DNA of 64,000 nucleotides. Source: a virus. The notes under the pieces were generated by a model. That model made no database searches. It was not told the DNA's origin and saw nothing but the letters and a program-made list of their open reading frames with translations. The stretch is taken from IMG/VR virus record IMGVR_UViG_3300044825_001003, positions 1 through 64,000 of that record; one strand, written 5' to 3'. The position numbers and the translations under genes are program-made. The first letter of the stretch is position 1, and each line of letters begins with the position of its first letter. Positions 1-64,000 of this stretch are shown here, one piece after another.

Positions 1-1524
1 CCACTTAGGTTCTTTGCCAGCCTCGCGCATGGCTTTCAGCGCTTCCGGGGCAGGACAAGGGCGCAGTACTCGGCCAACTGCTTGGCGGTAGATAAGGCCA
101 GAGCGAAACGGGCGAACCATGCAACCAACCTCGATTGTGGGGTCATCGTATCCTTCGAGGAATATGTTTGCTCCAGTGAGCGCAATGATATCCCCTCGTT
201 TGTGCATGTCGAAGATTTCCTTGCGCTCTTGCGTCGGTGTGCGAGACGATACGGGCATCGCTTTTACGCCCTGCTTATTTAGCTCTGACGCTAGATCTTC
301 AGCATGTTGAATGTCCAGAGTAAAGAAAAGTGCCTTCTTCCCTCCGGCGATCTCAATGTACTTCTGGACCACAAGCTCGTTTCGAGCCGGGGTATTGATC
401 TTCTTTTCTAGTTGCTTGTGATTGAAGTCGCCAGCCGTGATCTTTACGTCAGAGATATCAACCCGCGTCTCGACCCGATAAGCTTCGATATCGGCTAGAT
501 ACTTGTTCTGGATTCCCCAGCGGATGTCTCGGCTTCCGGTGATGTGGTTGTAGAACTCATCAAGACCTTTGTTGTCCGCTCGGTTTGGAGTTGCCGTCAG
601 GCCGAACAATACCTTGGAATTGTCGTTATAGTTATTGTCGCTTAAGTAAACGCCGAAGTATTTCAATACGTTGCGGTACGTGTCAGCGCTAGACCTGTGG
701 CAGTTATGGACTAGCACTCCGTTGGCGTAGTAGTTGTTGTTTCCTTCAACCTCGAAATTGTAGACGTGCCCATCAGGACATACCCCGCCGAACGTACCGT
801 CCGGTGTTTCTTTGTGAATCTTTAACCCGTTGACGTACACGAAATCGTCCGTAGGGTTTAATCCGTGTACTGTAAGGATCTCTCCCAATCTTAATTTGCT
901 AGCAGGGCGGTACTCGCCACAGGCGTAAAAAGGATGATCCTCGGTGCATGTAATCTTTCGTCCGTTGGACAAGTGTACTGTCATTAGCGATGAAGGCTTG
1001 CTCTTGAATAGCCTTACGACTGGACGCAGTTCTTCTTTCCCGGTTGCGTGATTAAATGAATTAACAATATCTCCAGGCTTAATGGATTCAATCGGCCTTC
1101 CGTCGATCATCGTCCCGGCAGCAAAACACTCATCGACCATGATTACGTCAAACGTATTCGGGTCGATTGTCTTTACTCGGTCACTAAAGATAGGCGTCCC
1201 GTCCGCTTCTTCCCTAGTCGATCCAATAGTCTGGATGCTGGCAACCACGACTTCAGATTCGGGAGTCGAGCGATACTCTGCCTTCTCCACGCTCACGTTG
1301 AGATTCGGATAGGACGCCTTGATCTTATCAACCGTTTGCCATACCAGCTCTTCTCGATTGACGATGATTAAGGCACGCTTCTTTCGGAGCTTGCCGACGA
1401 TGTGCGCCATTAGCACCGTCTTGCCGAGGCCAGTGGCCCAGACAATCAGGTTTCTATTCTTGCCAGCCATGATGTCTCGCTGGCATTTAATTAGATCTTC
1501 GAGTTGGTATGGACGGAGGTTCAT
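1..1524 (-). CDS. SF2 DExH-box helicase (ResIII/RadD-like) containing a mini-intein; 3' end outside the window
   Basis: Manual translation from ATG 1524: MNLRPYQ (Q motif), WATGLGKT (motif I), VIMVDE-[intein]-CH (motif II), GLTATP (motif III), FLEGYDDP (motif V), YRQAVGRVLR (motif VI). Absent from the ORF track because it runs off the window edge. Confidence 0.93.
   Translation of the reverse strand, partial: MNLRPYQLEDLIKCQRDIMAGKNRNLIVWATGLGKTVLMAHIVGKLRKKRALIIVNREELVWQTVDKIKASYPNLNVSVEKAEYRSTPESEVVVASIQTIGSTREEADGTPIFSDRVKTIDPNTFDVIMVDECFAAGTMIDGRPIESIKPGDIVNSFNHATGKEELRPVVRLFKSKPSSLMTVHLSNGRKITCTEDHPFYACGEYRPASKLRLGEILTVHGLNPTDDFVYVNGLKIHKETPDGTFGGVCPDGHVYNFEVEGNNNYYANGVLVHNCHRSSADTYRNVLKYFGVYLSDNNYNDNSKVLFGLTATPNRADNKGLDEFYNHITGSRDIRWGIQNKYLADIEAYRVETRVDISDVKITAGDFNHKQLEKKINTPARNELVVQKYIEIAGGKKALFFTLDIQHAEDLASELNKQGVKAMPVSSRTPTQERKEIFDMHKRGDIIALTGANIFLEGYDDPTIEVGCMVRPFRSGLIYRQAVGRVLRPCPAPEALKAMREAGKEPKW
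703..1128 (-). mobile_element. Mini-intein (142 aa, no homing endonuclease) inserted in the helicase DECH motif
   Basis: Begins CFAAGTMI (block A), contains ITCTEDHPF (block B TxxH), ends VYNFEVEGNNNYYANGVLVHN and is followed by Cys+1. Confidence 0.93.
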
Positions 1525-1682
1525 TCAGTGGGCTCCCAGGTCGGACAGTTGGCAAGGTCTTCGTAAATTCTCTCTGATATGCCGTTAAAGCTAAATGGCA
1601 ATTGAGGTAATGGGTATTGGCAGATGCCATCTTCATTCACTGGGATATAATACTTACAGTTTGCAAATTTTTTCTCATTCAT
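1521..1682 (-). CDS. Small Cys-rich hypothetical protein (paralogue of 1675..1896)
   Basis: MNEKKFANCKYY...GICQYPLPQLP...NCPTWE; ATGA overlap with the helicase start. Confidence 0.65.
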   Translation of the reverse strand: MNEKKFANCKYYIPVNEDGICQYPLPQLPFSFNGISERIYEDLANCPTWEPTE

Positions 1683-1896
1683 TTCTGTTCTCCCATACTG
1701 GGCAGTCCTCGTAATGGGGTTCAACCCACTCACGCTCAATAGCCGAACTATAAGGTACGCTAATTGGTAGCGGTGGCAGTGGGTAGTTACAGAACCCTTC
1801 CCTGAATGTCTTTGATCCCATTGATTGAAACCACTTGCAGGTTCCGCAAGTGCGTTGACTTTCTACCTTTTCCCCGGCGTCGGCAATATGGTTCAT
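1675..1896 (-). CDS. Small 4-Cys zinc-finger-like protein
   Basis: CGTCKWF...FCNYPLPPLP...DCPVWE; translationally coupled to its neighbours. Confidence 0.7.
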   Translation of the reverse strand: MNHIADAGEKVESQRTCGTCKWFQSMGSKTFREGFCNYPLPPLPISVPYSSAIEREWVEPHYEDCPVWENRNE

Positions 1897-2567
1897 CGGA
1901 TCACCAGATTCTGTTCCTGATAAGATTCAACACCGGGAATAGACAGCATGGCTCCCATGCTGCGGGCCTTGGCATCGAGCGCCTTCTGGTCGGGGATAAA
2001 ATATTCCCGGTAGCGAGGGTCTTTAATGGCGGCTTCCCATAGCTTGTCCATATCAGTGATCCGTGCTTTCCACGGAGACTTGCGAGTGCCTGCTGCCGAT
2101 TTAAGAGTAGGCTTCTGGATCACGGGAAGCTGGGGTTCGGGGGCATCATCGAACGGAGTCCACTCAGCCTGCGCCTTCTTGAACGCTTCAAGCTCCCGAG
2201 CCTGCTCTTCTTTAATTCGCTTATCCTCAGCCAGCTTCCATTCCAGGCAGCGCTTGCGTAGATTAGCCTTGGTAATCTCCGCAGGTTCCTTTAACTCTTT
2301 GATTAGTGCATTCAGGGATTTGACGGCAGTGTTCAGCGGCTCCTTGATGGAGGAGAACTTGCTGTCGATTCGGTTGATATAGCTATCCGCCTTACGGATA
2401 ATCGAGATAGCCATCTCGTTCTTGTCGTTGTCGGTGATCTCGAAGTCGAGGCAGGCGATAGGCTCAACCTCTTTCATGTCCTCTTCGATATCCGGCATGT
2501 CGATCTGCGGAACTAGTACCTCATTGATTCCAGATTTTTCCAGTATGTCCTGCATGTGTTCTCCCAT
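1893..2567 (-). CDS. Coiled-coil protein of the recombination module (Gp157/Gam-like, tentative)
   Basis: Helical and charged, ending in IPGVESYQEQ; lies next to the nuclease and ERF genes. Start uncertain. Confidence 0.55.
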   Translation of the reverse strand: MGEHMQDILEKSGINEVLVPQIDMPDIEEDMKEVEPIACLDFEITDNDKNEMAISIIRKADSYINRIDSKFSSIKEPLNTAVKSLNALIKELKEPAEITKANLRKRCLEWKLAEDKRIKEEQARELEAFKKAQAEWTPFDDAPEPQLPVIQKPTLKSAAGTRKSPWKARITDMDKLWEAAIKDPRYREYFIPDQKALDAKARSMGAMLSIPGVESYQEQNLVIR

Positions 2568-3088
2568 TCGATGAAGTCGTGTGGATCGTCGTAAGACTTG
2601 ATCTTGTAGTTCTTACGACCGGGGTTGATGTGAAGGCAGTAGCGCTTTACTGTCTCATACGTTAGCGGAAACCGCATCATGGCATAGGCTGCGGTCTGTA
2701 GTCTGGCAGACTCAGGTACGCTTGATCCGGTCTTGATGTCCATAATGAAGTCGGGTTCGATACCAGCCCTGTCAACCGTACCGCAGACTTCCAGGCACTC
2801 GTCGTACATGAAAAGCTCGATGTCTGTGAAAGTCGGCTGTACATCTCGAAGGTAGTTGCTGTACTGCTTTAGATACGTCGAGATGGTTTCGTCGAACCCG
2901 TCTTCAATTAGTACGCCTTTGTCTTTGTATTCCAGTAGGGAGTGGACCTCGCTCCCTACTGATGCCGCCGAAGCAGATTTACAGAACGGACTGACATACC
3001 CCATAGCGTCGAGGACTTGCGTTACCGATGGCTTAACAAGTCCGCCGACTCTATAGGTATGTGTGGACTGGTCGAAGCTAATTGCCAC
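2513..3088 (-). CDS. PD-(D/E)XK exonuclease
   Basis: PSVTQVL, GSEVH, CGTVDR, IMDIKTG and LQTAAY motifs. Confidence 0.85.
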   Translation of the reverse strand: MAISFDQSTHTYRVGGLVKPSVTQVLDAMGYVSPFCKSASAASVGSEVHSLLEYKDKGVLIEDGFDETISTYLKQYSNYLRDVQPTFTDIELFMYDECLEVCGTVDRAGIEPDFIMDIKTGSSVPESARLQTAAYAMMRFPLTYETVKRYCLHINPGRKNYKIKSYDDPHDFIEWENTCRTYWKNLESMRY

Positions 3089-4085
3089 GGCTGTTCATCA
3101 TGTCATCGAGTGAGATACCGAGTTCAGCCGCAGCCCGAGCTTCGTCGAAGATCGCTGGGTTAATCTGGTATTCCTTAAGGAACTTAATCATCGAGTCCCC
3201 GGTGTGGTAGTCCTTCATGGAGAACATCTTATCGAGAGTCTTCATGAGGACTGTCCCGTTCTGGAGGTTGTTAGCCTTGGCTACGATATTAGCCAGCTCC
3301 TCAATGTTTACGTTCGCAGGAGCCTGAGCTTCGGCTTGAGGCGCGTTCTTCTTCGTCCAGAGATCCCCAAACTTTACAGGGTCAGCCTTGAAAGACTCTT
3401 TCTCCTGCTCTCCGCGAGATACGTAGGCGATGATGTCCGTCAGCGGCTTGATGTACTCAGCCGATTCCTTGGGTGAACCGTTAGGCCACAGCCCCTTGAA
3501 GTATTGCTTCACGGTATTGATGTCGGCTCCGGTCAGTTCCATCAATTTATTCCGCAAAGTCTTGGCGTCTTCAGTAGGGTTCGACGGCTTCTGCTCCGCT
3601 TCAGGTTGAGGCTCGACGCCGAGAGCGGCCTTAGTCTGGCGAGGGGGAGCGGCTTGACGTTGCGGTTGCTGGCGAGTCTGGGTCACGCCGCTGCCAGCGT
3701 TGCCGTCGTCATCGACCTCCGACACCATTCCAAGCATAGCGCCGAGGGCATAGCGGCGAAGATAGGTGATCGTCGCGCCGATAGCCTGCGGCTTGCTATC
3801 ATTAGACCGCATGGCGAATTGAGACATCATCCACTGGCCGGAACTATGGATGATATACGTCTCGACCGCAGCCCCCGGCATATCGCCTTCGATTGGGGCA
3901 ACGGGTTGGAATACGGCAAGCCCATTCTCGGTCATCGCTGGTTTGATCGCGTCCATCAGAGAGGCGAGGTCAGCGTAGTGGTTCTTGAGGTGTGGATTGG
4001 TGGCGTTCTTTACCGCCGCCTCAATACCTGCCCATGCCTTAATCACTGCGGGCATGAGCTTATCGGTCTGTTCAGAGAAAAACAT
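3078..4085 (-). CDS. erf: ERF-family single-strand annealing protein
   Basis: KNATNPHLKNHYADL, IHSSGQW and QAIGATITYLRRYALGAMLG..DDDG are ERF signatures. Confidence 0.92.
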   Translation of the reverse strand: MFFSEQTDKLMPAVIKAWAGIEAAVKNATNPHLKNHYADLASLMDAIKPAMTENGLAVFQPVAPIEGDMPGAAVETYIIHSSGQWMMSQFAMRSNDSKPQAIGATITYLRRYALGAMLGMVSEVDDDGNAGSGVTQTRQQPQRQAAPPRQTKAALGVEPQPEAEQKPSNPTEDAKTLRNKLMELTGADINTVKQYFKGLWPNGSPKESAEYIKPLTDIIAYVSRGEQEKESFKADPVKFGDLWTKKNAPQAEAQAPANVNIEELANIVAKANNLQNGTVLMKTLDKMFSMKDYHTGDSMIKFLKEYQINPAIFDEARAAAELGISLDDMMNSRGN

Positions 4086-4093
4086 AATACTCC

Positions 4094-4285
4094 TTATTCT
4101 TTTACGTCAGGAAGGGGGCACCACTCAGGGAAGGCCCCGTACTCTTCATCGGGCGACTGAATGAGGCGACCGTTAAGGCCGCACTCACTCAGGTATTGGG
4201 TGTCGCTGTTCGGCGCAAGGATATGGGTTTCCTTGTTGCGTGGACAGCGAAAGCAGTTGTTGATTGCGATGGTTACCTGTTTCAT
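4094..4285 (-). CDS. Small Cys-rich protein (CxxCP...C...FPEWCPL)
   Basis: Start reassigned to ATG 4285 (MKQVTIAINNCFRCP), overlapping the upstream stop. Confidence 0.7.
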   Translation of the reverse strand: MKQVTIAINNCFRCPRNKETHILAPNSDTQYLSECGLNGRLIQSPDEEYGAFPEWCPLPDVKE

Positions 4286-4467
4286 TAGGCCACCTGTTCC
4301 AGTTCTTTGGCCGCAGACGCCTTGGTTTGCGCCTTTGCGTCCCAGGAGCGGGCGTCGGCCAGCAACCACCGAGCGACCCTGCGCTCGATGGTTGGGAGTC
4401 CATTCTTCCGCACCTTGTAGGTAGCGACCATGATAGCGATTACGGCGAGTCCGATTGCGACCTGCAT
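4285..4467 (-). CDS. Small membrane-anchored hypothetical protein
   Basis: N-terminal hydrophobic helix; TAATG coupling on both sides. Confidence 0.6.
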   Translation of the reverse strand: MQVAIGLAVIAIMVATYKVRKNGLPTIERRVARWLLADARSWDAKAQTKASAAKELEQVA

Positions 4468-5414
4468 TACTGCTTGCTCCCGGCGATAAGGGCTTCAAGG
4501 GCGTCAACCGCATCGCTGTCGTCGCTGATCTCGCCAGTCATGATCGCAAGCATGACACTGGACAGCTTCTGAAGTTCATCACTAATAGCCGGGGAGCCGA
4601 CCATGACCTCGAAGAACCCGTGAAGTTCATTCCAAGAGCGCTTGCTGTGATCCTTGCCCTCGGTCAGTTTGCGGATGATCTCCTTAACCTTCTTCTTCTT
4701 GGCGGGCTTCTCTTCGGCAGCGGGCTTCGCCTCTTCGGTTGCCTCTGCGGGGATGGCTTCAGTTCCGCCTTCGCCAACGGTCTCCTTGGCTTCCGGTTCG
4801 GCGGGCTCAGTGATCTCCTTGATTGCCTCGACCGCTTCCTTCTGCTTTTCCTCAGACATCTTTGAGATAGCGAGAGCGTCCGAGAACGTCATCTCCCCAT
4901 TGTGGACCTTGCTCTGGATCGTGTAGTCCAGGCTCAGGAGGTTGCGGTGCTGAGAGACCCAGGCGCTAGTGCGGCCAAAGAAGCTGGCGATCTGGGAGTC
5001 GGACTGGCCAAAGTTCTCGCTCATCCGGCGAATGGCGAGGGAGTAGTCCATGTGGGACAGTTCGTTCCGGTGGGCGTTCTCCGCGAGGTTGCGGAAGAAT
5101 ACGTCTCGCTCGTTACCGTCGAAGACGACAACCTTGATCTTCATGCGCTGGTCTTCGGGGAGCGAATCGTTAATCTGTTTAATGGCCTCGTAGCGACCAA
5201 ATCCGTAAGCCAGCCGCAGGGTGTTGCTCGGCTTGACGCGAACCGCGCCGACAGCTTCAAGCTGGCCGTACTGACTGATAGACTGGATAAGGGTCTTAAC
5301 GTCGCTCTGAGAGAAGCGATTGTTTGTGCCGTGATCGACAGAGATATCGTTCAGGTCAACGAGGAACTCCGCCCCACGTTCGGGCTTAACGGACGATGCA
5401 AACTTCAAAGACAT
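4467..5414 (-). CDS. ParB/Spo0J-like protein
   Basis: LIQSISQYGQLEAV, AYGFGRYEA, LAENAHRNELS, then an HTH (DSQIASFFGRTSAWVSQH); strong RBS AAAGGAGAAC. Confidence 0.85.
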   Translation of the reverse strand: MSLKFASSVKPERGAEFLVDLNDISVDHGTNNRFSQSDVKTLIQSISQYGQLEAVGAVRVKPSNTLRLAYGFGRYEAIKQINDSLPEDQRMKIKVVVFDGNERDVFFRNLAENAHRNELSHMDYSLAIRRMSENFGQSDSQIASFFGRTSAWVSQHRNLLSLDYTIQSKVHNGEMTFSDALAISKMSEEKQKEAVEAIKEITEPAEPEAKETVGEGGTEAIPAEATEEAKPAAEEKPAKKKKVKEIIRKLTEGKDHSKRSWNELHGFFEVMVGSPAISDELQKLSSVMLAIMTGEISDDSDAVDALEALIAGSKQ

Positions 5415-5455
5415 TGTGTGTTCTCCTTTAATTGAATCGCTGATGCGATACTAAA

Positions 5456-5484
5456 ATGCTACTATGGTGTTGAAGAATTTGCAA
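5456..5484 (-). promoter_or_regulatory. sigma70-like promoter for the ParB-ERF-helicase operon
   Basis: TTGCAA-17 nt-TAGCAT on the minus strand. Confidence 0.55.
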
Positions 5485-5501
5485 CCACAAATTGAGGCAG
5501 C

Positions 5502-5843
5502 ATGAAAGAAACGAACTACAGAGTTGCAGTGAGAGAACTGCTAAAGAGGGGATTGACCAAGACGCAGATCGTTAAAGAAATTGGGTGCGATCCGTCGTAT
5601 GGGTACAAGCTGGTGTGCCAAGAGTCGGCTAGGTCTGGCTTCTTGCCGCCTACCCCGGACAGGATAGATAAACTGGAAGAGAGAGTGCGGCAGCTTGAGA
5701 AGCTAATAGCCACGCTGGTTTCCATGAAGCGTTTCGGAGGTTCTGGGATTACTCAATCCCGACAAGAGACTCCAGAAGATCGACTTCGGAGACTGATTTC
5801 TGACAGCGAACGCCGAGGGCAAACGCCCGAAGAAGGGCAGTAG
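5502..5843 (+). CDS. HTH DNA-binding protein, the only plus-strand gene called in the left arm
   Basis: LLKRGLTKTQIVKEIGCDPSYGYKL HTH pattern followed by a coiled coil; RBS GAGG. Confidence 0.6.
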   Translation: MKETNYRVAVRELLKRGLTKTQIVKEIGCDPSYGYKLVCQESARSGFLPPTPDRIDKLEERVRQLEKLIATLVSMKRFGGSGITQSRQETPEDRLRRLISDSERRGQTPEEGQ

Positions 5844-6117
5844 AGACGATATCGAGCATGACGAGATTGGATTCTTTGGCGATTTCTTCCTCCGTCTTCC
5901 CTGCCCCGGCGTTACGAGAATCTAAAACCTGCTGAGCCAAGACCATGCTGAAGATAACTCCATCGGACAGCATGGCGATGACTTTCATATTGGAGGCGTC
6001 GTCGAGTAGGGCGGTCTTGAGTTCGGTGTCGATGTCCTTCCATGGCTCAAGGCTGCTTTTGTCGATTGTCTCTTCGATGGATTTGTAGATATTCTTGGAC
6101 GCCTTTGCGTATGTCAT
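5749..6117 (-). CDS. Hypothetical protein
   Basis: ORF with RBS AGGAGAAC inside the minus-strand operon. Confidence 0.65.
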   Translation of the reverse strand: MTYAKASKNIYKSIEETIDKSSLEPWKDIDTELKTALLDDASNMKVIAMLSDGVIFSMVLAQQVLDSRNAGAGKTEEEIAKESNLVMLDIVSTALLRAFALGVRCQKSVSEVDLLESLVGIE

Positions 6118-6131
6118 TTTGTTCCGTTCTC

Positions 6132-6374
6132 CTATTCGTTAAAGATCCAGGCCCATTTTATGCCGGGATTCTGGTTGAGTTCGTCGATCCAAGGATTGCC
6201 GCCGACGAAGTGTGCCGATGTTGTTCCTTGGATATCGTGTCCAACAAGTATAGCCCTTCCATCTGGATAAAGCAATACCACGCCAGCAGGAACCGATTGA
6301 TCCGGTCCCCAGGGGAGCGAAGAGACTGGATTGAACTGAAGATTTAACAGTCGCTCTTGCAGTCTTTCGCTCAC
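6132..6374 (-). CDS. Hypothetical protein (paralogue of 12095..12388)
   Basis: Shared M.ER...P...LPW...P.G.V...G...G...WAW pattern. Confidence 0.7.
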   Translation of the reverse strand: MSERLQERLLNLQFNPVSSLPWGPDQSVPAGVVLLYPDGRAILVGHDIQGTTSAHFVGGNPWIDELNQNPGIKWAWIFNE

Positions 6375-6375
6375 G

Positions 6376-6822
6376 TCAGTCTCCCGGCCTCTTTATCGAG
6401 GCTATGGCCGCAATATTCCGCATCGCTTTTGCATCGTTAAGCCACCCGTCTCGGACGAGGGAGAGACTGTCAGGAAGTTGATTAGCGCACATCTCGATTC
6501 CATCTGCCATTCCGAGAGTGTGCTTGAGCGACTCCATATCGAGCGAATGAAACCGCTTTTTAGGTTTCTCTTTAGCTTTAATTGAAACCGGATTGTTTTC
6601 AGCATCAAACAAGGTAGCCCAGCCATTTCTCTTTGCTTTATTCCTTGTGGTGATTACCACCGCGCCGTCTGGCCGTCTGGCCGAAACAGCGAAGGGGAGC
6701 TGGGAAGAGAACAGCTTTACCTCTGCAATTGGGGCAGCGGCAGCGAGAGCGATAGGCCGCTTATCTGCGCCAATATACATCTTCCCGTTGAAGTCTGCGA
6801 TTACGGTTACTCGGTACGACAT
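6376..6822 (-). CDS. Hypothetical protein
   Basis: Tightly packed ORF in the operon. Confidence 0.65.
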   Translation of the reverse strand: MSYRVTVIADFNGKMYIGADKRPIALAAAAPIAEVKLFSSQLPFAVSARRPDGAVVITTRNKAKRNGWATLFDAENNPVSIKAKEKPKKRFHSLDMESLKHTLGMADGIEMCANQLPDSLSLVRDGWLNDAKAMRNIAAIASIKRPGD

Positions 6823-7103
6823 TACAGCCCCCTCAGTTCGTCTTCAGTTTCATCTGCGGTAAGCAGCACGGCTGGCCCGCTGATTCCAATGCCGCTGACT
6901 GCGGTTGCCGTCCTATTGTATTCGGTGTATGAATTTGAGTACATGATTAGTCTTTTCTTGTTTTGCTTGTCTATGAATAAACTTTTTTGTACAAGATGAG
7001 GAAATGTTCCGAGTGCTATCTGCATCTGATAGTTGCGAGTACCGTTGTCGATGGATAGGTCGATGTGCGTAATGCCTTGATTTGCCCCAATAATTGTTGC
7101 CAT
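6822..7103 (-). CDS. Hypothetical protein (DUF3846-like C-terminus, tentative)
   Basis: YNRTATAV...ISGPAVLL; coupled to neighbours. Confidence 0.6.
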   Translation of the reverse strand: MATIIGANQGITHIDLSIDNGTRNYQMQIALGTFPHLVQKSLFIDKQNKKRLIMYSNSYTEYNRTATAVSGIGISGPAVLLTADETEDELRGL

Positions 7104-7105
7104 GA

Positions 7106-8062
7106 TTATCTCCCGTTAATTTGATTAAGCTCGTAAGAGCCGCGCACTCGCTCGATCTTCTCGTCGATGTCGTCCCAAGAATACGGGACGCGGTTACTGT
7201 CGTAGAAGACCCCGGCGTTAATCCCCTGTAGAGAGGCGGCGACTTCTTCTTCCATCTCGTTGGCATACAACTCGCTTAGGACTTTACGGCATGGGCGACA
7301 CAGGATCATGCCGTCACACTCGGGCGACTCTTCCAGCCAGTCCAGCGTATTGCAATACTCGCAGGTGTCCCACAGGTCAGAGCCATCCGCGTAAAAGCGT
7401 TCGTCATTCCAGATATATCCGCTATCGACCGTGTTCTCGGTTTGCTTTGCGGCAGCGGCGATCTGGCAACTACGAGTGTATCGGCTGCTATACTTCTTGC
7501 TGAAGTAAGACTCCCAACTCCAATCGCTGTTCTCGTAAAGAGAAAAGCTGTTGCTGTACCAGACGCCATCTTGCCACAGGCCACTGTTTTCATTAGCGAA
7601 GGAGATGTTGCCTTTGCTGTCTAGGAACGCCAGCTTGTTGCTCTTGCCGATATGCTCTTCGATCATGGTGACAACCTCTTTATCTTTGACCGCATCGCTA
7701 TCGACGCCGATCTCGCGGAGCCTCTTAGCGAAGTGCCACGTATCGGACATTAGCTTATTGCCGCACTCGATCTGAATGACGCCATTGTGCGCCATGTACA
7801 ACTGCTTAGTAATGCGGAACGGGTGGCAGTTGTCGATGTTCTTGGTGCCGTGCGTAGCCCAGCGATAGTGCAGGACGTAGGGGCTACCGTTAAGGTTGTC
7901 GAGCAATGGCTTCAGGGTATCGAAGCGCAATCCTTTATTGACGATGATCTCGGAGCCGTTGGATTGCATTAGCCCCCAGCCGTCAGAGTTATCTTTCCAG
8001 CCACGCTCGATAACGCCGCAAGTCGGAACCTTGCCGTCTCGGGATGCGATGATTAAACACAT
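7106..8062 (-). CDS. Class II (Ntn) glutamine amidotransferase, copy A
   Basis: MCLII (N-terminal Cys), NSDGWG, LHYRWATHG, NCHPF, AHNGV, SDT, WYSN; C-terminal CxxC...CxxC. Confidence 0.92.
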   Translation of the reverse strand: MCLIIASRDGKVPTCGVIERGWKDNSDGWGLMQSNGSEIIVNKGLRFDTLKPLLDNLNGSPYVLHYRWATHGTKNIDNCHPFRITKQLYMAHNGVIQIECGNKLMSDTWHFAKRLREIGVDSDAVKDKEVVTMIEEHIGKSNKLAFLDSKGNISFANENSGLWQDGVWYSNSFSLYENSDWSWESYFSKKYSSRYTRSCQIAAAAKQTENTVDSGYIWNDERFYADGSDLWDTCEYCNTLDWLEESPECDGMILCRPCRKVLSELYANEMEEEVAASLQGINAGVFYDSNRVPYSWDDIDEKIERVRGSYELNQINGR

Positions 8063-8077
8063 TGATTAGTCTCCTTG

Positions 8078-9418
8078 TTAGCGGTCAGAGCTGGTATCGC
8101 CAGCGTATTGGGGGTTGGGGTAGAAGTGGACGTTGTTCAGGTAGTCGTGAAGGTGCTTATAGTGCTTTCGATTACCGGAAACGAACTTAAGGAAAGAGGG
8201 GGTCGTTAAATCACGATAGCTGCGATCACGAGTGAAGTCAATGGTCGCCTTCACGAATTCAAGATTTTTCATGATCCGTTCTTTACGAAGGTTCCCGCGA
8301 AAGATGCGAAACTCGATAGTGTTCATGTTTTGCAGGTTAATCGCTTCATAGCGATCCTCACCGTATCGGCAGTTCCCTACCTTTTTAGCCGCATTGAGCC
8401 TGCCGTATTCATCGCAGGCGCGCTGTGCCACAGTCTTGATAAGCGACTCGTTAGCAGCGTCGTTAACGAACTGTACCATCTTCTGAATGTGCAGTTCGGT
8501 TAACGGTCGGCGGCTGACGTGGACATGAAAACCGCAGGTGCCGGAGTTGTGCGAAGAGATACCGCGAATCTTTTCATCCCAGTTCTCCAGCCACAGCTTA
8601 GTCACTTCTTCCCATGTATGGGGGTGGGTGACGATCTCAAACCCGCGCCCGATGCTGGAGTCGTTCTTGAAATATACCTGCTCGTCATTTTTATTGAGGC
8701 AGCTTGCTACCTCCTTGGCTTTTTCATTTATGTCGTAATCGGACTTAACGTAGACTTCCAGTTCGCAGCCGTAAAAGATTTTCTTCCGTCTGTCGGAGTC
8801 TTCTTTGAGTCCGAAAAAGCGTGGAGCTGGCTTAAAATTATATTCCTTGATTAGCTTGGTTTCTTTATTATCACAGTGTTGGCAAATGTAAACGTACTCG
8901 TCTTCGGCTTCGTCAAAAGACATATCATCGTTATGGTAAACGCCTTCACAGCGCTCGCAGGTGAAGTAGTCAGCCTCGTAACAGCCTCCGCAGATCATGC
9001 TCCCGAATCTGGTCGAGTAAATCTCATTGTCCCGTCTGGACATGCGCTCGTCGCAGTGGTCGCAGCGGAACGTGTACCTAACCACGCAGTTAGAGCAGAC
9101 TATATCTTTACCGTTAGCGATAGGCTCAGGTAATTTGCTGAGGTTCCTGGCCCCGTAAACCCCATTACAAGAAAGGCAGTTAGCTGTTTCTGCGTAGTCG
9201 TGATATTTGTTGTAGCACTCGGAACATACAGCCTCCACTCCCTTTAATTCGCCTGTTTCCGGATCACGCATGACCGCCGATCCGTAATCGCTATAAACCC
9301 TAAGCGTCATCCAGTCGTAGTCTGCTACGGCTGGCTTCTGGCAACAAGAACACTTGTAGGTGTATGGGATATGGCTCGTTCTTTGGTCGCTCATAGCGTC
9401 ATCACATGCTTGGCACAT
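8078..9418 (-). CDS. Amidoligase (COOH-NH2 ligase, glutamine-synthetase-like fold) with N-terminal Zn-ribbon repeats, copy A
   Basis: YGCELEV, KNDSSI..GFEIVTHP, CGFHVHV, RYEAIN, TIEFRIFRG; many CxxC pairs at the N-terminus; start set at ATG 9418 after AAAGGAGAAC. Confidence 0.9.
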   Translation of the reverse strand: MCQACDDAMSDQRTSHIPYTYKCSCCQKPAVADYDWMTLRVYSDYGSAVMRDPETGELKGVEAVCSECYNKYHDYAETANCLSCNGVYGARNLSKLPEPIANGKDIVCSNCVVRYTFRCDHCDERMSRRDNEIYSTRFGSMICGGCYEADYFTCERCEGVYHNDDMSFDEAEDEYVYICQHCDNKETKLIKEYNFKPAPRFFGLKEDSDRRKKIFYGCELEVYVKSDYDINEKAKEVASCLNKNDEQVYFKNDSSIGRGFEIVTHPHTWEEVTKLWLENWDEKIRGISSHNSGTCGFHVHVSRRPLTELHIQKMVQFVNDAANESLIKTVAQRACDEYGRLNAAKKVGNCRYGEDRYEAINLQNMNTIEFRIFRGNLRKERIMKNLEFVKATIDFTRDRSYRDLTTPSFLKFVSGNRKHYKHLHDYLNNVHFYPNPQYAGDTSSDR

Positions 9419-9440
9419 TCTCGTTCTCCTTTGGTTTGTG

Positions 9441-9569
9441 CTACTTTCTTCTCCAGCACAGTAGAATATAGGATACACCAGTCGCCATGATCGGCGCAAG
9501 CGTAGGCCAGTTCCTCACAGAAAAAACCCCATGCACAGGGCAGAAAAGGAATTCATAAACGTCGTTCAT
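9441..9569 (-). CDS. Small hypothetical protein
   Basis: MNDVYEFLFCPVHG...; RBS GGAG; coupled to the upstream stop. Confidence 0.5.
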   Translation of the reverse strand: MNDVYEFLFCPVHGVFSVRNWPTLAPIMATGVSYILLCWRRK

Positions 9570-9571
9570 GG

Positions 9572-9808
9572 TTAAGTCTCCCGTTCGATCTTTGTAATGG
9601 TTCCGTCGTCCTCGACGTAGATGTTGGTCCGGAGGAGAACGTCGAGCGCTCCGTCCGTAAACAGACTGGCCTTGATTCTGCTGCCGGGGTATCGCCTTTT
9701 CGCTTCCGGCTGGCATCCAGTGAAGGTGTCGCCAACTTGCAAGGATGCCGCCCACATTTTTCCCTGCATTAAGGCCGTGTGCAATTCGATAATCTCGTTA
9801 TCAACCAT
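9572..9808 (-). CDS. Hypothetical protein
   Basis: MVDNEIIELH...; fills the operon gap. Confidence 0.6.
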   Translation of the reverse strand: MVDNEIIELHTALMQGKMWAASLQVGDTFTGCQPEAKRRYPGSRIKASLFTDGALDVLLRTNIYVEDDGTITKIERET

Positions 9809-9810
9809 GA

Positions 9811-10713
9811 TTAGAACTCCACGTCGATTAGCCCGCAATTAAAGACGGGCAGGTTAAGGGGTTGCCAGCACTCGCGGATCACCTGCGGGCGGTCGTCGAA
9901 TACGGCAAAGACGTTGTACTTATCCTTGATATGCGTCTCGTACATCTCACGCTTTACCTCGCTATCACGCCGCTTGTTGTCCTTGCCGCGCATGACGAGG
10001 CTGTAGTTAAGCGCACTGAACCCGCAGGTTAAATCCAGGGCTTTCTTGGTATCGCTAATGCAATTCTCTGATCTCCCGGTGAAAAAGAAAACCATGAATC
10101 CATACCGATGCGTTAAGGCTATGATGGTAGAAAGTACATGAAGTCTAACGTCATCGCCCAATACTTTGGTTTCGTCGTATGGATTCCGGTCTTTTGGATC
10201 GAATAGAGTTCCATCCAGATCGCAGATAATACATTCGGGTAGTTTATTAGGCTTGAAATTCGGCAGCGTTCGCCGTTCTCGCCCTTCCTTGTGCTTCTTC
10301 CACATCTTACGGATGACCTCCTCTCCTACTTGCTCGTGGCCAGTGCGGAGGGAATCGCGCCGGATACACTCGTTAACCGGGACCATCGTGAAGTCCACTA
10401 GCTCGACCTCGTACCCCAGGGATTTGCACAGTTCCACTGTCTTGTCGAGCGTGTCACGGTTCATGTGGGTATTGTCCACGATGATGTCCCACTCGACCTT
10501 AGAGAACGCCGTTATCATCCCCTCGCGGAGCCGCCTGACCGTATTCTCTACATCCTTATTCCACTCGCGGTTACCGCGTTCTTCGTAAATCTCGTTACGG
10601 ATGGAGTCGTTGTTAACGATGCGGAATTCGGGGATACCCAGTTCTCGAACCTTGTTCCGCGCCCATGTGGACTTCCCACTGGCGGGAAGTCCTACTGTGA
10701 TGTATGCTTTCAT
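9811..10713 (-). CDS. pseT: Polynucleotide 5'-kinase / 3'-phosphatase (T4 PseT-like)
   Basis: GLPASGKST P-loop, DNT, then a HAD domain with CDLDGTL, TGR and FDDRPQV. Confidence 0.92.
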   Translation of the reverse strand: MKAYITVGLPASGKSTWARNKVRELGIPEFRIVNNDSIRNEIYEERGNREWNKDVENTVRRLREGMITAFSKVEWDIIVDNTHMNRDTLDKTVELCKSLGYEVELVDFTMVPVNECIRRDSLRTGHEQVGEEVIRKMWKKHKEGRERRTLPNFKPNKLPECIICDLDGTLFDPKDRNPYDETKVLGDDVRLHVLSTIIALTHRYGFMVFFFTGRSENCISDTKKALDLTCGFSALNYSLVMRGKDNKRRDSEVKREMYETHIKDKYNVFAVFDDRPQVIRECWQPLNLPVFNCGLIDVEF

Positions 10714-10715
10714 GG

Positions 10716-10928
10716 TTACTTAATCCTCCAGATCCTTACTTCTTTATCGCTCACCGTGCGGATCTTTAGCTTAAACCCGCACCGCCTCGCTACCTCTCCA
10801 GCCGATGTGTGAACGGTTTGTCGCACCTTGAACTCGGTTACAACTAGGCAGTCACCTACCTCTAGCTTCCTCACTTCGGAGGCTATACTCGGCTGAGGCG
10901 TTAAGTCTTTTCTAATCTCTAGCTTCAT
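10716..10928 (-). CDS. Small basic hypothetical protein (possibly DNA-binding)
   Basis: LEVGD...VRIWRIK pattern; RBS AAAGGAGAAC. Confidence 0.7.
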   Translation of the reverse strand: MKLEIRKDLTPQPSIASEVRKLEVGDCLVVTEFKVRQTVHTSAGEVARRCGFKLKIRTVSDKEVRIWRIK

Positions 10929-10940
10929 CGTGTTCTCCTT

Positions 10941-11183
10941 TTACTGAAACTTCAACAGTTCCCATTCCTTTCTGGTGAAGCTCTCGCTAACCTTGGTTAG
11001 CAGTCCCCACTTCTTCGCCGTCACTCTGGCGGCTTCAAGCGCGGCGATATCGTGGTTATCCTCACGGCTGACCTCTCGGTTGACCTTTAAGGTAAACCGC
11101 TGCTTGCCGTTAATGTAGACGGCGATGCAATCCAGCTTGCGCTTCCGGTTCCGCTCGGTGGTTCTGATTTTAATGGTTTCCAT
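10941..11183 (-). CDS. Small basic hypothetical protein
   Basis: Strong RBS AAAGGAGAA. Confidence 0.7.
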   Translation of the reverse strand: METIKIRTTERNRKRKLDCIAVYINGKQRFTLKVNREVSREDNHDIAALEAARVTAKKWGLLTKVSESFTRKEWELLKFQ

Positions 11184-11280
11184 TGTGGTTAATTCTCCTT
11201 TGATTTATCGACGTAGTAATCCACGTCCCCCAGTCCACTAGTCCAACGGATTGGATGAATGGACTGGAAGGGAGGACTGG

Positions 11281-11727
11281 TTATCTCTTAATCGCGTCTC
11301 TCATTTCCCGCATCTGTTTCAGGGCGTCTGATACCGCTCCGATAGCCTGATCGAGAGTGCGTTTAACCTCCTCGACCTCTGTGCCGATTACCGTAGAGCA
11401 GATATCAAGGTCTGATACGGTGCAGTCTAGGTTAACAGCAGCCTTTGTTGCTCTATCTATCGCCGTCTGTAGAAACACTCGCTCTTTCGAGTGTGCCGCA
11501 GCTCCTTCTTCTAGGGACGGAGCAATTAACCTCTTCTCGTTCGCGTCTGAAAGGAGATCCCCCACGGCCTCCGTGAAGGAATCACACATATATGTCATGC
11601 CCTCCAGGTTCTCGTACTCTACATCCTTGCCGTCTTCTATTGGTCCGAAGACAGTACCAATAAATCGGTTACGAAGGTAGACTTGGACGAATTGATTTCC
11701 CTTGTCGTATTTGTAGGTGATCTTCAT
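11281..11727 (-). CDS. Hypothetical protein
   Basis: ORF with RBS AAGGGA. Confidence 0.65.
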   Translation of the reverse strand: MKITYKYDKGNQFVQVYLRNRFIGTVFGPIEDGKDVEYENLEGMTYMCDSFTEAVGDLLSDANEKRLIAPSLEEGAAAHSKERVFLQTAIDRATKAAVNLDCTVSDLDICSTVIGTEVEEVKRTLDQAIGAVSDALKQMREMRDAIKR

Positions 11728-11891
11728 GGTTAGTCCCTTGTAGTCCAGGCCGCGAACCCCGCCGTCATGATGACGCCCAGGATTCCCAGTCTGGTAGCTT
11801 CCGGTGTGCCGCTGGTTACTCCAGCGACAATTATGGACATTGAGGCGACTAGTCCTGCCGCGCAGATAAGGGCTGTCTCGTTAGTCATTGG

Positions 11892-12098
11892 CTAGTTCTC
11901 CCTTGTGTATGCTGGGATAAACCCCCAGCGGTTAGTGTGTACGGGGTTAACTTCGGTTAGCTTGGGGTTAGCGCCGAAGGCGTAATTGCCAAACAGGTCC
12001 ATTGGTCGGGGAGGTGCCGAATGTTGGCACATATAGAACACCTCCCCGTTAATCATGCAGGGATGCTGAGGGCAGCAGAGCCGATTAGGCCAGCTCAT
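11892..12098 (-). CDS. Small hypothetical protein
   Basis: ATGA overlap with 12095..12388. Confidence 0.55.
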   Translation of the reverse strand: MSWPNRLCCPQHPCMINGEVFYMCQHSAPPRPMDLFGNYAFGANPKLTEVNPVHTNRWGFIPAYTREN

Positions 12099-12388
12099 CG
12101 CCCTAGTTCCTCGTTAAGCCAAGCCCAGTTTGTAGCGTCCGTCCATGGGAGGCGCGGCTCGTATTTGCCGTTTTCGCCGTATACGCTGTAATTGTCGCTA
12201 CAGCATCCGCAGCCGTTAGTTTGCTCCTCTAAGTTGGTGCCGATCACAACTACACCCCCGGTTTCGCGCCGGATAACCAACCCGATAGGCAAGCTAAACC
12301 ACGGCCAGTCATCATGTTTGATCCACGGCAGCGTCTCGATTGGTTTCCAGTTCAAAGAATTGGCCAGTCTTTTGAATCGCTCGTTCAT
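12095..12388 (-). CDS. Hypothetical protein (paralogue of 6132..6374)
   Basis: LNWKPIETLPW...LPIGLVI...GGVVVIG...WAWLNE; RBS GGAGG. Confidence 0.7.
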   Translation of the reverse strand: MNERFKRLANSLNWKPIETLPWIKHDDWPWFSLPIGLVIRRETGGVVVIGTNLEEQTNGCGCCSDNYSVYGENGKYEPRLPWTDATNWAWLNEELGR

Positions 12389-12404
12389 TCATCCTCCATG
12401 TAGA

Positions 12405-12433
12405 ATGTTAACAGTTTGCGCGGTTATTGTCAA
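12405..12433 (-). promoter_or_regulatory. sigma70-like early promoter
   Basis: TTGACA-17 nt-TAACAT with an extended TG. Confidence 0.7.
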
Positions 12434-12495
12434 TGCCGATATTCATTTTGAACGTAGAATTATTCGGCGGTTACTGTTAAATCAGTAGTGGGTGG

Positions 12496-13194
12496 TTAGC
12501 CCACTACTTCCAGGCAATTGTGGCAGAGCAGGGCGTGGGAGTATGCCTGAGATTGGAATAGCGGCTCCAATTGCCCGCACCAGTCGCAATAGCTGGTTAC
12601 GGCGCGGTCATAGTCGGTTATGGCGGGCGTGATCTTGGAGGGGGTGTAGTGGTACGTTTTGCGGCGGATTAGAGAATCCTCATTACTGAACCATATACCC
12701 TTGCGCCACAGGCCGCTCGATTCGTTAATGATGGTTAGCGCACCGCTGGCTGCGAGGAAGGTGAGTTTATTCCGTCTGCCTATTTGCCGTCCGATAGCGG
12801 CAGAGAATGATTTGCTGGTAATGTCGCGTTCGGTTACGTTGGCCAGTCGCAACTCGCGGGCGAAGTGCCATGTATCAGACATGGCGGGGTTATCGCATTT
12901 AATGTCCAATACCCCGTTATGCGCCATGAACAGGCGGCGGTTAATGCGGAAGGGGTGACAGTTGTTCGTGTTAACCGCGCCATGCGTAGCCCAGCGGGTG
13001 TGTACGACATGGGGATGCTCTACCGCTTCCTGATAGGCCAGTTTGAGCTTGGATAGGGTTAGCCCGCGCCGGACGGTTACCGCGCCGTTACGGGCGAACA
13101 TGACGCCCCAACCATCCGGGTTGTTGTCATAGGCGGTTTCGAGAATGTCGGGGGAGACGGCGCTCCCCTCCGGTGATGCGATGATAAGGCACAT
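12496..13194 (-). CDS. Class II (Ntn) glutamine amidotransferase, copy B
   Basis: MCLII, NPDGWG, HTRWATHG, NCHPF, AHNGV, SDTWHF, WFSN; C-terminal CxxC..CxxC. Confidence 0.92.
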   Translation of the reverse strand: MCLIIASPEGSAVSPDILETAYDNNPDGWGVMFARNGAVTVRRGLTLSKLKLAYQEAVEHPHVVHTRWATHGAVNTNNCHPFRINRRLFMAHNGVLDIKCDNPAMSDTWHFARELRLANVTERDITSKSFSAAIGRQIGRRNKLTFLAASGALTIINESSGLWRKGIWFSNEDSLIRRKTYHYTPSKITPAITDYDRAVTSYCDWCGQLEPLFQSQAYSHALLCHNCLEVVG

Positions 13195-13196
13195 GG

Positions 13197-14438
13197 TTAG
13201 TTGTCCTCTCCGGTGTTTTCCGCGCCGATAAAGGCGTTCAGATTAGGATACTGCTTACGGTTATCGGCGACGAATTTGATGAAATCCTCCCCGCGCAACT
13301 CCCGATAGCTCCGGTCGCGGGTAAATTCGATGGTCGCCTTTACGAATTCGAGATTTTTGAGGATGCGATCTTTGCGGGTGTTACCCCGGAAGATACGGAA
13401 TTCGATGGTATCGTCGTTTTGCAGGTTAATCGCTTCATAGCGATCATAACTCCGGCCACACTTGCCCATCTTCTTATCGCTCTTCAATCTGGCCCAGCTT
13501 TCACAGTCGCGTTGCGCTACGCGCTTTACCAGCTCCCAGTTTTCCGGCGCGTTAATGAATACCACGATCTTTTGAATATGCATCGGCGTCAATGCGGAGC
13601 GGTTAACATGGACGTGAAAGCCACATCGACCGGAAGTATGGGACGATACGCCCTTGATATTCTCGCGCCAATCGTTAGCCCACAGGGATTTAATGGACTC
13701 CCAATCATGGGGATGCGTCACAATCTCGAATCCCCGCCCAATGCTCCCATCTTCTTTTAGATAGACGTGATCTTCGCCCAGGTTATCCAACGCTTCTTGG
13801 GCGGCGTGATCGAGGTTACGGTCGCTTGCTACGTTAACCTCTAGCTCGCATCCAAAATAAAGCACGCCGTTAGCAGCGCGGTTAGAGCTGGTTTTACCGT
13901 GCCGGAAGAATTCAAGGTCCGGAGAATATCCGTAATTGTGGACTAATCGGCTAGAGTTATTGCCATAGCAATCCTGACAATACGCACCACCGTCATCGTC
14001 GCATAGGACGTCATCTCCGGGCACCAGGATACCGCAATCTTCGCAGCGACAATAATTATCTCGGCAGCTCTCGCATATTTCGCCGCCGTTATGTTCACCG
14101 CAGCTATGGCGGTTATGGCACAATTCGGTACAATCGACGCAGGTAAACGTATTTTCGCGCCAGCAGCGGTTACAGCCGATGTTAGTACGCCCCCAGCCGC
14201 CCCCGGCCATCCGTAGTTCAATCTCACCGTTATAGCTAAGGTCATCTTCCGGCACGTCACGCCCGCATGACGGACATTCGACGCGCTTAGGTTCCCTATC
14301 CGCGCAATCCTCGCAGATATCCAGGGCGGCAACTAGGTCGCCGTTAGCATCTTCTATTACCGGATCGCCATAGTCGGCATCGTGCATCGTGCCATGATTA
14401 ACGATATGCTCGTGGCAGCAAACGCAGGTTATCGGCAT
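13197..14438 (-). CDS. Amidoligase (COOH-NH2 ligase) with N-terminal Zn-ribbon repeats, copy B
   Basis: FGCELEV, KEDGSIGRGFEIVTHP, CGFHVHV, DRYEAIN, TIEFRIFRG. Confidence 0.9.
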   Translation of the reverse strand: MPITCVCCHEHIVNHGTMHDADYGDPVIEDANGDLVAALDICEDCADREPKRVECPSCGRDVPEDDLSYNGEIELRMAGGGWGRTNIGCNRCWRENTFTCVDCTELCHNRHSCGEHNGGEICESCRDNYCRCEDCGILVPGDDVLCDDDGGAYCQDCYGNNSSRLVHNYGYSPDLEFFRHGKTSSNRAANGVLYFGCELEVNVASDRNLDHAAQEALDNLGEDHVYLKEDGSIGRGFEIVTHPHDWESIKSLWANDWRENIKGVSSHTSGRCGFHVHVNRSALTPMHIQKIVVFINAPENWELVKRVAQRDCESWARLKSDKKMGKCGRSYDRYEAINLQNDDTIEFRIFRGNTRKDRILKNLEFVKATIEFTRDRSYRELRGEDFIKFVADNRKQYPNLNAFIGAENTGEDN

Positions 14439-14471
14439 TGTCGGTTAGCTCCTTTATTCGGTTATTCGGGT

Positions 14472-14524
14472 TAATGCAACCGTCCCGGCGCACTATCGGG
14501 TTAATGCGCCGGATGGTAGCACTA
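14472..14524 (-). other. Conserved intergenic RNA hairpin, copy 1
   Basis: Minus strand TAGTGCTACCATCCGGCGCATTA-loop-TAGTGCGCCGGGACGGTTGCATTA; related copy at 15669-15722. Confidence 0.6.
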
Positions 14525-14528
14525 GCGG

Positions 14529-14705
14529 TTATGTGTGAATATATCCGTCTGGTTCCACGCCCCAAAACATCCCGGCGTGGGTAAACGTATAGCACCCCAT
14601 GAGAGGGGAAAAAGTGAGGCGCGATAGGATATCGGCAGCCACGGGCGGATCGAACCGCTTTATAATTGCGTCGGTTACGGGTGCGGGGATTAAATTCTGG
14701 TTCAT
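14529..14705 (-). CDS. Small hypothetical protein (58 aa, below the ORF-track cutoff)
   Basis: MNQNLIPAPVTDAIIKRF...AGMFWGVEPDGYIHT; RBS AAAGGA and a promoter upstream. Confidence 0.7.
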   Translation of the reverse strand: MNQNLIPAPVTDAIIKRFDPPVAADILSRLTFSPLMGCYTFTHAGMFWGVEPDGYIHT

Positions 14706-14724
14706 TGGGTTATTCCTTTATGGG

Positions 14725-14753
14725 ATTATGCGCCGTTATGGGCGGGATTGCAA
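14725..14753 (-). promoter_or_regulatory. sigma70-like early promoter
   Basis: TTGCAA-17 nt-CATAAT. Confidence 0.65.
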
Positions 14754-14854
14754 GGGTTTAACGGTTACCGGGGACGCCGGTTATGGCGCGATTGGTTAAC
14801 CCGGCAGCGGCTATTTTGGCCGCTGCCAGGTTCCCGCCAGGTTTTGCGCCGGTG

Positions 14855-15397
14855 CTATTCGTATCGCGGGCGGCGTTCGGGGGTGAATTCCGGCGGGGTG
14901 TCGCGGTTAATGCGCGCGACATATACGCCGTCAGATAGAACGGATGAAATATCACGCTTCCCTTCATTTGGCCCCCATAGGCGGCTATCCAGCTTGTTGT
15001 TAAGGCGGGTTGTATACTGGCGGGCGGCGCGATGCGTTCGGAACCGTCGCAGGGATCGGGCTAGTTGCGCGGTGTTGTACCACCAACCGCCTTCTTCCCC
15101 TCCCCCGTAGGCCATGTCTTCCAGGTAGACTGACACGATATAGCGGCCCGTGCCGGGGATAGCCCGAAGGCGGGCGATGCGGGCAGCTTCCCGTTCGGCG
15201 GCAGCGCGGCGTTCGGTTTCGAGTTGCGCGGCGGCGGCGGCGCGGGCATCCAGTAATGCGCGGCGGGCTTCCCCGCTATCGAACATGGCGGCGATATTCT
15301 CGCAAGTATCCAGTTCTTTAACCCATTGGGCCGTGCTGTAATAGCGGGTGCGGAGCCGTTCTAGGATGCTAACGGCGCGTTCGTAGGTGATAGGCAT
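14855..15397 (-). CDS. Early hypothetical protein
   Basis: C-terminal VSVYLEDMAYGGGEEGGWWY motif; coupled to the upstream gene. Confidence 0.7.
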   Translation of the reverse strand: MPITYERAVSILERLRTRYYSTAQWVKELDTCENIAAMFDSGEARRALLDARAAAAAQLETERRAAAEREAARIARLRAIPGTGRYIVSVYLEDMAYGGGEEGGWWYNTAQLARSLRRFRTHRAARQYTTRLNNKLDSRLWGPNEGKRDISSVLSDGVYVARINRDTPPEFTPERRPRYE

Positions 15398-15639
15398 TAT
15401 TCGGCCCCCGGTAGCGCCGTAAAAACATATCCGGTAGCCGTGAACCCGCCGTTAAGTTCTGGTAGCGTGATCCAATTGGCGGAGGCGTACATACGAGCGG
15501 CCTCCAGATGATTGGCCGCTATCCCTAGCTCGTAATTCCAGGGATAATACCGCCGCTTATATCCGGCGGCGGATACGCTGATCCGGGACGGCAAGGTGTT
15601 GGTTGCGCCGTGATAGCGCGTGATAATAGCAGAGTACAT
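15397..15639 (-). CDS. Early hypothetical protein
   Basis: AIITRYHGATNTLPSRI; RBS GGAGAA. Confidence 0.7.
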   Translation of the reverse strand: MYSAIITRYHGATNTLPSRISVSAAGYKRRYYPWNYELGIAANHLEAARMYASANWITLPELNGGFTATGYVFTALPGAE

Positions 15640-15668
15640 GATAATTCTCCGTGGTTTGGTTTGAGGCG

Positions 15669-15722
15669 TAATGCTGCCGCCCCGTTACCCCGCCCGCCGC
15701 GAGATACCGGATGGAAGCACTA
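15669..15722 (-). other. Conserved intergenic RNA hairpin, copy 2
   Basis: Minus strand TAGTGCTTCCATCCGG...ACGGGGCGGCAGCATTA. Confidence 0.55.
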
Positions 15723-15727
15723 CTGAT

Positions 15728-16099
15728 TTAAGAGTAGTTGCCGCGTTCTACGATATCGCCCCAGCAACCGACCTTATAATCCCCGTTGACGCGCATAAGG
15801 GTAACGGCGTAAGTATCGCCCGCGTTGACGTATTCAATCGACGGGGAACGCTTCCCCCGTCCGGCGGGGATATATTCGACGCCGTATCCCCCGATTATTT
15901 CGGAAGCGATAGATAGTTTAGTAGTGCATAACTCTAGCGGATGGTAGCAGAATTCGTACCACGATTTAGTGAACGGATACTTTCCGCTATCCAGGGCGGC
16001 TTCCAGGGCGTCTCGTTTGGTAATGCTGAGAATGGCGTGCAGTTCGGCGGCGCGTTCGGCGGCGATTGTTTCGAGTTGCTTGATGCTGGGAATCTTCAT
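15728..16099 (-). CDS. Early hypothetical protein
   Basis: GYGVEYI...YVNAGDTYAVT...WGDIVE; RBS AAGGA. Confidence 0.72.
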   Translation of the reverse strand: MKIPSIKQLETIAAERAAELHAILSITKRDALEAALDSGKYPFTKSWYEFCYHPLELCTTKLSIASEIIGGYGVEYIPAGRGKRSPSIEYVNAGDTYAVTLMRVNGDYKVGCWGDIVERGNYS

Positions 16100-16178
16100 G
16101 CTAGTTTTCCTTAGTTGGTTTGAGGCGGTAAACCGCTCAGTCTAGCCCGCGATTGAATAACGGGCTAACCTGAGAAGA

Positions 16179-16475
16179 CTAGTCGCCGTACTGGGCGGTA
16201 TCGAAGCTAATATCCTCAAAATACATACTCTGGATGTAGGCTTCCGCCGCTTCCGCCGTATCGAACGGGCCGGACCAATCGGTACAGTCGAGATATCCAG
16301 GGGCGGATAGGCGGGCGAAATATCCCGATTTAAGGCGCGCGTCGAATTTATCGCACCCCATAATTTTAGCGGCTTCCTCCCAGCCGAAATAGCGGGAATC
16401 TAGCATATCGCCATTGTTTTCGCTCACCCAAAAATGTCCCCGGATAATTTCCGGCTTCATGAAGCTATCAGACAT
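16179..16475 (-). CDS. Early hypothetical protein
   Basis: GYFARLSAPGYLDCTDWSGPF; RBS GGAGGTG. Confidence 0.72.
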   Translation of the reverse strand: MSDSFMKPEIIRGHFWVSENNGDMLDSRYFGWEEAAKIMGCDKFDARLKSGYFARLSAPGYLDCTDWSGPFDTAEAAEAYIQSMYFEDISFDTAQYGD

Positions 16476-16622
16476 TACAGCACCTCCCTGATGACGATAA
16501 GAGCGGCGACGATAACTGCAAGGCAGATACCGTCATAAATCATGTTCAATAGATTCTTCATTGTCTCGTATCCTTTACTCTGTCGTTTTTACTTTACTGC
16601 TACGCGCCCCGGCGGGCGGGGG

Positions 16623-16871
16623 CTAGGCCCCCGGCTCCGTGATGGGCTTAAATGCGTTTACAGTGGGGATTGATTCGGGATCAATGCCCATACGCTTGAC
16701 TGCTTTCTCAGCCGCGCTATGGGCGGCAGTATCCCGTAGATAGGCTAACGCGCTGCCACTTTCGATAGCACCGTAGCGTTTCTCCCAGCAGAGTAACGTG
16801 GCAAGGCGGGCACGTTTCGCGCGTTCTTTTGGAACGCTGATAGCAAACGTGTAGTTCAGGTATTCCTTCAT
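16623..16871 (-). CDS. Early hypothetical protein
   Basis: RBS GGAGA; 82 aa. Confidence 0.6.
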   Translation of the reverse strand: MKEYLNYTFAISVPKERAKRARLATLLCWEKRYGAIESGSALAYLRDTAAHSAAEKAVKRMGIDPESIPTVNAFKPITEPGA

Positions 16872-16935
16872 GTTTTTTCTCCAAATGATTGATTGTAAAC
16901 AAGTTTAGCCCCCCGGCAAGCCGGGAGGCTGGAAA

Positions 16936-17157
16936 CTACTGCGGTAATACGCGCGGCTGGTGCGGCATCATCCAGCCGCGCAGGTCCAGTCCACAAGTCC
17001 AGGCGGCCGCATAAGCGGCCCAAAACGTACAACGGACACGGGAACGGCGAAGAGCGCGGCCCGCTGCGTAAACAGGCTCTTCATTCCGGTAGATATCGGC
17101 CTTAATCGCGGCAACCCGCGCGCGGCGGAAAGATTTGGCGTTCAGTGTGTTTGTCAT
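16936..17157 (-). CDS. First gene of the left arm, probably leaderless
   Basis: TTGACT-16 nt-TATTCT-6 nt-ATG (17157). Confidence 0.6.
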   Translation of the reverse strand: MTNTLNAKSFRRARVAAIKADIYRNEEPVYAAGRALRRSRVRCTFWAAYAAAWTCGLDLRGWMMPHQPRVLPQ

Positions 17158-17262
17158 GGACCTAGAATAACACAACCAAAATTAGAGTCAAGATCTATTT
17201 GTACATAGAATCATTAAACCGGCTTAATCTTCTCATCCTATCATTATTATATATGCGCGATA

Positions 17263-17490
17263 CAGCCGGGGGTGCCGGGGGTGCCATGGCGGGCGGTGCG
17301 GGGAACCGAAACCGGCGCGGGCGGTGCGGGGAACCTGGCAAAACCTGGCGGTGCGGGAACCGGCGGGGAGCCTAGCGGGAACCTGGCGGCGCGGGCGGGC
17401 TGGGAGTGACGCGGGCGGGCGGCGCGGCGGGCTTAGGCGCAGGGGGTCGGGGCGTCGGCACGGCGGGGGCTGGCATGGTGGCGGCCCCCA
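17263..17490 (+). repeat. G-rich tract with GGCGGTGCGGG(G)AACC repeats at the divergence point (candidate terminus/packaging or origin signal)
   Basis: Copies at 17292, 17320 and 17347, partial copy at 17375; extreme G skew; AT-rich flanks on both sides. Confidence 0.7.
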
Positions 17491-17836
17491 CAAACATATT
17501 TTCAAATTTTTAGAAAAATCCACCTCACCATAAACCAAACTTATACCACCCTCTATCCCCCTTAGCTACAAAACCGACACTTATGTGGCATAGATATAGA
17601 ATAGTCTATGCGCGCTTGTATAACATTTATTTATAGAGCAGCCGATATTTCCATTCTACGCGGCCTCTGTTCCGCTCTGTTTCGTAGTACCCTAGACTGC
17701 CCAGTACCATATATCGTCAAAAACCTGACAGTAACTGACTCAGATTTTCGAGCTAGATCCCCAGTACTAAACCCTCGTTAGTACCATTGCCTGTCGGGGG
17801 TCAAAACCACACTTTCGGTTGTTGTACTATATAGAG

Positions 17837-18847
17837 GTGCGATACATATCATTGTGTTCTGGGATAGAGGCGGCTAGTGTCGCGTGGGAGCCGCTTGGGT
17901 GGGTGCCTGTAGCGTTCTTTGAGATTAACAGATATTCATCTAAGCTGCTGCGGCATTACTATCCGGAGGTGCCTAACCTTGGGGATATTACGAAAATGGA
18001 TTGGCGGCGGTTGAATGGTAGGGCGGATGTAGTTGTTGGCGGGACTCCGTGCCAATCTTTTAGCATGGCGGGGAACCGTGAGTCCTTATCTGATGCTAGG
18101 GGTAATTTGACACTGGAGTTTGTAAATGCAGTTAACATCATCAAGCCAAGATTTGTTGTATGGGAAAACGTCCCAGGGGTTTTATCGACAAAGGACAACG
18201 CCTTTGGTTATTTCTTGGGAGGATTGGCTGGCGCTTCGGAGCCCTTGTCTTATTCCGCAAAGCGAGGCTGTTGGCCCGGTTCAGGTGTGGTCGATGGACC
18301 CGAGAGATCAGTCGCGTGGCGTACCTTGGACGCTCAATACTTCGGACTGGCCCAACGACGCAAGCGTGTGTTCGTTGTCGCAAGTGATCGAAACTCAACC
18401 CATCCCTTCGAAATACTTTTTGAGCCCGAAGGCGTGCAGAGGAATTCTCCACCGCTCCGTCCAGAGGAAGAGGAAGTTGCCGGAACACTTACGCGACGCT
18501 CTCCTGGCGGTAAGTGGGGAACAGATGATTCCTTCTCTGGATACCTCCTCCCATACCAAGTCAGAAGTGCCGAGGGAAGCGAAGGACTGACTTTAACTAA
18601 AAAGAATATCGGAAACCATCTCAATAACCAGACCCCCCTTGTCTTTGGTCCTGAGACGGCGGTTCGGAGATTAACTCCTCTTGAGTGTGAACGGCTTCAA
18701 GGTTTTCCTGACAACTACACCAATATCCCTGGATGTGCTGATGCTCAACGCTATAAAGCGCTTGGTGACTCGATGGCCGTCCCTGTCATGCGGTGGATTG
18801 GGGAGCGGATCAAGCGGCAGACCACACTTTGTAAACCTTGCCCATAG
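17837..18847 (+). CDS. DNA (cytosine-5)-methyltransferase
   Basis: SLCSGIEA (I), GGTPCQSFS (IV), WENVPG (VI), QRRKRVF (VIII), RRLTPLECERLQGFPD (IX), KALGDSMAVPV (X); start probably GTG 17837. Confidence 0.95.
   Translation: MRYISLCSGIEAASVAWEPLGWVPVAFFEINRYSSKLLRHYYPEVPNLGDITKMDWRRLNGRADVVVGGTPCQSFSMAGNRESLSDARGNLTLEFVNAVNIIKPRFVVWENVPGVLSTKDNAFGYFLGGLAGASEPLSYSAKRGCWPGSGVVDGPERSVAWRTLDAQYFGLAQRRKRVFVVASDRNSTHPFEILFEPEGVQRNSPPLRPEEEEVAGTLTRRSPGGKWGTDDSFSGYLLPYQVRSAEGSEGLTLTKKNIGNHLNNQTPLVFGPETAVRRLTPLECERLQGFPDNYTNIPGCADAQRYKALGDSMAVPVMRWIGERIKRQTTLCKPCP
18126..18590 (+). CDS. Nested alternative-frame ORF inside the C5-MTase gene (possible second polypeptide)
   Basis: Protein-like WTLNTSDWPNDASVCSLSQVIE...KYFLSPKACRGILHRS..RKRKLP..L..AL segment in another frame. 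Confidence 0.5.
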   Translation: MQLTSSSQDLLYGKTSQGFYRQRTTPLVISWEDWLALRSPCLIPQSEAVGPVQVWSMDPRDQSRGVPWTLNTSDWPNDASVCSLSQVIETQPIPSKYFLSPKACRGILHRSVQRKRKLPEHLRDALLAVSGEQMIPSLDTSSHTKSEVPREAKD

Positions 18848-18905
18848 GGTCTGTCAGCCTTTAGGCTACATTGTCAATCATGAAGGGTAATGCTACCATT
18901 GACAC

Positions 18906-19154
18906 ATGGGCGGATCATTTAAGAAGCATCCCATTGGTGGTAATACTACCTCTCGGTCGGAAAAGCTCTGGAAGCGGTTGTGTAACCGGAAGTTGCGGCG
19001 GGCGATCAGCGAGGCGATGCTGCGCTTTGATGATGAGTGTACGGTCATCCCAGTAGTGGATGAGGTAGTGAACAAGTGGGATGGGCCTAAGGACGGTAAG
19101 CGGTACTACGATAAGGGTGAGGTCGGTCGGCATCCGAAGCTTATCCGGAAATAG
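18906..19154 (+). CDS. Small basic hypothetical protein, leaderless
   Basis: TTGTCA-17 nt-TACCAT-6 nt-ATG. Confidence 0.7.
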   Translation: MGGSFKKHPIGGNTTSRSEKLWKRLCNRKLRRAISEAMLRFDDECTVIPVVDEVVNKWDGPKDGKRYYDKGEVGRHPKLIRK

Positions 19155-19193
19155 ACAGCCTCGCTGGATTGTGCTACCTTGATTACACCTGCC

Positions 19194-19358
19194 ATGTTAA
19201 GAGTTAACGACACAAAGTACGATCTCTGTATCTGCGGCCATGAGCGGCAGTTTCATAAGTTCCAGTGCGGGGTATCCGCTGCGGTACAGACGGAGATGAA
19301 GCGGATCTGTAAAGAGTGTGGGTGCGATAGGTTTGAGTTGTTGAAAGAGTTACAATAA
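19194..19358 (+). CDS. Small Zn-finger protein (54 aa)
   Basis: CICGHERQFH...CKECGCDRF, translated manually. Confidence 0.55.
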   Translation: MLRVNDTKYDLCICGHERQFHKFQCGVSAAVQTEMKRICKECGCDRFELLKELQ

Positions 19359-19441
19359 AGGTAATGCGCAGGTTGCTCGTTACCTCATGGTAACGATGAG
19401 GCTTTGGCCCCGCGAGCCAGTTAATCACGGGGCATTTTGAC

Positions 19442-19600
19442 ATGGATAAAGACTACCTGCTCCCAAATGAACCAGTATTAGATAAAGACGTAGCGGAGCC
19501 TGAAGACTTTTCTGCGCTCCACTACTGGGCGCTATCGAATGAAGAATGGCTGAGTCGCATGGCTGAGGTTATTAGGCGGCGTAAGCTCGATAAGTGCTAG
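19442..19600 (+). CDS. Small hypothetical protein (52 aa)
   Basis: Manual translation MDKDYLLPNEP...RRRKLDKC. Confidence 0.45.
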   Translation: MDKDYLLPNEPVLDKDVAEPEDFSALHYWALSNEEWLSRMAEVIRRRKLDKC

Positions 19601-19609
19601 AATCTCTTT

Positions 19610-20305
19610 ATGCATTATCTCGGCGGTAAATTCCGAATTAGAAAACAGATCGCGGCTCATATCCAGCCTTACGTTACAGAGCGGTACTTTGAGCCGTTCT
19701 GCGGATCAGCCTGGGTGGGAGAATTGATCCAGGCTCCGAAGAGAATCTTCTCGGACTCCCACCCTGAACTTATCGCCCTCTGGAACGCCGTGCTTAATGG
19801 CTGGCACCCTCCTGAGCATATATCGGAAGAGGAATACAAGCGGCTAAAAGATGGCGGCGGTCCACCCTACCTGAGAGGATTCGTTGGGTTTGGATGTAGC
19901 TTCTCGGGTAAGTGGTTTGGCGGGTATGCGAGAGATCCTCATTCCGAGCGCAGTTACGCCTCCAATACAAGGAACCAGTTTATCAAGAGACGTAATCTAT
20001 TTAACGGGTCTACATTTATTAACTGGGACTATCGGGATGTTTTTAGCCTACTCCATGAGGGAGATGTGGTTTATTGCGATCCTCCTTATTTTGGGACTAC
20101 CGGGTATAAGGGTACTGATCCTTTTGACCACAATCTATTCTGGGAGAACTGCCGCACTGCTGCACAGTCGGGAGTTAAGATCTTTGTGAGCGAGTACACC
20201 GCGCCAGACTACGCTAAATGCGTACTTGAAATGCCGACAAAGACCTCTCTCCACACAGATAAAGGCGTGGCGCAAGACCGTATCGAGCGACTGTTCACCA
20301 TTTAA
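19610..20305 (+). CDS. DNA adenine methyltransferase (Dam/D12 class)
   Basis: YLGGK, FEPFCGS, YCDPPY, FVSEY; leaderless layout TAGAAT-6 nt-ATG. Confidence 0.93.
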   Translation: MHYLGGKFRIRKQIAAHIQPYVTERYFEPFCGSAWVGELIQAPKRIFSDSHPELIALWNAVLNGWHPPEHISEEEYKRLKDGGGPPYLRGFVGFGCSFSGKWFGGYARDPHSERSYASNTRNQFIKRRNLFNGSTFINWDYRDVFSLLHEGDVVYCDPPYFGTTGYKGTDPFDHNLFWENCRTAAQSGVKIFVSEYTAPDYAKCVLEMPTKTSLHTDKGVAQDRIERLFTI

Positions 20306-20341
20306 TTGCCATCCTCCCCGCCTACTCGTTACCATTTACTC

Positions 20342-20761
20342 ATGGAAGATAGACAGGTATCGAAGGACTTTAAGGCTTCGGAGTTGTGGTGTAAGCACTG
20401 TAAGGCTGAGGGGATTAAGGAAGAGTTTGTCGCGGTGTTGCAGGACTTCCGTGACTTCCTTGGTGCGCCGGTTGTGATTACGAGCGGGTATCGGTGCGCC
20501 CAGCATCCGGTTGAGCGGGGGAAGAAGCCAGGGACCGTGGCTCGTCATGTGCTCGGCGTAGCGGTGGATATGTACTGCCCGTCCATGTCACTTGAGCAGT
20601 TCCATTCTAAGATCCGGGAGTTCGGTCGCTTCCAGGGGATCGGCGTCTCCCTCCCCAGCAACTTCATTCATTGCGATACCCGCACCGCTCCCGCCTACTG
20701 GTGCTATTCCTCCACCGGCAAAACCCTCCCTTGGAACGGTGAGTGGTCTTCCTTGAATTGA
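20342..20761 (+). CDS. Peptidase M15A family (candidate endolysin)
   Basis: F...E..CKHC, ITSGYRC..H, RHVLGVAVD, FIHCDTR. Confidence 0.88.
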   Translation: MEDRQVSKDFKASELWCKHCKAEGIKEEFVAVLQDFRDFLGAPVVITSGYRCAQHPVERGKKPGTVARHVLGVAVDMYCPSMSLEQFHSKIREFGRFQGIGVSLPSNFIHCDTRTAPAYWCYSSTGKTLPWNGEWSSLN

Positions 20762-20804
20762 CTCAGCCATCCTTTCTAAAGTAGAATTGCTGAAAGGAGA
20801 ATGG

Positions 20805-21041
20805 ATGAAGCAGCGGCGGATCGAGATGAAGTTCCCTAAAGGGGAATCGGCCTGCATGAGTCTTTCTTATGTCATCACGGCGCTATCCGCGGTCCATGAT
20901 CTCATGGTCCTGGCTGGGGTCAACCCGAATGATGCCATGATCGAGGGCGAGATTGCCATTTGCTACATGTCGCCACTGACGGAAGAGGAGAAAGAGAATG
21001 AGCCAGGAGACGCTGGAGTTCATCAACCGATCAGCGGCTGA
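20805..21041 (+). CDS. Hypothetical protein
   Basis: RBS AAAGGAGAA. Confidence 0.55.
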   Translation: MKQRRIEMKFPKGESACMSLSYVITALSAVHDLMVLAGVNPNDAMIEGEIAICYMSPLTEEEKENEPGDAGVHQPISG

Positions 21042-21180
21042 TAGATTTGTTGATAACGTGATTAACAACAAGGCGCGGCCTGATGACGACGAGAAGCTGA
21101 AAGGCTATCTCTTCTACCTACTTCAGTGCGCTACTGAGCGGGGGTTTACGGAGGGATTTATTGAAGGGAGGAAGGAGTGA
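20998..21180 (+). CDS. Hypothetical protein
   Basis: Operonic ORF with an RBS. Confidence 0.55.
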   Translation: MSQETLEFINRSAADRFVDNVINNKARPDDDEKLKGYLFYLLQCATERGFTEGFIEGRKE

Positions 21181-21383
21181 TGCGATACTGGACCTACGTT
21201 GAACCGGGAGAGGATGGCAAGCCGAACTACGTTACCGTGTCGGAAGAAGAGATTCGCCGGGATTACTGGCCGGTCTGGGTTCGGCTAATGGAAAACGCTG
21301 GTGGATGGTCGCCAGATCTTTGCATTGAAGATTGCATAGATGACTGGTCAACGATTCATGGCGCATGGAAGGTGGAGGAATGA
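21177..21383 (+). CDS. Hypothetical Trp-rich protein
   Basis: SEEEIRRDYW...CIDDWSTIHGAW; RBS AAGGAG. Confidence 0.65.
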   Translation: MMRYWTYVEPGEDGKPNYVTVSEEEIRRDYWPVWVRLMENAGGWSPDLCIEDCIDDWSTIHGAWKVEE

Positions 21384-21760
21384 AAGTAATCATTGCTGGA
21401 TCACGGACTTATCGCGGCGGTGCCGAGGGCGTTCATGTCGCGGTGAAAGAGTCTGGGTTTGACGTGACAACTGTTATTTCGGGAGTTGCCCGTGGCGCGG
21501 ATCTTGCTGGAGAAGACTGGGCATGGGCTAAGGGTATTCCGATTGAGCGATATCCCGCCGACTGGAAGAAGCACGGTCGATCTGCCGGGATGATCCGCAA
21601 CAACCAGATGGCCGAAGCCGCCGATGCTCTCATCGCCCTCTGGGACGGAACAAGTCGCGGCACTCTCCACATGATCTCGAAGATGAAGCTCGACGGAAAA
21701 CCCGTCTTCGTCTATTGGGATAAGAAGTGGTTTGAAGCCTTGACTGAACCCTTTGAATAA
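21380..21760 (+). CDS. SLOG-family (YspA/DUF2493-like) protein
   Basis: KVIIAGSR, VISGVARGAD, YPADWKKHGRSAGMIRNNQM, LWDGTSRGT. Confidence 0.88.
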   Translation: MKVIIAGSRTYRGGAEGVHVAVKESGFDVTTVISGVARGADLAGEDWAWAKGIPIERYPADWKKHGRSAGMIRNNQMAEAADALIALWDGTSRGTLHMISKMKLDGKPVFVYWDKKWFEALTEPFE

Positions 21761-21787
21761 CTGTACAATTGATCGAAAGGAGAACAA

Positions 21788-22006
21788 ATGCCTGTAGTTT
21801 CAACATTTCACATTTCTAGCGAAGGTGAGAATATGGTCACCGTTGGGTTCGAAGGAGGTAAGGTAAACTTTCTTCAGACTCGCGAAAACGGCGACACGAG
21901 CGTTATCCAGATAAACGAGGATATGGCCCGCTTGTTGGTTGACTGCCTCTATGCTGGCATCGGTCTTATCCGAAATGACTTCCGTTCGTCTTTTGATAAG
22001 GAATAA
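21788..22006 (+). CDS. Hypothetical protein
   Basis: RBS CGAAAGGAGAAC. Confidence 0.65.
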   Translation: MPVVSTFHISSEGENMVTVGFEGGKVNFLQTRENGDTSVIQINEDMARLLVDCLYAGIGLIRNDFRSSFDKE

Positions 22007-22008
22007 CA

Positions 22009-22209
22009 ATGTTCAAAAACCTGAATCTTGAATTGAAGAATGAACTCGACAAGCAAGAAGTAAAGATCCTAATGGGCCAGGATGGGACGGTCCATCTGAC
22101 GTTTGGATCTAATACCATGTCCATGAATATTGGGTTCGTTAATGAACTGATCGACGCGCTAACTATCGTCGCAAATGCCCGTCTTCGCATGGGACTGGGG
22201 GAAGAATGA
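22009..22209 (+). CDS. Hypothetical protein
   Basis: RBS AAGGA; operonic. Confidence 0.6.
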   Translation: MFKNLNLELKNELDKQEVKILMGQDGTVHLTFGSNTMSMNIGFVNELIDALTIVANARLRMGLGEE

Positions 22210-22382
22210 AGATACGTCTATATACTGTCGTGGCGGCTCAAACCACTTCTTCGCTAGTGAGGGATGTTAACTCCTACATTCAGGATGGCTACCAACCTTA
22301 CGGCGATATGGTAAAAGATCCAACCTCAACTATGTCGTGGTTCTATCAACCGATGGTAAAGTACGAGGAGAATGAAAAGTGA
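22206..22382 (+). CDS. DUF1737-like small protein (58 aa)
   Basis: YTVV...LVRDVNSYIQDGYQPYG...FYQPMVK; ATGA/GTGA coupling. Confidence 0.65.
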   Translation: MKIRLYTVVAAQTTSSLVRDVNSYIQDGYQPYGDMVKDPTSTMSWFYQPMVKYEENEK

Positions 22383-22579
22383 GCAATAGTCAAAACGTAA
22401 CCGTCAGCTTTCCGTTTCTTGGGATGTTGACCCTTTTGTTTATCGGCCTGAAGCTAACCAACCAGATCTATTGGTCTTGGGTTTGGGTTCTGGCTCCCAT
22501 GTGGGCTCCGATAGCACTACTGTTTCTAGTGCTTGCTATCGTGCTTATCGCTAAGCTCGTTGTGGCAATCTTTGAATAG
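22379..22579 (+). CDS. Small two-helix membrane protein
   Basis: LTLLFIGLKLTNQIYWSWVWVLAPMW. Confidence 0.75.
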   Translation: MSNSQNVTVSFPFLGMLTLLFIGLKLTNQIYWSWVWVLAPMWAPIALLFLVLAIVLIAKLVVAIFE

Positions 22580-22676
22580 CCTTATTAAAGGGAAAGCCCC
22601 TATCCTTTAATAACGACTGCGGTAATTAAAGGATGCTTTAGTTGCAAGAAAAATAATCTTGTGATAGATTAAAAGA

Positions 22677-22736
22677 GTACACAAACGGTCATAGCAGAAA
22701 AGCCCTCGACTCCCCTCCCTCCGGTCGAGGGCTTTT
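22677..22736 (+). ncRNA. Candidate sRNA 1 with a C-rich anti-SD loop
   Basis: TTGCAA(22642)-17 nt-TAGATT(22665) promoter, no ORF, 13-bp stem with loop TCCCCTCCCTCCG, ending TTTT. Confidence 0.55.
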
Positions 22737-22757
22737 GAATTGAGGTAGAATCAAAAC

Positions 22758-22925
22758 ATGGAACAAATCAGTTGCCACACTTGCAAGTACGCCGCAAAGC
22801 TGGCCTCAGCAACCGAGGCCTACTACATATGCTTCCCGATGAATCAGCGCTCAATGGATGTGTCGCAGAAGGGAGCGCCAAACTGGTGCCCTATCTTGCA
22901 ACAGAAAGAGGCGGCGAGTGAGTGA
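22758..22925 (+). CDS. Small 4-Cys protein (55 aa), leaderless
   Basis: MEQISCHTCKY...YICFP...APNWCPIL; TAGAAT-6 nt-ATG. Confidence 0.65.
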   Translation: MEQISCHTCKYAAKLASATEAYYICFPMNQRSMDVSQKGAPNWCPILQQKEAASE

Positions 22926-23136
22926 TTATTCAATTGATACCGACCCTCGCTTTATGGACAAGACCGCAAAGGTGGCACTAGGCAAGCAGGTCAAGGTAAG
23001 CTCGTGCTATAACTGTCCTTTTTATCAGAAAAGCGAACTGAAGGATTGGGAGTTCTGTCATTACGCCGGAAAAGACCTGACCTTGCGGATCGGACAGAAT
23101 TTTCCTATCTGGTGCCCGCTCGAAACCGCCCAATGA
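22918..23136 (+). CDS. Small 4-Cys protein
   Basis: SSCYNCPF...FCHY...FPIWCPL; GTG start. Confidence 0.65.
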   Translation: MSDYSIDTDPRFMDKTAKVALGKQVKVSSCYNCPFYQKSELKDWEFCHYAGKDLTLRIGQNFPIWCPLETAQ

Positions 23137-23354
23137 TACTGCAACTAAACCCTCCATTGCCCATGACTACCTCAAAAGGGCAGGGTTTTGCGCACTTTTT
23201 GATCGACTACAGCCAGGAGCACGACCTGATCTGGGTGGTTTTTATGAAAGATACCGGCCAATGCTGGTCTTTTCCCAATAAAGACGTCAGATTGGACGCA
23301 AATTTCACTCTCGGAACCGGGAAAGACCCTTGGATGTCGTCAAAAACTGACTAA
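23133..23354 (+). CDS. Hypothetical protein
   Basis: MILQLNPPLP...GFAHFLIDYSQEHDLIWVVF; ATGA coupling. Confidence 0.7.
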   Translation: MILQLNPPLPMTTSKGQGFAHFLIDYSQEHDLIWVVFMKDTGQCWSFPNKDVRLDANFTLGTGKDPWMSSKTD

Positions 23355-23363
23355 GGAGACTGA

Positions 23364-23717
23364 ATGTTGAAGATTATTGTGAATAAACCCTCCGCAGGAG
23401 GGGAGCGTGGTCATCTTTGTGCTACTTGCAAGTACTCTGATCGAGTTTCAGGCCCTGGCTGGGAACGAAATCGCTGTACTAGCTTCGGTGAAATCACTCG
23501 TCAAGTCACAGATTGCTCGTGTTATAAGACTCAGGACGAATGCAGGACTGTTCAGGATGCTCCAAACGCCATTCTGAACGCCGCGAAGTACTTTGTCGAG
23601 TACAATGGTGAGTTTTTCTGCTTGAGCTACTCGCAATTCGATGCTTTCGATGGTACTTATGACGACGAAAAGCGGGAAAAGATGATGAGAAAGTGGGGTT
23701 TCCTTCGAGATGAATAA
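23364..23717 (+). CDS. Cys-containing hypothetical protein
   Basis: LCATCKYS...C...DCSCY; RBS AAGGAG. Confidence 0.65.
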   Translation: MLKIIVNKPSAGGERGHLCATCKYSDRVSGPGWERNRCTSFGEITRQVTDCSCYKTQDECRTVQDAPNAILNAAKYFVEYNGEFFCLSYSQFDAFDGTYDDEKREKMMRKWGFLRDE

Positions 23718-23916
23718 GAATCAGACCAAAATCATGGCCGTGATCTACAAAAACCAGAATTCTGGCATCACCCCAGACGATATCGCCAAGCAAGCACGGC
23801 TTTCTAAGGAACTTGTCTCCATGGAATTGGACGCTTTAGAGAAAATCAACGCTATCATGCCCACTCCAGGCTGTCTTTATAAGCCATCTACAGGAAAATT
23901 AAAGATGTTTGCTTGA
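23710..23916 (+). CDS. Small winged-helix protein
   Basis: ITPDDIAKQARLSKELVSMELDALEKINAI, resembling the DprA C-terminal wHTH. Confidence 0.65.
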   Translation: MNKNQTKIMAVIYKNQNSGITPDDIAKQARLSKELVSMELDALEKINAIMPTPGCLYKPSTGKLKMFA

Positions 23917-23947
23917 CGGAGGCTGCTTTTCTTGCTATATTGAAAGT

Positions 23948-24010
23948 GTTAGTTCTCCTTTCGTTTGGTTGGAAGCGGGCGCGGCCTTAAAAGCCACGTC
24001 CGCTTTTTTT
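23948..24010 (+). ncRNA. Candidate sRNA 2 with a 5' anti-Shine-Dalgarno seed
   Basis: TTGACG(23913)-17 nt-TATATT(23936) with extended TG; transcript GTTAGTTCTCCTTTCGTTTGGTTGG followed by a GC hairpin and T7 terminator; no ORF. Confidence 0.72.
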
Positions 24011-24063
24011 ATGCCTAAGTAAAAGATTGAGATTGACTTACCCGCACTGTTAATATTTAATTG

Positions 24064-24342
24064 ATGCCGGTAGACTTCTCCTACATTAAAGATCCAGGAG
24101 CAACGCTAGATTATTCGTTCGATTGGACGGACTGGCTGGGCACCGGAGAGCTTTTGTCTACGGCCACATGGACTGTTCCCGCTGGGCTGACAAAGGTATC
24201 GGAGATAAACAGCGCTTACGTGGCGACTTGTAGGATTAGCGGCGGCGTAGCAGGTGTAACATACACCGTTACATGTCAAGTTACTACCGATTTGGGAGAG
24301 ATTGACCGCAGAAGTCTACAGCTTGTGGTACAAAACCGATAA
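24064..24342 (+). CDS. Small virion/fibre adaptor protein
   Basis: KDPGATLDYSFDWTDWL...ISGG..G.TYTVTC; precedes the fibre gene. Confidence 0.7.
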   Translation: MPVDFSYIKDPGATLDYSFDWTDWLGTGELLSTATWTVPAGLTKVSEINSAYVATCRISGGVAGVTYTVTCQVTTDLGEIDRRSLQLVVQNR

Positions 24343-24343
24343 T

Positions 24344-24502
24344 ATGCAGAATGTAAACGCTCAAATTGAAAGCGCTGAGATTGAAGCCGTAATCATACGT
24401 GCTGACGGAACAAGAGTTAACCTAGGAACAATCGCCTACTACCACCGGAATCCATTGAAGCGATTGATTTACTGGCTAAAGACAAGGATTAAAAGAGGCT
24501 AG
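24344..24502 (+). CDS. Small hypothetical protein
   Basis: IEAVIIRADGTRVNLG. Confidence 0.5.
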   Translation: MQNVNAQIESAEIEAVIIRADGTRVNLGTIAYYHRNPLKRLIYWLKTRIKRG

Positions 24503-24504
24503 AC

Positions 24505-24885
24505 ATGGCAACGGTTTTAACAAACGTCGGCAAGGCGATTACTACAGGGCGAGTCAAGGGTGTCGGATCTGGCGCTGGCTCGGCTGAGCCAAATTACGTA
24601 GCTTGGGGTGTCGGTGCTGGCACCGCCGCCGCGACCGACACTACCCTATTCACCGAGACTGGATCGCGGGTGGCCGGAACCTCCACGCAGCAAACCACAT
24701 CCGTAACCAACGATACCTATCAGGTAGTTGGCACTCTTACGGCTGGTGGTTCTTTGACAATTACCAACGCTGGGCTTTTCGATGCTGCATCTAGCGGCAA
24801 CCTTTATATGAAGGGCGACTTTACCGGCATTGCCCTTACTCTCAACGAGAGCATCCAATTCACGATGAAGGTTCAGTACAGCTAA
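24505..24885 (+). CDS. Tail-fibre-associated structural protein
   Basis: VLTNVGK...YVAWGVG...ITNAGLFDAASSGNL, resembling a fibre N-terminal collar. Confidence 0.75.
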   Translation: MATVLTNVGKAITTGRVKGVGSGAGSAEPNYVAWGVGAGTAAATDTTLFTETGSRVAGTSTQQTTSVTNDTYQVVGTLTAGGSLTITNAGLFDAASSGNLYMKGDFTGIALTLNESIQFTMKVQYS

Positions 24886-24905
24886 GCGTTTAAGCGGAGA
24901 TAAAG

Positions 24906-27900
24906 ATGACGTTCTATAACTTAGTAAAAGTAGCGACTCTAACGACTGGGACTGGAACGGTTTCTCTTGGCTCCGCAGTTCCCGGCTTTATTACATTCTC
25001 TCAAGCCGGTGTTGTAAACGGATCTACGGTATCCTACGCAATCGAGGATGGGTTCAATCGAGAGGCCGGTACTGGTGTTTACAACTCATCGACTGGCACC
25101 CTTACCAGGAATGTCGTCACATCGACGAACTCGAATAACCCGATTGTCCTTTCTGGCAACGCAGTTGTTTTCATTACGCCACTAGCGGCGGATCTGAACT
25201 CGGCTACTACCGCCACTGCGAACACCCTGGCTCTCCGGGACGGTAGTGGTGTTTTAACGGCATCCGGCTTTAGCAACGGTACAAATAGCGCGGTTCTTGG
25301 TGGAAACAACCTAACAACAGCCGGGGCTGTCCCCTATGTGTCGGCAAGTGGTGTCCTGAATCAAGATGCCACGGCTCTGTTTTGGGATGCAGCGAACAAT
25401 CGGTTGGGGGTGGGGACGGCTAGCCCGGCGTTTCCTTTTGTCGTGAGTGATGGCTCCTCTACTGTAGAGGCTAATGCGGCTGGAGGGGCGGCGTTTCTTC
25501 AGTCTGGGAATTCTCCTTTGATTATCGGGAGCAGGAACACCGGGTTTGAGCTTCGCTTCCGCACAGAGGGAACCGAGGGAATGCGCCTTACCGCCACTAC
25601 TCGCAACCTCCTCATCGGTACTTCTACTGATGATGGGGCAAATAGACTGCAAGTATCGGGCAGCACCGGAACTGTTGGCGCTATTGTTCAAAACACCGTA
25701 AGCGGCGGGACGGCAAGGCTCACCCTTTCCAGTCAGTTTGCAAATAGCTACACCAACTCCTACATCGACTACAACCACGGAGCGCAGGCTCTAAAGTTTG
25801 TTTCCGGCAGATCGCTTCTCGGCTATCTCTCGTTCTTCACCTTGGATGTAACTTCCACAGAACAAGAGAGGATGCGACTGACCAACCCCGGCAACCTCCT
25901 CATCGGCACTACCACCGACTCCAACTTCAAGCTCGACGTAGGTTCCAGTGGAAGTGCTGGCACTTTCCGCGTCTACGACCAAGCCAGTCCTACCGGCGTG
26001 ACGAAACTGATAGTCCGGTCCGGGGCGGGGCAGGGTACGACAAACCTGACGGAGTGGCAGAATGTCAGCGGAACGCTTCTTTCCAGTATCTCTTCAAACG
26101 GGGGTTTTCGGGTTGGTAATGTAGTAACTCAAGGGGGTTTTTTTGATGTCCTTAATAATGCCAACTCTACCGTTCTAGGTCTGTGGGTCCGTAACGCAGA
26201 TTCTGGATCATCGGCTCAGGCTGGAATAGCTCTTAATTCGTTTGGCAATAGCTGGGGCATTGGGACTGGGAGTGCTGCTAAAAACTCCAATTCCCTTGTG
26301 TTTGAATTGGATGTCACTGCTCCTTCGGAGAAGATGCGGCTAACGACATCCGCTATCCTTTCCCTGCCGAATGCGGGCGTATACGGGTTCTCTTCAACTA
26401 CGTCATCTGGCGGGACCCTCGACCTCTCCCTCTCCCGCGCCTCTGCGGGTGTTCTTCAGGTAGGGGATGGGGGGAGTAATGCGAATGGGCAGATTAACGC
26501 AATCCGTTCTATTCTCACAGATACGGCTGCATCTGGAAACGTGCTGACTGTTTACAATAGCAACTTATCAAATCCAGGAGAACACATACGACTTGGATTT
26601 AATGACAATTATCGCTGGTCTTTGTCCAGGAACATCTCTTCTGGCAACCTTACATTTAGGTATCAAAATGTCGCCGTTAGCGCGACCCTAAATAGCGTTA
26701 TGGAGTTGGCTGAATCCGGCACCCTATCGCTGTACAACCAGACCCCCACTACCGGCGTAACCCGTGCCGTTATCCGCGCCGGGGCGGGGCAGAGTACAAA
26801 TAACCTGACGGAGTGGCAGAACGCGAGTGCGACTGTACTGTCCGGCGTTGCTTCTAACGGTAGCTTTTTTGTTCAAAATTTCGGCGGGCTATTTAACGCT
26901 GGCGGAAGTGCTGGGTTTTACGTTGGCTCAAATAGCTTTGCGATTCGTACTAATACCACCGATGACCGGCTTGTTGTCCAGTCTACGGGCATTGTGTCTT
27001 TCGGTGGGTCTACCGCCTCCTTCCCGGCGCTGAAGCGGTCTAGCACAACCCTAGAAGTAAGACTAGCTGATGACTCCGCTCTAACGGCCATCTCTGCCGG
27101 TCAGTCTACGTTTGATGGGCTAACGGTAGGGCGCGGTGCGGGGTCAGTTACAGATAACACTGCGGTTGGCCTAAACGCTCTTCAAGCTAACACAACCGGA
27201 ACCCAGAACTCTGCTTTTGGCAGGGGAGCTTTATTTACAAACTCAACTGGAAACTTCAATACGGCAATTGGGAGATTCTCTCTTTACTCCAATACGAGCG
27301 GTGGTGGGAATGTCGCCTTGGGTGGCGGTTCGCTATACACCAATACGACTGGTTCAGATAATACAGCAGGCGGCGTTAACGCTCTGTTTCTCAATCTAAC
27401 AGGGAGCAATAACACAGTATTTGGGACCAGCTCGATGTATAGCAATAGCAGTGGTTTGGATAACGCTGCTTTTGGGAATGGCTGTTTGATTTCAAACACA
27501 ACTGGATCAAGGAATGTAGCGGTTGGACTTGAAGCTGGATACACAGCCACTGCTGCCAACGCCAATACAACTGGTTCTAATAATGTGTGGATCGGATATC
27601 GGTCCGGCCCCGCATCCACTGTACAGCGGACCAACTCTGTAGCTATCGGATATCAAGCTCTGGTTGGTGCCGACAATGCTGGCGTCCTCGGTACTGCTGG
27701 GATGAAGTGGTCTGTCGGTGGTCAGACGGTGCCTAGTGCAACGCTACACGTTGAAAATACAAGCGCTTCGGTGACCGAAGCTACCAAATTGGTAGTAAAG
27801 GCCGCGACCAACCAGAGCACGACACCATTACAAGACTGGCAGAACAGTTCTGGTACTCAATTAGCTTTAGTTAGCAGCGTTGGTGCTATTAGGTCTGATA

Positions 27901-28970
27901 ATTTCGTAACGCTAAACTCTGATAACTGGAATGTGAATCAGGGTAATATGTCGTTCGCCAGTACTAGGCTGGTTGCTTGGTCAAACTCATCTACTGATTC
28001 CTATGGGACTAAGGATATTTCTCTTACTAGGGCCTCCGCTGGTGTTCTCCAGGTGGGGGATGGGGCGGCGAATGCGAACGGGACGGTCAATGCTAAGATA
28101 GCTAATTTCCTCTCTGCTGACTCTTCCGCAACAACCTTTACGACTGGAATTGCATCTCAAAGAGTACAGTTTTACTTTGACTCTGTGGTTCCAAGAAGTT
28201 CCCTATTGTTCCAGAATGGACGGTTTGAGATCTACGATCAAACCAGTGCTATTACCCGCCTCTTCATCCAGGCAACGACCGGAAATATTTCAATTGGCGG
28301 TGTGAATAACCCTTCGGACCCCAACTTTAAGCTCGACGTTGCCTCTTCCGGTTCTTCCGGTACTTTCCGCGTCTACGACCAGACCGCTCCTACCGGCGTA
28401 ACCCGCGCCGTTATCCGCGCCGGAGCAGGGCAGAGTACGACAAACCTGCAAGAGTGGCAGAATAGTGGCGGGGGGGTGATTACTTACATCGCTAATACTG
28501 GTGATATTGTCTCGACTGCTTCTATTCAATCTCCATTCTTTCTTGGGGCAGACAATTCTGCAGCGTATATTGTGCTAAGGGGGGCTGGCGGCGCTTCGGC
28601 TTTCGCTGGTTTGTCTCGGGGGCAGTCTCAATTTGCTGTCTTTAGCGATTATAAGATTGGCTTCCTCTCTGGAACGAATGTAAACGCAACCACTACCAGC
28701 GCCGATACAGCTATAGCGAGAAACGCTGCTGGCGTCCTTGAGATCAACAACGGAACCGCTGGCACCTACCGCGACCTGATCCTGCGCCGCTCTCAACACA
28801 ATGGCGTAACTGTATCCGCCCTCCCCGCCGCCGCCGCCGGAAACGCTGGCTCTATCCAGTACGTCACCGATGCCAACGCTACAACAATTGGATCGACGGT
28901 TGTTGGTGGTGGTGCTAACAAAGTCATGGTCTGGTCCGATGGGGCCGCATGGAAAATTTTCGCAAGCTAA
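24906..28970 (+). CDS. Modular tail fibre (1354 aa)
   Basis: G/S/T/A/N-rich; ERMRLT..GNLLIGTT repeats, NTAxG beta-roll repeats, recurring GAGQSTTNLxEWQN linkers. Confidence 0.88.
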   Translation: MTFYNLVKVATLTTGTGTVSLGSAVPGFITFSQAGVVNGSTVSYAIEDGFNREAGTGVYNSSTGTLTRNVVTSTNSNNPIVLSGNAVVFITPLAADLNSATTATANTLALRDGSGVLTASGFSNGTNSAVLGGNNLTTAGAVPYVSASGVLNQDATALFWDAANNRLGVGTASPAFPFVVSDGSSTVEANAAGGAAFLQSGNSPLIIGSRNTGFELRFRTEGTEGMRLTATTRNLLIGTSTDDGANRLQVSGSTGTVGAIVQNTVSGGTARLTLSSQFANSYTNSYIDYNHGAQALKFVSGRSLLGYLSFFTLDVTSTEQERMRLTNPGNLLIGTTTDSNFKLDVGSSGSAGTFRVYDQASPTGVTKLIVRSGAGQGTTNLTEWQNVSGTLLSSISSNGGFRVGNVVTQGGFFDVLNNANSTVLGLWVRNADSGSSAQAGIALNSFGNSWGIGTGSAAKNSNSLVFELDVTAPSEKMRLTTSAILSLPNAGVYGFSSTTSSGGTLDLSLSRASAGVLQVGDGGSNANGQINAIRSILTDTAASGNVLTVYNSNLSNPGEHIRLGFNDNYRWSLSRNISSGNLTFRYQNVAVSATLNSVMELAESGTLSLYNQTPTTGVTRAVIRAGAGQSTNNLTEWQNASATVLSGVASNGSFFVQNFGGLFNAGGSAGFYVGSNSFAIRTNTTDDRLVVQSTGIVSFGGSTASFPALKRSSTTLEVRLADDSALTAISAGQSTFDGLTVGRGAGSVTDNTAVGLNALQANTTGTQNSAFGRGALFTNSTGNFNTAIGRFSLYSNTSGGGNVALGGGSLYTNTTGSDNTAGGVNALFLNLTGSNNTVFGTSSMYSNSSGLDNAAFGNGCLISNTTGSRNVAVGLEAGYTATAANANTTGSNNVWIGYRSGPASTVQRTNSVAIGYQALVGADNAGVLGTAGMKWSVGGQTVPSATLHVENTSASVTEATKLVVKAATNQSTTPLQDWQNSSGTQLALVSSVGAIRSDNFVTLNSDNWNVNQGNMSFASTRLVAWSNSSTDSYGTKDISLTRASAGVLQVGDGAANANGTVNAKIANFLSADSSATTFTTGIASQRVQFYFDSVVPRSSLLFQNGRFEIYDQTSAITRLFIQATTGNISIGGVNNPSDPNFKLDVASSGSSGTFRVYDQTAPTGVTRAVIRAGAGQSTTNLQEWQNSGGGVITYIANTGDIVSTASIQSPFFLGADNSAAYIVLRGAGGASAFAGLSRGQSQFAVFSDYKIGFLSGTNVNATTTSADTAIARNAAGVLEINNGTAGTYRDLILRRSQHNGVTVSALPAAAAGNAGSIQYVTDANATTIGSTVVGGGANKVMVWSDGAAWKIFAS

Positions 28971-28978
28971 GGAAAAAC

Positions 28979-29359
28979 ATGCCTGAAAACACAACACCAA
29001 CAATCGTAAAGATTGGCACTACCCTGAAGTTTCACATGGAAGATGGTAGCGTCATTGAGCAGGATCTGAAGTCCGTCCCGCAGGAAGGAGTAGAGGCGAC
29101 CTTTAACTGGGTATCTTCGCAGACGAAGCCTAACCCGGAAGATCCAAGCGGTCCTCCGTGGAACAAGTGGCAGAACTCGGCAACAGATACGCCGATTGAT
29201 ATCGCCTGCAATTTCGCAGACGAACTCATCCTGCTACAGATCAAGCAGATCGTCTCCGTATGCCCTCCCGCATCGGTAGTAGCCGCCAAGGAAGATCTAG
29301 CAGCCGCCGAAGTTGCATACCAAGAGTCACTTAAGAAAGCCTGCGGCCTAGTCGAATAA
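28979..29359 (+). CDS. Hypothetical protein (possible fibre chaperone)
   Basis: Acidic; directly follows the fibre gene. Confidence 0.6.
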   Translation: MPENTTPTIVKIGTTLKFHMEDGSVIEQDLKSVPQEGVEATFNWVSSQTKPNPEDPSGPPWNKWQNSATDTPIDIACNFADELILLQIKQIVSVCPPASVVAAKEDLAAAEVAYQESLKKACGLVE

Positions 29360-29374
29360 CCAGTAGGGAGACTT

Positions 29375-29737
29375 ATGTTAGGTCATTCACCAGTTTCATC
29401 AGCAGCGATTGGAGAAAGCCCAGAGGGACAGGTCCGGTATCGGTTCCTCTTGGCTACTGCAAATTCGGTAGCTACTGTAACTAGAAGCCTAATCAATAAG
29501 TTCCTTACGGTGACATCGACATCCACCGCCTCAATCTCTAAGGTTACCGCCAAGATATTGAGCGCGGTGTCTACCTCAACCGCAGTCATTTCTAAGGGAG
29601 TAAGGTTGATTCGCCTAGCCGTATCGACCGCAGTTTCAACCTTACTCACTCTCTTTAAGCCATTCCCGGTTCTAGGGGTTAGGATTAGGATCTTAGACGA
29701 TCCTAGATTTATAAAGATCAAGAAACGCAGAGAGTAA
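29375..29737 (+). CDS. Hypothetical S/T/A-rich repeat protein
   Basis: MLGHSPVSSAAIG start; K.L.A.S.STA.I.K repeats. Confidence 0.6.
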   Translation: MLGHSPVSSAAIGESPEGQVRYRFLLATANSVATVTRSLINKFLTVTSTSTASISKVTAKILSAVSTSTAVISKGVRLIRLAVSTAVSTLLTLFKPFPVLGVRIRILDDPRFIKIKKRRE

Positions 29738-29757
29738 TCTCTGGCATACTGGTAAAC

Positions 29758-30252
29758 ATGGAAAACAAAAAGCCAAAGCTAGTCCCTAGCGCAATCGAAA
29801 TGCCGTCCACGCAGAGGAATAATCTGGTAAACATGCTGAACCAGAGCCTCGCTGATTTAACCGACTTAAAGACCCACGCCAAGCAAGCCCACTGGAACGT
29901 GCAAGGGGAGAACTTCACCACCTACCATAAGCTGTTTGATAAGGTGGCAGAAGAGGCCGATAGCGCTGCTGATCTAGCAGCTGAGCGCTGCGCCCAGATC
30001 GGTGGATTCGTCCATGGCCGACTGTCGGACGCCGCTAAAAACACGACCGTACCTGCGTTCCCTGAGGGTATTACCCAGGATCACAAGTGCCTAGAAGCCG
30101 TGCTTAACAGCTTGTCTCATGTGGTTGAGCAGTGCCGTAGGAATATCGAAGACGCAGAGGACAATGGCGACTACGCTACGTCTGATATGTATATCGACAT
30201 CACTCGCGGACTTGATAAGCTTCTGTGGATGGTAAACGCCTCTAGCCTATAG
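29758..30252 (+). CDS. dps: Dps (DNA protection during starvation, mini-ferritin)
   Basis: KQAHWNVQGENFTTYHKLFD, DLAAERCAQIGG and LDKLLWMV ferroxidase signatures. Confidence 0.95.
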   Translation: MENKKPKLVPSAIEMPSTQRNNLVNMLNQSLADLTDLKTHAKQAHWNVQGENFTTYHKLFDKVAEEADSAADLAAERCAQIGGFVHGRLSDAAKNTTVPAFPEGITQDHKCLEAVLNSLSHVVEQCRRNIEDAEDNGDYATSDMYIDITRGLDKLLWMVNASSL

Positions 30253-30255
30253 CGC

Positions 30256-30284
30256 TTGACACGTCGCTGGTAGATTTGTAGAAT
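30256..30284 (+). promoter_or_regulatory. Near-consensus sigma70 promoter
   Basis: TTGACA-17 nt-TAGAAT, 8 nt before ATG 30293. Confidence 0.75.
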
Positions 30285-30292
30285 AGTAAAAC

Positions 30293-30694
30293 ATGGCGCA
30301 AACAGGATACATCTTCATTAGGAACGGGACTCCTATCCCTGAGAACAACGAGTATTATCGGCTAAACGGAGAGATGAAAAAGGCGGAAAAAACTGGAATC
30401 CGCCCACTTCATGCATCTATTTACATGAAATGGGAAGATTACATCCGCCCTTCTAGCGACCCCGTGTGCATTGAAATGGAAGACTATTTTGGAAACCTTA
30501 AAATCAGAATTGACGCTAATGATGACGGCATTATGACCGTGGCGTTTCCCAATGCTGAGATCATCGAGACTGAAGACGGGCCCATGATGGGCTTTCGTTG
30601 TGATGTAAATGCGGCCATGTGGATTGGCGGCGCGATTGTCAGCGCTGCTTTTGAATATGCAACTGGCGGTGGAGAAGAGGACGACGATGAATGA
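30293..30694 (+). CDS. Hypothetical protein
   Basis: ORF downstream of the consensus promoter. Confidence 0.65.
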   Translation: MAQTGYIFIRNGTPIPENNEYYRLNGEMKKAEKTGIRPLHASIYMKWEDYIRPSSDPVCIEMEDYFGNLKIRIDANDDGIMTVAFPNAEIIETEDGPMMGFRCDVNAAMWIGGAIVSAAFEYATGGGEEDDDE

Positions 30695-31034
30695 AGAGAA
30701 GATGTCTCTTGAAGAAGTAAACGCGGCGATTGATGAGGGTATTGAGATTTGCGCTGAAGCTGAAGAGTCTTTTCCTGTTTACAACGGGATCATGCACAAG
30801 CTTCTTTCTGTCTCTCCGATAATCACAATGATCTTAGCAGTCCTCATCTCAAGGATGGGCTCTCCAGGGATCGAGGCAGAATTAAAGAGTTGGGGACTTC
30901 TTATCTCAAGCCTGTTGATCTGGGCCGTTTGTAATGTAATTAGCCTATTCTACTACGTGAAGAATAGCCTTGAAGTGTACGAACTAATTGCTCTGAAAGA
31001 GGAAATGTTGAATGAGTCTAAAGATTCAGTTTGA
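30687..31034 (+). CDS. Two-helix membrane protein
   Basis: Two hydrophobic segments. Confidence 0.6.
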   Translation: MNEEKMSLEEVNAAIDEGIEICAEAEESFPVYNGIMHKLLSVSPIITMILAVLISRMGSPGIEAELKSWGLLISSLLIWAVCNVISLFYYVKNSLEVYELIALKEEMLNESKDSV

Positions 31035-31515
31035 ATTGATTCACCCGGACGCCGTTGAACCGATGAAGGCGAATGAGTCGGACGCGGCTTTTGATCTCGT
31101 TGCGGTGTCTTTTGAAAAGAAAGACTTTACCGTGATCGCCCATACCGGGATTAAGATGGCCCTGCCCCCAGGATACGAGGCGCAAGTTCGCGCCCGTTCT
31201 GGCCTAGCAGCTAAGGGGATTGTTGTTGCTAATTCCCCTGGGACTATCGACTCTGGATATCGCGGCGAGATCATGGTAATCCTCGGGTCGCTTACTGGCA
31301 TCCCTCCGTTCCAGACTGGCGAGATGAATAAGTGTATTCAGTGCGGCAATACCATGCTTGAACCTGGGGACCGCGTGGCTCAGCTTGTCATTCAGCCTGT
31401 GCTTGATATTGAATTCGAGGAGGTTGAGACAGTTTCTGAGGACACTGACCGTGGTGCCGATGGCATTGGATCGACCGGCGTTCGCGGCAAGAAGAGCAAG
31501 AAAGCCGAAGGATGA
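31012..31515 (+). CDS. dut: dUTPase (trimeric)
   Basis: AAFDL, RSGLA, GTIDSGYRGEI, RVAQLV, RGADGIGSTG. Confidence 0.95.
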   Translation: MSLKIQFELIHPDAVEPMKANESDAAFDLVAVSFEKKDFTVIAHTGIKMALPPGYEAQVRARSGLAAKGIVVANSPGTIDSGYRGEIMVILGSLTGIPPFQTGEMNKCIQCGNTMLEPGDRVAQLVIQPVLDIEFEEVETVSEDTDRGADGIGSTGVRGKKSKKAEG

Positions 31516-31919
31516 AGCGTCATGAAAAGCGTATCAGCGCCTTGCTAGAGATAGCCAAGGGCGTTGATAAGGTTGGCGCTGGCAAGCTTGCGGCGGGGAT
31601 CTGGTTCAAGGGCGTAATGATTGCGGTTGGGGTGAATAGCTTAAAAAGCCACCCCATTCAAAAGAAGTTCAGCTCTAATCCTCACAGGATCTATCTTCAT
31701 GCCGAGACAGACGCTTTAGTTAAAGCAAGCAAGATGATCTCCGACTTTAGCGACACCTACATGTATGTCGTAAGAGTGAAGAAGGGACCGGACGGAGGGC
31801 ATATCCCCGCCCTAGCGAAACCCTGTGACGGATGCATGGGATTGATTTACCACTATGCACCTAAAGGGGTTTTCTGGACTACTGATTCAGGAGTAATTGC
31901 CTACCAAGGAGTTGTTTGA
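31512..31919 (+). CDS. Zn-dependent cytidine/dCMP deaminase-fold protein
   Basis: LHAETDA and AKPCDGC motifs. Confidence 0.82.
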   Translation: MKRHEKRISALLEIAKGVDKVGAGKLAAGIWFKGVMIAVGVNSLKSHPIQKKFSSNPHRIYLHAETDALVKASKMISDFSDTYMYVVRVKKGPDGGHIPALAKPCDGCMGLIYHYAPKGVFWTTDSGVIAYQGVV

Positions 31920-32075
31920 TGTACGTTCAAGCCGATGATGTAAAAGACAAGATCCCTATTTCAGAGTCTGTCCGTAAACTGGAAGAAGCTTTCCCGCACC
32001 TTAAAGACGTAAAGTGGAACGAGAAAGCAGATTTAATCGCCCGAGAAAGAAAGAGAAAGTTGGAAAGGAAAAAGA

Positions 32076-32471
32076 ATGTCAAAGTCAGTGAATAAGTGGA
32101 TTGGAGTTGGGACGATTGGCCGTGATGCAGAGGTTCAGCACACCCCTAGCGGGTCTTCGGTAACTAAGTTCTCTATCGCGACAAGCTATCGCTATAAGAA
32201 GAATAACGAGTACGTCGAAGATACCGACTGGCACAATATTGTCGCGTGGAACAAGGAAGCGGTAGCACCGTACCTGACAAAAGGAACAAAGGTTTATGTT
32301 GAGGGACGATATACTACTCGATCTTATCAGGACAAAAACGGAGACAAGAAATATACTTCCGAAGTTGTTTGCGACGATATTGTTCTACTGGGCGGTAACA
32401 AAGCCTCAGCGGAAAACTCGCAGAGGCAGGTAGCTTCATCCGCTGCTTTTGATGATGACACTCCGTTCTAA
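32076..32471 (+). CDS. ssb: Single-stranded DNA-binding protein
   Basis: VNKWIGVGTIGRDAE, TDWHNIVAW, KGTKVYVEGR; C-terminal DDDTPF tip. Confidence 0.95.
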   Translation: MSKSVNKWIGVGTIGRDAEVQHTPSGSSVTKFSIATSYRYKKNNEYVEDTDWHNIVAWNKEAVAPYLTKGTKVYVEGRYTTRSYQDKNGDKKYTSEVVCDDIVLLGGNKASAENSQRQVASSAAFDDDTPF

Positions 32472-32511
32472 ATAGCAAAGTCTTTATGTGCTAACCTGTA
32501 AGCATAGTTGC

Positions 32512-32736
32512 ATGTCATTTACCGTCTCCGCTCCGTTTACGGACGAACAGCAGAAAAGCATTAACACATACCAGCGAGATGGCCGATGGCCGATGCTGAT
32601 GTGTGGATGTGGTGGTAGGCTGTACGGCAGGGAAGATGGTTTGGTATGCAACTCATGCTTTAAGGTAGATCCAACGTGCCCTAAGTTTGTAACGAATTGG
32701 ACTTGGAGCATGTTTAAGGTAGATCAAGGAAGATGA
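32512..32736 (+). CDS. Small Cys-containing hypothetical protein
   Basis: APFTDEQQKSINTYQ...CGC...CNSC. Confidence 0.55.
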   Translation: MSFTVSAPFTDEQQKSINTYQRDGRWPMLMCGCGGRLYGREDGLVCNSCFKVDPTCPKFVTNWTWSMFKVDQGR

Positions 32737-32740
32737 TTTA

Positions 32741-33046
32741 ATGGAGACTTTGAATCTTGCAGTATTAAGTGGTAACGTAGGCGCTGATGCGTCTGTTTTT
32801 TATGTGGACTCGGTTGAGTGGTGCTCTTTCCCGCTTGTCACGTTTCGGATGATTAAGAACGACTCGGGCAAGGTCAAGGTAAAGGAAGAGCATGTCGTCT
32901 CAGTGTGTCGGCCTGGGACGATTACGAAATATCTGACAAAAGGAAAGTCAGTTATTGTCCAGGGACGAGTAGCTCCTCTTGGCGCAGGCCATAACGTAGT
33001 GGCAACATCAATTACGTTCCCTGGTAATCGAGGACAGGATGCCTGA
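32741..33046 (+). CDS. Second, tailless SSB-like OB-fold protein
   Basis: LNLAVLSGNVGAD, YLTKGKSVIVQGR; no acidic tail. Confidence 0.75.
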   Translation: METLNLAVLSGNVGADASVFYVDSVEWCSFPLVTFRMIKNDSGKVKVKEEHVVSVCRPGTITKYLTKGKSVIVQGRVAPLGAGHNVVATSITFPGNRGQDA

Positions 33047-33491
33047 TCTATACGGCTTTACTACCGGAATTGCAGTTTGCGCCGCAATTTACGGCATCCG
33101 TGTGGCTTATTTGAAATTCAAAGAGATCGCTGATTCTATGAAGGAAGCCGCCGCTCTCTCTCAGAAGGTAAATGAATTATCAATTGAGCTAATTAAGAAG
33201 ATCGACATCTTTGAGAAGGCCGCTTCCGACAATGATAAAGCGGCCAATTCGATTGCTAAGAGCGCCGTCCAGATGCAGGACATGCTGGTGGAGATCAAGG
33301 CAATCATGATGCCAGATCCGCCAGATCAAGAACAGGTAAGCATCCCCCAATTACAGGGATCTTTCCTGAGCATTCAAAACGAACTACTTGCGCAAGGGCT
33401 TGATCCAGAAACAGCGAAGTGGAAAGCCGCAGACTACGAACTTGAAAAGATTGCCAACGGCGATCTATCAGAAATCAGCATGTCTCTTTGA
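33039..33491 (+). CDS. Membrane-anchored coiled-coil protein
   Basis: N-terminal hydrophobic helix followed by heptads. Confidence 0.65.
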   Translation: MPDLYGFTTGIAVCAAIYGIRVAYLKFKEIADSMKEAAALSQKVNELSIELIKKIDIFEKAASDNDKAANSIAKSAVQMQDMLVEIKAIMMPDPPDQEQVSIPQLQGSFLSIQNELLAQGLDPETAKWKAADYELEKIANGDLSEISMSL

Positions 33492-33500
33492 GAGGTAAAG

Positions 33501-34082
33501 ATGAAGAATGTAATTGTCAAAGCACTAACCAAGGCGGACCAGCTTAGCTTGTCTCCGGATCAAGCAGCCGATCTGGTTCTTGAATATATGGAGATCGCTA
33601 ATGAGTTGGCAGGTGTATCGCCAGCCCAGATTCCAACGCCTCCTCCACCGCCGCCTCCCCCGCCTGTGGTCAAGTCGAAACCAATCGACATTAACCGCAC
33701 GATGAAAAAGAATCCGAATTCACCGGCATGGAAGACCGACGACCTTTATAAGTACCTGAGCAATATCGACCTTGCTATTACGGTCACACCAGAGGGCTGG
33801 GAAAGATCGTTGGATTTTCGTTGTGGACTCGTTAAAGATCCCAACGGAATGAAGGGCGTAGGTCTTATATTCCAGGCTGTTGAGCATCCAGAGTTTAAGA
33901 TGAACTATTTCTTCTCTAATGAGAATGAAGTGGTTGATACGGACGAGGCCCTGGAAGAAGTGTCTAAGTCTATCAGTAACGTACTTCGACGAGTTGATAA
34001 GCCTATCGCAAACTCGACTGTCCCGCTCAGGGCTGTTCCGTCCGACATTGCTTCAATGGCTGGGTTTAGCGCCAGCGTCTAA
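33501..34082 (+). CDS. Hypothetical protein with a poly-proline linker
   Basis: PTPPPPPPPPP linker; RBS GAGG. Confidence 0.7.
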   Translation: MKNVIVKALTKADQLSLSPDQAADLVLEYMEIANELAGVSPAQIPTPPPPPPPPPVVKSKPIDINRTMKKNPNSPAWKTDDLYKYLSNIDLAITVTPEGWERSLDFRCGLVKDPNGMKGVGLIFQAVEHPEFKMNYFFSNENEVVDTDEALEEVSKSISNVLRRVDKPIANSTVPLRAVPSDIASMAGFSASV

Positions 34083-34126
34083 AAAAGTAGCTATTGAGGG
34101 TGTGCGTCCTTTATCATTTAATCAGG

Positions 34127-34705
34127 ATGCGCACCCTAATTCTTTTCCTATTATCAATTGCGGGTCTTTATGCCCAGACCTCGCCGGAGTACACGCAGTC
34201 TGCCGCTCCACCCACCACCCCGTACACGTCCCTATTTTTCCGCGACGGCTCTAACAATACAGAGTACGTCTGCAAGGCGCTGACCAACCAACCAGTGTAT
34301 GTGTGGTATGCCGCAGGCGCGTCTCCTGTTCTGGCATCTATTGTCGATTCGACAAACACGGCCACTGCGACAACCGCAGCCAACCACGGCCTGCTTGTTG
34401 GTAATAAGATTCAGATTGTTGGTGTCACTACTGACGTAGATCTAAATAAGACCTATGTTATTGCATCCGTACCCAGCGATACTACGTTCACATTTACAAC
34501 TGCTAATGTGACAGATGGAACATATAACGGTACATCTGACGCAGCCATGCAGATGTGGTCGAATGCTCCGCGAACCACTGCTTCTATCTGGTCTATTCAG
34601 CGCAACTTCTACACTGCAACTTATATTGACAGGACAGCTTGGGCTGACGGCACAACCGCTTCTATCAATATCTGCGCGAATCGGACTACTTATGGGTACA
34701 ACTAA
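34127..34705 (+). CDS. Signal-peptide-bearing protein with a virion-type beta domain
   Basis: MRTLILFLLSIAGLYA|Q; contains TATTAANHGLLVGNKIQI..LNKTYVI...TTFTF. Confidence 0.75.
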   Translation: MRTLILFLLSIAGLYAQTSPEYTQSAAPPTTPYTSLFFRDGSNNTEYVCKALTNQPVYVWYAAGASPVLASIVDSTNTATATTAANHGLLVGNKIQIVGVTTDVDLNKTYVIASVPSDTTFTFTTANVTDGTYNGTSDAAMQMWSNAPRTTASIWSIQRNFYTATYIDRTAWADGTTASINICANRTTYGYN

Positions 34706-35660
34706 ACTATTTATCCTGCTTGTATTGGCTGCTCTGTGCGTTTCGGCGCAGTGCGGCTATTTCGTCTATAATCCCATGACGCAGCGGCTGGACTGCTACC
34801 CTGTCCAGTTTGGCAGCACGAACAACGGCTTAGTCCCTCAGTCTGGAGGAGGCACTACTAACTTCCTTCGTGCTGACGGAACTTGGGCTCCAATTGGCGC
34901 ATTGACTGGCTCTCTTGGGTACTGGGGATCGTTTTACGACACAACCGATCAGAATAATGGCGGCACAACTGCGGCCAACTTGATGACTGTTAACTCCGCA
35001 GATCCCGCCAATAACGGCGTAACCATGGTTGACGGAAGTAAGCTGACGTTCGCGAACGCTGGCGTTTACAATATCCAGTTCTCTGCGCAGTTCATCAAGA
35101 CAGACAGCAATAACGATGACGTGGATATCTGGATTAAAAAGAACGGAACCAATATCCCGTTCACAAATAGCTCGATTACGATTACCGGAAATAACGGAAA
35201 GCTGATCGCTGCGTGGAACTTCGTAATCTCCCTCAATTCCGGAGACTACATTCAGTTTTATTGGCATTCAGCAGATATTGACGCATCCCTTCAGCACATG
35301 GACGCCAAGACCGACCCGGTAAGGCCAGATACTCCATCTATTATTCTTACTGCTCAGATGGTCACCTACGTTCAAAGCGCCGGGGGCTCTCTTGAAGTTG
35401 GATCTGCGATCGCTTCGGCGGCAACAATTGCCCCAACCAAGTCGATTACTCACGTCACCGGAACGACGACTATCTCGACAATTACCGCCCCTCTGAATTT
35501 TACCGGAACAAACAGGGGCGGGTGCTTGACTCTCATTCCAGATGGTTTATGGTCTACGAGCACTGCTGGCAATATCGCCCTAGCCACAACTGCGGTGGTA
35601 AGTAAAGCTTTAACTATGTGCTATGACGCTGGCACATCTAAGTGGTATCCAAGTTACTAA
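34692..35660 (+). CDS. Signal-peptide-bearing fibre-like protein (C1q/BclA-like domain)
   Basis: MGTTKLFILLVLAALCVSA|Q; FLRADGTW, YWGSFYDTTDQ, NAGVYNIQFSAQF; C-terminal IASAATIAP...KWYPSY. Confidence 0.75.
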   Translation: MGTTKLFILLVLAALCVSAQCGYFVYNPMTQRLDCYPVQFGSTNNGLVPQSGGGTTNFLRADGTWAPIGALTGSLGYWGSFYDTTDQNNGGTTAANLMTVNSADPANNGVTMVDGSKLTFANAGVYNIQFSAQFIKTDSNNDDVDIWIKKNGTNIPFTNSSITITGNNGKLIAAWNFVISLNSGDYIQFYWHSADIDASLQHMDAKTDPVRPDTPSIILTAQMVTYVQSAGGSLEVGSAIASAATIAPTKSITHVTGTTTISTITAPLNFTGTNRGGCLTLIPDGLWSTSTAGNIALATTAVVSKALTMCYDAGTSKWYPSY

Positions 35661-35668
35661 GGATTTAT

Positions 35669-36034
35669 ATGGCAGAAAAGAAGGCAGCTCCTGCAAAGAA
35701 AGCCGGTGGCCCTAAGCGAACCGGTGGAGGTATTGAGTACCGAGGAAAGAAGTTCCCTGGATACAATAAGCCAGTTAAGTCAGACCGGCCAGAGAAGAAG
35801 AAGATGGTCCTCGCTAAAGAGGGTGACAAGGTAAAGCTTGTTCACTTCGGGGATGCGAAGATGGGCCACAACTACTCTGCGGCAGCACGGAAGAGCTACA
35901 TGGCCCGCAGTGCTGGTATTAAAGGCAAGGACTCAAAGCTATCAGCTAACTACTGGTCTCGCAAAGTTTTATGGGCTGGCCCATCAGGGTCGAAAAAGGC
36001 TCCGCCCAAGGGCCAGAAAGTGAAGAAATACTAG
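35669..36034 (+). CDS. Lys-rich basic protein
   Basis: KLVHFGD...RKSYMARS...LSANYWSRKVLW. Confidence 0.75.
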   Translation: MAEKKAAPAKKAGGPKRTGGGIEYRGKKFPGYNKPVKSDRPEKKKMVLAKEGDKVKLVHFGDAKMGHNYSAAARKSYMARSAGIKGKDSKLSANYWSRKVLWAGPSGSKKAPPKGQKVKKY

Positions 36035-36035
36035 C

Positions 36036-36173
36036 ATGAAGCACGATAAGAAGATGGAAGAAAAGGGATTCCCCTTCAAGAAGGCCGCAAAGGGCAAGGC
36101 TGAAAAAGAAGCTCACGCCGACAAGAAGATGCCAAAGAAGGCAATGAAGAAAGTTGCCAAGAAAGGCAAATAG
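36036..36173 (+). CDS. Very small Lys-rich protein (45 aa)
   Basis: MKHDKKMEEKGFPFKKAAKGK...KKGK, translated manually. Confidence 0.55.
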   Translation: MKHDKKMEEKGFPFKKAAKGKAEKEAHADKKMPKKAMKKVAKKGK

Positions 36174-36175
36174 CC

Positions 36176-36592
36176 ATGGCCGTCAACGCTGCCAAGAACT
36201 ACACTAAGCCTGGATTAAGAGCTAAGATTGTCGCCTCTGTAAAGGCTGGCAGTAAGGGCGGTAAGCCAGGGCAGTGGAGCGCTCGAAAGAGCCAGATCGT
36301 AGCCAAGAAGTATAAAGAGGCTGGCGGCGGATACAAGGGGAGCAAGGCCGCTCCCCAGAAATCTTTAAGTAAATGGACCTGCGAAGAATGGGGAACTCGA
36401 AGCGGTAAGCCGTCCACCCAAGGCCCCAAAGCCACGGGTGAGCGGTATCTACCTAAAAAGGCCATCAAAGCCATGCCCGCAAAGACTTACGCTGAATCTA
36501 CTAAGAAGAAAAGAGCTGACCTTGCAAAAGGAAAGCAATTCTCCAAGCAGCCGAAGGCGGCTGCATCTATAGCAAAGAGGCACCGTAAGTGA
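36176..36592 (+). CDS. Lys-rich basic protein (DUF5872-like)
   Basis: GGKPGQWSARKSQ..Y..AGGGY, QKSLSKW..EEW.T, ERYLPKKA. Confidence 0.8.
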   Translation: MAVNAAKNYTKPGLRAKIVASVKAGSKGGKPGQWSARKSQIVAKKYKEAGGGYKGSKAAPQKSLSKWTCEEWGTRSGKPSTQGPKATGERYLPKKAIKAMPAKTYAESTKKKRADLAKGKQFSKQPKAAASIAKRHRK

Positions 36593-36593
36593 T

Positions 36594-36872
36594 ATGCAAT
36601 CAAACGCAGGGGCTGAAGTCAGCCTTATAAAGACGGTCATAGATTCGGGTGGATTTACAGCCCTGACAGTAGCTTTGATGTATGCAGTAAAGACCTTATG
36701 GCATCTAGTAATGTCAAAAGACAGTCAGTTGGTGGAAGAAAGAAACAAGCGCGAAGAACTGGTAAGGGAATCTATTATCGCCAGTCGCTCCATGTTTGAG
36801 TCTACTCAAAAAATCGTCCAAGCATTAGATAGAATAGAGAGGAAGGTCCAGGCGCATGACCAAGATAGCTAG
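36594..36872 (+). CDS. Single-TM holin-like protein
   Basis: GGFTALTVALMYAV TM segment followed by a coiled coil. Confidence 0.55.
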   Translation: MQSNAGAEVSLIKTVIDSGGFTALTVALMYAVKTLWHLVMSKDSQLVEERNKREELVRESIIASRSMFESTQKIVQALDRIERKVQAHDQDS

Positions 36873-37047
36873 TTGGATAGAGTCATACATGCCGAGCAAC
36901 AAACCGCAAGCAGGAAACAAGGCAGCACTTGAGCTTGATTCCTTGCAAAACGATGCGATTAAGCAGCTTAAGGAAGGCCGGGAATTCATGGTTTCCGCTA
37001 TCGAATCTATTAGTTCCAGATACAATAATGAGCAAAAAGTCAGATAA
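36856..37047 (+). CDS. Hypothetical protein
   Basis: Overlap-coupled ORF. Confidence 0.45.
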   Translation: MTKIASWIESYMPSNKPQAGNKAALELDSLQNDAIKQLKEGREFMVSAIESISSRYNNEQKVR

Positions 37048-37459
37048 AGACCTAGAATCACTTGAGATTATCGTAAGAGACAAGAGCGAGATTGCAGCGC
37101 CAACCTCAGAAGGTTTTGATAAATGGATTAAGGAACGGCTGATTGCCGACGCTCCAGACTACTACGACAAGCTGCGCAACTCTATCATTAAACACTTAGA
37201 CAATGACACGCCGAGTGTTAAGGTAATGGAGTTAGCGGCAGAAATCCTCGGCTTAAAGTCTTCTGGCGGCGTAAATATCACCCAAAATATCCTTACTCAA
37301 AACGGCAACACTACCGTAAACAATGGGAGTTCGGTATCACTGGAGGCTCTAGTAAAGCAGATGGAAGCCAGGGATTCCAATGCAAAGCAGCAAGCCGAAG
37401 TTATAGATGTAGAGTTTGTAGATAATCCCAAAGGAGATTCAGGTGGCAAAAAAGGCTGA
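37028..37459 (+). CDS. Putative terminase small subunit
   Basis: Position upstream of TerL; ELAAEILGL...VNITQN...EVIDVE pattern. Confidence 0.5.
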   Translation: MSKKSDKDLESLEIIVRDKSEIAAPTSEGFDKWIKERLIADAPDYYDKLRNSIIKHLDNDTPSVKVMELAAEILGLKSSGGVNITQNILTQNGNTTVNNGSSVSLEALVKQMEARDSNAKQQAEVIDVEFVDNPKGDSGGKKG

Positions 37460-37616
37460 CAAGATCAAGAAGGTAATGAAGGAATTCAAAGAAGGGAAGC
37501 TCCATTCCGGTTCTAAAAAAGGCCCTGTCGTAAAGAATCCCAAGCAAGCGATTGCGATTGCAATTAGCGAGGCAAAGAAGGGCGGAAAAACGATGGAGAT
37601 GAAAAAGAAGAAGTGA
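37443..37616 (+). CDS. Small basic protein (DUF6496-like, 57 aa)
   Basis: KIKKVMKEFKEGKLHSGSKKGPVVKNPKQAIAIAISEA; GTG start with RBS AAGGAG. Confidence 0.8.
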   Translation: MAKKADKIKKVMKEFKEGKLHSGSKKGPVVKNPKQAIAIAISEAKKGGKTMEMKKKK

Positions 37617-39799
37617 TATTACCCCCAAAGGAACTACGATCCCGGACTAGAAGTAACCATGTCTGGGATCTGGTTGAATATTTAGAGACTGGAAAGTTTG
37701 AGAAAATTCCTGAAGAAGATCGGTTTAAGTTACTGAACAATCAGGAGTTGGCTCTTATCGCGGCAGAGCTGGAGCTGTGCCGAAACGACTTTCGGTATGC
37801 AGCCAGTAACTACTTTTGGATATCCGATAAAGAAGGTAATGACCGCCTGTTTGAACTTTGGGACGGGCAAGAGCTGGTACTACAGAAGCTAGAGGACATG
37901 AAGAAGCGCGGGAAACCGCAGCGCATCTGCCTCATTAAAGCCCGACAGCTTGGCCTATCCCTTCTCGGCTGCGGTATCGTGGCCTGGGTTTGCATGTTCC
38001 GGTCTAATCGCAGAGGGATGATCGTATCGGAAGACGAAGATCAGTCACAGAATCTATTTAACAGCTATCTATCTCCGATTTACCGGCAGTTGCCGTGGTG
38101 GTTGCGTCCGAAGAACAGCTCCTTCAAATTGGATACCGGTATCGTGCTGGACGTTCCTGCTAAAGAGGGCGGGTTGGGGCTTAACTCTCTTATTCGCGTT
38201 CAGTGGGCTAATCGAAAAGGCGGTCTCGGCCAGGGTTACCGACTTAATGCTTTCCATGGGTCAGAGTTTACTTCCTGGGCCGACCTACAAGGGACGCTAG
38301 AAGAAGATCTTAAGTACGCCCTAGTGAATAGTCCAGATACTATCGCTATCTTGGAATCTACCGCTAAAGGCGCTGGCACAGAGAGTCACGCTTTCTACAA
38401 GAAGTGCGTCAACCTAGGGGACAAGGCGGACTGGGAGCCAGTATTCTTGCCGTACTTCTTTGAGCGGAAGCGCGTACTCGCCCCTCCGTCTGGCTGGCGC
38501 GTCACTGAAGAAGAGAAGCGGATGCGCGATGTCGTCGAGTCTAACTGGTCTCGGTGTAGCGTAAAGACCTGTGGGCGGTACTTCAATCGCAAGACTCCTA
38601 CCGGAACGAGAGACGGAGAGACTTGCCCAGTTTGCAATGAGGGCACGCTTGATCCCTATATCCTGACAGACGATCAGATCTACTTTATCGTCAATGAGCG
38701 TATCAACGCCAGTAACACTAAATCAATCAAGCAAGAGCTTGCCCTGACCGCCGAAGAAGCCTTTATCGCAAAAGGCGAACAGGTGTTTAGCGAGAAGGCA
38801 ATTGAGAACCTTGAGTATTTTACCGAGCGTTCCCCTAAGCCATTAAAGGGATTCTTTGATCGCCATGGGTATTTCCATGGATACAACGATAACGACCTAA
38901 CCCGTAAGTGCCACCTGGACGGGTGCGCCATGTTCCACGAAGGCGAAGACCTTCATCTTTGGGTATGGGAAAAGCCAATTGTAAATGCTCGATATCAGAT
39001 CGGTGTTGACGTAGGATACGGCAAGGGTAAGGATTATTCAGTTGCCTGGGTAAACCGAGTTGGCTCGGCTGGCAGTGATGATGTTCACGTAGCTACGCTT
39101 AGGACGAACATGATTGATCCGCTGTCACTGGCCTATGAGATTGCTAAGTTAGGCAAGTGGTATAACGACGCCCAGGTTGCGGTGGAGTATAACACTCCTG
39201 GCAATTCTACAGCAGATCAGCTTCTGACGAACCTAGCTTACCCAAACTGCTATCGCAGGAAGACTACTACCGGCGCTCCGCACTGGCTAACGCTTCAAAA
39301 CACAAAACCAAAGCTGATCGTAACGGCTGATAGATGGCTCAAGGAGGGTATCTTTGTAGCTAGAGACCCTCGCCTTCTTGATGAAGTAAAGGTATTTACC
39401 AGTGTTGACGGAAGCCTTAGGACTGGCGCTCAAGGCGGATTCAACGATGACGTTGTGATGGCCGCGATGATCTGCTTGTTCACGGCACATGAGGGCGATT
39501 ACGAAGATAATTACGGCATTGTCCCTAACAAGATCGAAAGAACCCCAGATACCTGCGACTACAAGATGACGTGCAATAAATGCGATAAAGTCTGGGGCGC
39601 TGACTCTCCAGGGACGATTCGCAATTGCCCGTTCTGCAATTCCATGTTCATCAAAGCGGCCAGGAATATAAACGTCCCAATTGCTAGGCCGCAAGACCCA
39701 CGAAACGACCTGCGAGACTTTGACCCGCAGCCAGACGGAGAGCATTCTTCCTACGGAAGTGACCGAGATTGGCACGTCAAAGACTACGCCCAGTTGTAA
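37613..39799 (+). CDS. terL: Terminase large subunit with Zn-ribbon insertions
   Basis: IKARQLGLS (Walker A), FHGSEF (Walker B), ESTAKG, nuclease IGVDVGYGKGKDYS and DDVVMA. Confidence 0.93.
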   Translation: MILPPKELRSRTRSNHVWDLVEYLETGKFEKIPEEDRFKLLNNQELALIAAELELCRNDFRYAASNYFWISDKEGNDRLFELWDGQELVLQKLEDMKKRGKPQRICLIKARQLGLSLLGCGIVAWVCMFRSNRRGMIVSEDEDQSQNLFNSYLSPIYRQLPWWLRPKNSSFKLDTGIVLDVPAKEGGLGLNSLIRVQWANRKGGLGQGYRLNAFHGSEFTSWADLQGTLEEDLKYALVNSPDTIAILESTAKGAGTESHAFYKKCVNLGDKADWEPVFLPYFFERKRVLAPPSGWRVTEEEKRMRDVVESNWSRCSVKTCGRYFNRKTPTGTRDGETCPVCNEGTLDPYILTDDQIYFIVNERINASNTKSIKQELALTAEEAFIAKGEQVFSEKAIENLEYFTERSPKPLKGFFDRHGYFHGYNDNDLTRKCHLDGCAMFHEGEDLHLWVWEKPIVNARYQIGVDVGYGKGKDYSVAWVNRVGSAGSDDVHVATLRTNMIDPLSLAYEIAKLGKWYNDAQVAVEYNTPGNSTADQLLTNLAYPNCYRRKTTTGAPHWLTLQNTKPKLIVTADRWLKEGIFVARDPRLLDEVKVFTSVDGSLRTGAQGGFNDDVVMAAMICLFTAHEGDYEDNYGIVPNKIERTPDTCDYKMTCNKCDKVWGADSPGTIRNCPFCNSMFIKAARNINVPIARPQDPRNDLRDFDPQPDGEHSSYGSDRDWHVKDYAQL

Positions 39800-39840
39800 A
39801 TTGTTATCCTTTTGACTTTGAAAAACGGTAATATCTAATT

Positions 39841-40383
39841 ATGGCAAAGAGCACAAAATCAACGAATGTTCAAGTGAATCTCGAACTATCTATCCCCCAG
39901 AGCGACTACGCTGTATTTGAAGAAGTCGCCGCACCTCAGCCGGTGGAAGATTACGTAAAAGCTTGCGTAACGAATTATCTCTCTGCGTATGCCAATGGTG
40001 GACTGATGCTTTCAGCCGAAGACCTGACAGAGATCGGAGAGGCCAGTGGAAATGAAGTGACCTCTTCTTCTGATATTGTTGAAGCGGTGAAGTCTGGCGC
40101 AGGTAAGAGCACTGCTAATTCTTTTCAGATCTCCGTAGACCCAAGTTTGACGGTGAATATTGAAGACTCAGCCAAGTTCTTAGGCATCACTCCAGAGCAG
40201 TGGGTATATAACTGCTGGAGCCACATCCTTGCTAACGGCTGGCTGTATGAAGTAAGCAACGATGTCACATGGATTCCATTTAGCAAAGATCAGTGCGAAG
40301 TGATCCGTAAAGCCGCTGGTAAGGATTGTAAATCTTCCGCTGATTTCATGGATGCAGTTACTGCAAAATCGGGAGTAAAGTAA
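39841..40383 (+). CDS. Hypothetical protein, leaderless layout
   Basis: TAATAT-6 nt-ATG. Confidence 0.7.
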   Translation: MAKSTKSTNVQVNLELSIPQSDYAVFEEVAAPQPVEDYVKACVTNYLSAYANGGLMLSAEDLTEIGEASGNEVTSSSDIVEAVKSGAGKSTANSFQISVDPSLTVNIEDSAKFLGITPEQWVYNCWSHILANGWLYEVSNDVTWIPFSKDQCEVIRKAAGKDCKSSADFMDAVTAKSGVK

Positions 40384-40386
40384 GAC

Positions 40387-40773
40387 ATGCCTACTTACGA
40401 GGGGACATGCAAGAACGAATCCTGTGAAAAGGCTGGGGCGCTATTTGAGTTTTTCGTAAGACGTTGGACCTCGCCTAATCCCAAATGCCCTAATTGTGGA
40501 ACCGAAGTGCATAGGTATCTATGTGCTCCAAATGTTGTTTGGGCAAAAGATGTAGGTCAGTATCTGGGCCAGAACTCTGAAGGGCATTGGGCGCACGCTC
40601 GTAATGAGCAGGGCGAACCGGTAAAGCATTTTATTCGCACACGCCAAGACCAGAAAGAGTTTTGCAAGCGCTATGGGTACTATGACCCAAATGATCTGCC
40701 CTCATCTTGTACCGCTGACGAGAATGGTGTAACAAAGAAAAACACCAGCGGTGAAAAGGGACAGTGGATTTAA
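40387..40773 (+). CDS. FmdB-like Zn-ribbon protein
   Basis: MPTYEGTC...C...FE...PKCPNCG. Confidence 0.75.
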   Translation: MPTYEGTCKNESCEKAGALFEFFVRRWTSPNPKCPNCGTEVHRYLCAPNVVWAKDVGQYLGQNSEGHWAHARNEQGEPVKHFIRTRQDQKEFCKRYGYYDPNDLPSSCTADENGVTKKNTSGEKGQWI

Positions 40774-40776
40774 GCC

Positions 40777-42666
40777 ATGGAAAGACTACCTCATTCGCCA
40801 TCTTTAGCGAAAACAGGCGAGACGCCTGAGTACCGAGCCAATTATCTCCGCAAGGTAAAAGAGTGGCGAGATGGCACGAAGGAGCAGGCTTTCCTGTCTT
40901 ATCGTAATTCTATCGAGTACTCAAACATTGAGAAGTATATTCGATACCTAGAGGGTGCGCAATGGGATAATAAGCGCCCTCGATACAAGAGCCGATATGT
41001 CGATAACAAGATGGAACTAATCCGCCGAGAGAGACTATCTCTTCTTACGGATTCTCGCCCATCAATCGACGTAAGTACAAATGTTGAAGCATACGACGAA
41101 CCCGCTAACGTGATTGGAAACACGCTGCGGGCAGAGTGGCTGCGTCAGAATATGTCCGATGCTTTAGTGGACGTAGTTGACATGGCCATGCTTCATGGCG
41201 TTGCCTATTGGAGAATAGGCGCGTCATCACCTGGATCAATGCGGGTTGTTCCTCTTGGGCCGGATAATGTACTTCCGATTCAACCCAGCAAGACGAGTCT
41301 TCAAGATTCCGCCGCCGTCTTGTATAGGAACTGGAAGCCGATCTCCTACTTTAAGAAAGTGTTCCCTATGAGCGCACAGGGAATTGAGGATCAGGCTAAA
41401 TACTGGGAGTCAAAATCACAGGACAAATACTCCCGTCCCGCGCACATACCCGAATACACCTGGAGTCAGATGTCACCAGCTTTCCGAAAGCTAGTTGGCG
41501 TACAGACAGGTGATTACAGTGCCTATGGAGCTAAGATGTACGGCTCTATCGAACTGGAAGAGTATTACGTTGACGATCTAAGTATCAATGAATCGAATAA
41601 AGAAGTTGTCGTAAGAGATCCATTCCTTCCGCCAGACATGCACAACTGGTGGTATACAGTAAAGCCAGGGCAAAGACTGTACCCACGTAAGCGGCTTATC
41701 ATCTTCGCTGGAGACCGGCTGCTTTATGATGGCCCGTCCCCGTTCTGGCACGGCATGTATCCATTCGTGGATCTTCGACTCAACCCAGTTCCGTGGTCGT
41801 TTTATGGTTTAAGTACCTACCGTTCTCTTCTTCCGATGCAGGATGCGATTAACGAAATCCCTGCCGGTATGCTAGATATGACGAAACGGGTACTCAACCC
41901 CACTCTTATCGCTAAGTCTAACGTGGCTTCAGAAGCCGCATGGCGCGAGTATCTTAGCGATATGCCAGGGGCTAGACTCAAGGTAAACCCGAACGTGAAC
42001 ATCGGCGCAGATATTCAGTACGGTCAGATTCCAGCCGTTCCTCAGTACGTAATTGCCCTACTCCAAGGTGTGATTATGCCTGAGTTCGACAAGATGAGCG
42101 GCATCATGGACATGTCGAGACTTGCCGGAAAGAATCAACTTCCTTCCGGCGAGACAATCGACCAGATGAGGGATACATTGCAGACGCCACTACGCAGAGA
42201 AGAACGCTATATTGAATCGTTCTTGCAGCGATGCGGTACGCAAGCGGTATCTAACGTAATTCAGTTTTACACTGCATCTCAGCGTTTGAGGATGCTTGGA
42301 GAAAACGGTCTTAGTTGGGAAGACTTTACTTTTGATCCAGGTAAGTTGTATCCAGGTGGCGCAGGAGACTTTGACAAGCAGAGAAAAGAAACCTTCTGGT
42401 CAATGTTCTCTTTAACCGTTAAGCCTGGGTCGATTCATTCTGGTGCTAAGGACCGTGAGAAGGTGGAAGCCGTAAGCCTCGCAGCTCGTGGCCTAATCTC
42501 CAGGAAGGAGCTTTATCGCAGACTTGAGATTGACCCAGAAAGAGCAGATCAAATCCTAGCAGAACTAATGGAGGAGGCGCAAGCAACCGCCTCTCTCCAG
42601 ACTTCAGCAAGAGCCCCTAGGACAGTAGGGGAGCAAAGCGGACCATCCGCCCCGATGCCGGGGTAA
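40777..42666 (+). CDS. Portal protein
   Basis: 629 aa after TerL; YPFV.L...P.PWSFYG.S....LLPMQD.IN pattern of podovirus-type portals. Confidence 0.88.
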   Translation: MERLPHSPSLAKTGETPEYRANYLRKVKEWRDGTKEQAFLSYRNSIEYSNIEKYIRYLEGAQWDNKRPRYKSRYVDNKMELIRRERLSLLTDSRPSIDVSTNVEAYDEPANVIGNTLRAEWLRQNMSDALVDVVDMAMLHGVAYWRIGASSPGSMRVVPLGPDNVLPIQPSKTSLQDSAAVLYRNWKPISYFKKVFPMSAQGIEDQAKYWESKSQDKYSRPAHIPEYTWSQMSPAFRKLVGVQTGDYSAYGAKMYGSIELEEYYVDDLSINESNKEVVVRDPFLPPDMHNWWYTVKPGQRLYPRKRLIIFAGDRLLYDGPSPFWHGMYPFVDLRLNPVPWSFYGLSTYRSLLPMQDAINEIPAGMLDMTKRVLNPTLIAKSNVASEAAWREYLSDMPGARLKVNPNVNIGADIQYGQIPAVPQYVIALLQGVIMPEFDKMSGIMDMSRLAGKNQLPSGETIDQMRDTLQTPLRREERYIESFLQRCGTQAVSNVIQFYTASQRLRMLGENGLSWEDFTFDPGKLYPGGAGDFDKQRKETFWSMFSLTVKPGSIHSGAKDREKVEAVSLAARGLISRKELYRRLEIDPERADQILAELMEEAQATASLQTSARAPRTVGEQSGPSAPMPG

Positions 42667-42677
42667 TGAGGTAAAGT

Positions 42678-43376
42678 TTGCCTAGAAAACAAGCAACTAA
42701 GTCTAAGCCTAAAGCATTTGAAACAGGATTTACGCTTAGAGATATTAAACCATTAACCGAGAATCAAGCAGCAGCATTTGAACATTACGAAGACGGCAAG
42801 CATCTACTACTTGCTGGCATGGCTGGGACAGGGAAAAGCTTTATCGCTTTATACCTTTGCCTTAAAGATTTAATCGAAGGCAAGCTATCTAGCGTTTTGA
42901 TTATGAGAAGCACTGTACCTAGCCGAGATATGGGCTTTCTCCCAGGAACGCTAGAAGAAAAGCTCTCAGCATACGAAGATCCATACCGGCAGATAGTCAA
43001 TAACCTATTCGGCAGGGACGATGCTTGGTTTATTATGTGCAAGAAAGGCCATATTAAACTCTCGTCTACAAGCTATCTTCGAGGGGTAACCTACAAGAAC
43101 GTAGGCATTATCCTGGATGAATCGCAGAACTGCACCCTCCATGAACTCGACACTGTAATTACAAGAGTCGGCTCGGGCTGTCGGGTGTTTGTCTGTGGCG
43201 ACGAAAGGCAGTCGGACTTAATTGGCAGCAAGATCCCGCAAGGCATGACGCACTTCCGCCAGATCCTTTCTTACGTGCCAGAATTCCGATCAGTCAGCTT
43301 TGGCATTGAAGATATTGTCAGATCTGGGCTAGTAAAGAACTACATACTGGCTAAACATAAGCTCGGATTAAACTAG
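42678..43376 (+). CDS. phoH: PhoH-family ATPase
   Basis: PLTENQ, GMAGTGKS, MGFLPG, YLRG.T, ILDESQN, TRVG, GDERQSD, DIVRSGLV. Confidence 0.95.
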   Translation: MPRKQATKSKPKAFETGFTLRDIKPLTENQAAAFEHYEDGKHLLLAGMAGTGKSFIALYLCLKDLIEGKLSSVLIMRSTVPSRDMGFLPGTLEEKLSAYEDPYRQIVNNLFGRDDAWFIMCKKGHIKLSSTSYLRGVTYKNVGIILDESQNCTLHELDTVITRVGSGCRVFVCGDERQSDLIGSKIPQGMTHFRQILSYVPEFRSVSFGIEDIVRSGLVKNYILAKHKLGLN

Positions 43377-43467
43377 TATTAAATTTTTCTTTGCAGTATG
43401 AATGACGTATGTACAAGAATTAGATTAGAGCCTCAATAGGTTTAAACCTATAGGCTAAGGAGATCAG

Positions 43468-43743
43468 ATGAACGCACAGATCATTGGCACTTCTCAACCC
43501 GTCAAGAACGAGCCACGGAATGTGCTGCCTGAAAACCACGGTAAGCCACAGGCTCAGACGATTGGTACAACGATGCCTCTACAGACAGTTGCATCCAACG
43601 TCAAGTACGGGGCCGGTACTCGCAGTGGTCAGTTCCAAGTAATTGGTGAGCAGATTAAGATGAGTGATGCTCCCGTTCTTGGCTATCAGTCGGCCAACAC
43701 TCCGATGTCTAACCGGGCTGTAGACAGCAAGAAGGGTTTCTAA
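43468..43743 (+). CDS. Head-module hypothetical protein
   Basis: RBS AAGGAG; QIIG repeats. Confidence 0.7.
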   Translation: MNAQIIGTSQPVKNEPRNVLPENHGKPQAQTIGTTMPLQTVASNVKYGAGTRSGQFQVIGEQIKMSDAPVLGYQSANTPMSNRAVDSKKGF

Positions 43744-43752
43744 GGATATATC

Positions 43753-44106
43753 ATGGGTCCAGTATCAGGCGCACCGCCAATGTCACCAGATGTAATGGCT
43801 CAGCAAATGCCACCGATGGCTGCTTTTGCAGATCAAGGTCGGAGCATGGTTGGCGGCGGTGCCAATCCAGAGGCTGCTGATCCCATGAAGTACGTACAGG
43901 GTTTGCTCGACGAAATTGCAGGCAGTCTTATGAAGGTTGCGCAAGTCGTCGGCCAGAGCAAGCGAGAGCTTATGCCTATCGTTCAAAAGATGGCTGAAGC
44001 TGGCTCGATGCTCACGAACGAAATTCAGTCGAAAGCTCCACAGCCCGAGACTGCTCAGGCGCCTCCGCAAGCGGAAGGCCCTGGCGGTATGGGCCTAGGG
44101 GCTTAA
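43753..44106 (+). CDS. Head-module hypothetical protein
   Basis: Pro/Met/Gln-rich ORF with an RBS. Confidence 0.7.
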   Translation: MGPVSGAPPMSPDVMAQQMPPMAAFADQGRSMVGGGANPEAADPMKYVQGLLDEIAGSLMKVAQVVGQSKRELMPIVQKMAEAGSMLTNEIQSKAPQPETAQAPPQAEGPGGMGLGA

Positions 44107-44190
44107 CCCAAAAATAGCAGGCAACTACCCTGGGCTGGCGTCGAAAGACAGGTTACAGGAACTGGTTAGCTGGAGCTGTTGAAAGGTGAA

Positions 44191-45021
44191 ATGGCAGTAA
44201 ATAGCTTTGATGAAGTTTTGAATAGCTTAGTTGGAGATCCTGATGACCGAGAAGTTTTAGAGAATCTCTCAGCGAAATATCCAGAAATTAAAAATGGATG
44301 GCTTCGGCAGTCCGATTATTCGCGCAAGCTTGATTCGTTCCGTGACACGGAGAAGAAAGTGGAGGCGTGGAACAAGTGGGCAGAAGAGAATTGGGACAAA
44401 GATAACAACGCTCCCAAGATGGAAGTTTATTGGCGCAACAGAGCGCAAGAATTAGAATCACAGGCAGGTACGGATATGACGTTTGACGAGATCAAGAACT
44501 TTACTGAAGGATTGATGACCGAACGTGGGGTCATGACAAAGACAGATTTCGAGTCTGCTATCAACAGCAAGGCACAGGAGATTGATAAGGGGTTCCAAGG
44601 TTCCGCTTATTTTTCAGCCGTGATTGCCGAGAAGACAGCCGAGCATCTCTCTGAATTTGGCAAGCCACTGAAGGTTCGGGAGTTTATCTCCAAGCTAGGC
44701 GAATACGGTACGAACGATCTTGATGCTGCGTATGACCGATATGTAGCCGAGGACCGCAAGACTCGGGAAGAGAAGGCCCTTGAGGAAAAGATTGATCGAA
44801 TCCGTAGCGAAGAGCGCGAAAAAGCAAAGCAAGAAGTTTTAGCTCAGCACACTGGCGGTCTACCAATCGACCAGGGCGAGCCAACCGCAGGTCACCTAGA
44901 AGCTAAGTTACGCCTAGTAGGACAACCAGATGCAGCCGAGCGGGCGAATCTGGGAGACGGCACACTAGCTCAAATCGCAGCACAGGCTTACAGGAAACAG
45001 CAACTTGGAATCACAGAATAA
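44191..45021 (+). CDS. Capsid scaffolding protein (putative)
   Basis: Acidic and helical, LRQSDYSRK motif, immediately upstream of the MCP. Confidence 0.75.
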   Translation: MAVNSFDEVLNSLVGDPDDREVLENLSAKYPEIKNGWLRQSDYSRKLDSFRDTEKKVEAWNKWAEENWDKDNNAPKMEVYWRNRAQELESQAGTDMTFDEIKNFTEGLMTERGVMTKTDFESAINSKAQEIDKGFQGSAYFSAVIAEKTAEHLSEFGKPLKVREFISKLGEYGTNDLDAAYDRYVAEDRKTREEKALEEKIDRIRSEEREKAKQEVLAQHTGGLPIDQGEPTAGHLEAKLRLVGQPDAAERANLGDGTLAQIAAQAYRKQQLGITE

Positions 45022-45070
45022 CTCATGCGTGAGTGACTGTGGTTCCCGACGACAACTCTAAGAGGAAATC

Positions 45071-46126
45071 ATGGCACTTACTTATAGCGATATCAACGCG
45101 ATTACAACTCAGCACATCGTCCCCAAGACGACTGACGTAATCTTCAAGAACGATCCACTGTTCGTTCGGCTAATGTCGAAGAACAAGATCAATTTCGAGG
45201 GCGGTCTATTCATCCAGCGGCCAATCATGTTCGCAGAACTGGCCAACGGGTTCTTCGCTCGTGGCGACCAGTTCGACACCGGCTACCGCCAGACCGACAC
45301 AGCTTTCAGCGTCAACATGAAGTTCGGTTATGTCAACGTAACCCTGCTCGGCACTGATGACGTTCTGAACCGTGGCCCAGAAGCAGCCTTCTCAATCGTT
45401 GAGAGCAAGATGGCTAACGCTTCACTCACCATGGCAAAGCTGCTCGGCACAACTGTCTACCAGGATGGTCAGGGCGCTCTGTCTGGCACCAAGTCTCTCG
45501 ACGGTCTAATGGCCTGGGTTGACGACGGTAGCACCAACGCAACCTACACCAGCCTTACCGACGTTCGCCGGTCCTTCGCAGCAGTTGGCGGCATCACCCG
45601 CGCCGACATCGTTGCCGGTCCCAGCTCGGGCGATGCCACGACCTACTCACAGGTCAACGGTATCAACGCCTACACCAACCGCGCAGTCAGCACCTTTGCT
45701 CTCTCCGATCTAAACACTGCCTACGGCTTTGCTTGGTTCGGTGCCGACCAGCCCGATCTTCTAGTTTGCACCCAGGGCGCTTACAACAAGATCTGGAACG
45801 CAACAGTGTCCAATCAGCGCTACATGCGGGCAGATAGCGATCTTGCCAAGGTCGGTATCCAGAGCTTCCAGTTCAACGCGGCAGATGTCACCATCTCCAA
45901 GTACCTGAACGACGTTGCTGGCTCCACCTACGGCGTAATCCTCGGCCTGAACACCAACTACCTCGAACTTTATGTTTCCGCAAACAAGAAGTTCCAGTTC
46001 GGGTTCACTGGCTTCAAGGAAGCACAGAACACCATCGACGTGAGCGGTCAGTTCATGTTCGCTGGCAACCTGATCGTACCCAGCCCCCGTACAAACTTCA
46101 AACTCGTGGGCACCGCACTCGCCTAA
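45071..46126 (+). CDS. Major capsid protein
   Basis: 351 aa, strongly biased C-ending codons, position after the scaffold, downstream hairpin. Confidence 0.9.
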   Translation: MALTYSDINAITTQHIVPKTTDVIFKNDPLFVRLMSKNKINFEGGLFIQRPIMFAELANGFFARGDQFDTGYRQTDTAFSVNMKFGYVNVTLLGTDDVLNRGPEAAFSIVESKMANASLTMAKLLGTTVYQDGQGALSGTKSLDGLMAWVDDGSTNATYTSLTDVRRSFAAVGGITRADIVAGPSSGDATTYSQVNGINAYTNRAVSTFALSDLNTAYGFAWFGADQPDLLVCTQGAYNKIWNATVSNQRYMRADSDLAKVGIQSFQFNAADVTISKYLNDVAGSTYGVILGLNTNYLELYVSANKKFQFGFTGFKEAQNTIDVSGQFMFAGNLIVPSPRTNFKLVGTALA

Positions 46127-46134
46127 CCTGTAAC

Positions 46135-46157
46135 GAAGGGGGCCTAGCGCCCCCTTC
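46135..46157 (+). terminator. GC hairpin after the MCP (weak terminator or stabiliser)
   Basis: GAAGGGGGC-CTAGC-GCCCCCTTC; no clear U-tract. Confidence 0.5.
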
Positions 46158-46187
46158 CTAAACAAGACTCTTTGAAAAGGAAAAAAT

Positions 46188-46553
46188 ATGCTAGGTAATC
46201 GCGCACTACAGGCTGGCGTAACTAACGTAACAGCCTCCACTACTCTTGGGTACGAAATCACTGGTTCGTCTCCCAATACTCTGCCTCCTGATCTGCTGAC
46301 CGTATCGGCTGCTGGCGCAGCTACAATCACCCTACCTGAGATTACAGTTCCTCAGTACGGTGGTCTTGGTATCGGTGATTCTCAGGTTGTGCGGGTTCTA
46401 AACCTCGCTGCACAATCGGTAGTTCTCGCCGCCGCATCCGGTGACTCGATTGTTGGCCGCTATGCTTCCTCGGCTACAATCGCAGTCAACACCGCAGCAA
46501 CTCTCATTAGCAAGGCTACTAGCGCAACTGCTGGTACTTGGTACAGCTTCTAA
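46188..46553 (+). CDS. Capsid decoration/minor head protein
   Basis: A/T/S-rich, ATITLP motif, follows the MCP. Confidence 0.65.
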   Translation: MLGNRALQAGVTNVTASTTLGYEITGSSPNTLPPDLLTVSAAGAATITLPEITVPQYGGLGIGDSQVVRVLNLAAQSVVLAAASGDSIVGRYASSATIAVNTAATLISKATSATAGTWYSF

Positions 46554-46594
46554 CCTGAACCGGGAGGCTAGTCCTCCCGGCCCAACTATATCCC

Positions 46595-47758
46595 ATGGCT
46601 ATTCAACAGCAGTACTCGACATCCTTAGGTGAATTAGTTGGGCGAGTTAGAGCAATCAAGCCCAACCTGCCTCCGACCGTGGCGCAGGACTTTATCAACG
46701 ACAGGATTCGTCTCATCTTAGATCGCCAACCTTGCTGGTCTGGCAACTTCGAAGAGACGATTCTTTACGTCCCTGATCCATACGTTAACGGAAGCATTAG
46801 CTTTACCCAGAACAGTCGGACTATCACTGGTAGCTCGACTGTTTGGCCCGTAAGCGACGTAGTAAACACCACTATACCTGCGGGGATTACTCGTGCTGGG
46901 TTCCAGACAGTAACCCCCGCCTCTATGGATGGCATTACAGCCGACACATACCTGTACGTGGATGCCGCTGGCACTCCCGAGATTGTGTCGGTGATTTACG
47001 TTGGACCGACTTCGTTTACGGCAATCTTCAATAAGACACACGCCGCTGGATGTACCACTACAACTAGTTCTTTCGCTGGCCGTCAATTGCGCTGTGGTAA
47101 TACATTCCCGATCTTTACTATTGAAGCGGTAGTTTCCAATACTCAAGCAATCTTAGACATGGAATGGAAGGCTACTGCACAATCGGGAGCTAGCTACACA
47201 ATTCGGCAGATGTATTATACGGTAGCACCGGACGTTAAGATGCTAAGCGCAGTAGTAGATCAGGCTCAGGGCATCCCGCCACTGCGTATCGACGTTCCAA
47301 TTACCGAGATTAACCGCATTGACCCTCAGCGTGTATCTACTGGCTACCCTCAGATCTTGGCAAATCGCGGCACCAACGCTAACGGCAACATGCAGTGGGA
47401 GCTATGGCCAAGTACCCAAGAAGAACGTCAGCTTCGAGTATTTTACTTTAAGCAACCTCCAAAGCTGACCACCGAAGGCGACCGCATCCCGGCCTTTATG
47501 AACCCAACAGTTCTTTTCTACGGGGCAATGGCTGATGCTTTCAGAATTAAGATCGGTCCAGACGATGCTTTCTACGATCCTCGCGCATCACGGGATTATG
47601 AGCAGAAGTTTGAAGCTGCCTATCTCGATATGGCCCAGGCAGACAATGAAAAGCTACAGCAGCAGTTCGTGACTCGTGGCGCTGGCTCCGGTATGCCTGG
47701 AGGCGCTGACTGGAATAGATCGCACTCTATTGACGCACTGATGTACACTGCGTATTAA
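46595..47758 (+). CDS. Head-tail adaptor-like protein 1 (with an inserted beta domain)
   Basis: LGELVGRVR...DFIND; ELWP...LRVFYFKQPPKL...IP...LFYGAMADA. Confidence 0.7.
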   Translation: MAIQQQYSTSLGELVGRVRAIKPNLPPTVAQDFINDRIRLILDRQPCWSGNFEETILYVPDPYVNGSISFTQNSRTITGSSTVWPVSDVVNTTIPAGITRAGFQTVTPASMDGITADTYLYVDAAGTPEIVSVIYVGPTSFTAIFNKTHAAGCTTTTSSFAGRQLRCGNTFPIFTIEAVVSNTQAILDMEWKATAQSGASYTIRQMYYTVAPDVKMLSAVVDQAQGIPPLRIDVPITEINRIDPQRVSTGYPQILANRGTNANGNMQWELWPSTQEERQLRVFYFKQPPKLTTEGDRIPAFMNPTVLFYGAMADAFRIKIGPDDAFYDPRASRDYEQKFEAAYLDMAQADNEKLQQQFVTRGAGSGMPGGADWNRSHSIDALMYTAY

Positions 47759-47767
47759 GGATTAAAC

Positions 47768-47995
47768 ATGGACAGACAATACGAGAAGTACCGCCACCCA
47801 GTATCGACAGCAATTGAGGTTGAAGCATACAACCCAGTTACCAGCCCTGACTCTTGGGTTCGCGGGAATCACGTCATGAACGGCTACTCGAACTTCGACT
47901 TTGAGAAGAACTCAGTAGACAATTACGGGTTCCCTGAGCCGTGTAACGGTGCCGGTCTATACGCAACCGATAGCCGAGTAAAAGGCAAGAAGTAA
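47768..47995 (+). CDS. Hypothetical protein
   Basis: Operonic ORF. Confidence 0.6.
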   Translation: MDRQYEKYRHPVSTAIEVEAYNPVTSPDSWVRGNHVMNGYSNFDFEKNSVDNYGFPEPCNGAGLYATDSRVKGKK

Positions 47996-48000
47996 CATAG

Positions 48001-48657
48001 ATGGCGCGTCTTACACTCGCAGACCTGAAGGAACAAGTATACTCTCGCCTTGAGAATAATACCCTTATGTTCTCAGGAACCGAGGTAACAAACGCCATTA
48101 ACGACGGACTTCGCACGTTGAACATGATGTGCGGCTGGTATCAAAAGACATTCTCTGTCCCTGGCGGCGGAACTACTGTTGCCGATAGAGTTATTTACGA
48201 TGTACCACAGCAGATCATATTTGCTCAAAGAGTGGTTTGGGCCAGCAAGGTTTTAGAAAAATCTCCCCTTGGCCAGACCAGTAATGAGTGGCCGACGTGG
48301 ATGAAGGATACATCCACGAATACGGGAACCCCTACTTCTCGCTGGGTTCCAATTGGGATTACTAAATTCGCAATTCACCCAGCGGATTCAGTGGGCGGCG
48401 CAACCCTCCAAGTCACCGGGATAACCAATCCAGATATCCTAGTTAATGATACTGACATTGCCTATATCCCAAAAGAAGGCGTGACGGCAGTGGTTGACTA
48501 CGCCGCCCATGCTGTACAATGTAAGATGCAAGGGGCACCATTCATGCAGTCTCTTGGAATGTACAGGAACTTCGAGTCCCTGATGAAGCTCAATAAATAC
48601 TGGGCATCGTATCGGCAGCCGAACCTGTATTACGACGAACAATCACCTAGCAAATAA
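48001..48657 (+). CDS. Head-tail adaptor-like protein 2
   Basis: TLADLKEQVYSRL...VTNAINDG; YDVP; IHP; IP..G..AVVDYA. Confidence 0.7.
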   Translation: MARLTLADLKEQVYSRLENNTLMFSGTEVTNAINDGLRTLNMMCGWYQKTFSVPGGGTTVADRVIYDVPQQIIFAQRVVWASKVLEKSPLGQTSNEWPTWMKDTSTNTGTPTSRWVPIGITKFAIHPADSVGGATLQVTGITNPDILVNDTDIAYIPKEGVTAVVDYAAHAVQCKMQGAPFMQSLGMYRNFESLMKLNKYWASYRQPNLYYDEQSPSK

Positions 48658-48666
48658 GGAGCTTAA

Positions 48667-49032
48667 ATGTTTAATCTCGGTCGCATTCGTGACTTTTTTT
48701 CCGGCCTTCTCAAGAAGTTCTGGGACAACAAGACTCTATACAATAACCTGATCTACGTTGAAGACCTAATTCCTAAGGTTGGTCCGTTTATCAAGATCGC
48801 TGGCGATATTGCGGTTGGTTTGATTCCCGGCAACGTAGATGACGCTGCTTGGGCCGCGCTGAAAGCCAAGTACCCAAAGCTGTTCGATGGAACAAAGGTA
48901 GATCCTGAGATCGCCAAGCTCTACGCTCTCGGTATTGCTACTGATCTAGTTGAGCGGCGGTATCCAGACATCTCCACGACTGTCGCCCGAACCGCTACCC
49001 AGATTGCCTACCTGCTAGAAAAGAGCAAGTGA
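48667..49032 (+). CDS. Hypothetical protein
   Basis: RBS AAGGAG. Confidence 0.7.
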   Translation: MFNLGRIRDFFSGLLKKFWDNKTLYNNLIYVEDLIPKVGPFIKIAGDIAVGLIPGNVDDAAWAALKAKYPKLFDGTKVDPEIAKLYALGIATDLVERRYPDISTTVARTATQIAYLLEKSK

Positions 49033-49721
49033 ACTTAGCAATTCAGATCGCCAGAATGACTATGTACATTTCTGCCGCAGTTCTGTGTATCTGCCTCTCC
49101 TATCAGGCTGTCTTTCTGCCGAAGAAGATGGAGCCGCGCGTATCTCGACTAGCTGAGCGGCTGGAGGCACGGGATGAACAAATCAAGAAAATACTGTCAG
49201 ACACTGGCGCGATGGTGGAGGATAACTACTGGACCACGAAGGCAAACGTGGAAACCACAGCGGTTATCCTCCGCGACGTTTCAGAGATCACCAGATCCAT
49301 TAGATCGGAAGTAATTCCCGAACTGACGGACACCTTAAAGCATTTTCGTTTATTGATTAAGGCCACAGAGAATGACTTACAAGTATTGTCTGCCAGCGGA
49401 AATGAGACTATTAAAGCGACTACCGAACTGGTGCGTCAACTTGATAGCCTTACTGAAGAATTGGAAGTCCAAGTAAAGCAAGGGTCTCCGAAGGTTTTCC
49501 AGACCGTCGAAACAATAGACAAGCTGATTGCCGATATAGATAAACAGGTAAACAACCCTGACTTATATGCGATTGCTGGCAACGTAAAAGACATTACCGG
49601 CAACACGGCAGAAATCACAAAGACAGTGGATGTCGCCACAAGGCCGCTCAGAGAGAAAGTTAAACTGATTAAGATCGTACTTTTTCGCGTCCTTGGAATG
49701 ATCCGCATTACCCCGTTCTAA
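49029..49721 (+). CDS. Membrane-anchored coiled-coil protein (spanin-like topology, tentative)
   Basis: N-terminal TM segment and a long heptad region. Confidence 0.6.
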   Translation: MNLAIQIARMTMYISAAVLCICLSYQAVFLPKKMEPRVSRLAERLEARDEQIKKILSDTGAMVEDNYWTTKANVETTAVILRDVSEITRSIRSEVIPELTDTLKHFRLLIKATENDLQVLSASGNETIKATTELVRQLDSLTEELEVQVKQGSPKVFQTVETIDKLIADIDKQVNNPDLYAIAGNVKDITGNTAEITKTVDVATRPLREKVKLIKIVLFRVLGMIRITPF

Positions 49722-49766
49722 GGTTTTGATTGATATTGAACCACTTGCACACCTAGAATAAAGGTG

Positions 49767-50582
49767 ATGCCTATTAGTGTTCGGCAAATTTACACTGAAG
49801 TTTGCGATCTTCTGCTTGAGCCGACCGCGCTCACGGGCGAGACCGTGACCGACGATGACTTTTTGGAGATCCTCAACGATTGCTTGCGTGATTTCATGCA
49901 GGCATCTGAGTGCTTCAAGAAGATCAATCACATGCAGCTAGTTGCCGGGACAAGGGTATACAACGAAGCTTACTTCGTAAATCAACCAACAGCGGTATTC
50001 GCAGATGAATCTAATATCTATCGTAGCTCGGGAAATTACTGGGACAACTCAGACTATCGCTGGCAACAGTCTGACAGCGGAATCCCTATGGAGTGGCGCA
50101 ATGACCAAGTTCAAGAGGATCAGGTCGAGGTTCGCCCTGCACCGTCTTGGACTGGCGATACCGTCACTTGTGCCGCTGGCCTGTACGGAACCATTTCTTC
50201 TACTTCTAGTGCTGTTGATTTTGACATCACCACAACAGCCCCCTTATATGGAACAATCGCCTCCGCGTATTCTGGTCCGGTATACCTAGAGACAACGTAT
50301 TCTCTATTTGGCACCGCTGCTAATTTAATAGGCAGTACCAATAATCTTTCTCAGATCTTCACCTATACGTTTGAGTCAGAGATCACAAGCCTAGACTCCC
50401 GCATACCCGACATTCCAGATAGCTTCCAGCCGTATATCAAGTTCATGGTTCTTTCCAGGATTTTTGGCATGGACGGAGAAGCTAAAAACACAACACTACA
50501 GAAGTACTATCTTAATCGGTCGCAAGAGGCCGTGAGATTGCTTCGCGCTGTATCACAAGAGATTCTACTAGAGGTCGCATAA
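49767..50582 (+). CDS. Head-tail adaptor-like protein 3
   Basis: VRQIYTEVCDLL...FLEILND; LVAGTRVY; VRPAP; DIPDSFQPYIKF. Confidence 0.7.
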   Translation: MPISVRQIYTEVCDLLLEPTALTGETVTDDDFLEILNDCLRDFMQASECFKKINHMQLVAGTRVYNEAYFVNQPTAVFADESNIYRSSGNYWDNSDYRWQQSDSGIPMEWRNDQVQEDQVEVRPAPSWTGDTVTCAAGLYGTISSTSSAVDFDITTTAPLYGTIASAYSGPVYLETTYSLFGTAANLIGSTNNLSQIFTYTFESEITSLDSRIPDIPDSFQPYIKFMVLSRIFGMDGEAKNTTLQKYYLNRSQEAVRLLRAVSQEILLEVA

Positions 50583-50836
50583 TGCCATCAGCAGTTACCA
50601 TCACGCCGCGCAAGCTATTCAAAGAAGACTTGCAATTAACGACAAACCCAAGCGCTCCCACCTCTAGCCAGACTGTTCTTGGCCTTGGCACGGTAGCTCT
50701 TAACCCAATTGACGCGGTTTTTTACTCAGCATTTACGCAGGCATCAAACGATTCATCGGCTGGCGTAGCCGGTGTTGCGGTTGGAGAAATCTACTACAAC
50801 ACCACATCTAGCAAGCTAAAAGCACGGATGACCTAA
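50582..50836 (+). CDS. Small virion protein
   Basis: AGVAVGEIYYN motif. Confidence 0.6.
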   Translation: MPSAVTITPRKLFKEDLQLTTNPSAPTSSQTVLGLGTVALNPIDAVFYSAFTQASNDSSAGVAGVAVGEIYYNTTSSKLKARMT

Positions 50837-50838
50837 AC

Positions 50839-53800
50839 ATGGCTCAAAACGTAACGCAGAGATTCCCCTTCTCTAACAAGGGTGTAGTCCAGAAGATTGA
50901 CATCAATCAACTGCAAGATGGCCAGTATTCATTCCTATTGAACACCGTGTCCGAGCAGGAAGGATCTCTGTCTCCGCGCTACGGAAGTAGGAACCTACCT
51001 GGAGAATGGAAGGCTTCAAATGGATCTACGACTGTAGCCACTCCATCAGTTATCAACACCCTGCACGTAACGCAGATCGGCGCTACGGCTGACCCGACAA
51101 TCTATGCTGTTGGCGGCGTAAACATCTTCAGGAAAGATGGCGAGTTAAGCAACTATCGCAAGGTTGCCGATTCAATCACCGGAAACAGCAAGCGAATTGG
51201 TATGTCCACCTACAAGATAGACCAAGCAAGCACGTCTGGCGTAACTTATATCGGCACTGGGTACAACACTCATACCTACGGTGGAAGTTCTTACTTTCGA
51301 GGTATGCTCCGGGATAGCGGTAAAACAGGAGAGGATTCTTACTATTGGGGCATTCTTCCGCCAGCGGCACCAGCAATCGCAACTCCCGGTTCGGTAGTAA
51401 CTAAATCCGTAATTGTTGACGGTAGCGCCTCCTATACCGGAGATCCTGGTTCTGGCCCACCAGTGACTCTTACGGTAAACAGCACGAGAGTCACCGGAAA
51501 CATAACGAGCGCGACAGAACAACCCACTGGCTCCAAGTTCTATAAGCTCGTGCTAAGCCCATCTTCTACAGAGTGGCTTCCTGGGATGTTTGTGAAGGAT
51601 GCCGGTGGCCAAGCTTCTATCATTGAGAAAGTCGATTCTGCTGGCGCTATCTATGCTTATTTCGATACCGCCCCATCTACTTCAATTACCGCATTAACCA
51701 GTGGCACGGCTACTGGGGCTGCTGGCTTAATGTATACCGCTACATCTGGTGCTATCACCGCAGATTTATCCTTTGGTGGAGTTGATGCAGAGGGATATAT
51801 TAGCGATGACACAGTTGGTTTTTCGTTTTACACATCAACCCCGGAGAAGATCTACGACATCAGATTAAGGCTGTATACTGGTTCTTCGTCGAACTCTTAC
51901 TACGAGAAGGCAATCTCACCAGGGCCGGTACAGGATCTTCAAAACGCAGCGACTGGGAACTCTTTCCAGAATCCAGAGAACGCAGATACCCAAGCTCTTG
52001 ACAACGGAGCAAGCGACTCCGTTGGGGCTACGAATGTACCGCTGCCTACTGGTGAAAACATAAACTACGACCCAATCCAGACTGGCTTAACTCCTACTTA
52101 TTTAGCTCCGATGAAGCGCGGCGTTGGTGGGTGGAGCCAAGTAGAAATCTCAAAGAGGTCTTTCATTGCGGTTGGCCAATCGGCCACTAATGACGGTGGC
52201 GGCGCAGGCAACCTTAGCTGGGCAAATATCACAAAGGTAGAAGTCCTAGTAAGGCCAATCACCACGACAGATGTGGTCGTATTTAAGCTTGGTGCTGTAT
52301 TCGCCTACGGTGGAAAGGGAGTAAACTCTAACTACAGCGCTAAGCTTACTCCGTACTCATACGTCTATACCTACAAGAATCCGACGACTGGAGCTGAGAG
52401 CAATCCGTCTATTGAGATGATTGCCGAAAGCGGTATCAATATCGTCAGGCAGGGCATCGGCGTCACGGTATTAGGTATCACTAATGGCGGATTTGATACT
52501 GGCGTAAGCCAGATCTGTATCTACAGGCAGGGCGGCAGTTTCACGGACGGGTTTTATCGCAGGGTTGGCGTAATCACAAATCCAGGTGCTACGTACACAA
52601 CCTTCATGGATACCGCCGACGATCTATCTATTATCGGCGCTCCGATAGCCGACTTTGATAACGACGCACCAGTAACCTCTGATCTTGGCTTTGAATATAA
52701 AGGCGCTATCGCAACAGCAAACATATCCAAAGGTAGCTCTCCAGTAACGGTAAATGTTACCGGAGTAAGCTATCCATCTGGCGGAGATTTGAGGACTATT
52801 CTCACTCCTGGAACGATAGTTAATATCGGTGGAGGTATTGCTACCTCTACAGGTAAGCAAGAATCCTGTATTGTCGCATCGGTTTCAGCCTCTTCATTTA
52901 CTACCTACGTTCAGCACGACCATCTAATTGGAGAATCTATTATATGGGATACGAACGCAGGTATTGCTGGAGATATTCTTTGCTCTGCCTTCAATCGGAT
53001 GTGGGTAGCGGGAGACCCAAACAACAGGCATCTTCTTTATTCGTCAAAGACCGGCAGGCCAGAGTCTTTCCCTGTAATCAACCAAGGGACCGGGAACCCG
53101 CACGTACTAGCTGTATCCTCTCCTGATAATCCAATTAACGGTATTGCCGAGTTTAACGGAGAGATCGTATGCCTCTGCCAGAACGGAATTTACACCGTAA
53201 GGCTGGATAATGGTCGGCTCGTAGGTCCATTCAAGACCCCCGCAAACCGTGGTCTTGTTCTCAAGTACGCCTGGGGATACGTCGATAATGAGATCTGGTT
53301 TCTCAGTAATGACGGTATCTACGCATGGGGTGGTGGCGCGGTTCGTAAGGTTAGCTTTGCCATCGACTTTGTGTTCAACAAGAAGACCGTAAATGGGATT
53401 GCCTATTTCGATAGGAACAATTCCACATATTACCCAATGTGCAACATCCAGCAAAAGGGTAACGAGGTATTCTTTAATTACATTAACTCCGATGGATGGT
53501 TTTACATCCTGAGGTATCACATCCTGTTTGATCGCTGGAGTGTTGACGAGGTTTACGATCCTGCATCAAATATATCTAAGACGGAAAACGGCATCCCGTT
53601 AAGGGCTGTATCGGTAACGGCTATCTTTGCAGAAAAGGCAAGCAATAAGCTTTACGCAGCAAAGACTATTGAAACCGGAACTTCCCCGTCTTTTACCTAC
53701 ACAGCCTCATTGATAGAGTACGATGTGATCGGCATTCACCGGGACGCTGTGACTAACATCGCAGATCCATACGCCAGCGGAACCTCTGTTTACTACGAAG

Positions 53801-56800
53801 TAAAGACGAAGTTCTATGACATGGGGGCGTCTCTAACCAAGAAGAACTTTACCGATATTGGGATTGAGTATACCTCTGGAAGCATTGACTCCAATAACAA
53901 CCCAGTAAACGATAACACGTTTAACTACAAGCTGTATTACGATTACGCCAGTACGGCTGATGCGTCTGACTCTAAGGTAATTCCAAGCTCCCCAGCATCC
54001 CGCAATATTGCCGAGTTCCCCTTGCAACAAGCTGGGTCTCCCCTCGCGTCAGCGGGCAAAGAGGCACGCTCTGTCATGTTTGCGCTTTGGGGTGTCTCCA
54101 AAGCGTACAACACGTTCCATAATTTCGCCTTTACATTTATCCCGCTGTCTGAAATCATCAAAGGCAGAGTTACGGACTGGGACGACCTTGGCCACCCGTT
54201 TGATAAGCGGTTGTTCAACGTAACTATTGAGTACGATAACAGCAATACTGAACTTGTGCTCTACCTAGATACGGTCTCAGGGCTAAATAGCACCACTACG
54301 ACCCTGGCCCAGCAGACCATCACGCTTGCGGCAAAGTCTGGTAGGGCAAAGAGCAGCATTCCGATCACTGCCGACATTATTGCCAAGTTAGTCAGGCTTC
54401 GCCCGAAAGTAGCCACGGTTGACTATCAGATCTTCAACTACTCATTCCAGAAGGAAGACTACCCTCGGGACATCGTAAACAACACTGATTGGTCGGACCT
54501 TGGGTATCCATACGAGAAGAGGCTTTATCAGCTTTACATTAACTGCGATACTAACAGTCAAAATGTAAGCGTGGATATCGAGGCCGATGGCGCTGTACTT
54601 CAGACCGTAACGGTAAACGGCAGCGCGACGAACCGTATGCAGACAATCCCGATCAATAAAGACTTGATCGGCAAGTTGATACGTTTGAAAGTATCTGGCA
54701 GCATCCCTGCTGGTGGAAAGTTCCAGTTATTCGATTTCAAATTCGATTACGAAAAACTGCCGCAGCCAACAGTTCTATCTACTCCGTGGAACGACTTCGG
54801 ATACGACTACTTGAAATACGCAGAGCAGATCAGCTTTGACGTGAATACAAATAACCAAGTGGTCCCGGTAAGCATCTACGGAGATGGCGTTCTGATGCAG
54901 ACGGTAAACGTAACCGGAACTCAGGCAAACCGTAATCAAATTATTACCCTAAACCCAGCTCTCACCTTCCGAACTATGCGATTGGAAGTTGGAGTCATAC
55001 CGGCTGGGGGCAGGTTCCAGCTATGGGATTACCGTCCAATCTTTAGACCGGCTGACAAGGGCGAAGTCTATCACACTTTTGACTGGGATGACTTGCAATA
55101 TCCCTACGATAAGAAGCTGACTGAAGTAAGCATAGAGTTTGAAACTGGGGCATCGGATGATGTAAAAATCGCTCTCGATATCCTGTCTGGCGTGGATGGG
55201 AATACCAGGACTCTAGCTTTTCAAACTCTAACCCTCCCTAATACGAGCGGGGCTAGAGGCTTTAAGACGTTTCCAATTAATGAAACAGTTTGCAAGATGA
55301 TCCGAATTCGAGCAATCGGCTCCGGCTCACCGACGACATCTGTTCTTCCGGCTACGTTTAAGATGTACGGGTATAAATTTGGAAACGTAGTTCAATACCC
55401 AGCAGACATTGTTAATTTCACCGACTGGTCTGACTTGGGCTACCAGTACGAAAAGCGACTCTATCAGTTATATGTTAATTGCGATACGAATGGCCAGAAC
55501 GTAAGCGTAAATATCGAGGCCGATGGCACCGTTCTTCAGACCGTAACCATTAATGGGACCGCCACAAACAGGATGCAGCCTATCCCAATAAACAAAGACT
55601 TGATAGGTAAACTGATTAGACTGAATGTGGTCAGCGTTCCGGCTGGCGGTAAATTTCAGCTCTTTGACTACAAGTTCGATTTTGAAAGTCTTCCCAAGCC
55701 AATCGTTCTATCTACTCCTTGGTCTGATTTTGGATACGACTACCTCAAGTATGCCGAGCAGATCAGTTTCGATGTAAACACAAACAATCAAGTCGTTCCC
55801 GTCAGTATTTATGGCGACGGCGTTCTAATGCAGACCGTCAATGTCACGGGAACACAGGCGAACCGGAATCAGATTATCACTTTGAATCCAGCGTTAACAT
55901 TCCGTACCATGCGGCTAGAGGTCGGGACTGTTCCTGCTGGTGGAAGATTCCAACTATGGGACTACAGGCCGATCTTCCGCCCAGCCGACAAGGGAGAGGT
56001 TTATCATACCTTTGACTGGGATGACCTCCAGTATCCGTATGACAAAAAGCTAACCGAAGTGACGATTGAGTTTGAAACCGGAGCCGCAGATGATGTCAAG
56101 ATTGCCCTTGATACATTATCTGGGCTTAACGGGACTACTCAAACACTCGCTTTCCAGACTTTGACTCTGCCTAACACCAGCGGAATCAGAGGCTTTAAGA
56201 CCTTTGCTATCCCAGAGACTGTCTGTAAGATGATTCGAATCCGTGCCATTGGCTCCGGGTCGCCAACTACAGCGGTTCTTCCGGCATCCTTTAAGATGTA
56301 CGGCTACAAGTTTGGCAATGTCATTCAATACCCAGCCGATATCGTCAACTTTACCGACTGGTCGGATCTTGGGTACGAGTACGAAAAGCGCTTCTACCAG
56401 CTCTATGTAAACTGCGATACGAACGGTCAGAATGTGACCGTGAATATTGAAGGCGACGGCGCTGTATTGCAGGCAGTGACGATCAACGGAACGGCTACCA
56501 ACAGAATGCAGGCGATCCCGATGAATAAAGATCTGATCGCAAAGCTGGTCAGGCTCAACGTAGTTAGTATCCCTGCTGGCGGCAAGTTCCAACTATTCGA
56601 TCAGAAGTTTGAATACGAGAATCTTCCAAAGCCTATCATCTTGTCTACTCCATGGACTGACTTTGGCTACGACTATATGAAGTACGCCGAGCAGATCACG
56701 TTTGATGTGAATACAAATGGATACCAGATACCAGTTGACATTTACTGCGACGGCATATGGAAGCAGCGCGTTGTTGTCGAAGGTACTCAGGAGGACAGGA

Positions 56801-57942
56801 ACTTTAACTGCACCCTCAATCCTGCGATCACCTTCCAGACGATGCGCCTTCAGGTAAATCAAGATCAGATTCCAACCGGAGGAAGGTTCCAGCTTTGGGA
56901 ATACAAGCCAATATTCCGTCCATCGGATAAAGGCCCGGTATACCACACGTTTGACTGGGACAATCTTGAGCACCCATATGACAAGAAGATCAGCGAGGTC
57001 ACGATTGAGTTCGAGACAAACGGCAAGGATGTAGTTGTAGTTCTTGATACGATCACCGGAGTTAACGGCAATACAGAAAATCTAGCCGTACAAAGCTTCA
57101 CTCTAAACTCTACTGGTCGCGGATACAAGACCTTCCCCATTCCAGAGACAATCTGCAAGATGGTAAGAATCCGCGCGTTATCCACAGGCGGTAGGGCAAA
57201 TCGACTCGACCCTGACTTTAAGATGTGGGGATACAGGTTCGGCAATACTGTCCCGTATCCACCAGATATCCAGAGGTTTACCGAGTGGACCGATCTTGAA
57301 TACCCTTGCGACAAGATCTTCCGGGGCGTCGGACTGACGATTGACACTGGTGGTGTTGATTGTACTGTAACGCTTGAAGTTGACGGGGTAGCCAAGCAGA
57401 CTTTTACGGTAAACACAACTAGCGCGGCGCGGCAAACATTTCTCACGGCTCAAAATGGAGTCGAAATTATTGGCAAGATGTATCGTCTTACTTTCACTCC
57501 TGGTACTGGAGGGAAGGCTCAGGTATTCTCGGCTCCACAGTTTAACACCGTAAAGGACTCTTGCCCGTTCGTGTTCCTCGATAGCTACGAGCAAGGTCTT
57601 GGAAGTGCTGGATACTCAGTCCTTAAGCAATTCTGGGCTGACTACAAATGCGATGGAAGTATCACGATCAAGTTCTACAACGAGGAGAATGTATTATTCT
57701 ACTCAAAGACTCTGGGAGCGCACGCCTCAAGAGACGTGGAAAGATTCTATCTTCCCTCAATCAACAACGGCGTAATCAACAAGAGCAAGAAGCACCGTAT
57801 TACAATAGAAGCTGTAGACCCCACGAAGCCGTTTAAGTGGTATCGAGACACGTCCCGGCTGGAGTATATCAACCTATCGGCAGACCAGCGCCAAGGCTAC
57901 TACCAGTTCATTCCGTGGACCAACATGCAACTCCCGGTGTAA
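50839..57942 (+). CDS. Large tail protein (nozzle/stabilisation-like) with tandem ~310-aa repeats
   Basis: Beta-propeller-like core (NRMWVAGD, LLYSSK.GRPESFP, WFLSNDGIY) followed by repeated W.DLGY.Y.K domains. Confidence 0.8.
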   Translation: MAQNVTQRFPFSNKGVVQKIDINQLQDGQYSFLLNTVSEQEGSLSPRYGSRNLPGEWKASNGSTTVATPSVINTLHVTQIGATADPTIYAVGGVNIFRKDGELSNYRKVADSITGNSKRIGMSTYKIDQASTSGVTYIGTGYNTHTYGGSSYFRGMLRDSGKTGEDSYYWGILPPAAPAIATPGSVVTKSVIVDGSASYTGDPGSGPPVTLTVNSTRVTGNITSATEQPTGSKFYKLVLSPSSTEWLPGMFVKDAGGQASIIEKVDSAGAIYAYFDTAPSTSITALTSGTATGAAGLMYTATSGAITADLSFGGVDAEGYISDDTVGFSFYTSTPEKIYDIRLRLYTGSSSNSYYEKAISPGPVQDLQNAATGNSFQNPENADTQALDNGASDSVGATNVPLPTGENINYDPIQTGLTPTYLAPMKRGVGGWSQVEISKRSFIAVGQSATNDGGGAGNLSWANITKVEVLVRPITTTDVVVFKLGAVFAYGGKGVNSNYSAKLTPYSYVYTYKNPTTGAESNPSIEMIAESGINIVRQGIGVTVLGITNGGFDTGVSQICIYRQGGSFTDGFYRRVGVITNPGATYTTFMDTADDLSIIGAPIADFDNDAPVTSDLGFEYKGAIATANISKGSSPVTVNVTGVSYPSGGDLRTILTPGTIVNIGGGIATSTGKQESCIVASVSASSFTTYVQHDHLIGESIIWDTNAGIAGDILCSAFNRMWVAGDPNNRHLLYSSKTGRPESFPVINQGTGNPHVLAVSSPDNPINGIAEFNGEIVCLCQNGIYTVRLDNGRLVGPFKTPANRGLVLKYAWGYVDNEIWFLSNDGIYAWGGGAVRKVSFAIDFVFNKKTVNGIAYFDRNNSTYYPMCNIQQKGNEVFFNYINSDGWFYILRYHILFDRWSVDEVYDPASNISKTENGIPLRAVSVTAIFAEKASNKLYAAKTIETGTSPSFTYTASLIEYDVIGIHRDAVTNIADPYASGTSVYYEVKTKFYDMGASLTKKNFTDIGIEYTSGSIDSNNNPVNDNTFNYKLYYDYASTADASDSKVIPSSPASRNIAEFPLQQAGSPLASAGKEARSVMFALWGVSKAYNTFHNFAFTFIPLSEIIKGRVTDWDDLGHPFDKRLFNVTIEYDNSNTELVLYLDTVSGLNSTTTTLAQQTITLAAKSGRAKSSIPITADIIAKLVRLRPKVATVDYQIFNYSFQKEDYPRDIVNNTDWSDLGYPYEKRLYQLYINCDTNSQNVSVDIEADGAVLQTVTVNGSATNRMQTIPINKDLIGKLIRLKVSGSIPAGGKFQLFDFKFDYEKLPQPTVLSTPWNDFGYDYLKYAEQISFDVNTNNQVVPVSIYGDGVLMQTVNVTGTQANRNQIITLNPALTFRTMRLEVGVIPAGGRFQLWDYRPIFRPADKGEVYHTFDWDDLQYPYDKKLTEVSIEFETGASDDVKIALDILSGVDGNTRTLAFQTLTLPNTSGARGFKTFPINETVCKMIRIRAIGSGSPTTSVLPATFKMYGYKFGNVVQYPADIVNFTDWSDLGYQYEKRLYQLYVNCDTNGQNVSVNIEADGTVLQTVTINGTATNRMQPIPINKDLIGKLIRLNVVSVPAGGKFQLFDYKFDFESLPKPIVLSTPWSDFGYDYLKYAEQISFDVNTNNQVVPVSIYGDGVLMQTVNVTGTQANRNQIITLNPALTFRTMRLEVGTVPAGGRFQLWDYRPIFRPADKGEVYHTFDWDDLQYPYDKKLTEVTIEFETGAADDVKIALDTLSGLNGTTQTLAFQTLTLPNTSGIRGFKTFAIPETVCKMIRIRAIGSGSPTTAVLPASFKMYGYKFGNVIQYPADIVNFTDWSDLGYEYEKRFYQLYVNCDTNGQNVTVNIEGDGAVLQAVTINGTATNRMQAIPMNKDLIAKLVRLNVVSIPAGGKFQLFDQKFEYENLPKPIILSTPWTDFGYDYMKYAEQITFDVNTNGYQIPVDIYCDGIWKQRVVVEGTQEDRNFNCTLNPAITFQTMRLQVNQDQIPTGGRFQLWEYKPIFRPSDKGPVYHTFDWDNLEHPYDKKISEVTIEFETNGKDVVVVLDTITGVNGNTENLAVQSFTLNSTGRGYKTFPIPETICKMVRIRALSTGGRANRLDPDFKMWGYRFGNTVPYPPDIQRFTEWTDLEYPCDKIFRGVGLTIDTGGVDCTVTLEVDGVAKQTFTVNTTSAARQTFLTAQNGVEIIGKMYRLTFTPGTGGKAQVFSAPQFNTVKDSCPFVFLDSYEQGLGSAGYSVLKQFWADYKCDGSITIKFYNEENVLFYSKTLGAHASRDVERFYLPSINNGVINKSKKHRITIEAVDPTKPFKWYRDTSRLEYINLSADQRQGYYQFIPWTNMQLPV
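54469..57264 (+). repeat. Three tandem intragenic repeats of about 930 nt
   Basis: Unit starts at 54469, 55405, 56338 (next boundary 57265); periods of 936, 933 and 927 nt. Confidence 0.9.
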
Positions 57943-57945
57943 TAG

Positions 57946-60900
57946 ATGGAAACAAAAGAACCAGATAGCAGGCTGTCGGTAAGGAAAGAAGACCTGGATG
58001 ACCAGGAGCTTTACCGATTAAATCAAGTCATCAACGATCTTTACTCTAAGGTCTCTACGGCCAGAGATGAGACGGCTGATGCTGCGGGTAAATTCACCCG
58101 GTCTGGTGTAATCAAGTCACCCAATGACCAATCCACTAACCCTGTCCCTATTCTTCCTTCTACCGGGATACCTCAACCCGGAGCCGGTGATTGGACTCTT
58201 AATTCGGTAGTTTACTCAGCCGGAGAAGACGGTCTTCAGTATGGCTTTGCTAGTGCGACTATCTCTAATAAGTCGGCAGCAGTTGACTACTACTCCATGT
58301 TTATCCAGGACTACTCTTCTGGATATGTGGATACGAACGGAACCGCCGTCACTCTGACTGCCGCCAGTAAAGAAGCTGGAAATACTTTTGAGAACTGTGT
58401 AGCTAATCAGGTAATTAATATCAACGGGGTAGCTTATACTATTGCAAGCGCCCCGGTTTCTCCTTTTGAGAGCCTAACTTTAACTACTAGCGCTGGGGTC
58501 CAATCAAATGTATACTTCAACCTTAATCCAGTAAACGGCGGCAAATGGGAAGAGATTGCTTCCGATGCAGAAGCAGGAACTTGGCAACTTCGACCGCCTA
58601 CTGGATGGGACGTTCCTTGCTGTATCACCGCAAGTACTAAAGACGAAAAGACCTACCAGCCGGAAGATAACGTAAACTACAAGCGCCTTGTATTTGCTCC
58701 ATGGGCCGACGCTCCACAGGTGACGAACTTTAGCGTGACCGTTGAGCAGCAAGACCCAACTACAACGGACATCCCTAGCGGAAAATTTGTCGTAAATTTC
58801 ACAAAGCCGCTTGACCCAGAATATTACTACGCTTCAGTTGAGCGCTTGTGGTACGTCAATAGTTCTTTTACCGGGAATATAGGAGCTACCGCAGTTGTAG
58901 ATATTGTCGGAAACACGGTTACGTACAACTCTACTTCATCTATTTATGGAGCATACTTCAAGGGTCAGCTATTCAACAACATCCAGCCTGGGGACACTGT
59001 ATATATAGATGTCGGGCCAAGCCTGCCGGAAACAAGTTCCTATATTGTCTCTGAAGTCATCAGCAATACTCAGATAAAACTAACAACAAACCCACCAGCG
59101 GGAACAGAGCGGCTTTTTGCTCAATGGGGTAGAGTAGCTGGGGAGATAAATCCTTTCACGCAAACAGACTACTGGCCCTTGCCTACTTCGGCAGAATACT
59201 GGAAATTCAGGTGTAGATCTGTAAACCATAGGGAAATCGCAAACAACACCGCATTCCCAACTTCAAATGTAACCGTCCCTGCCTCTGGCGGAATCACGCC
59301 ACTAACCCCAGCTACTCAGCCTGGATCTGGCGACTGGTCATTAAACGCATTACAGTATTCGACCGACGAAGCTGGCAACTCTTCGATCTTTGTTAGCGCC
59401 ACGATTACGACCCCAGCGGCAAACGCAGATTATTATTCACTTTTCTGGCAGCGAACATCGACTCCTGTTTCTGGAGACTGGATTGAAATTGCTGCTGATG
59501 CTACGGCTGGCACTTGGCAAGAATGGCCTTCGGCTGGTGCGACTTACGTTGTCGCTATCGCCGCAAACAAAAACACCTATAAGCTTGACCAGCCAGACGA
59601 AAGTATCCCGTCTTACTATAAGAGCCTTGTCATTCCGGCATGGGGTCCAGCGGATCAGGTAACCGGATTTTCCGTTACCGTTGAAACTCAAAACAGGGCT
59701 GGAATACCTAGCGGAAGATTCGTATTTAACTTTACAAAGCCATCCGACCCTGACTACTACTACGCACAGATATCAAGGATCGCCACAGATGCGACCTACA
59801 CCCCTCTGCCTGGAGCGGTTTATGGAGTAGTAGCCGGAGAGGTAAACCCAACAAAACAAACAGATTGGTGGCCTCTTCCTGCAACTGCTGAGTATTGGAC
59901 ATTCAAATCGGAATCGGTAAATTACCGAAAGGAATTTAACACAACTTCAGCGCCAATATCAAATGTATCGGTATCCACTAGCAGTGGCATTACGCAGATT
60001 GCGCCAGCAACTATTACGACAGCAGCTTTTGCTTCTACAATTCGGCCAGTTGATCTTGTATCTACGGCCTCTATATCCGTTAGTTCTATAGTTGTAGCTT
60101 CTAATACTGGGACTGTAACCACATCCTCCGCTCATGGACTTGCAAGCGGAAGACAGGTAGCAATATTTGGAGGAACAGGGACAAGCTCTAAGCTAAACGG
60201 TCTATATGCGATTACCGTAACTGGCGCAAATACATTCACTATCACAACTTCAGGCGTATCCAATGGCACGTATAGCGCCGGGCTAAGTGAGGTTCCGCTT
60301 CCATCGCTTCCATCGGCTACATATCCAAGTGGGGCTGTAGCATTTATGACGGCCAACACCAAGCTGTATAGATCTAATGGAACCTCTTGGACGTCGGCTG
60401 CTGACGGTAGCGATATTATCTCCAACTCTATCACCGCTGGCCAGATCGCCGCTGGGGCTATCAGCACGACAGAGTTGTTTGCCGGTGAAATATTGGTCGG
60501 CCAGGGCAGCGGGAAGCCAACTAGATTTAAGGTAGTAGACTCAAGCAGTAATACAATTGGCTTTATTGGGGATGATAGCAGCATTCCTTTTGTTGGTGCG
60601 TATTTCGTCAACCTTAGGATTGGGCCAAATATCAGCACCCCTATTATCTCGGCAAGTTCTTCTGGTGTCTCTATAAATGGAGCAACTTTCTCGCTTGCTG
60701 CGAATGGGATTACGACCACAATAGACAATACCACGTCTGGCGGATATACCGCTGGGCTGAGAATAGTAAATACAGCAGCAGATAAACTGATCCAGCTAGG
60801 TCTTGACGGCCCATCTAATTACCCATCTTTCAGAGTAAACGACACGTCCGCTAATTCTGGGTTTGTTTTATCCGTAACGAATACTGGAGGGTCTGCTACA

Positions 60901-63900
60901 TTCAATGATTTAGCTGGCTCAAGCGGCGTAGAAATACAGGGCCAGTATTCTACGTATACTACAGGCGGTTTCCGTGGGTCTATTACCACTGGCAGAATCC
61001 AGGCAACTAGAGAGTTTCAACTTGGCAGTACCGCTACCGCAGGATATGTATTAACCACCGACGCCCAAGGCGTAGGCACTTGGCAATCTCTTCCAGGCGG
61101 GGGGATATCTTCAATAAATTCCCAGACCGGTCCTGCTATAACAATTGCAGCAAGTACTGGTATTTCGATTGCTTCTGCCACAAACACAATAACCATTACC
61201 AATAGTGGCGTCACATCCCTGACTGGCACTACTAATCAGGTAAATGTATCAGCATCGACAGGCTCGGTGACTCTAAGCCTGCCGCAAGATATCGCAACTA
61301 CGTCATCGCCAACCTTTACAGCCGTCAATACCGCTACAGTTGGCCCGACCTCAGCTACCGCTCTCAACCTTAGAACGGACAATACTACCAGATGGTCAAT
61401 TGATTCTGCGGGGATGCTTTCTCCAGGGGCAAATGATACCTATGACATTGGCTTAACTGGAACCAGGGTTAGGACTATATATTCCAGAGCTGGAGAGTTT
61501 TACGTTTCTGGAGGGACTTCAACCAGCGACTACCTGACCACCAGGAAGTTAAATATTTATGATTCAACCGGGACTAACGCCGGATGGGACATACAAGCCA
61601 CCGCCAGCCTTACCAGTTCACTGTTAATAAGGGACAATTCCGGTAACTCGGTAATTCAGTTCGTAAGAACGACCGGCTCTGACTATGCAGATGTATACGT
61701 AGACCTTCTACCAAGTCCAAATAACGGGCAAAAACTAGGCAGCGCTTCTTACATGTGGAGCGCTATCCACGTCACGGATATATACACATCTGGCGGAAGC
61801 GTATACGGGAGTCTCGATCCAGCAGCTACCAACACCTACACTATCGGCAGTACATCAAAGAGGTGGTCTCAGGTAAATACGGTTGCACTTAACGCAACAG
61901 GTACAATTACGTTTCCAACTGGCGCTTCAAACGGATACGTCTGGACTTCCGATGCTTCTGGCGTAGGTAGCTGGCAAGCTGTTTCTGGCTCAAGTCAATG
62001 GACTACCAGTGGATCGGATATATATCGAAGCACCGGGATAGTCACTGTCGGCGCTACTACGCCAACTGTTCGACTTGGACAGAATTTCAACGTAAACTAC
62101 TCTAATGATTACTCCGGTATAGCTATAAACACTTGGTCTAGTACCGGAAGCCATGGGTCTATCGTAGATTTTAACAAGTCTGCCTCGTCAACAATCGGAA
62201 CCCAATCAGCAGTAGCAAGCGGCAACTCTCTAGGCTTATTAGTATTTAGAGGTTCTGACGGAACTTCATTCCAGAGATCTTCTGAAATAATTGCAGAAGT
62301 TGACTCTTCCGTATCTTCAGGCATAGTCCCTGGTAGGATTTCGCTAAGGACAGCAAATTCTTCAGGTGTGATGACCGACAGGGTAAGAATTGATTCAACT
62401 GGCAAAATAGGCTTTGGAACAACCACTCCATCCCAACCTATTAACGCATCAGTTACAGACTCTAGCACTGGGGCTACCAGCAGTATTAGCGGAAGCGATA
62501 CCTTGGCTGGGTATTACGGTCAGACGTTCGCTTCTCCAAGCTCTAATCCGGCAGGAATAAGACTATATACCAGTGCGTATCAAGAAGTAACATCGACAAC
62601 TGGTGGCGCGAATGTGACGGTGAGTGGCTCTGTTTCTCGCGCGAATCATTCTGGTTCGACATTAATTGCAGCCGCTTACGGATCTCAGTCCTTTGTGTTT
62701 AACTCAGGCACTGGCAATATAGATTCCGCAGTCGGGCACCTTTATGGAACCTATATTGTAGGATCTGGAAATATAGTAAACAATTTTGGGATCGTCGTAG
62801 GAACCCCCGTATTAACTAGTTCTGGTACTATAACCAACAACTATGGAATCTATATTCAAGACCAGAATATAGGCACTACTAAATGGGGAATTTATGTAGA
62901 CGGAAGCAGTGTAAATAGCTACTTCGCGGGTAGGATCGGTATCGGCGCAACTCCAGATGCACTATTAACTGTTAATACAATTGCAAGTTTCGGCGACGGC
63001 GCAGCAGCCACTCCATCCATCGCACACAAGGGAGACTTGAACACAGGGTTTTGGTTCCCCGCTGCGGATACAATAGCTGCTTCGACCGCTGGGGTCGAAA
63101 GGTGGAGGATAAACTCTTCAGGCGTCCTTGTTCCAGGAGCAAGTGACACTTATGATATTGGCGTTACCTCTCCATCTTTGAATAGAGCTAGGAATATCTA
63201 CTCTCAATCTATCAACACGGCAAGCGTAGATGTTGTCAGCGGTACGTCTGTCTCTTCATACTGGAGGCATTCGCTTTCTGGATCTAGCACATACAGGCTC
63301 AGCAGCGGAGGAGGCAGCCCTCAAATAGAATTACAGGCCACTGTAGTCAGCTCTAGCAATACACAATTCGGCATAAGGGGCACGCTATATCCTTTAGATA
63401 CAACCGGATCCAATGGAGATTTAGGGTATTCTTCAATTCCATGGAGATCCCTGTATATTAACGGCTTAATCAGCGCAAACGGATCGGTGGGGAGTAACGG
63501 GCAACTCCTATCTACCAATGGAACGACACTCGCTCAATGGGTCAATATCACCAGCCAGCTTACCGGAGGAACCGGAGTTACTATCAGCGGGACAACTAAC
63601 GCTACCATTTCTATCGGTCAAGCAGTTGGCACTACAAGTAATGTTACGTTTAATAGTATTACCCTGGCCAATGGTAACACTAATGGCATATCGCTTAAAG
63701 ATACAGGCGGAACAGCCAGGGTGTGCCTCACTATTGGCTCCGATAACAATCTATACCTAGACAACAATGATTCAACGTATGACATCTACATCAGACCAGG
63801 GGCCAGCCGGTACACCTTCGTGGACGGAGCTTACTTCGCCCCATTCACGAACAACGGCATAAGCCTTGGATACAACGGACAAGGATGGTCGAATGTATAT

Positions 63901-64000
63901 TCTTATGCGTACTGGGCTCACAACGGAACAAGTTGGACGGCTGGCTGGACTGGAACATTTACCGCAGACGGCCAAACCGTGACAGTCCAAGATGGAATCA
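57946..64000 (+). CDS. Giant tail fibre/host-specificity protein (>2000 aa), truncated by the window
   Basis: ATG 57946 (METKEPDSRL); frame still open at the window end (TADGQTVTVQDGI). Contains ITAGQIAAGAI, GYVLTTDAQG.GTWQ and YDIG....R repeats. Confidence 0.85.
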   Translation, partial: METKEPDSRLSVRKEDLDDQELYRLNQVINDLYSKVSTARDETADAAGKFTRSGVIKSPNDQSTNPVPILPSTGIPQPGAGDWTLNSVVYSAGEDGLQYGFASATISNKSAAVDYYSMFIQDYSSGYVDTNGTAVTLTAASKEAGNTFENCVANQVININGVAYTIASAPVSPFESLTLTTSAGVQSNVYFNLNPVNGGKWEEIASDAEAGTWQLRPPTGWDVPCCITASTKDEKTYQPEDNVNYKRLVFAPWADAPQVTNFSVTVEQQDPTTTDIPSGKFVVNFTKPLDPEYYYASVERLWYVNSSFTGNIGATAVVDIVGNTVTYNSTSSIYGAYFKGQLFNNIQPGDTVYIDVGPSLPETSSYIVSEVISNTQIKLTTNPPAGTERLFAQWGRVAGEINPFTQTDYWPLPTSAEYWKFRCRSVNHREIANNTAFPTSNVTVPASGGITPLTPATQPGSGDWSLNALQYSTDEAGNSSIFVSATITTPAANADYYSLFWQRTSTPVSGDWIEIAADATAGTWQEWPSAGATYVVAIAANKNTYKLDQPDESIPSYYKSLVIPAWGPADQVTGFSVTVETQNRAGIPSGRFVFNFTKPSDPDYYYAQISRIATDATYTPLPGAVYGVVAGEVNPTKQTDWWPLPATAEYWTFKSESVNYRKEFNTTSAPISNVSVSTSSGITQIAPATITTAAFASTIRPVDLVSTASISVSSIVVASNTGTVTTSSAHGLASGRQVAIFGGTGTSSKLNGLYAITVTGANTFTITTSGVSNGTYSAGLSEVPLPSLPSATYPSGAVAFMTANTKLYRSNGTSWTSAADGSDIISNSITAGQIAAGAISTTELFAGEILVGQGSGKPTRFKVVDSSSNTIGFIGDDSSIPFVGAYFVNLRIGPNISTPIISASSSGVSINGATFSLAANGITTTIDNTTSGGYTAGLRIVNTAADKLIQLGLDGPSNYPSFRVNDTSANSGFVLSVTNTGGSATFNDLAGSSGVEIQGQYSTYTTGGFRGSITTGRIQATREFQLGSTATAGYVLTTDAQGVGTWQSLPGGGISSINSQTGPAITIAASTGISIASATNTITITNSGVTSLTGTTNQVNVSASTGSVTLSLPQDIATTSSPTFTAVNTATVGPTSATALNLRTDNTTRWSIDSAGMLSPGANDTYDIGLTGTRVRTIYSRAGEFYVSGGTSTSDYLTTRKLNIYDSTGTNAGWDIQATASLTSSLLIRDNSGNSVIQFVRTTGSDYADVYVDLLPSPNNGQKLGSASYMWSAIHVTDIYTSGGSVYGSLDPAATNTYTIGSTSKRWSQVNTVALNATGTITFPTGASNGYVWTSDASGVGSWQAVSGSSQWTTSGSDIYRSTGIVTVGATTPTVRLGQNFNVNYSNDYSGIAINTWSSTGSHGSIVDFNKSASSTIGTQSAVASGNSLGLLVFRGSDGTSFQRSSEIIAEVDSSVSSGIVPGRISLRTANSSGVMTDRVRIDSTGKIGFGTTTPSQPINASVTDSSTGATSSISGSDTLAGYYGQTFASPSSNPAGIRLYTSAYQEVTSTTGGANVTVSGSVSRANHSGSTLIAAAYGSQSFVFNSGTGNIDSAVGHLYGTYIVGSGNIVNNFGIVVGTPVLTSSGTITNNYGIYIQDQNIGTTKWGIYVDGSSVNSYFAGRIGIGATPDALLTVNTIASFGDGAAATPSIAHKGDLNTGFWFPAADTIAASTAGVERWRINSSGVLVPGASDTYDIGVTSPSLNRARNIYSQSINTASVDVVSGTSVSSYWRHSLSGSSTYRLSSGGGSPQIELQATVVSSSNTQFGIRGTLYPLDTTGSNGDLGYSSIPWRSLYINGLISANGSVGSNGQLLSTNGTTLAQWVNITSQLTGGTGVTISGTTNATISIGQAVGTTSNVTFNSITLANGNTNGISLKDTGGTARVCLTIGSDNNLYLDNNDSTYDIYIRPGASRYTFVDGAYFAPFTNNGISLGYNGQGWSNVYSYAYWAHNGTSWTAGWTGTFTADGQTVTVQDGI

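Follow-up and report, generated by a model that had tools for sequence, protein, structure and literature searches.

A strand-polarised GGTTA array and a same-strand purge of the word from the late arm of an uncultured freshwater phage

Among the described cases of short asymmetric words held on one strand and concentrated locally in phage DNA are the Chi clusters of phages LLS, MD8 and P1 (Zheng, Casjens, Davidson, Amundsen, Smith 2025, PMC12315714). In that account, 20 of the 23 Chi sites of LLS are co-oriented and clustered toward one genome end, MD8 carries 32 on one strand versus 0 on the other with the active top-strand word facing the right end, and Chi-rich lambdoid phages are characteristically without a Rec module; phage Chi copies come and go in evolution, and Chi frequently outnumbers every other word of its length in the genome. 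In phage SPO1 the Chi of B. subtilis, AGCGG, was computed to show an approximately 3-fold excess in the early terminal repeat of 13 kb (46 copies in 13.2 kb versus 40 in 36.8 kb) and is weakly polar (29:17). The stoperators of cluster A mycobacteriophages are 13-bp, repressor-bound sites which are mostly intergenic and occur in both arms. The primase of coliphage T7 uses GGGTC, TGGTC and GTGTC, while the sites of DnaG are trinucleotides. Type III sites are 5–6 bp long, asymmetric and orientation-sensitive, and T7 escapes EcoP15I through a bias in site orientation.

The genome studied here (G0; IMG/VR record IMGVR_UViG_3300044825_001003) is that of an uncultured freshwater phage and comprises 102,748 bp, the first 64,000 nucleotides of which constitute the window. 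The assembly is circularly permuted and, since the contig ends split a helicase gene, the map is circular. Among its products are an Erf-like annealase (Table 1), an SbcD/Mre11-like exonuclease shared with the relatives G1 and G2 and not found in a further relative, G3, and an RNA repair pair, namely a polynucleotide kinase/phosphatase (PNK) and an RNA ligase. The DnaG-type primase is divided between two ORFs, one with the CHC2 zinc ribbon and one with TOPRIM, adjoining a DnaB-like helicase. TerL gave only remote matches, with no close characterised relative, and the packaging type could not be deduced from it. No near-identical or related cultured phage was found, GTDB genomes gave no match, and no bacterial genomes with relatives of the capsid protein or RNR were recovered when these were sought for host assignment.

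The genes across the array, part of the leftward early arm, lie on the minus strand, and their coding strand reads TAACC. Between nucleotides 10000 and 15000 the plus strand carries 48 GGTTA where 2.2 are expected and eight TAACC, the array having a density of 9.6 per kb. The whole genome contains 91 GGTTA and 99 TAACC, 53% of the plus-strand GGTTA falling within 5% of its length, and no other 5-mer shows so strong a local enrichment (Poisson P about 2.5e-46). CGTTA is likewise enriched in the array (21 versus 3.7 expected), the ranking being GGTTA > CGTTA > TGTTA. The counts of an earlier note on this DNA, 32 copies in 12421–14910 and 14 in 10711–12000, proved exact; its sharp edge was confirmed by the finding of zero GGTTA from 14910 to 18205, and the gene for amidoligase A is, as it had stated, nearly free of the motif. 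Copies had also been reported at gene junctions and in both coding and intergenic DNA. These too were found, with TAACCATG stop/start junctions at 9570, 10714, 11728 and 13195, about two thirds of the copies coding (31 in ORFs), and about 28 copies per kb in the non-coding DNA of the array.

Every reading frame, stop codons and non-coding DNA contain copies, all of which lie within plausibly transcribed DNA; the stop codon of the amidotransferase B gene is itself a TAACC sitting in a hairpin loop. No flanking position is conserved apart from a mild C at -1. The spacings are irregular, ranging from 9 to 456 nt, and appear Poisson-like by eye. With these spacings, and with only a 30-nt micro-array at 11943–11972 reported by TRF, a tandem repeat or iteron array was rejected. 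The PNK gene, possessing so few copies, represents the low-density left margin of the array. Domain searches with small ORFs within or adjoining the array returned nothing usable. Strains differ in this region by frequent gain and loss of small genes.

Table 1. Coordinates of the GGTTA array and associated features in the window
Feature	Position	Strand	Remarks
Erf-like annealase	3078-4085		E 5e-41
Amidoligase A	8078-9499		2 GGTTA copies
GGTTA array	9570..14909	+	51 plus-strand copies, 48 within 10000-15000
Polynucleotide kinase/phosphatase	9811..10713	-	only 3 copies; missing in G1 and G2
Four copies within 41 nt	11930..11970	+	inside ORF 11892-12098
Class-II glutamine amidotransferase B	12496..13194	-	8 sense TAACC, mostly rare xTA-ACC codon pairs
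Amidoligase B (PF12224)	13197..14438	-	9 sense TAACC
Densest non-coding cluster	14427..14531	+	6 copies; amidoligase B leader and stop of 58-aa ORF
Cluster around sigma-70-like promoter and 58-aa ORF leader	14673..14798	+	5 copies
Predicted sigma-70-like promoter	14753-14725	-	TTGCAA-17-CATAAT
Inverted-repeat arms bounding motif-free stretch	14821-14853 and 17359-17391		
Motif-free promoter-proximal 2.6 kb, leftward arm	14910..17538	-	left side is the sharp edge of the array
Late plus-strand arm, GGTTA purged on plus strand	17800..64000	+	continues to about 78.5 kb of genome

Protein sequence, which had been dismissed beforehand as an explanation, does not account for the array. Shuffling that preserved codons and amino acids left 9.7 +/- 2.5 copies in the ORFs (maximum 16 in 300 shuffles) versus the 31 observed, and automatic ORF calls gave z = 9.3. 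The enrichment thus persists under the very shuffle that the earlier note had named as its test, and the density is not a genome-wide property. In amidoligase B, eight of the nine TAACC are placed as xxT-AAC-Cxx, and at six of these eight Asn codons the orthologues in both G1 and G2 have another residue. Many of the array copies in G0 arose by non-synonymous changes or through rare codons.

G1 and G2, two phages with about 50% protein identity to G0, carry the array at the same place on the map (z 4.9 and 5.2), and its density in their leader and intergenic DNA is 13–21 per kb. When G1 and G2 were compared with each other, 22 of 27 GGTTA copies were conserved as against 52% of all pentamers (P = 0.0016). 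Copy positions differ between G0 and these two relatives, and selection acts on the density of GGTTA rather than on exact position. No array was found in G3, G4 or G5, nor at 37 other amidoligase loci. A link between the array and the amidoligase module was rejected, since these 37 loci are without one and contig G11, which carries both paralogues, has none in the part examined. Five further partial relatives, records which possibly lack the left arm, gave no match to a three-copy GGTTA pattern. A second motif, GCCGT, in G1 and G2 proved to be hexamer-periodic DNA coding for Gly-rich repeats and is unrelated to the array. A literature search for GGTTA in phages revealed nothing relevant.

Since the excess survives shuffling, the array is present in two relatives, its copies are conserved and many were gained non-synonymously, the copies are selected, oriented sites and not as a by-product of protein sequence. 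That the array merely reflects, neutrally, the composition of a module acquired by horizontal transfer is scarcely credible. Small genes are indeed gained and lost especially often in this region among strains, but the excess outlasts a shuffle that preserves the codon usage of each individual gene, it concerns one exact pentamer without any general bias, the copies are conserved above background, and it is coupled to a purge elsewhere in the genome. This explanation is already contradicted.

The purge is found on the plus strand of the late arm, where 17 GGTTA occur in 60.7 kb versus 57 expected from composition and 46.7 from codon shuffling, an approximately 3-fold removal. On this strand GGTTA is the most depleted of the 1024 pentamers in G0, G1 and G2 (z -4.5 to -5.7), while it is not depleted in G3, the relative without an array. 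TAACC is at expectation in the same arm (z -0.2 to -0.6), and CGTTA is not purged. The removal is even across late genes of widely differing expected expression, the gene for a 2367-aa product having one copy versus 8.2 expected, and it coincides exactly with the single co-transcribed late arm. The 33 kb between late arm and array show no purge, the rest of the minus arm being neutral in both orientations (18 versus 25 copies). Sense-strand GGTTA in the genes of the array itself number 7 versus 3.6–3.9 expected, and other early and middle genes are likewise unpurged. No mirror array was found across the divergence point. The purge, seen in all three array-bearing phages, is new relative to the earlier note, which had no view of the relatives either. 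Taken together, array and purge point to two-sided selection on a strand-specific, position-independent DNA word in this phage lineage.

Since the late-arm purge falls on GGUUA in the sense RNA and not on UAACC, it speaks for recognition of the word on DNA and against recognition in sense RNA. By analogy with RegB, UAACC in early mRNAs could be a protein-binding or endoribonuclease site, or the array an RNA sponge. The leaders and intergenic RNA are the densest parts of the array in all three phages, every copy lies in plausibly transcribed DNA, and both PNK and RNA ligase are present. However, UAACC in late mRNAs is at expectation, and it is no more often unpaired, nor more often in hairpin loops, than composition-matched pentamers, making an RNA-level element very unlikely. 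Of the earlier proposal that these are oriented binding sites for a protein acting on early-entering DNA or RNA, the selected and oriented nature of the copies stands, upheld by the shuffle, the relatives and the non-synonymous gains, while its RNA-level options are weakened by the late-arm purge and the pairing of UAACC. Early entry of this DNA is, on a circularly permuted map, a conjecture.

The exact match of the purge to one co-transcribed arm, its uniformity across genes and the neutrality of the rest of the minus arm would also be in keeping with a polar transcription signal, in which non-template GGTTA pauses, blocks or terminates rightward RNA polymerase by way of a phage or host factor. 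Late genes would then purge the word, and the array would stop antisense or read-through transcription arriving rightward while letting leftward early transcription pass; in a variant, UAACC in the nascent RNA would load an antitermination factor. Every array copy is oriented so as to spare sense transcription, and the stoperators, of which there are likewise many asymmetric copies oriented relative to transcription, offer a precedent for polar blocks. GGTTA differs from them in being 5 bp long, mostly coding and confined to one zone, and sense TAACC is not enriched in the late arm. Set against such a signal are the unpurged sense-strand copies in the genes of the array and in other early and middle genes, the prediction of no plus-strand promoter within 8500–18500 that would feed antisense transcription into the array, and a word of 5 nt, which is very short for a roadblock protein and for which no candidate factor was found. 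We consider it unlikely.

The unpurged 33 kb also bears on a signal for the packaging or ejection motor on the strand it tracks, where the motor would slow or halt ahead of the terminal cut, or pause on entry. A single-strand word avoided over the first 60 kb in one direction of travel and concentrated 2.6–7.5 kb before the divergence point would suit such a signal, but the lack of purge between late arm and array does not, and TerL has no close characterised relative. We know of no sequence-specific packaging or ejection brake of this kind, and the proposal is very improbable.

The ranking of words in the array raises the question of the phage's own DnaG-type primase, for which GGTTA would be the recognition word and the array a high-frequency priming zone on the plus strand; with 5'-GGTTA-3' as template, priming would yield pppAACC, the 3' A being cryptic. 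Primase sites are read on single-stranded DNA and, like GGTTA, are pentamer-scale and strand-specific, with an invariant 3' and a variable 5' part, and the invariant 3' trinucleotide of sites such as those of T7 agrees with the order GGTTA > CGTTA > TGTTA. The split primase of G0 is encoded beside the DnaB-like helicase, and G3, lacking both array and purge, has a zinc-ribbon domain with only 45% identity to that of G0. However, lagging-strand priming is needed everywhere, and neither a local 10-fold excess nor a 60-kb purge is predicted; to our knowledge primase sites neither form local clusters nor are purged from other regions. The array showed no origin-like feature, and GGTTA alone, not CGTTA, is purged. 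Recognition by the primase is thus quite unlikely.

A purge together with a local excess is also what would be expected of a word that does harm in one setting and is of use in another, as in a decoy or sink for a host defence with an asymmetric 5-bp site, for example a Type III-like restriction or single-strand-targeting enzyme. Harmful copies would be purged from the late arm, and copies in the harmless orientation near an end would titrate the enzyme. The word is lineage-specific, and Type III sites, through the T7 case, furnish a precedent for a 5–6 bp asymmetric, orientation-sensitive word with strand bias under selection. In T7, however, one orientation is entirely missing and there is no local excess, whereas both orientations persist in G0, being common in the remaining minus arm (18 versus 25), with eight reverse copies in the array itself. 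Head-to-head pairs have not been eliminated, no known enzyme with a GGTTA site was identified, and the sink behaviour is hypothetical; a decoy is improbable. Simple avoidance of Type III sites by orientation was rejected on the genome-wide counts (91 versus 99) and the presence of both orientations in the minus arm.

Other oriented words were compared and rejected. KOPS and SRS are 8-mers with a genome-wide skew converging on a dif-like site, whereas GGTTA is concentrated locally and the remainder of the minus arm is neutral; DUS and USS are 9–12-mers found genome-wide in both orientations, in contrast to a local, polar 5-mer. The Neisseria DUS and Haemophilus USS are absent from G0, and KOPS is not enriched.

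Selection, polarity, conservation, lineage specificity and the same-strand purge are facts of these genomes. They suggest that GGTTA is seen by a directional DNA-reading machine, most likely one of Chi-type nuclease control, and a Chi-like array controlling an end-processing helicase-nuclease is our tentatively preferred reading, for which we infer the reader, the DNA end and the outcome of recognition. Many co-oriented copies would lie just inside a DNA end exposed at entry or after terminase cutting, and would be read as single-stranded DNA by a helicase-nuclease moving leftward from the 15–17.8 kb side. The candidate reader is a host enzyme of the RecBCD/AddAB type or a phage-encoded analogue. 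At each copy the enzyme would, with some probability, change over from degrading DNA to protecting and recombining it, so that copy number and orientation, and not exact position, would be selected. A word that is short, asymmetric, free of conserved flanks, irregularly spaced and present in all frames is as expected of a signal read during translocation. As with Chi, it is strongly co-oriented (48:8) and position-independent, and the SbcD/Mre11-like exonuclease, found in the three phages with an array and not in G3, also favours the Chi-like reading.

The Chi clusters of LLS, MD8 and P1 (PMC12315714) resemble GGTTA in being a one-strand, locally concentrated excess of a short asymmetric word. 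They consist, however, of the known 8-mers of the hosts at about 0.5–1 per kb in phages whose DNA ends are known, whereas GGTTA is a 5-mer at 9.6 per kb, far above known Chi arrays, on a circularly permuted map. No known Chi is the same as GGTTA, and none is enriched in G0. Those phages are without a Rec module, while G0 encodes an Erf-type annealase and an SbcD-like exonuclease, which places it outside their class; the annealase counts against the Chi-like reading. So do the lack of a match to known Chi words, the high density, the lack of a mirror array and the strong same-strand purge of the late arm, which Chi logic does not predict and which is not described for LLS, MD8 or P1 in the parts of the account considered. 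The AGCGG of SPO1 is likewise a pentamer enriched in an early-gene block, the block being known to be terminal in SPO1 and presumably so in G0, but it is a known host Chi, its enrichment is only ~3-fold and weakly polar, and there is no purge at 13.2–50 kb.

GGTTA may instead not be the Chi of the host but the signal of an undescribed system, specific to this phage lineage, that reads one strand directionally genome-wide. We regard this as possible, if doubtful. Its reader might be, for example, the phage primase-helicase, a phage nuclease or a polar factor acting on RNA polymerase, and a single mechanism would then underlie both the array and the arm-wide purge.

For a result obtained by computation alone, the case for selection is unusually strong: a single exact pentamer has been driven up to about 10 per kb even though enzymes had to change amino acids to accommodate it. 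Should it be a Chi, GGTTA would reveal that of a freshwater host, terminal Chi arrays would be extended to a phage bearing a Rec module, and the specificity of host nucleases would become readable from viral metagenomes. If it is not, the array points to a new process that reads DNA directionally during phage infection, and should the lineage-specific system prove true, 'array plus same-strand purge' might be a general architecture of phage genomes. Chi or not, this combination provides a simple screen for any phage genome.

The window covers the opening 64 kb of an IMG/VR record of 102,748 bp. Both record ends fall inside one large helicase gene (window 1-1524 and L097:15975-18746, L097 being a later stretch of the same genome) and the maps of relatives are permuted relative to the record, so the map is circular. 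The minus-strand arm carries small early-type ORFs, two GATase and amidoligase pairs, PNK, a ParB-like protein, Erf, a helicase, an RNA ligase, a DnaG-type primase, a DnaB-like helicase, an SbcD-like exonuclease and RNR; the plus-strand arm carries methyltransferases, a tail spike, TerL, portal and capsid proteins and giant virion proteins. Together the polynucleotide kinase/phosphatase and the RNA ligase make up an RNA repair pair like that of T4; the array-bearing relatives G1 and G2 lack the kinase. Searches of cultured phages and GTDB genomes found neither a cultured relative nor a host; DNA near-identical to that of the phage is present in freshwater, drinking-water and wastewater metagenomes.

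Features of the phage genome (window positions unless marked L097 or genome)
Feature	Position	Strand	Remarks
Minus-strand arm	~17.5 kb down to 1, then 102.7 kb to ~79 kb	minus	
Plus-strand arm	17.8-78.5 kb	plus	
Polynucleotide kinase/phosphatase	9811-10713		
Inverted repeat	arms 14821-14853 and 17359-17391		33 nt, 82% complementary, perfect 14-nt core
Divergent control region	17540-17820		AT-rich; repeated CCCAGTAC and TAGTACC boxes
DnaG-type primase, split	L097:7662-9217 (genome 91662-93217)		zinc-ribbon ORF and TOPRIM ORF
RNA ligase	L097:11762-13075		
Three tRNA genes in a row	L097:15333-15569	minus	Gln-TTG, Arg-CCT, Met-CAT

The earlier note had counted by hand a dense plus-strand field of GGTTA at 10711-14910, and on recount all of its figures proved exact. 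Between 10 and 15 kb there are 48 plus-strand copies and eight in the reverse orientation, versus 43 in the remaining 97.7 kb; no other 5-mer in the genome is as locally concentrated. GGTTA is a true pentamer: the next position uses the four bases equally, and the one before it shows only a mild preference for C. A weaker second form, CGTTA, occurs 21 times where 3.7 are expected. That the array is a decoy for a defence having an asymmetric 5-bp site is distinctly unlikely. Within ORFs the copies read as xTA-ACC or xxT-AAC-Cxx, seven or more stop codons inside the array or at its edge have the form TAA-CC, and density reaches ~28 per kb in the non-coding DNA (~0.3-0.6 kb); it is lowest in the PNK gene, which is specific to this phage. 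A tandem repeat was rejected by repeat search. The earlier note had named loss of the enrichment under an amino-acid- and codon-preserving shuffle as the refuting outcome; the enrichment persists when each protein sequence and each gene's own codon usage are kept (31 copies observed, 9.7 +/- 2.5 in shuffled ORFs), and neutral composition is hardly credible as a reading.

Capsid-protein searches brought up G1 and G2, relatives that are nearly complete and have 91% capsid identity. In both, an array stands at the syntenic place in the leftward arm, with 25 and 30 copies in 5 kb, coding z scores of 4.9 and 5.2, and non-coding densities of 13-21 per kb. The two share 83-87% DNA identity, and in their alignment 22 of 27 GGTTA are intact in both, as are 18 of 18 in the core array; for pentamers in general the figure is 52% (P = 0.0016 for the 22 of 27). 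At ~50% protein identity the positions in the phage under study differ from those in G1 and G2, and many of its copies were created by amino-acid replacements: Asn (AAC) occupies sites with Ser, Lys, Asp or Gly in orthologues and the paralogue, while Thr is preceded by the rare codons CTA, ATA or GTA. The target of selection is thus copy number and orientation rather than position. No array was seen in three more distant relatives (G3, G4 and G5), in 37 other amidoligase loci, or in the searched part of a fourth contig carrying both amidoligase paralogues. Hexamer-periodic GCCGTn repeats occur in G1 (L032:6500-7150 and 1-154, L032 being its sequence) and in the equivalent 8.0-9.0 kb of G2; on the minus strand they encode Gly-rich low-complexity proteins, and they were rejected as a second polar motif, which they mimic in k-mer scans.

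The sharp right edge of the array coincides with the left arm of the inverted repeat, the arms of which bracket a motif-free, promoter-proximal 2.5 kb. The right arm, part of an 11-nt-periodic repeat, lies inside a Pro/Ala-rich repeat ORF (17233-17538), which is hypervariable from strain to strain and adjoins the divergent control region. A 57-nt block of this region is 89% identical in G1, and one strain has 21 nt here in place of 283 nt. Since the G1 array extends closer to the divergence point, over homologues of two genes that are motif-free here, the boundary is positional or historical and does not depend on which genes lie there. In other water metagenomes there are contigs from which whole small ORFs are missing (11278-11728, 12092-12383 and 14438-14712). 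One such deletion, of the ORF at 11281-11727, has its join exactly at two copies of GGTTA, which form the stop and start junctions, so copies at gene boundaries may provide microhomology through which genes are lost or gained.

The same-strand purge of GGTTA from the late arm is a new result, additional to the array. The plus-strand arm holds 17 copies in 60.7 kb, against 57 predicted from base composition and 61 of the reverse complement. Relative to the homologous G3 arm, GGTTA ranks first in depletion among 1024 pentamers in the phage and in G1, and second in G2; no comparable depletion is seen in the 15 pentamers that differ from it at one base. Codon-preserving shuffles gave 46.7 +/- 5.7 copies versus 14 observed (35.5 versus 9 in G1, 44.0 versus 16 in G2), TAACC matched its shuffle expectation, and the G3 late arm showed no depletion. 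Where 17 kb of orthologous coding sequence could be aligned, the 21 copies of G3 compare with three in the phage, eight of the losses leaving amino acids unchanged. Judging from short loci around the capsid gene, the purge appears to extend to relatives whose capsid identity is 88% or more. It is uniform along the late arm, giant virion-protein genes included, and the minus arm outside the array is neutral for both orientations. A polar transcription signal, a rather unlikely reading, would account for why the purge and the one late transcription arm coincide, yet leaves the unpurged early genes unexplained. It is unlikely that GGTTA is what the phage's own primase recognises, pppAACC being the predicted primer; this enzyme is split in the same way in G1 and G2, its two parts lie ~1.3 kb apart in G3, and a conserved 73-aa ORF separates them in the phage.

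The Chi of B. subtilis is a pentamer, AGCGG, whose frequency is raised ~3-fold within the early terminal repeat of Bacillus phage SPO1 (46 copies, 29 plus 17, in the 13.2-kb repeat, L102:1-13185, versus 40 in the next 36.8 kb). The closest documented phenomenon to the array is found in phages LLS, MD8 and P1, where co-oriented Chi sites have accumulated toward one genome end (PMC12315714). Were the virion DNA to end at the divergence point (~17.5-17.8 kb), the geometry would be that described for LLS, the word lying on the strand whose 3' terminus is the nearby end. A Chi-like reading is the likeliest of those weighed but is offered only tentatively because the host and DNA ends were not located, the phage carries Erf, the density is extreme, and the purge is not a prediction of Chi logic. 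A packaging or ejection signal is very unlikely.

Array and purge involve one word, GGTTA, on one DNA strand; as RNA they would be two, UAACC in early and GGUUA in late sense transcripts. Since, moreover, late-arm UAACC is neutral and UAACC showed no special accessibility in RNA against composition-matched pentamers, the pattern is explained more parsimoniously by something that reads DNA, or the non-template strand, than by an RNA-binding factor, and an RNA element is a very improbable reading. The irregular spacing, the lack of flanks and the additive copy number are consistent with a machine that encounters GGTTA as it travels along DNA.

Follow-up and report, generated by a model that had tools for sequence, protein, structure and literature searches.

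The DNA stretch analysed here (the window) covers the opening 64 kb of an IMG/VR phage record that is complete at 102,748 bp (G0, also written G000), with genes on the minus strand from 1 to 16600 and on the plus strand from 17700 to 64000. Amid a series of small plus-strand genes, a 178-nt gap (22580-22757) separates a 66-aa membrane ORF from a 55-aa cysteine-rich ORF (ORF55, 22758..22925, plus strand), and it contains the feature under study, here called unit A. The phage is large, uncultured and probably lytic. Its DNA occurs in freshwater, wastewater, and drinking-water metagenomes, and the sequencing runs in which the stretch was found include no RNA run; a search of bacterial genomes gave no match, and blastn against cultured phages found no DNA match. 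Identity of the portal, terminase, and capsid proteins to their counterparts in cultured phages does not exceed 28%, and the hosts of those phages span several phyla.

At the sequence level, the promoter TTGCAA-17-TAGATT claimed in the preliminary description is present, with the -35-like hexamer TTGCAA at 22642..22647 (plus strand) and the -10 TAGATT at 22665-22670 after a 17-nt spacer. That description had not remarked that the -10 is extended: a TG at 22662-22663 gives TGaTAGATT (22662..22670), which is identical in the related contig L138 and agrees with the sigma-70 form TGnTAnnnT that is conserved across the relatives. Only 8 of the 12 hexamer positions agree with the consensus, which falls short of the threshold set in the promoter scan, and hence the site was not listed there. 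Downstream, we predict a non-coding RNA of about 60 nt (unit-A RNA, 22677..22736, plus strand), setting its 5′ end 7 nt past the -10 and its 3′ end at the U run. No AUG occurs from about 22677 to 22736, so the stretch is as free of ORFs as claimed, and about 20 nt without a start codon precede the hairpin.

The perfect 13-bp stem described earlier was also found, at 22698..22736, both by folding and by a hairpin scan of the genome. It combines a 9-bp GC core with AAAA/UUUU, and consists of the 5′ arm AAAAGCCCTCGAC (22698-22710), a 13-nt loop TCCCCTCCCTCCG (22711-22723), and the 3′ arm GTCGAGGGCTTTT (22724-22736). The loop, UCCCCUCCCUCCG, holds the anti-Shine-Dalgarno (anti-SD) core CCUCC twice, as had been reported; the two copies share one C, and both have a predicted unpaired probability of at least 0.99. 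The predicted fold has a free energy of -21.8 kcal/mol (z = -4.0), and none of 200 shuffles was as stable. It is the longest perfect hairpin in the 102,748-bp genome, which contains 16 perfect hairpins of at least 9 bp against 2-10 in five shuffles.

This 13-bp hairpin probably acts as an intrinsic terminator. It has the 9-bp GC core, a loop of 13 nt, and on its 3′ side the U tract UUUUGAAUU, with only four consecutive U followed by GAAUU. The terminator scan lists at unit A solely an alternative 5-bp hairpin (22717-22731). With just four U and a loop longer than terminators usually have, the hairpin may let much transcription through into ORF55. Just upstream of the promoter, positions 22582-22634 form two overlapping perfect 10-bp AT-rich hairpins, which contain three copies of TTAAAGG; these hairpins are not present in L138 and could be an operator or an alternative fold.

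Three relatives allowed a comparison: G001 (97 kb) and G002 (94 kb), near-complete genomes reached via the portal protein (90% identity), and L138, a metagenome contig reached via the ORF55 alignment (80% identity). G0 and these three carry exactly two units each, at the same two positions. In all four, unit A lies directly upstream of ORF55, whose homologues are 44-80% identical, and unit B lies directly downstream of a 67/68-aa ORF. The proposed partnership with a unit at 23.95 kb is thus supported, as both positions have the same design in four related genomes. In G0, the partner unit B (23913..24010, plus strand) consists of TTGACG-17-TGcTATATT, the 5′ single strand UUCUCCUUUCG, and a terminator with U7. 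The gene order around the units is partly kept: ORF55 is followed in turn by a 73-aa ORF and the 67/68-aa ORF, and three of the four genomes then have a 93-aa ORF.

All eight units present an extended -10 of the form TGnTAnnnT (TGaTAGATT, TGcTATATT, TGcTATAAT or TGcTACAAT) 31-46 nt before the stem, then an AUG-free stretch, and finally a hairpin that is rich in GC and carries a U run; RNAs of 58-78 nt are predicted. YCUCC is exposed in the loop or in a 5′ single strand in every unit, at two or three copies per genome. The loop motifs have an unpaired probability of at least 0.97 across the units, so that each offers the accessible UCCC/CCUCC by which C-rich seed-loop sRNAs are recognized. For unit A, the loop is UCCCCUCCCUCCG in G0, CCCCCUCCUUCCG in L138, and UUUCCUCCUUU in both G001 and G002, where it is accompanied by the 5′ single strand CACCUCCUUUCGG. 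For unit B, G0 and L138 expose the motif in the 5′ single strand UUCUCCUUUCG, whereas G001 and G002 have CCUCC or CUCC in the loop (UUUUUCUCCUUUA in G001, CUUUCCUCCUUUA in G002). This family, though real, does not extend beyond a narrow clade of uncultured phages from freshwater, and our sample of four genomes represents about two independent lineages.

Conservation of the loop in homologues, which the preliminary description had proposed to check, was found: CCUCC is kept while the stems change. The unit-A stem is GCCCUCGAC in G0 and L138 and CCCCCGGC in G001 and G002; these sequences are unrelated, despite homologous 5′ ends (GUAC...CAUAGCA) and promoters in the two groups. In the four-genome alignment of unit A, CCUCC forms an invariant block in the loop, and at 3 of the 10 stem pairs both bases have changed with pairing preserved. 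For unit B, G0 and L138 differ by one compensatory change and one G-U to G-C change, and G001 and G002 by one compensatory change, with zero pairs broken in either comparison. An exception is unit A of L138, where a single substitution both opens the top two pairs of the stem and abolishes the second CCUCC.

Between G0 and L138, the non-coding units are about 91% (unit A) and 88% (unit B) identical, with 73% for ORF55, 82% for ORF74, and 68% for ORF93. Their homology starts exactly at the extended -10 of unit A, and the DNA upstream is unrelated; amid this unrelated DNA, both have a -35-like hexamer at 17-nt spacing, TTGCAA in G0 and TAGACA in L138.

Natural variants at the locus were obtained by comparing DNA contigs from four metagenomes over 21500-24500. 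One contig, X7, is collinear through the promoter and the hairpin and misses one A of the AAAA run. In another, X4, 3,153 nt take the place of 22632-22690, and with it of the promoter and the 5′ part; the hairpin is still joined to ORF55, and no differing letters were reported between 22691 and 22755. G001 and G002 have about 3 kb of methyltransferase (methylase) and peptidase-like genes at the position of the X4 insert, followed by their own promoter. Their 5′ part, on the 3′ side of the methylase genes, shares CAUAGCA with G0, and on these grounds X4 may be a recombinant in which a promoter persists.

A hairpin of this kind could be the ordinary terminator of the upstream operon, possibly at a mosaic junction, with the loop and the promoter-like hexamers incidental. 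It stands 118 nt past the stop of ORF 22379-22579 with no other terminator between, its A-tract/U-tract shape is typical, and synteny breakpoints lie close by. However, among all terminator-like hairpins of G0, G001, and G002, an extended -10 and CTCC are combined only in the six units. As a control, we examined the 186 terminator-like hairpins in 1.62 Mb of DNA from other phages: 9 of them have an extended -10 this far from the stem, against all eight units here, and 3 of the 186 have YCUCC in the loop, against an exposed YCUCC in every unit; a single control hairpin has both. These counts make a plain terminator with an incidental loop unlikely. The 5′ part of unit A is, besides, 92% conserved between G0 and L138 while the ORFs diverge, and altogether we regard the plain terminator as highly improbable.

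In the search for further relatives, an IMG/VR scan for the unit-A stem with any loop gave 87 matches, all unrelated, and a 19-mer from the unit-A 5′ part gave none. No syntenic relatives were found with the 1354-aa, 117-aa, and 93-aa neighbour proteins, and five partial relatives reached via the portal protein are without ORF55. Two more distant ORF55 homologues are known (P0002 and P0004), and an IMG/VR scan with P0002 returned only G001. The 73-aa ORF (23133-23354) is 79-95% identical in close relatives and has more than 200 relatives in IMG/VR contigs of otherwise different phages; a family name for it was sought and not found. At eighty loci of other phages with this ORF, the unit is absent, save one look-alike. 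This lies on an unrelated phage contig (L208:5309-5338) and consists of TGgTAGTAT, 27 nt, and then a hairpin that has a CCCCUCC loop and a U run; this may be an analogue that arose independently.

Taken together, we give roughly even odds to a reading of 22662-22736 as the gene of a small non-coding RNA, half of a conserved pair, whose exposed anti-SD motif would pair with SD regions. The look of a small non-coding gene, as first proposed, is supported. What we computed directly is the anatomy and conservation of the units, their exposed motif, how the stems vary, and that no ORF is present. Transcription would start near 22677 from an extended -10 promoter of the sigma-70 type, and most transcripts would end near 22736, at the 13-bp hairpin and its U run. 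This would yield an RNA of about 60 nt whose 13-nt loop presents CCUCC twice. This loop could pair with purine-rich SD regions (GGAGG/GGGAGG type) of phage and/or host mRNAs, and such pairing would block 30S binding. Transcription, termination, pairing in trans, and the targets are what we infer from the sequence. Against this reading count the modest match of the promoter hexamers, the short U tract with its long loop, the broken pairs in L138, and the small number of genomes.

Another reading takes unit A as a cis-acting 5′ leader of the ORF55 operon, its promoter driving ORF55 and the genes after it; we consider this plausible, though less likely than an sRNA. Such a leader could be a promoter-proximal attenuator with regulated read-through, as at lambda pR′-6S-tR′, could end transcription prematurely with the RNA as a by-product, or could aid weak-SD translation with its pyrimidine-rich loop serving as a binding site. 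The position of unit A beside ORF55 in all four genomes speaks for a leader and counts against an sRNA, and the linkage of the hairpin to ORF55 is kept in X4, where the promoter region is replaced. However, the same unit-B design stands before different downstream genes, a Dps-like gene in G002 and ORF93 in the others, which argues against a leader tied to one gene. The U tract of unit A is only four U in both G0 and L138, in favour of read-through, but long U runs follow the hairpin in G001 and G002.

The start of ORF55 can be read both ways. Its SD is a distant GAGG, 12 nt from the ATG, and is absent in G001 and G002, and the 21 nt from the hairpin to the ATG are 90% conserved between G0 and L138, all as a leader would have it. 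On the other hand, a -10-like hexamer, TAGAAT (22746..22751, plus strand), ends 6 nt before the ATG, and this geometry is the same in all four genomes (TAGAAT also in L138, TGnTAAGAT in G001 and G002). It may be a promoter for a leaderless ORF55 mRNA, which suggests that the gene has its own start of transcription. Sequestration of the ORF55 SD in cis by the loop was ruled out, as no SD is there in G001 and G002. The GGAGG of the loop on the minus strand was likewise ruled out as an SD, since neither a start codon nor a minus-strand gene follows.

The gene content downstream adds some context. Three small ORFs (22758-22925, 22912-23136, and 23364-23717) have a common CxxC...C...WCP-like cysteine pattern and may be zinc-binding paralogues; the third is missing from the L138, X7, and X11 relatives (the comparison skips 345). 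The genes after unit B (24061-28970) are tail-fibre/tailspike-like, with a match to PHROG 4137, a Gp80-like match that misses the Pfam cutoff, and a tailspike of 1354 aa, so unit B marks the border with the small early-type genes. A control point of a late operon would be expected at such a border, in favour of a leader. In phage lambda, pR′-6S RNA-tR′ comprises a constitutive promoter and a short transcript that is terminated closely before a block of genes, and unit B resembles it in sitting before tail genes. It differs in that there are two units here and that Q-type antitermination has no use for the conserved CCUCC. We found neither a Q-like gene nor a Q-binding element, and the neighbouring ORFs, none of them recognised as Q-like or N-like, have no Pfam or PHROG match to the Q/N families, with remote homologues possible. 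An alternative antiterminator fold was sought and none was predicted, and a leader gives no role to the retained CCUCC.

The motif could also serve without any antisense pairing, if the RNA were a decoy that mimics the 3′ tail of 16S rRNA and titrates a CCUCCUU-recognising protein or RNA, for instance a nuclease of host or phage, some ribosome-associated factor, or a sponge partner that resembles an SD. Every genome has two or three exposed copies of the motif, and within the family it extends to CCUCCUUU. In the 5′ single strand of G001 unit A (L121:4205-4275, minus strand) it extends to GAUCACCUCCUUUC, which equals the usual 16S 3′ end over 14 nt. The GAUCA part of this match is, however, not kept: UAGCA stands there in G002 and G0. 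The G002 counterpart of this strand is AGCACCUCCUUUC. The loop of G0, CCCCUCCCUCC, bears less resemblance to the 16S tail, and no candidate binding protein was identified. We therefore hold a decoy to be quite improbable.

For the preferred reading, an anti-SD sRNA, several precedents exist. C-rich-loop sRNAs that occlude ribosome-binding sites (RBSs) are established in bacteria and in one staphylococcal prophage. RsaE/RoxS in Firmicutes and 6C RNA in Actinobacteria use exposed C-rich motifs to seed pairing with G-rich SD regions. Unlike the phage units, they are host-encoded and have a different architecture, and the phage units have no Rfam match to them.

A further precedent is the cuckoo/ar14 family of Alphaproteobacteria sRNAs (RSs0680a-d = CcsR1-4, SmelC397, and others), which are chromosomal in Rhizobiales and Rhodobacterales, consist of 2-4 adjacent hairpins each with CCUCCUCCC, and have RBS occlusion as the proposed mechanism (PMC4615179). 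Both have an anti-SD-like pyrimidine loop, compensatorily variable stems, and several copies per genome; the phage units differ by one hairpin per RNA, the loops CCCCUCCCUCC or UUUCCUCCUUU, and their place in a phage genome. Unit A is a single hairpin whose loop UCCCCUCCCUCCG has CCUCC twice and not CCUCCUCCC. The Rfam covariance models gave no ar14-type match at E <= 10 over 22500-24100, and across the entire window every family stayed below its gathering score.

SprX (RsaOR) of Staphylococcus aureus is encoded by converting phages, and its CUCCCCG loop pairs with the SD and start codon of its target and blocks ribosome loading (PMC4005690). Like unit A, it is phage-borne and has an accessible C-rich loop with the UCCC signature. 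It is, however, about 150 nt long with four hairpins, belongs to temperate staphylococcal phages, and regulates a host gene (PMC4005690), whereas unit A is about 60 nt with one hairpin, occurs as paired units in a phage that is large and uncultured, and shows no similarity to it in sequence. By analogy, the phage unit may function like the cuckoo/ar14 and the staphylococcal C-rich-loop sRNAs, outside any Rfam family. In a 2025 review of phage-derived sRNAs, the terms 'anti-SD' and 'C-rich' are absent (PMC12197685).

Regarding targets, the preliminary description had named the leaders of 12388, 16475, and 21380, which did not stand out: they have just 5-7 nt of generic SD complementarity, and the best predicted site is elsewhere. 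Besides its own antisense, the best site for the unit-A loop in the whole genome is the RBS of the minus-strand ORF G000:97437-97703, outside the window, with a predicted pairing energy of -29.3 kcal/mol. None of 300 composition-preserving shuffled seeds matched this value on any initiation region. The candidate RBS (G000:C1:97701-97726, minus strand) reads CCGGA-GAGTTC (a 6-nt bulge)-GGGAGGGGAG-AG-ATG, with complementarity to each of the 15 nt made up by the unit-A loop and its closing bases. The ORF encodes 88 aa of no clear family and adjoins an RNA ligase gene and three tRNA genes. It would be the best candidate site for the RNA.

Other tests did not single out a target. ORF 97437-97703 has no homologue in G001 or G002, and no co-variation of loop and RBS was found among the shared genes. 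The 5′ 25 nt of unit A, taken as a second seed against the genome, had complementarity at chance level only. In predicted pairing, the unit-A loop favours G-rich sites and unit B favours AAAGGAGAAC leaders. Because CCUCC is complementary to any SD, no specific target can be picked out.

Translation signals differ between the strands of this phage in a way that suits an anti-SD RNA. The minus-strand genes have strong SDs of the AAAGGAGAAC/AAGGAG(AAC) or GGGAGG type, with a median anti-SD pairing of -7.4 kcal/mol, compared to -3.95 kcal/mol for the plus-strand genes. A near-consensus -10 ends 5-8 nt before the ATG of the plus-strand ORFs 18906, 19610, 22758, 24064, 30293, and 78587. Sites of this kind lie on the plus strand at 18871-18908, 19595-19612, 22746-22760, 24027-24066, 30250-30295, 39800-39843, and G000:78573-78589, many with an upstream TG and some with a -35. 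A -10 abutting the ATG suggests several leaderless mRNAs, which would escape an anti-SD RNA.

A bolder version of the sRNA reading, which we think unlikely, is that the two anti-SD-mimic sRNAs switch the mode of translation. They would mask the strong AAGGAG/GGGAGG SDs on host mRNAs and on the minus-strand early genes of the phage, and the leaderless or weak-SD operons of the plus strand would escape.

If the sRNA reading is true, this minimal pair of anti-SD RNAs of about 60 nt would show that phages use RBS occlusion during infection. Moreover, strong-SD genes and leaderless or weak-SD genes occupy opposite strands of this phage, which makes for a testable idea, that of an RNA-based reprogramming of ribosome loading.

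Follow-up and report, generated by a model that had tools for sequence, protein, structure and literature searches.

Genomic context of the putative small-RNA unit

The window, by which we mean the whole stretch of DNA analysed, covers the first 64 kb of the 102,748-bp IMG/VR virus record G000. This record is rated complete and belongs to an uncultured freshwater phage. According to our own gene calls, the minus-strand arm of the genome (1–17 kb and 79–102.7 kb) carries ParB, two amidoligases and the replication genes. The plus-strand arm (17.3–79 kb) carries methylases, an endolysin-like gene and, as far as 23.9 kb, a series of small proteins. Next comes the structural block, with a Gp77-like adaptor at 24064, a Gp80-like fibre protein, a 1354-aa fibre, a terminase at 37613 and a P22-like portal at 40777. 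The blastn search of cultured phages with positions 23400–24400 gave no match. Using tblastn with the portal, we obtained only matches of about 24% identity, which do not point to a host.

The small-RNA unit fills the 147-nt gap between p68, a winged-helix gene, and p92, the first gene of the structural block (Table 1). The p68 protein is a possible regulator. The 117-aa Cys-rich gene located at 23364–23717 (+) (CxxC...C, DCSC) is an indel with no family match and no IMG/VR relatives. It is absent from the relatives L093 and G001 and from the X9 and X10 contigs, which join 23365 directly to 23711. Small paralogous Cys-rich proteins with a CxxCxY...WCP motif are encoded at 22758, 22918 and 23046/23163 (22758–23354, +); they have homologues in G001 and L093 and no assigned family.

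Table 1. Positions of the small-RNA unit, its neighbours and related features in G000.
Feature	Position	Strand	Description
p68, upstream neighbour	23710–23916	+	68-aa winged-helix protein, MarR/HTH_24-like; Pfam matches sub-threshold, E 1.7e-4 and 9e-4
Promoter P1	23913–23941	+	-35 TTGACG (23913–23918), 17-nt spacer, extended -10 TGcTATATT (TG at 23933–23934, TATATT at 23936–23941)
Predicted unpaired 5' region, GUUAGUUCUCCUUUCGUUUGGUUGG	23948–23972	+	From the fold; start placed from the -10
Core anti-SD motif UUCUCCUUU	23953–23961	+	Complement of AAAGGAGAA; invariant in four loci
Intrinsic terminator	23971–24010	+	Hairpin, GC core 23975–24003, then U7 at 24004–24010
Second promoter P2	24027–24066	+	TTGAGA, 18-nt spacer, TGtTAATAT; 7 nt before the ATG at 24064
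p92, downstream neighbour	24064–24342	+	Gp77-like fibre-tail adaptor; Pfam PF23148, E 9e-26
Sister promoter-to-terminator unit	22642–22736	+	Counterparts at L093 5745–5838 and L082 2140–2245
Sigma-70-like promoters of predicted leaderless first cistrons	24027–24066, 30256–30295, 49730–49769

Anatomy of the unit

The initial annotation had described a stand-alone small RNA here, made from a TTGACG-17-TATATT promoter with an extended TG, about 63 nt without an ORF, and an intrinsic terminator. The promoter scan recovered this promoter at the same place. P1 is a near-consensus sigma-70-type site and the best one in 22.5–25.5 kb (score 10/12); its -35 element overlaps the stop codon of p68. Judging from the position of the -10 element, the RNA is predicted to start at G23948. 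The first ~23 nt of the predicted 63-nt RNA (23948–24010) are essentially open and are followed by the hairpin and U7. The fold has an energy of -23 kcal/mol (z = -2.6 vs shuffles), and its strong GC-core hairpin with the U-run bears out the terminator. Coding potential is likewise absent, since no reading frame is common to the four homologous loci described below. Two plus-strand ORFs of 37 and 25 aa were rejected: they start upstream of the predicted transcription start and are broken in L093, where a 1-nt indel disrupts the 37-aa frame. Thus, all four loci have an own promoter, a Rho-independent terminator and no coding potential, as is characteristic of the small RNAs that occlude Shine–Dalgarno (SD) sequences. 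Transcripts reading in from the upstream operon would stop at the same terminator and carry the motif in their 3' UTR.

We scanned G000 and G001 for strong sigma-70-like promoters that have a hairpin with a T-rich tail 25–130 nt further downstream. This recovered the G000 unit and its syntenic G001 counterpart, and clean units were found nowhere else in these genomes. The third match combines P2 with a weak hairpin that lies within p92, and was taken as spurious. At gathering thresholds, neither ar14/cuckoo, C4 and RsaE nor any other Rfam family matched anywhere in the window. Within 23700–24200, at E up to 10, only sub-threshold matches appeared (L20_leader, 21 bits vs 58.7; rli61, 20 vs 50), and these were driven by the terminator and the U-tail.

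Conservation of the unit in related phages

Relatives of the locus were found via the flanking adaptor protein. These are L082, which is part of the 97-kb IMG/VR record G001, and the metagenome contigs L093 and L092; together with G000 this gives four loci only, two of which carry nearly the same version. G001 is collinear with G000 and shares 68–80% DNA identity with it over most conserved genes. A search of related phages for the promoter-motif-terminator unit had been proposed earlier, and we found the unit in syntenic position in all three relatives. The gene order is kept in each of them: the p68 homologue lies directly upstream of the unit, and the adaptor gene (71–78% identity for p92) follows it. 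The flanking coding sequences are 65–88% identical at the DNA level among the four phages.

The promoter shows a characteristic pattern of conservation. The -35 element is TTGACG, TTGACC or CTGACC, the -10 region TGCTATA[T/A]T is invariant, and the spacer is exactly 17 nt in 4/4 loci although its sequence differs. In L093, L092 and G001, a hairpin with a T-run follows 60–75 nt after the promoter. Between G000 and L093 there are no changes at all over 23943–23971, while the upstream coding sequence p68 is 88% identical and the downstream one 65%. The hairpin differs by seven changes, among them a compensatory pair (G23975C/C24003G) and, at 23999, the replacement of G.U by G-C.

The 9-mer UUCUCCUUU is invariant in 4/4 loci. 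In G000, L093 and L092 it lies near the RNA 5' end. The remainder of the G001 RNA is unalignable, and UUCUCCUUU makes up most of the 11-nt loop of its terminator hairpin. The probability that two unrelated RNAs of ~65 nt have any 9-mer in common is ~0.01 (~3500 window pairs x 4^-9), and the one found in common here is precisely the anti-SD. The energy needed to open UUCUCCUUU is 0–1.5 kcal/mol in all four RNAs, as compared with medians of 6–9 kcal/mol for other stretches of these RNAs. Thus, the RNA has an accessible conserved seed complementary to initiation regions, which is a further feature of SD-occluding small RNAs. Since the promoter, the terminator and the 9-mer are kept while the other sequence turns over, there is good evidence that selection acts on the exposed anti-SD motif. 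Very likely, the unit is a real RNA gene selected to display this motif.

Contigs from DNA runs also cover the unit: X4 has ~96% identity, X9 has 5 differences in 23711–24146, and X8 is identical to G000 over 23937–24087. No RNA run is among the sequencing runs listed as matching 21000–27000. The exact 25-mer scan of IMG/VR gave no match, and protein searches with p117 and p68 gave no relatives there. The 80 loci reached via the p126 protein represent a widespread fibre cassette without the small-RNA unit, and L083–L086 and L094–L097 are unrelated high-GC or marine phages with no synteny. Degenerate scans for the -10 element plus the motif in IMG/VR and for a 17-mer seed in 596 Gb of prokaryote genomes returned chance-level counts and no homologues.

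The same data bear on whether the locus has a dedicated function. The hairpin could simply be the terminator of the 17.3–23.9 kb operon, which it would end in any case, accompanied by a fortuitous promoter and an SD-like relic of a lost minus-strand leader. Indeed, the 25 nt read on the minus strand resemble an early-gene leader (CAAACC..AAAGGAGAAC..UAAC) that lacks just a start codon. However, four diverged phages have kept the promoter elements, the spacer length and the 9-mer, the last of these in G001 even though the sequence around it differs. The preservation of UUCUCCUUU in an otherwise unalignable RNA argues against a decayed minus-strand leader. Besides, a compact phage genome, in which 5.5% of the DNA is intergenic, would not be expected to retain such a relic. 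In agreement with the initial annotation, which had denied that the motif is a minus-strand ribosome-binding site, no ATG, GTG or TTG lies at a usable distance behind it. We rejected a minus-strand small ORF for this reason, as no start codon is present there in any of the four loci. Thus, we consider a locus without a dedicated function very improbable.

Sister unit at 22.6 kb

Another promoter-to-terminator unit lies 1.2 kb upstream. In G000 it consists of the promoter TTGCAA-17-TAGATT with TG, about 60 nt of sequence, and a 13–14-bp hairpin with the 13-nt pyrimidine-rich loop UCCCCUCCCUCCG, followed by U4. The loop in L093 is CCCCCUCCUUCCG. The syntenic unit of G001 has the TGCTATATT promoter, single-stranded GAUCACCUCCUUUC and the hairpin loop UUUCCUCCUUU. 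The loops are of the CCUCC type in G000, L093 and G001, and GAUCACCUCCUUUC is a 14-nt copy of the 16S rRNA 3'-tail sequence. Thus, the lineage keeps two predicted promoter-to-terminator RNAs with anti-SD-type motifs within 1.3 kb. Just upstream of the sister unit there is an insertion hot spot, with 3.1 kb extra in the X4 contig and ~3.2 kb in L093.

Complementarity to ribosome-binding sites

The motif UUCUCCUUU is the exact complement of the preferred A-rich SD sequence of the phage and matches 10–15 true ribosome-binding sites. It has CUCCUUU in common with the 16S rRNA 3' tail. The sequence AAAGGAGAAC occurs in 6 copies in the 102.7-kb genome with 0.2 expected, a 30-fold excess. Five of these copies are ribosome-binding sites at true gene starts, and the single orphan is the small-RNA locus.

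The initial annotation had listed five pairings between the 5' part of the RNA and leaders of the phage. All of them proved exact base by base: 15/16 at 9423–9438, 18/19 with two G:U at 11188–11206, 12/12 at 21774–21785, and 10/10 each at 5420–5429 and 10932–10941. To rank the leaders, we computed duplexes of the 25-nt 5' region with all 135 of them using RNAduplex. The leaders of genes 99316, 11888, 21788, 9418, 66329, 11183 and 14438 came out on top, with -27 to -22 kcal/mol; these energies ignore target mRNA structure and chaperones. The leader of gene 99316, which ranks first, begins right after a tRNA-like 3' end, so part of its pairing involves a tRNA acceptor end. The adjoining 464-nt gap at 99317–99780 (minus strand) of G000 contains tRNA-like 3' ends (GGTTCGATTCC...CCA).

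Seed pairing is stronger with minus-arm than with plus-arm leaders (mean -14.9 vs -12.1 kcal/mol, p = 3e-4). The generic 16S-tail control separates the arms weakly (p = 0.055). To assess the contribution of the flanks, we counted the leaders at or below -20 kcal/mol. There were 15, as compared with 7.8 +/- 3.7 when the 9-mer was kept and its flanks were shuffled (p ~0.05). With random flanks around the 9-mer, the count of strong duplexes gave p ~0.015. According to these two controls, the flanks beyond UUCUCCUUU add something to pairing, and the effect is marginal. Part of the gain comes from their G/U-rich composition, which suits the minus-arm leaders of the CA-rich and CUAAC type.

The long matches (15/16 and 18/19) turned out to be peculiar to G000. 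In G001, the orthologues of the best G000 target leaders have diverged and lack extended complementarity. The co-variation of the small RNA and the leaders between G000 and G001 had the expected direction and was not significant, and neither RNA paired clearly better with the leaders of its own genome. Thus, between these two phages we found neither conserved target sites nor seed/target co-variation, another hallmark of SD-occluding small RNAs.

The conservation of the short motif alone, and not of the extended leader complementarity, could also mean that the RNA does not pair with mRNA. In that case, the exposed CU-rich motifs would mimic the 16S 3' tail and bind or titrate a protein with affinity for this tail or for pyrimidine-rich single strands, such as ribosomal protein S1 or S21, a nuclease or toxin acting on the 16S 3' end, or a chaperone. 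A protein decoy of this kind would fit the unusually large terminator loops that display the motif and the 14-nt copy of the 16S tail in the G001 sister RNA. However, we have no candidate binding protein. Moreover, UUCUCC of the motif departs from CACCUCC of the 16S tail exactly where complementarity to the AAAGGAGAA(C) sites of the phage is gained. Therefore, a decoy role seems distinctly unlikely to us, and pairing with messages remains the preferred reading of the motif.

SD usage in the two arms and predicted leaderless structural operons

We compared the leaders of the minus arm (1–17000 and 79000–102700 in G000) with those of the structural genes (24000–79000), with the gene starts of G000 and G001 taken from a simple home-made caller that rewards SDs. 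A motif complement of at least 7 nt was found in 15/63 minus-arm leaders and in 2/53 structural-gene leaders of G000 (p = 0.003). The corresponding values for G001 are 18/63 and 4/57 (p = 0.004). The share of leaders with GGAG is 57% in the minus arm and 21% in the structural genes of G000, as compared with 56% and 28% in G001. The effect is reproducible in both phages and is a class effect that distinguishes the replication/early arm from the structural genes. Some late genes, such as 43468 and 48667, would likewise be reached by a generic anti-SD, which upholds a caveat of the initial annotation. The words CAAACCAA and CUAACC recur in minus-arm leaders just before the ATG.

The structural operons starting at 24064, 30293 and 49767 have a -10 box 7–8 nt before the ATG and no SD. 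Upstream of p92, this is the -10 of P2. The short distance from the -10 to the ATG, together with the absence of an SD on the first structural gene, predicts a leaderless mRNA. The 7-nt geometry is kept before the p92 homologue in L093, L092 and G001.

The position of P2 weighs against the main alternative explanation of the unit, in which it controls the late operon. P1 would then serve as the late promoter and yield the short RNA as a terminated leader, like the 6S RNA of lambda PR'-tR'. A phage factor would enable read-through of the hairpin, and the CU-rich motif would be a boxA/nut-like antitermination site rather than a seed acting in trans. Such an arrangement accords with the location of the unit, right where the structural block begins and directly after a small DNA-binding-type gene. 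Besides, boxA elements are CU-rich single strands. Upstream of its late genes, lambda likewise makes a short terminated RNA constitutively, and Q extends it (bioRxiv 10.1101/2024.10.31.621285). However, P2 is conserved in 4/4 loci, and its placement would let the first structural mRNA begin at the ATG without any need for read-through from P1. The motif lies 5' of the hairpin in three loci and in the terminator loop in G001, unlike the fixed linear layout of nut-like sites. We found no Q/antiterminator Pfam family in p117, p68 and the other upstream small proteins, and the promoter is not accompanied by the Q-family gene that marks lambdoid PR'-tR'/Q units. No alternative anti-terminator fold was predicted. 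In addition, the sister unit with a like motif lies 1.2 kb upstream, away from the head of the structural block. Taken together, control of the late operon appears rather unlikely. If this reading is nevertheless right, the unit is an ordinary regulatory junction.

Proposed function

It is about an even chance, judging from the sequences, that the unit makes a conserved non-coding RNA masking A-rich SD sites in trans, with a generic conserved part and the strongest effect on the SD-rich early/replication arm. We infer the production of this RNA, its action in trans, its targets and its timing from the features described above. A strong host-type promoter would drive the independent transcription of an RNA of ~60–70 nt, and a terminator of its own would end it. 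The exposed pyrimidine motif UUCUCCUUU would be the functional part of this RNA. By base-pairing in trans with ribosome-binding sites, the RNA would occlude them and perhaps expose the mRNA to decay; thus, it probably blocks translation starts. The messages with the longest matches, most of them from the replication/early arm on the minus strand, would be affected most, and the RNA may act on host mRNAs whose SDs are similar. The structural operons would be largely spared owing to SD-less or leaderless first genes and weak SDs.

The interpretation given in the initial annotation thus holds in part. The conservation in four loci agrees with a stand-alone non-coding promoter-to-terminator RNA with an exposed anti-SD at its 5' end. 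The specific early-gene regulon lacks support: the extended pairing is borderline (p ~0.05), is not kept in the orthologous leaders of G001 and shows no co-variation. Nor is there support for the proposed shut-off at the middle/late transition. P1 resembles a strong constitutive host-type promoter and could fire from the start of infection. Titrating many SDs effectively would need a very abundant RNA.

A broader scheme would take in the sister unit. The UUCUCCUUU RNA and the 22.6-kb sister RNA with its CCUCC loops may both mimic the mRNA-docking tail of 16S rRNA and mask host and early phage SDs. Together with the leaderless structural operons (24064, 30293 and 49767), they would then form an RNA-based switch from SD-dependent to SD-independent translation. 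We regard this scheme as unlikely. Should the conserved RNA act as a generic anti-SD, its place next to a sister RNA of like kind, in a genome with strong early SDs and leaderless late operons, would speak for RNA-based control of translation initiation at a global level during infection.

Comparison with known systems

Occlusion of ribosome-binding sites by small RNAs is well established in bacteria. To our knowledge, the targets of previously described phage small RNAs are either a single specific message (c4) or a small number of host genes (lambda LPR1). Searching the literature on phage anti-SD small RNAs, we found nothing equivalent to this unit. If our reading is true, a conserved phage RNA whose sole invariant feature is a generic anti-SD would differ from the described phage small RNAs.

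In Firmicutes, small RNAs with C-rich motifs (the 3' hairpins of S. aureus RNAIII, RsaE/RoxS) pair with SDs through UCCC/CCC motifs and block initiation. Some of these motifs are located in a terminator hairpin loop; the RNAs are chromosomal regulators with defined regulons. The layout of the terminator loop in G001 is alike, with no sequence or structural homology to the phage RNA. In phage T4, the endoribonuclease RegB and the repressor RegA inactivate early messages at SD/initiation regions. This logic is the same as in the proposed role of the phage RNA, but RegB and RegA are proteins.

The lambda 6S RNA is a 194-nt Hfq-bound RNA, whose function is reported as unknown and which is extended by Q antitermination (bioRxiv 10.1101/2024.10.31.621285). 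Both it and the RNA described here are short, have a strong promoter and a terminator and lie immediately before late/structural genes. The phage unit differs in that a separate conserved promoter follows the terminator and that no Q-like gene was found.

The c4 antisense RNA of phages P1 and P7 blocks translation around one ribosome-binding site via loop-displayed sequences (PMC12197685). It is likewise a phage-encoded small RNA that pairs around a ribosome-binding site (PMC12197685). However, c4 targets a message of its own operon by unique complementarity, whereas the phage RNA conserves only a generic SD complement.

The cuckoo/alpha-r14 small RNAs of Alphaproteobacteria (RSs0680/CcsR, SmelC397/NfeR1) consist of 2–4 adjacent hairpins with CCUCCUCCC in each loop (PMC4615179). 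They also have a short invariant exposed anti-SD-like pyrimidine motif in variable sequence; a genome contains several of them, and in many cases a terminator forms their end (PMC4615179). In contrast, the phage RNA is phage-borne and has one hairpin and the motif UUCUCCUUU, which in 3/4 loci is located at a single-stranded 5' end. Thus, it does not have the 2–4 hairpins with CCUCCUCCC loops by which cuckoo RNAs are defined, and the likeness is one of logic. In this respect, the cuckoo/alpha-r14 RNAs are the closest known to the phage RNA, and among phages the closest is c4 of P1/P7.
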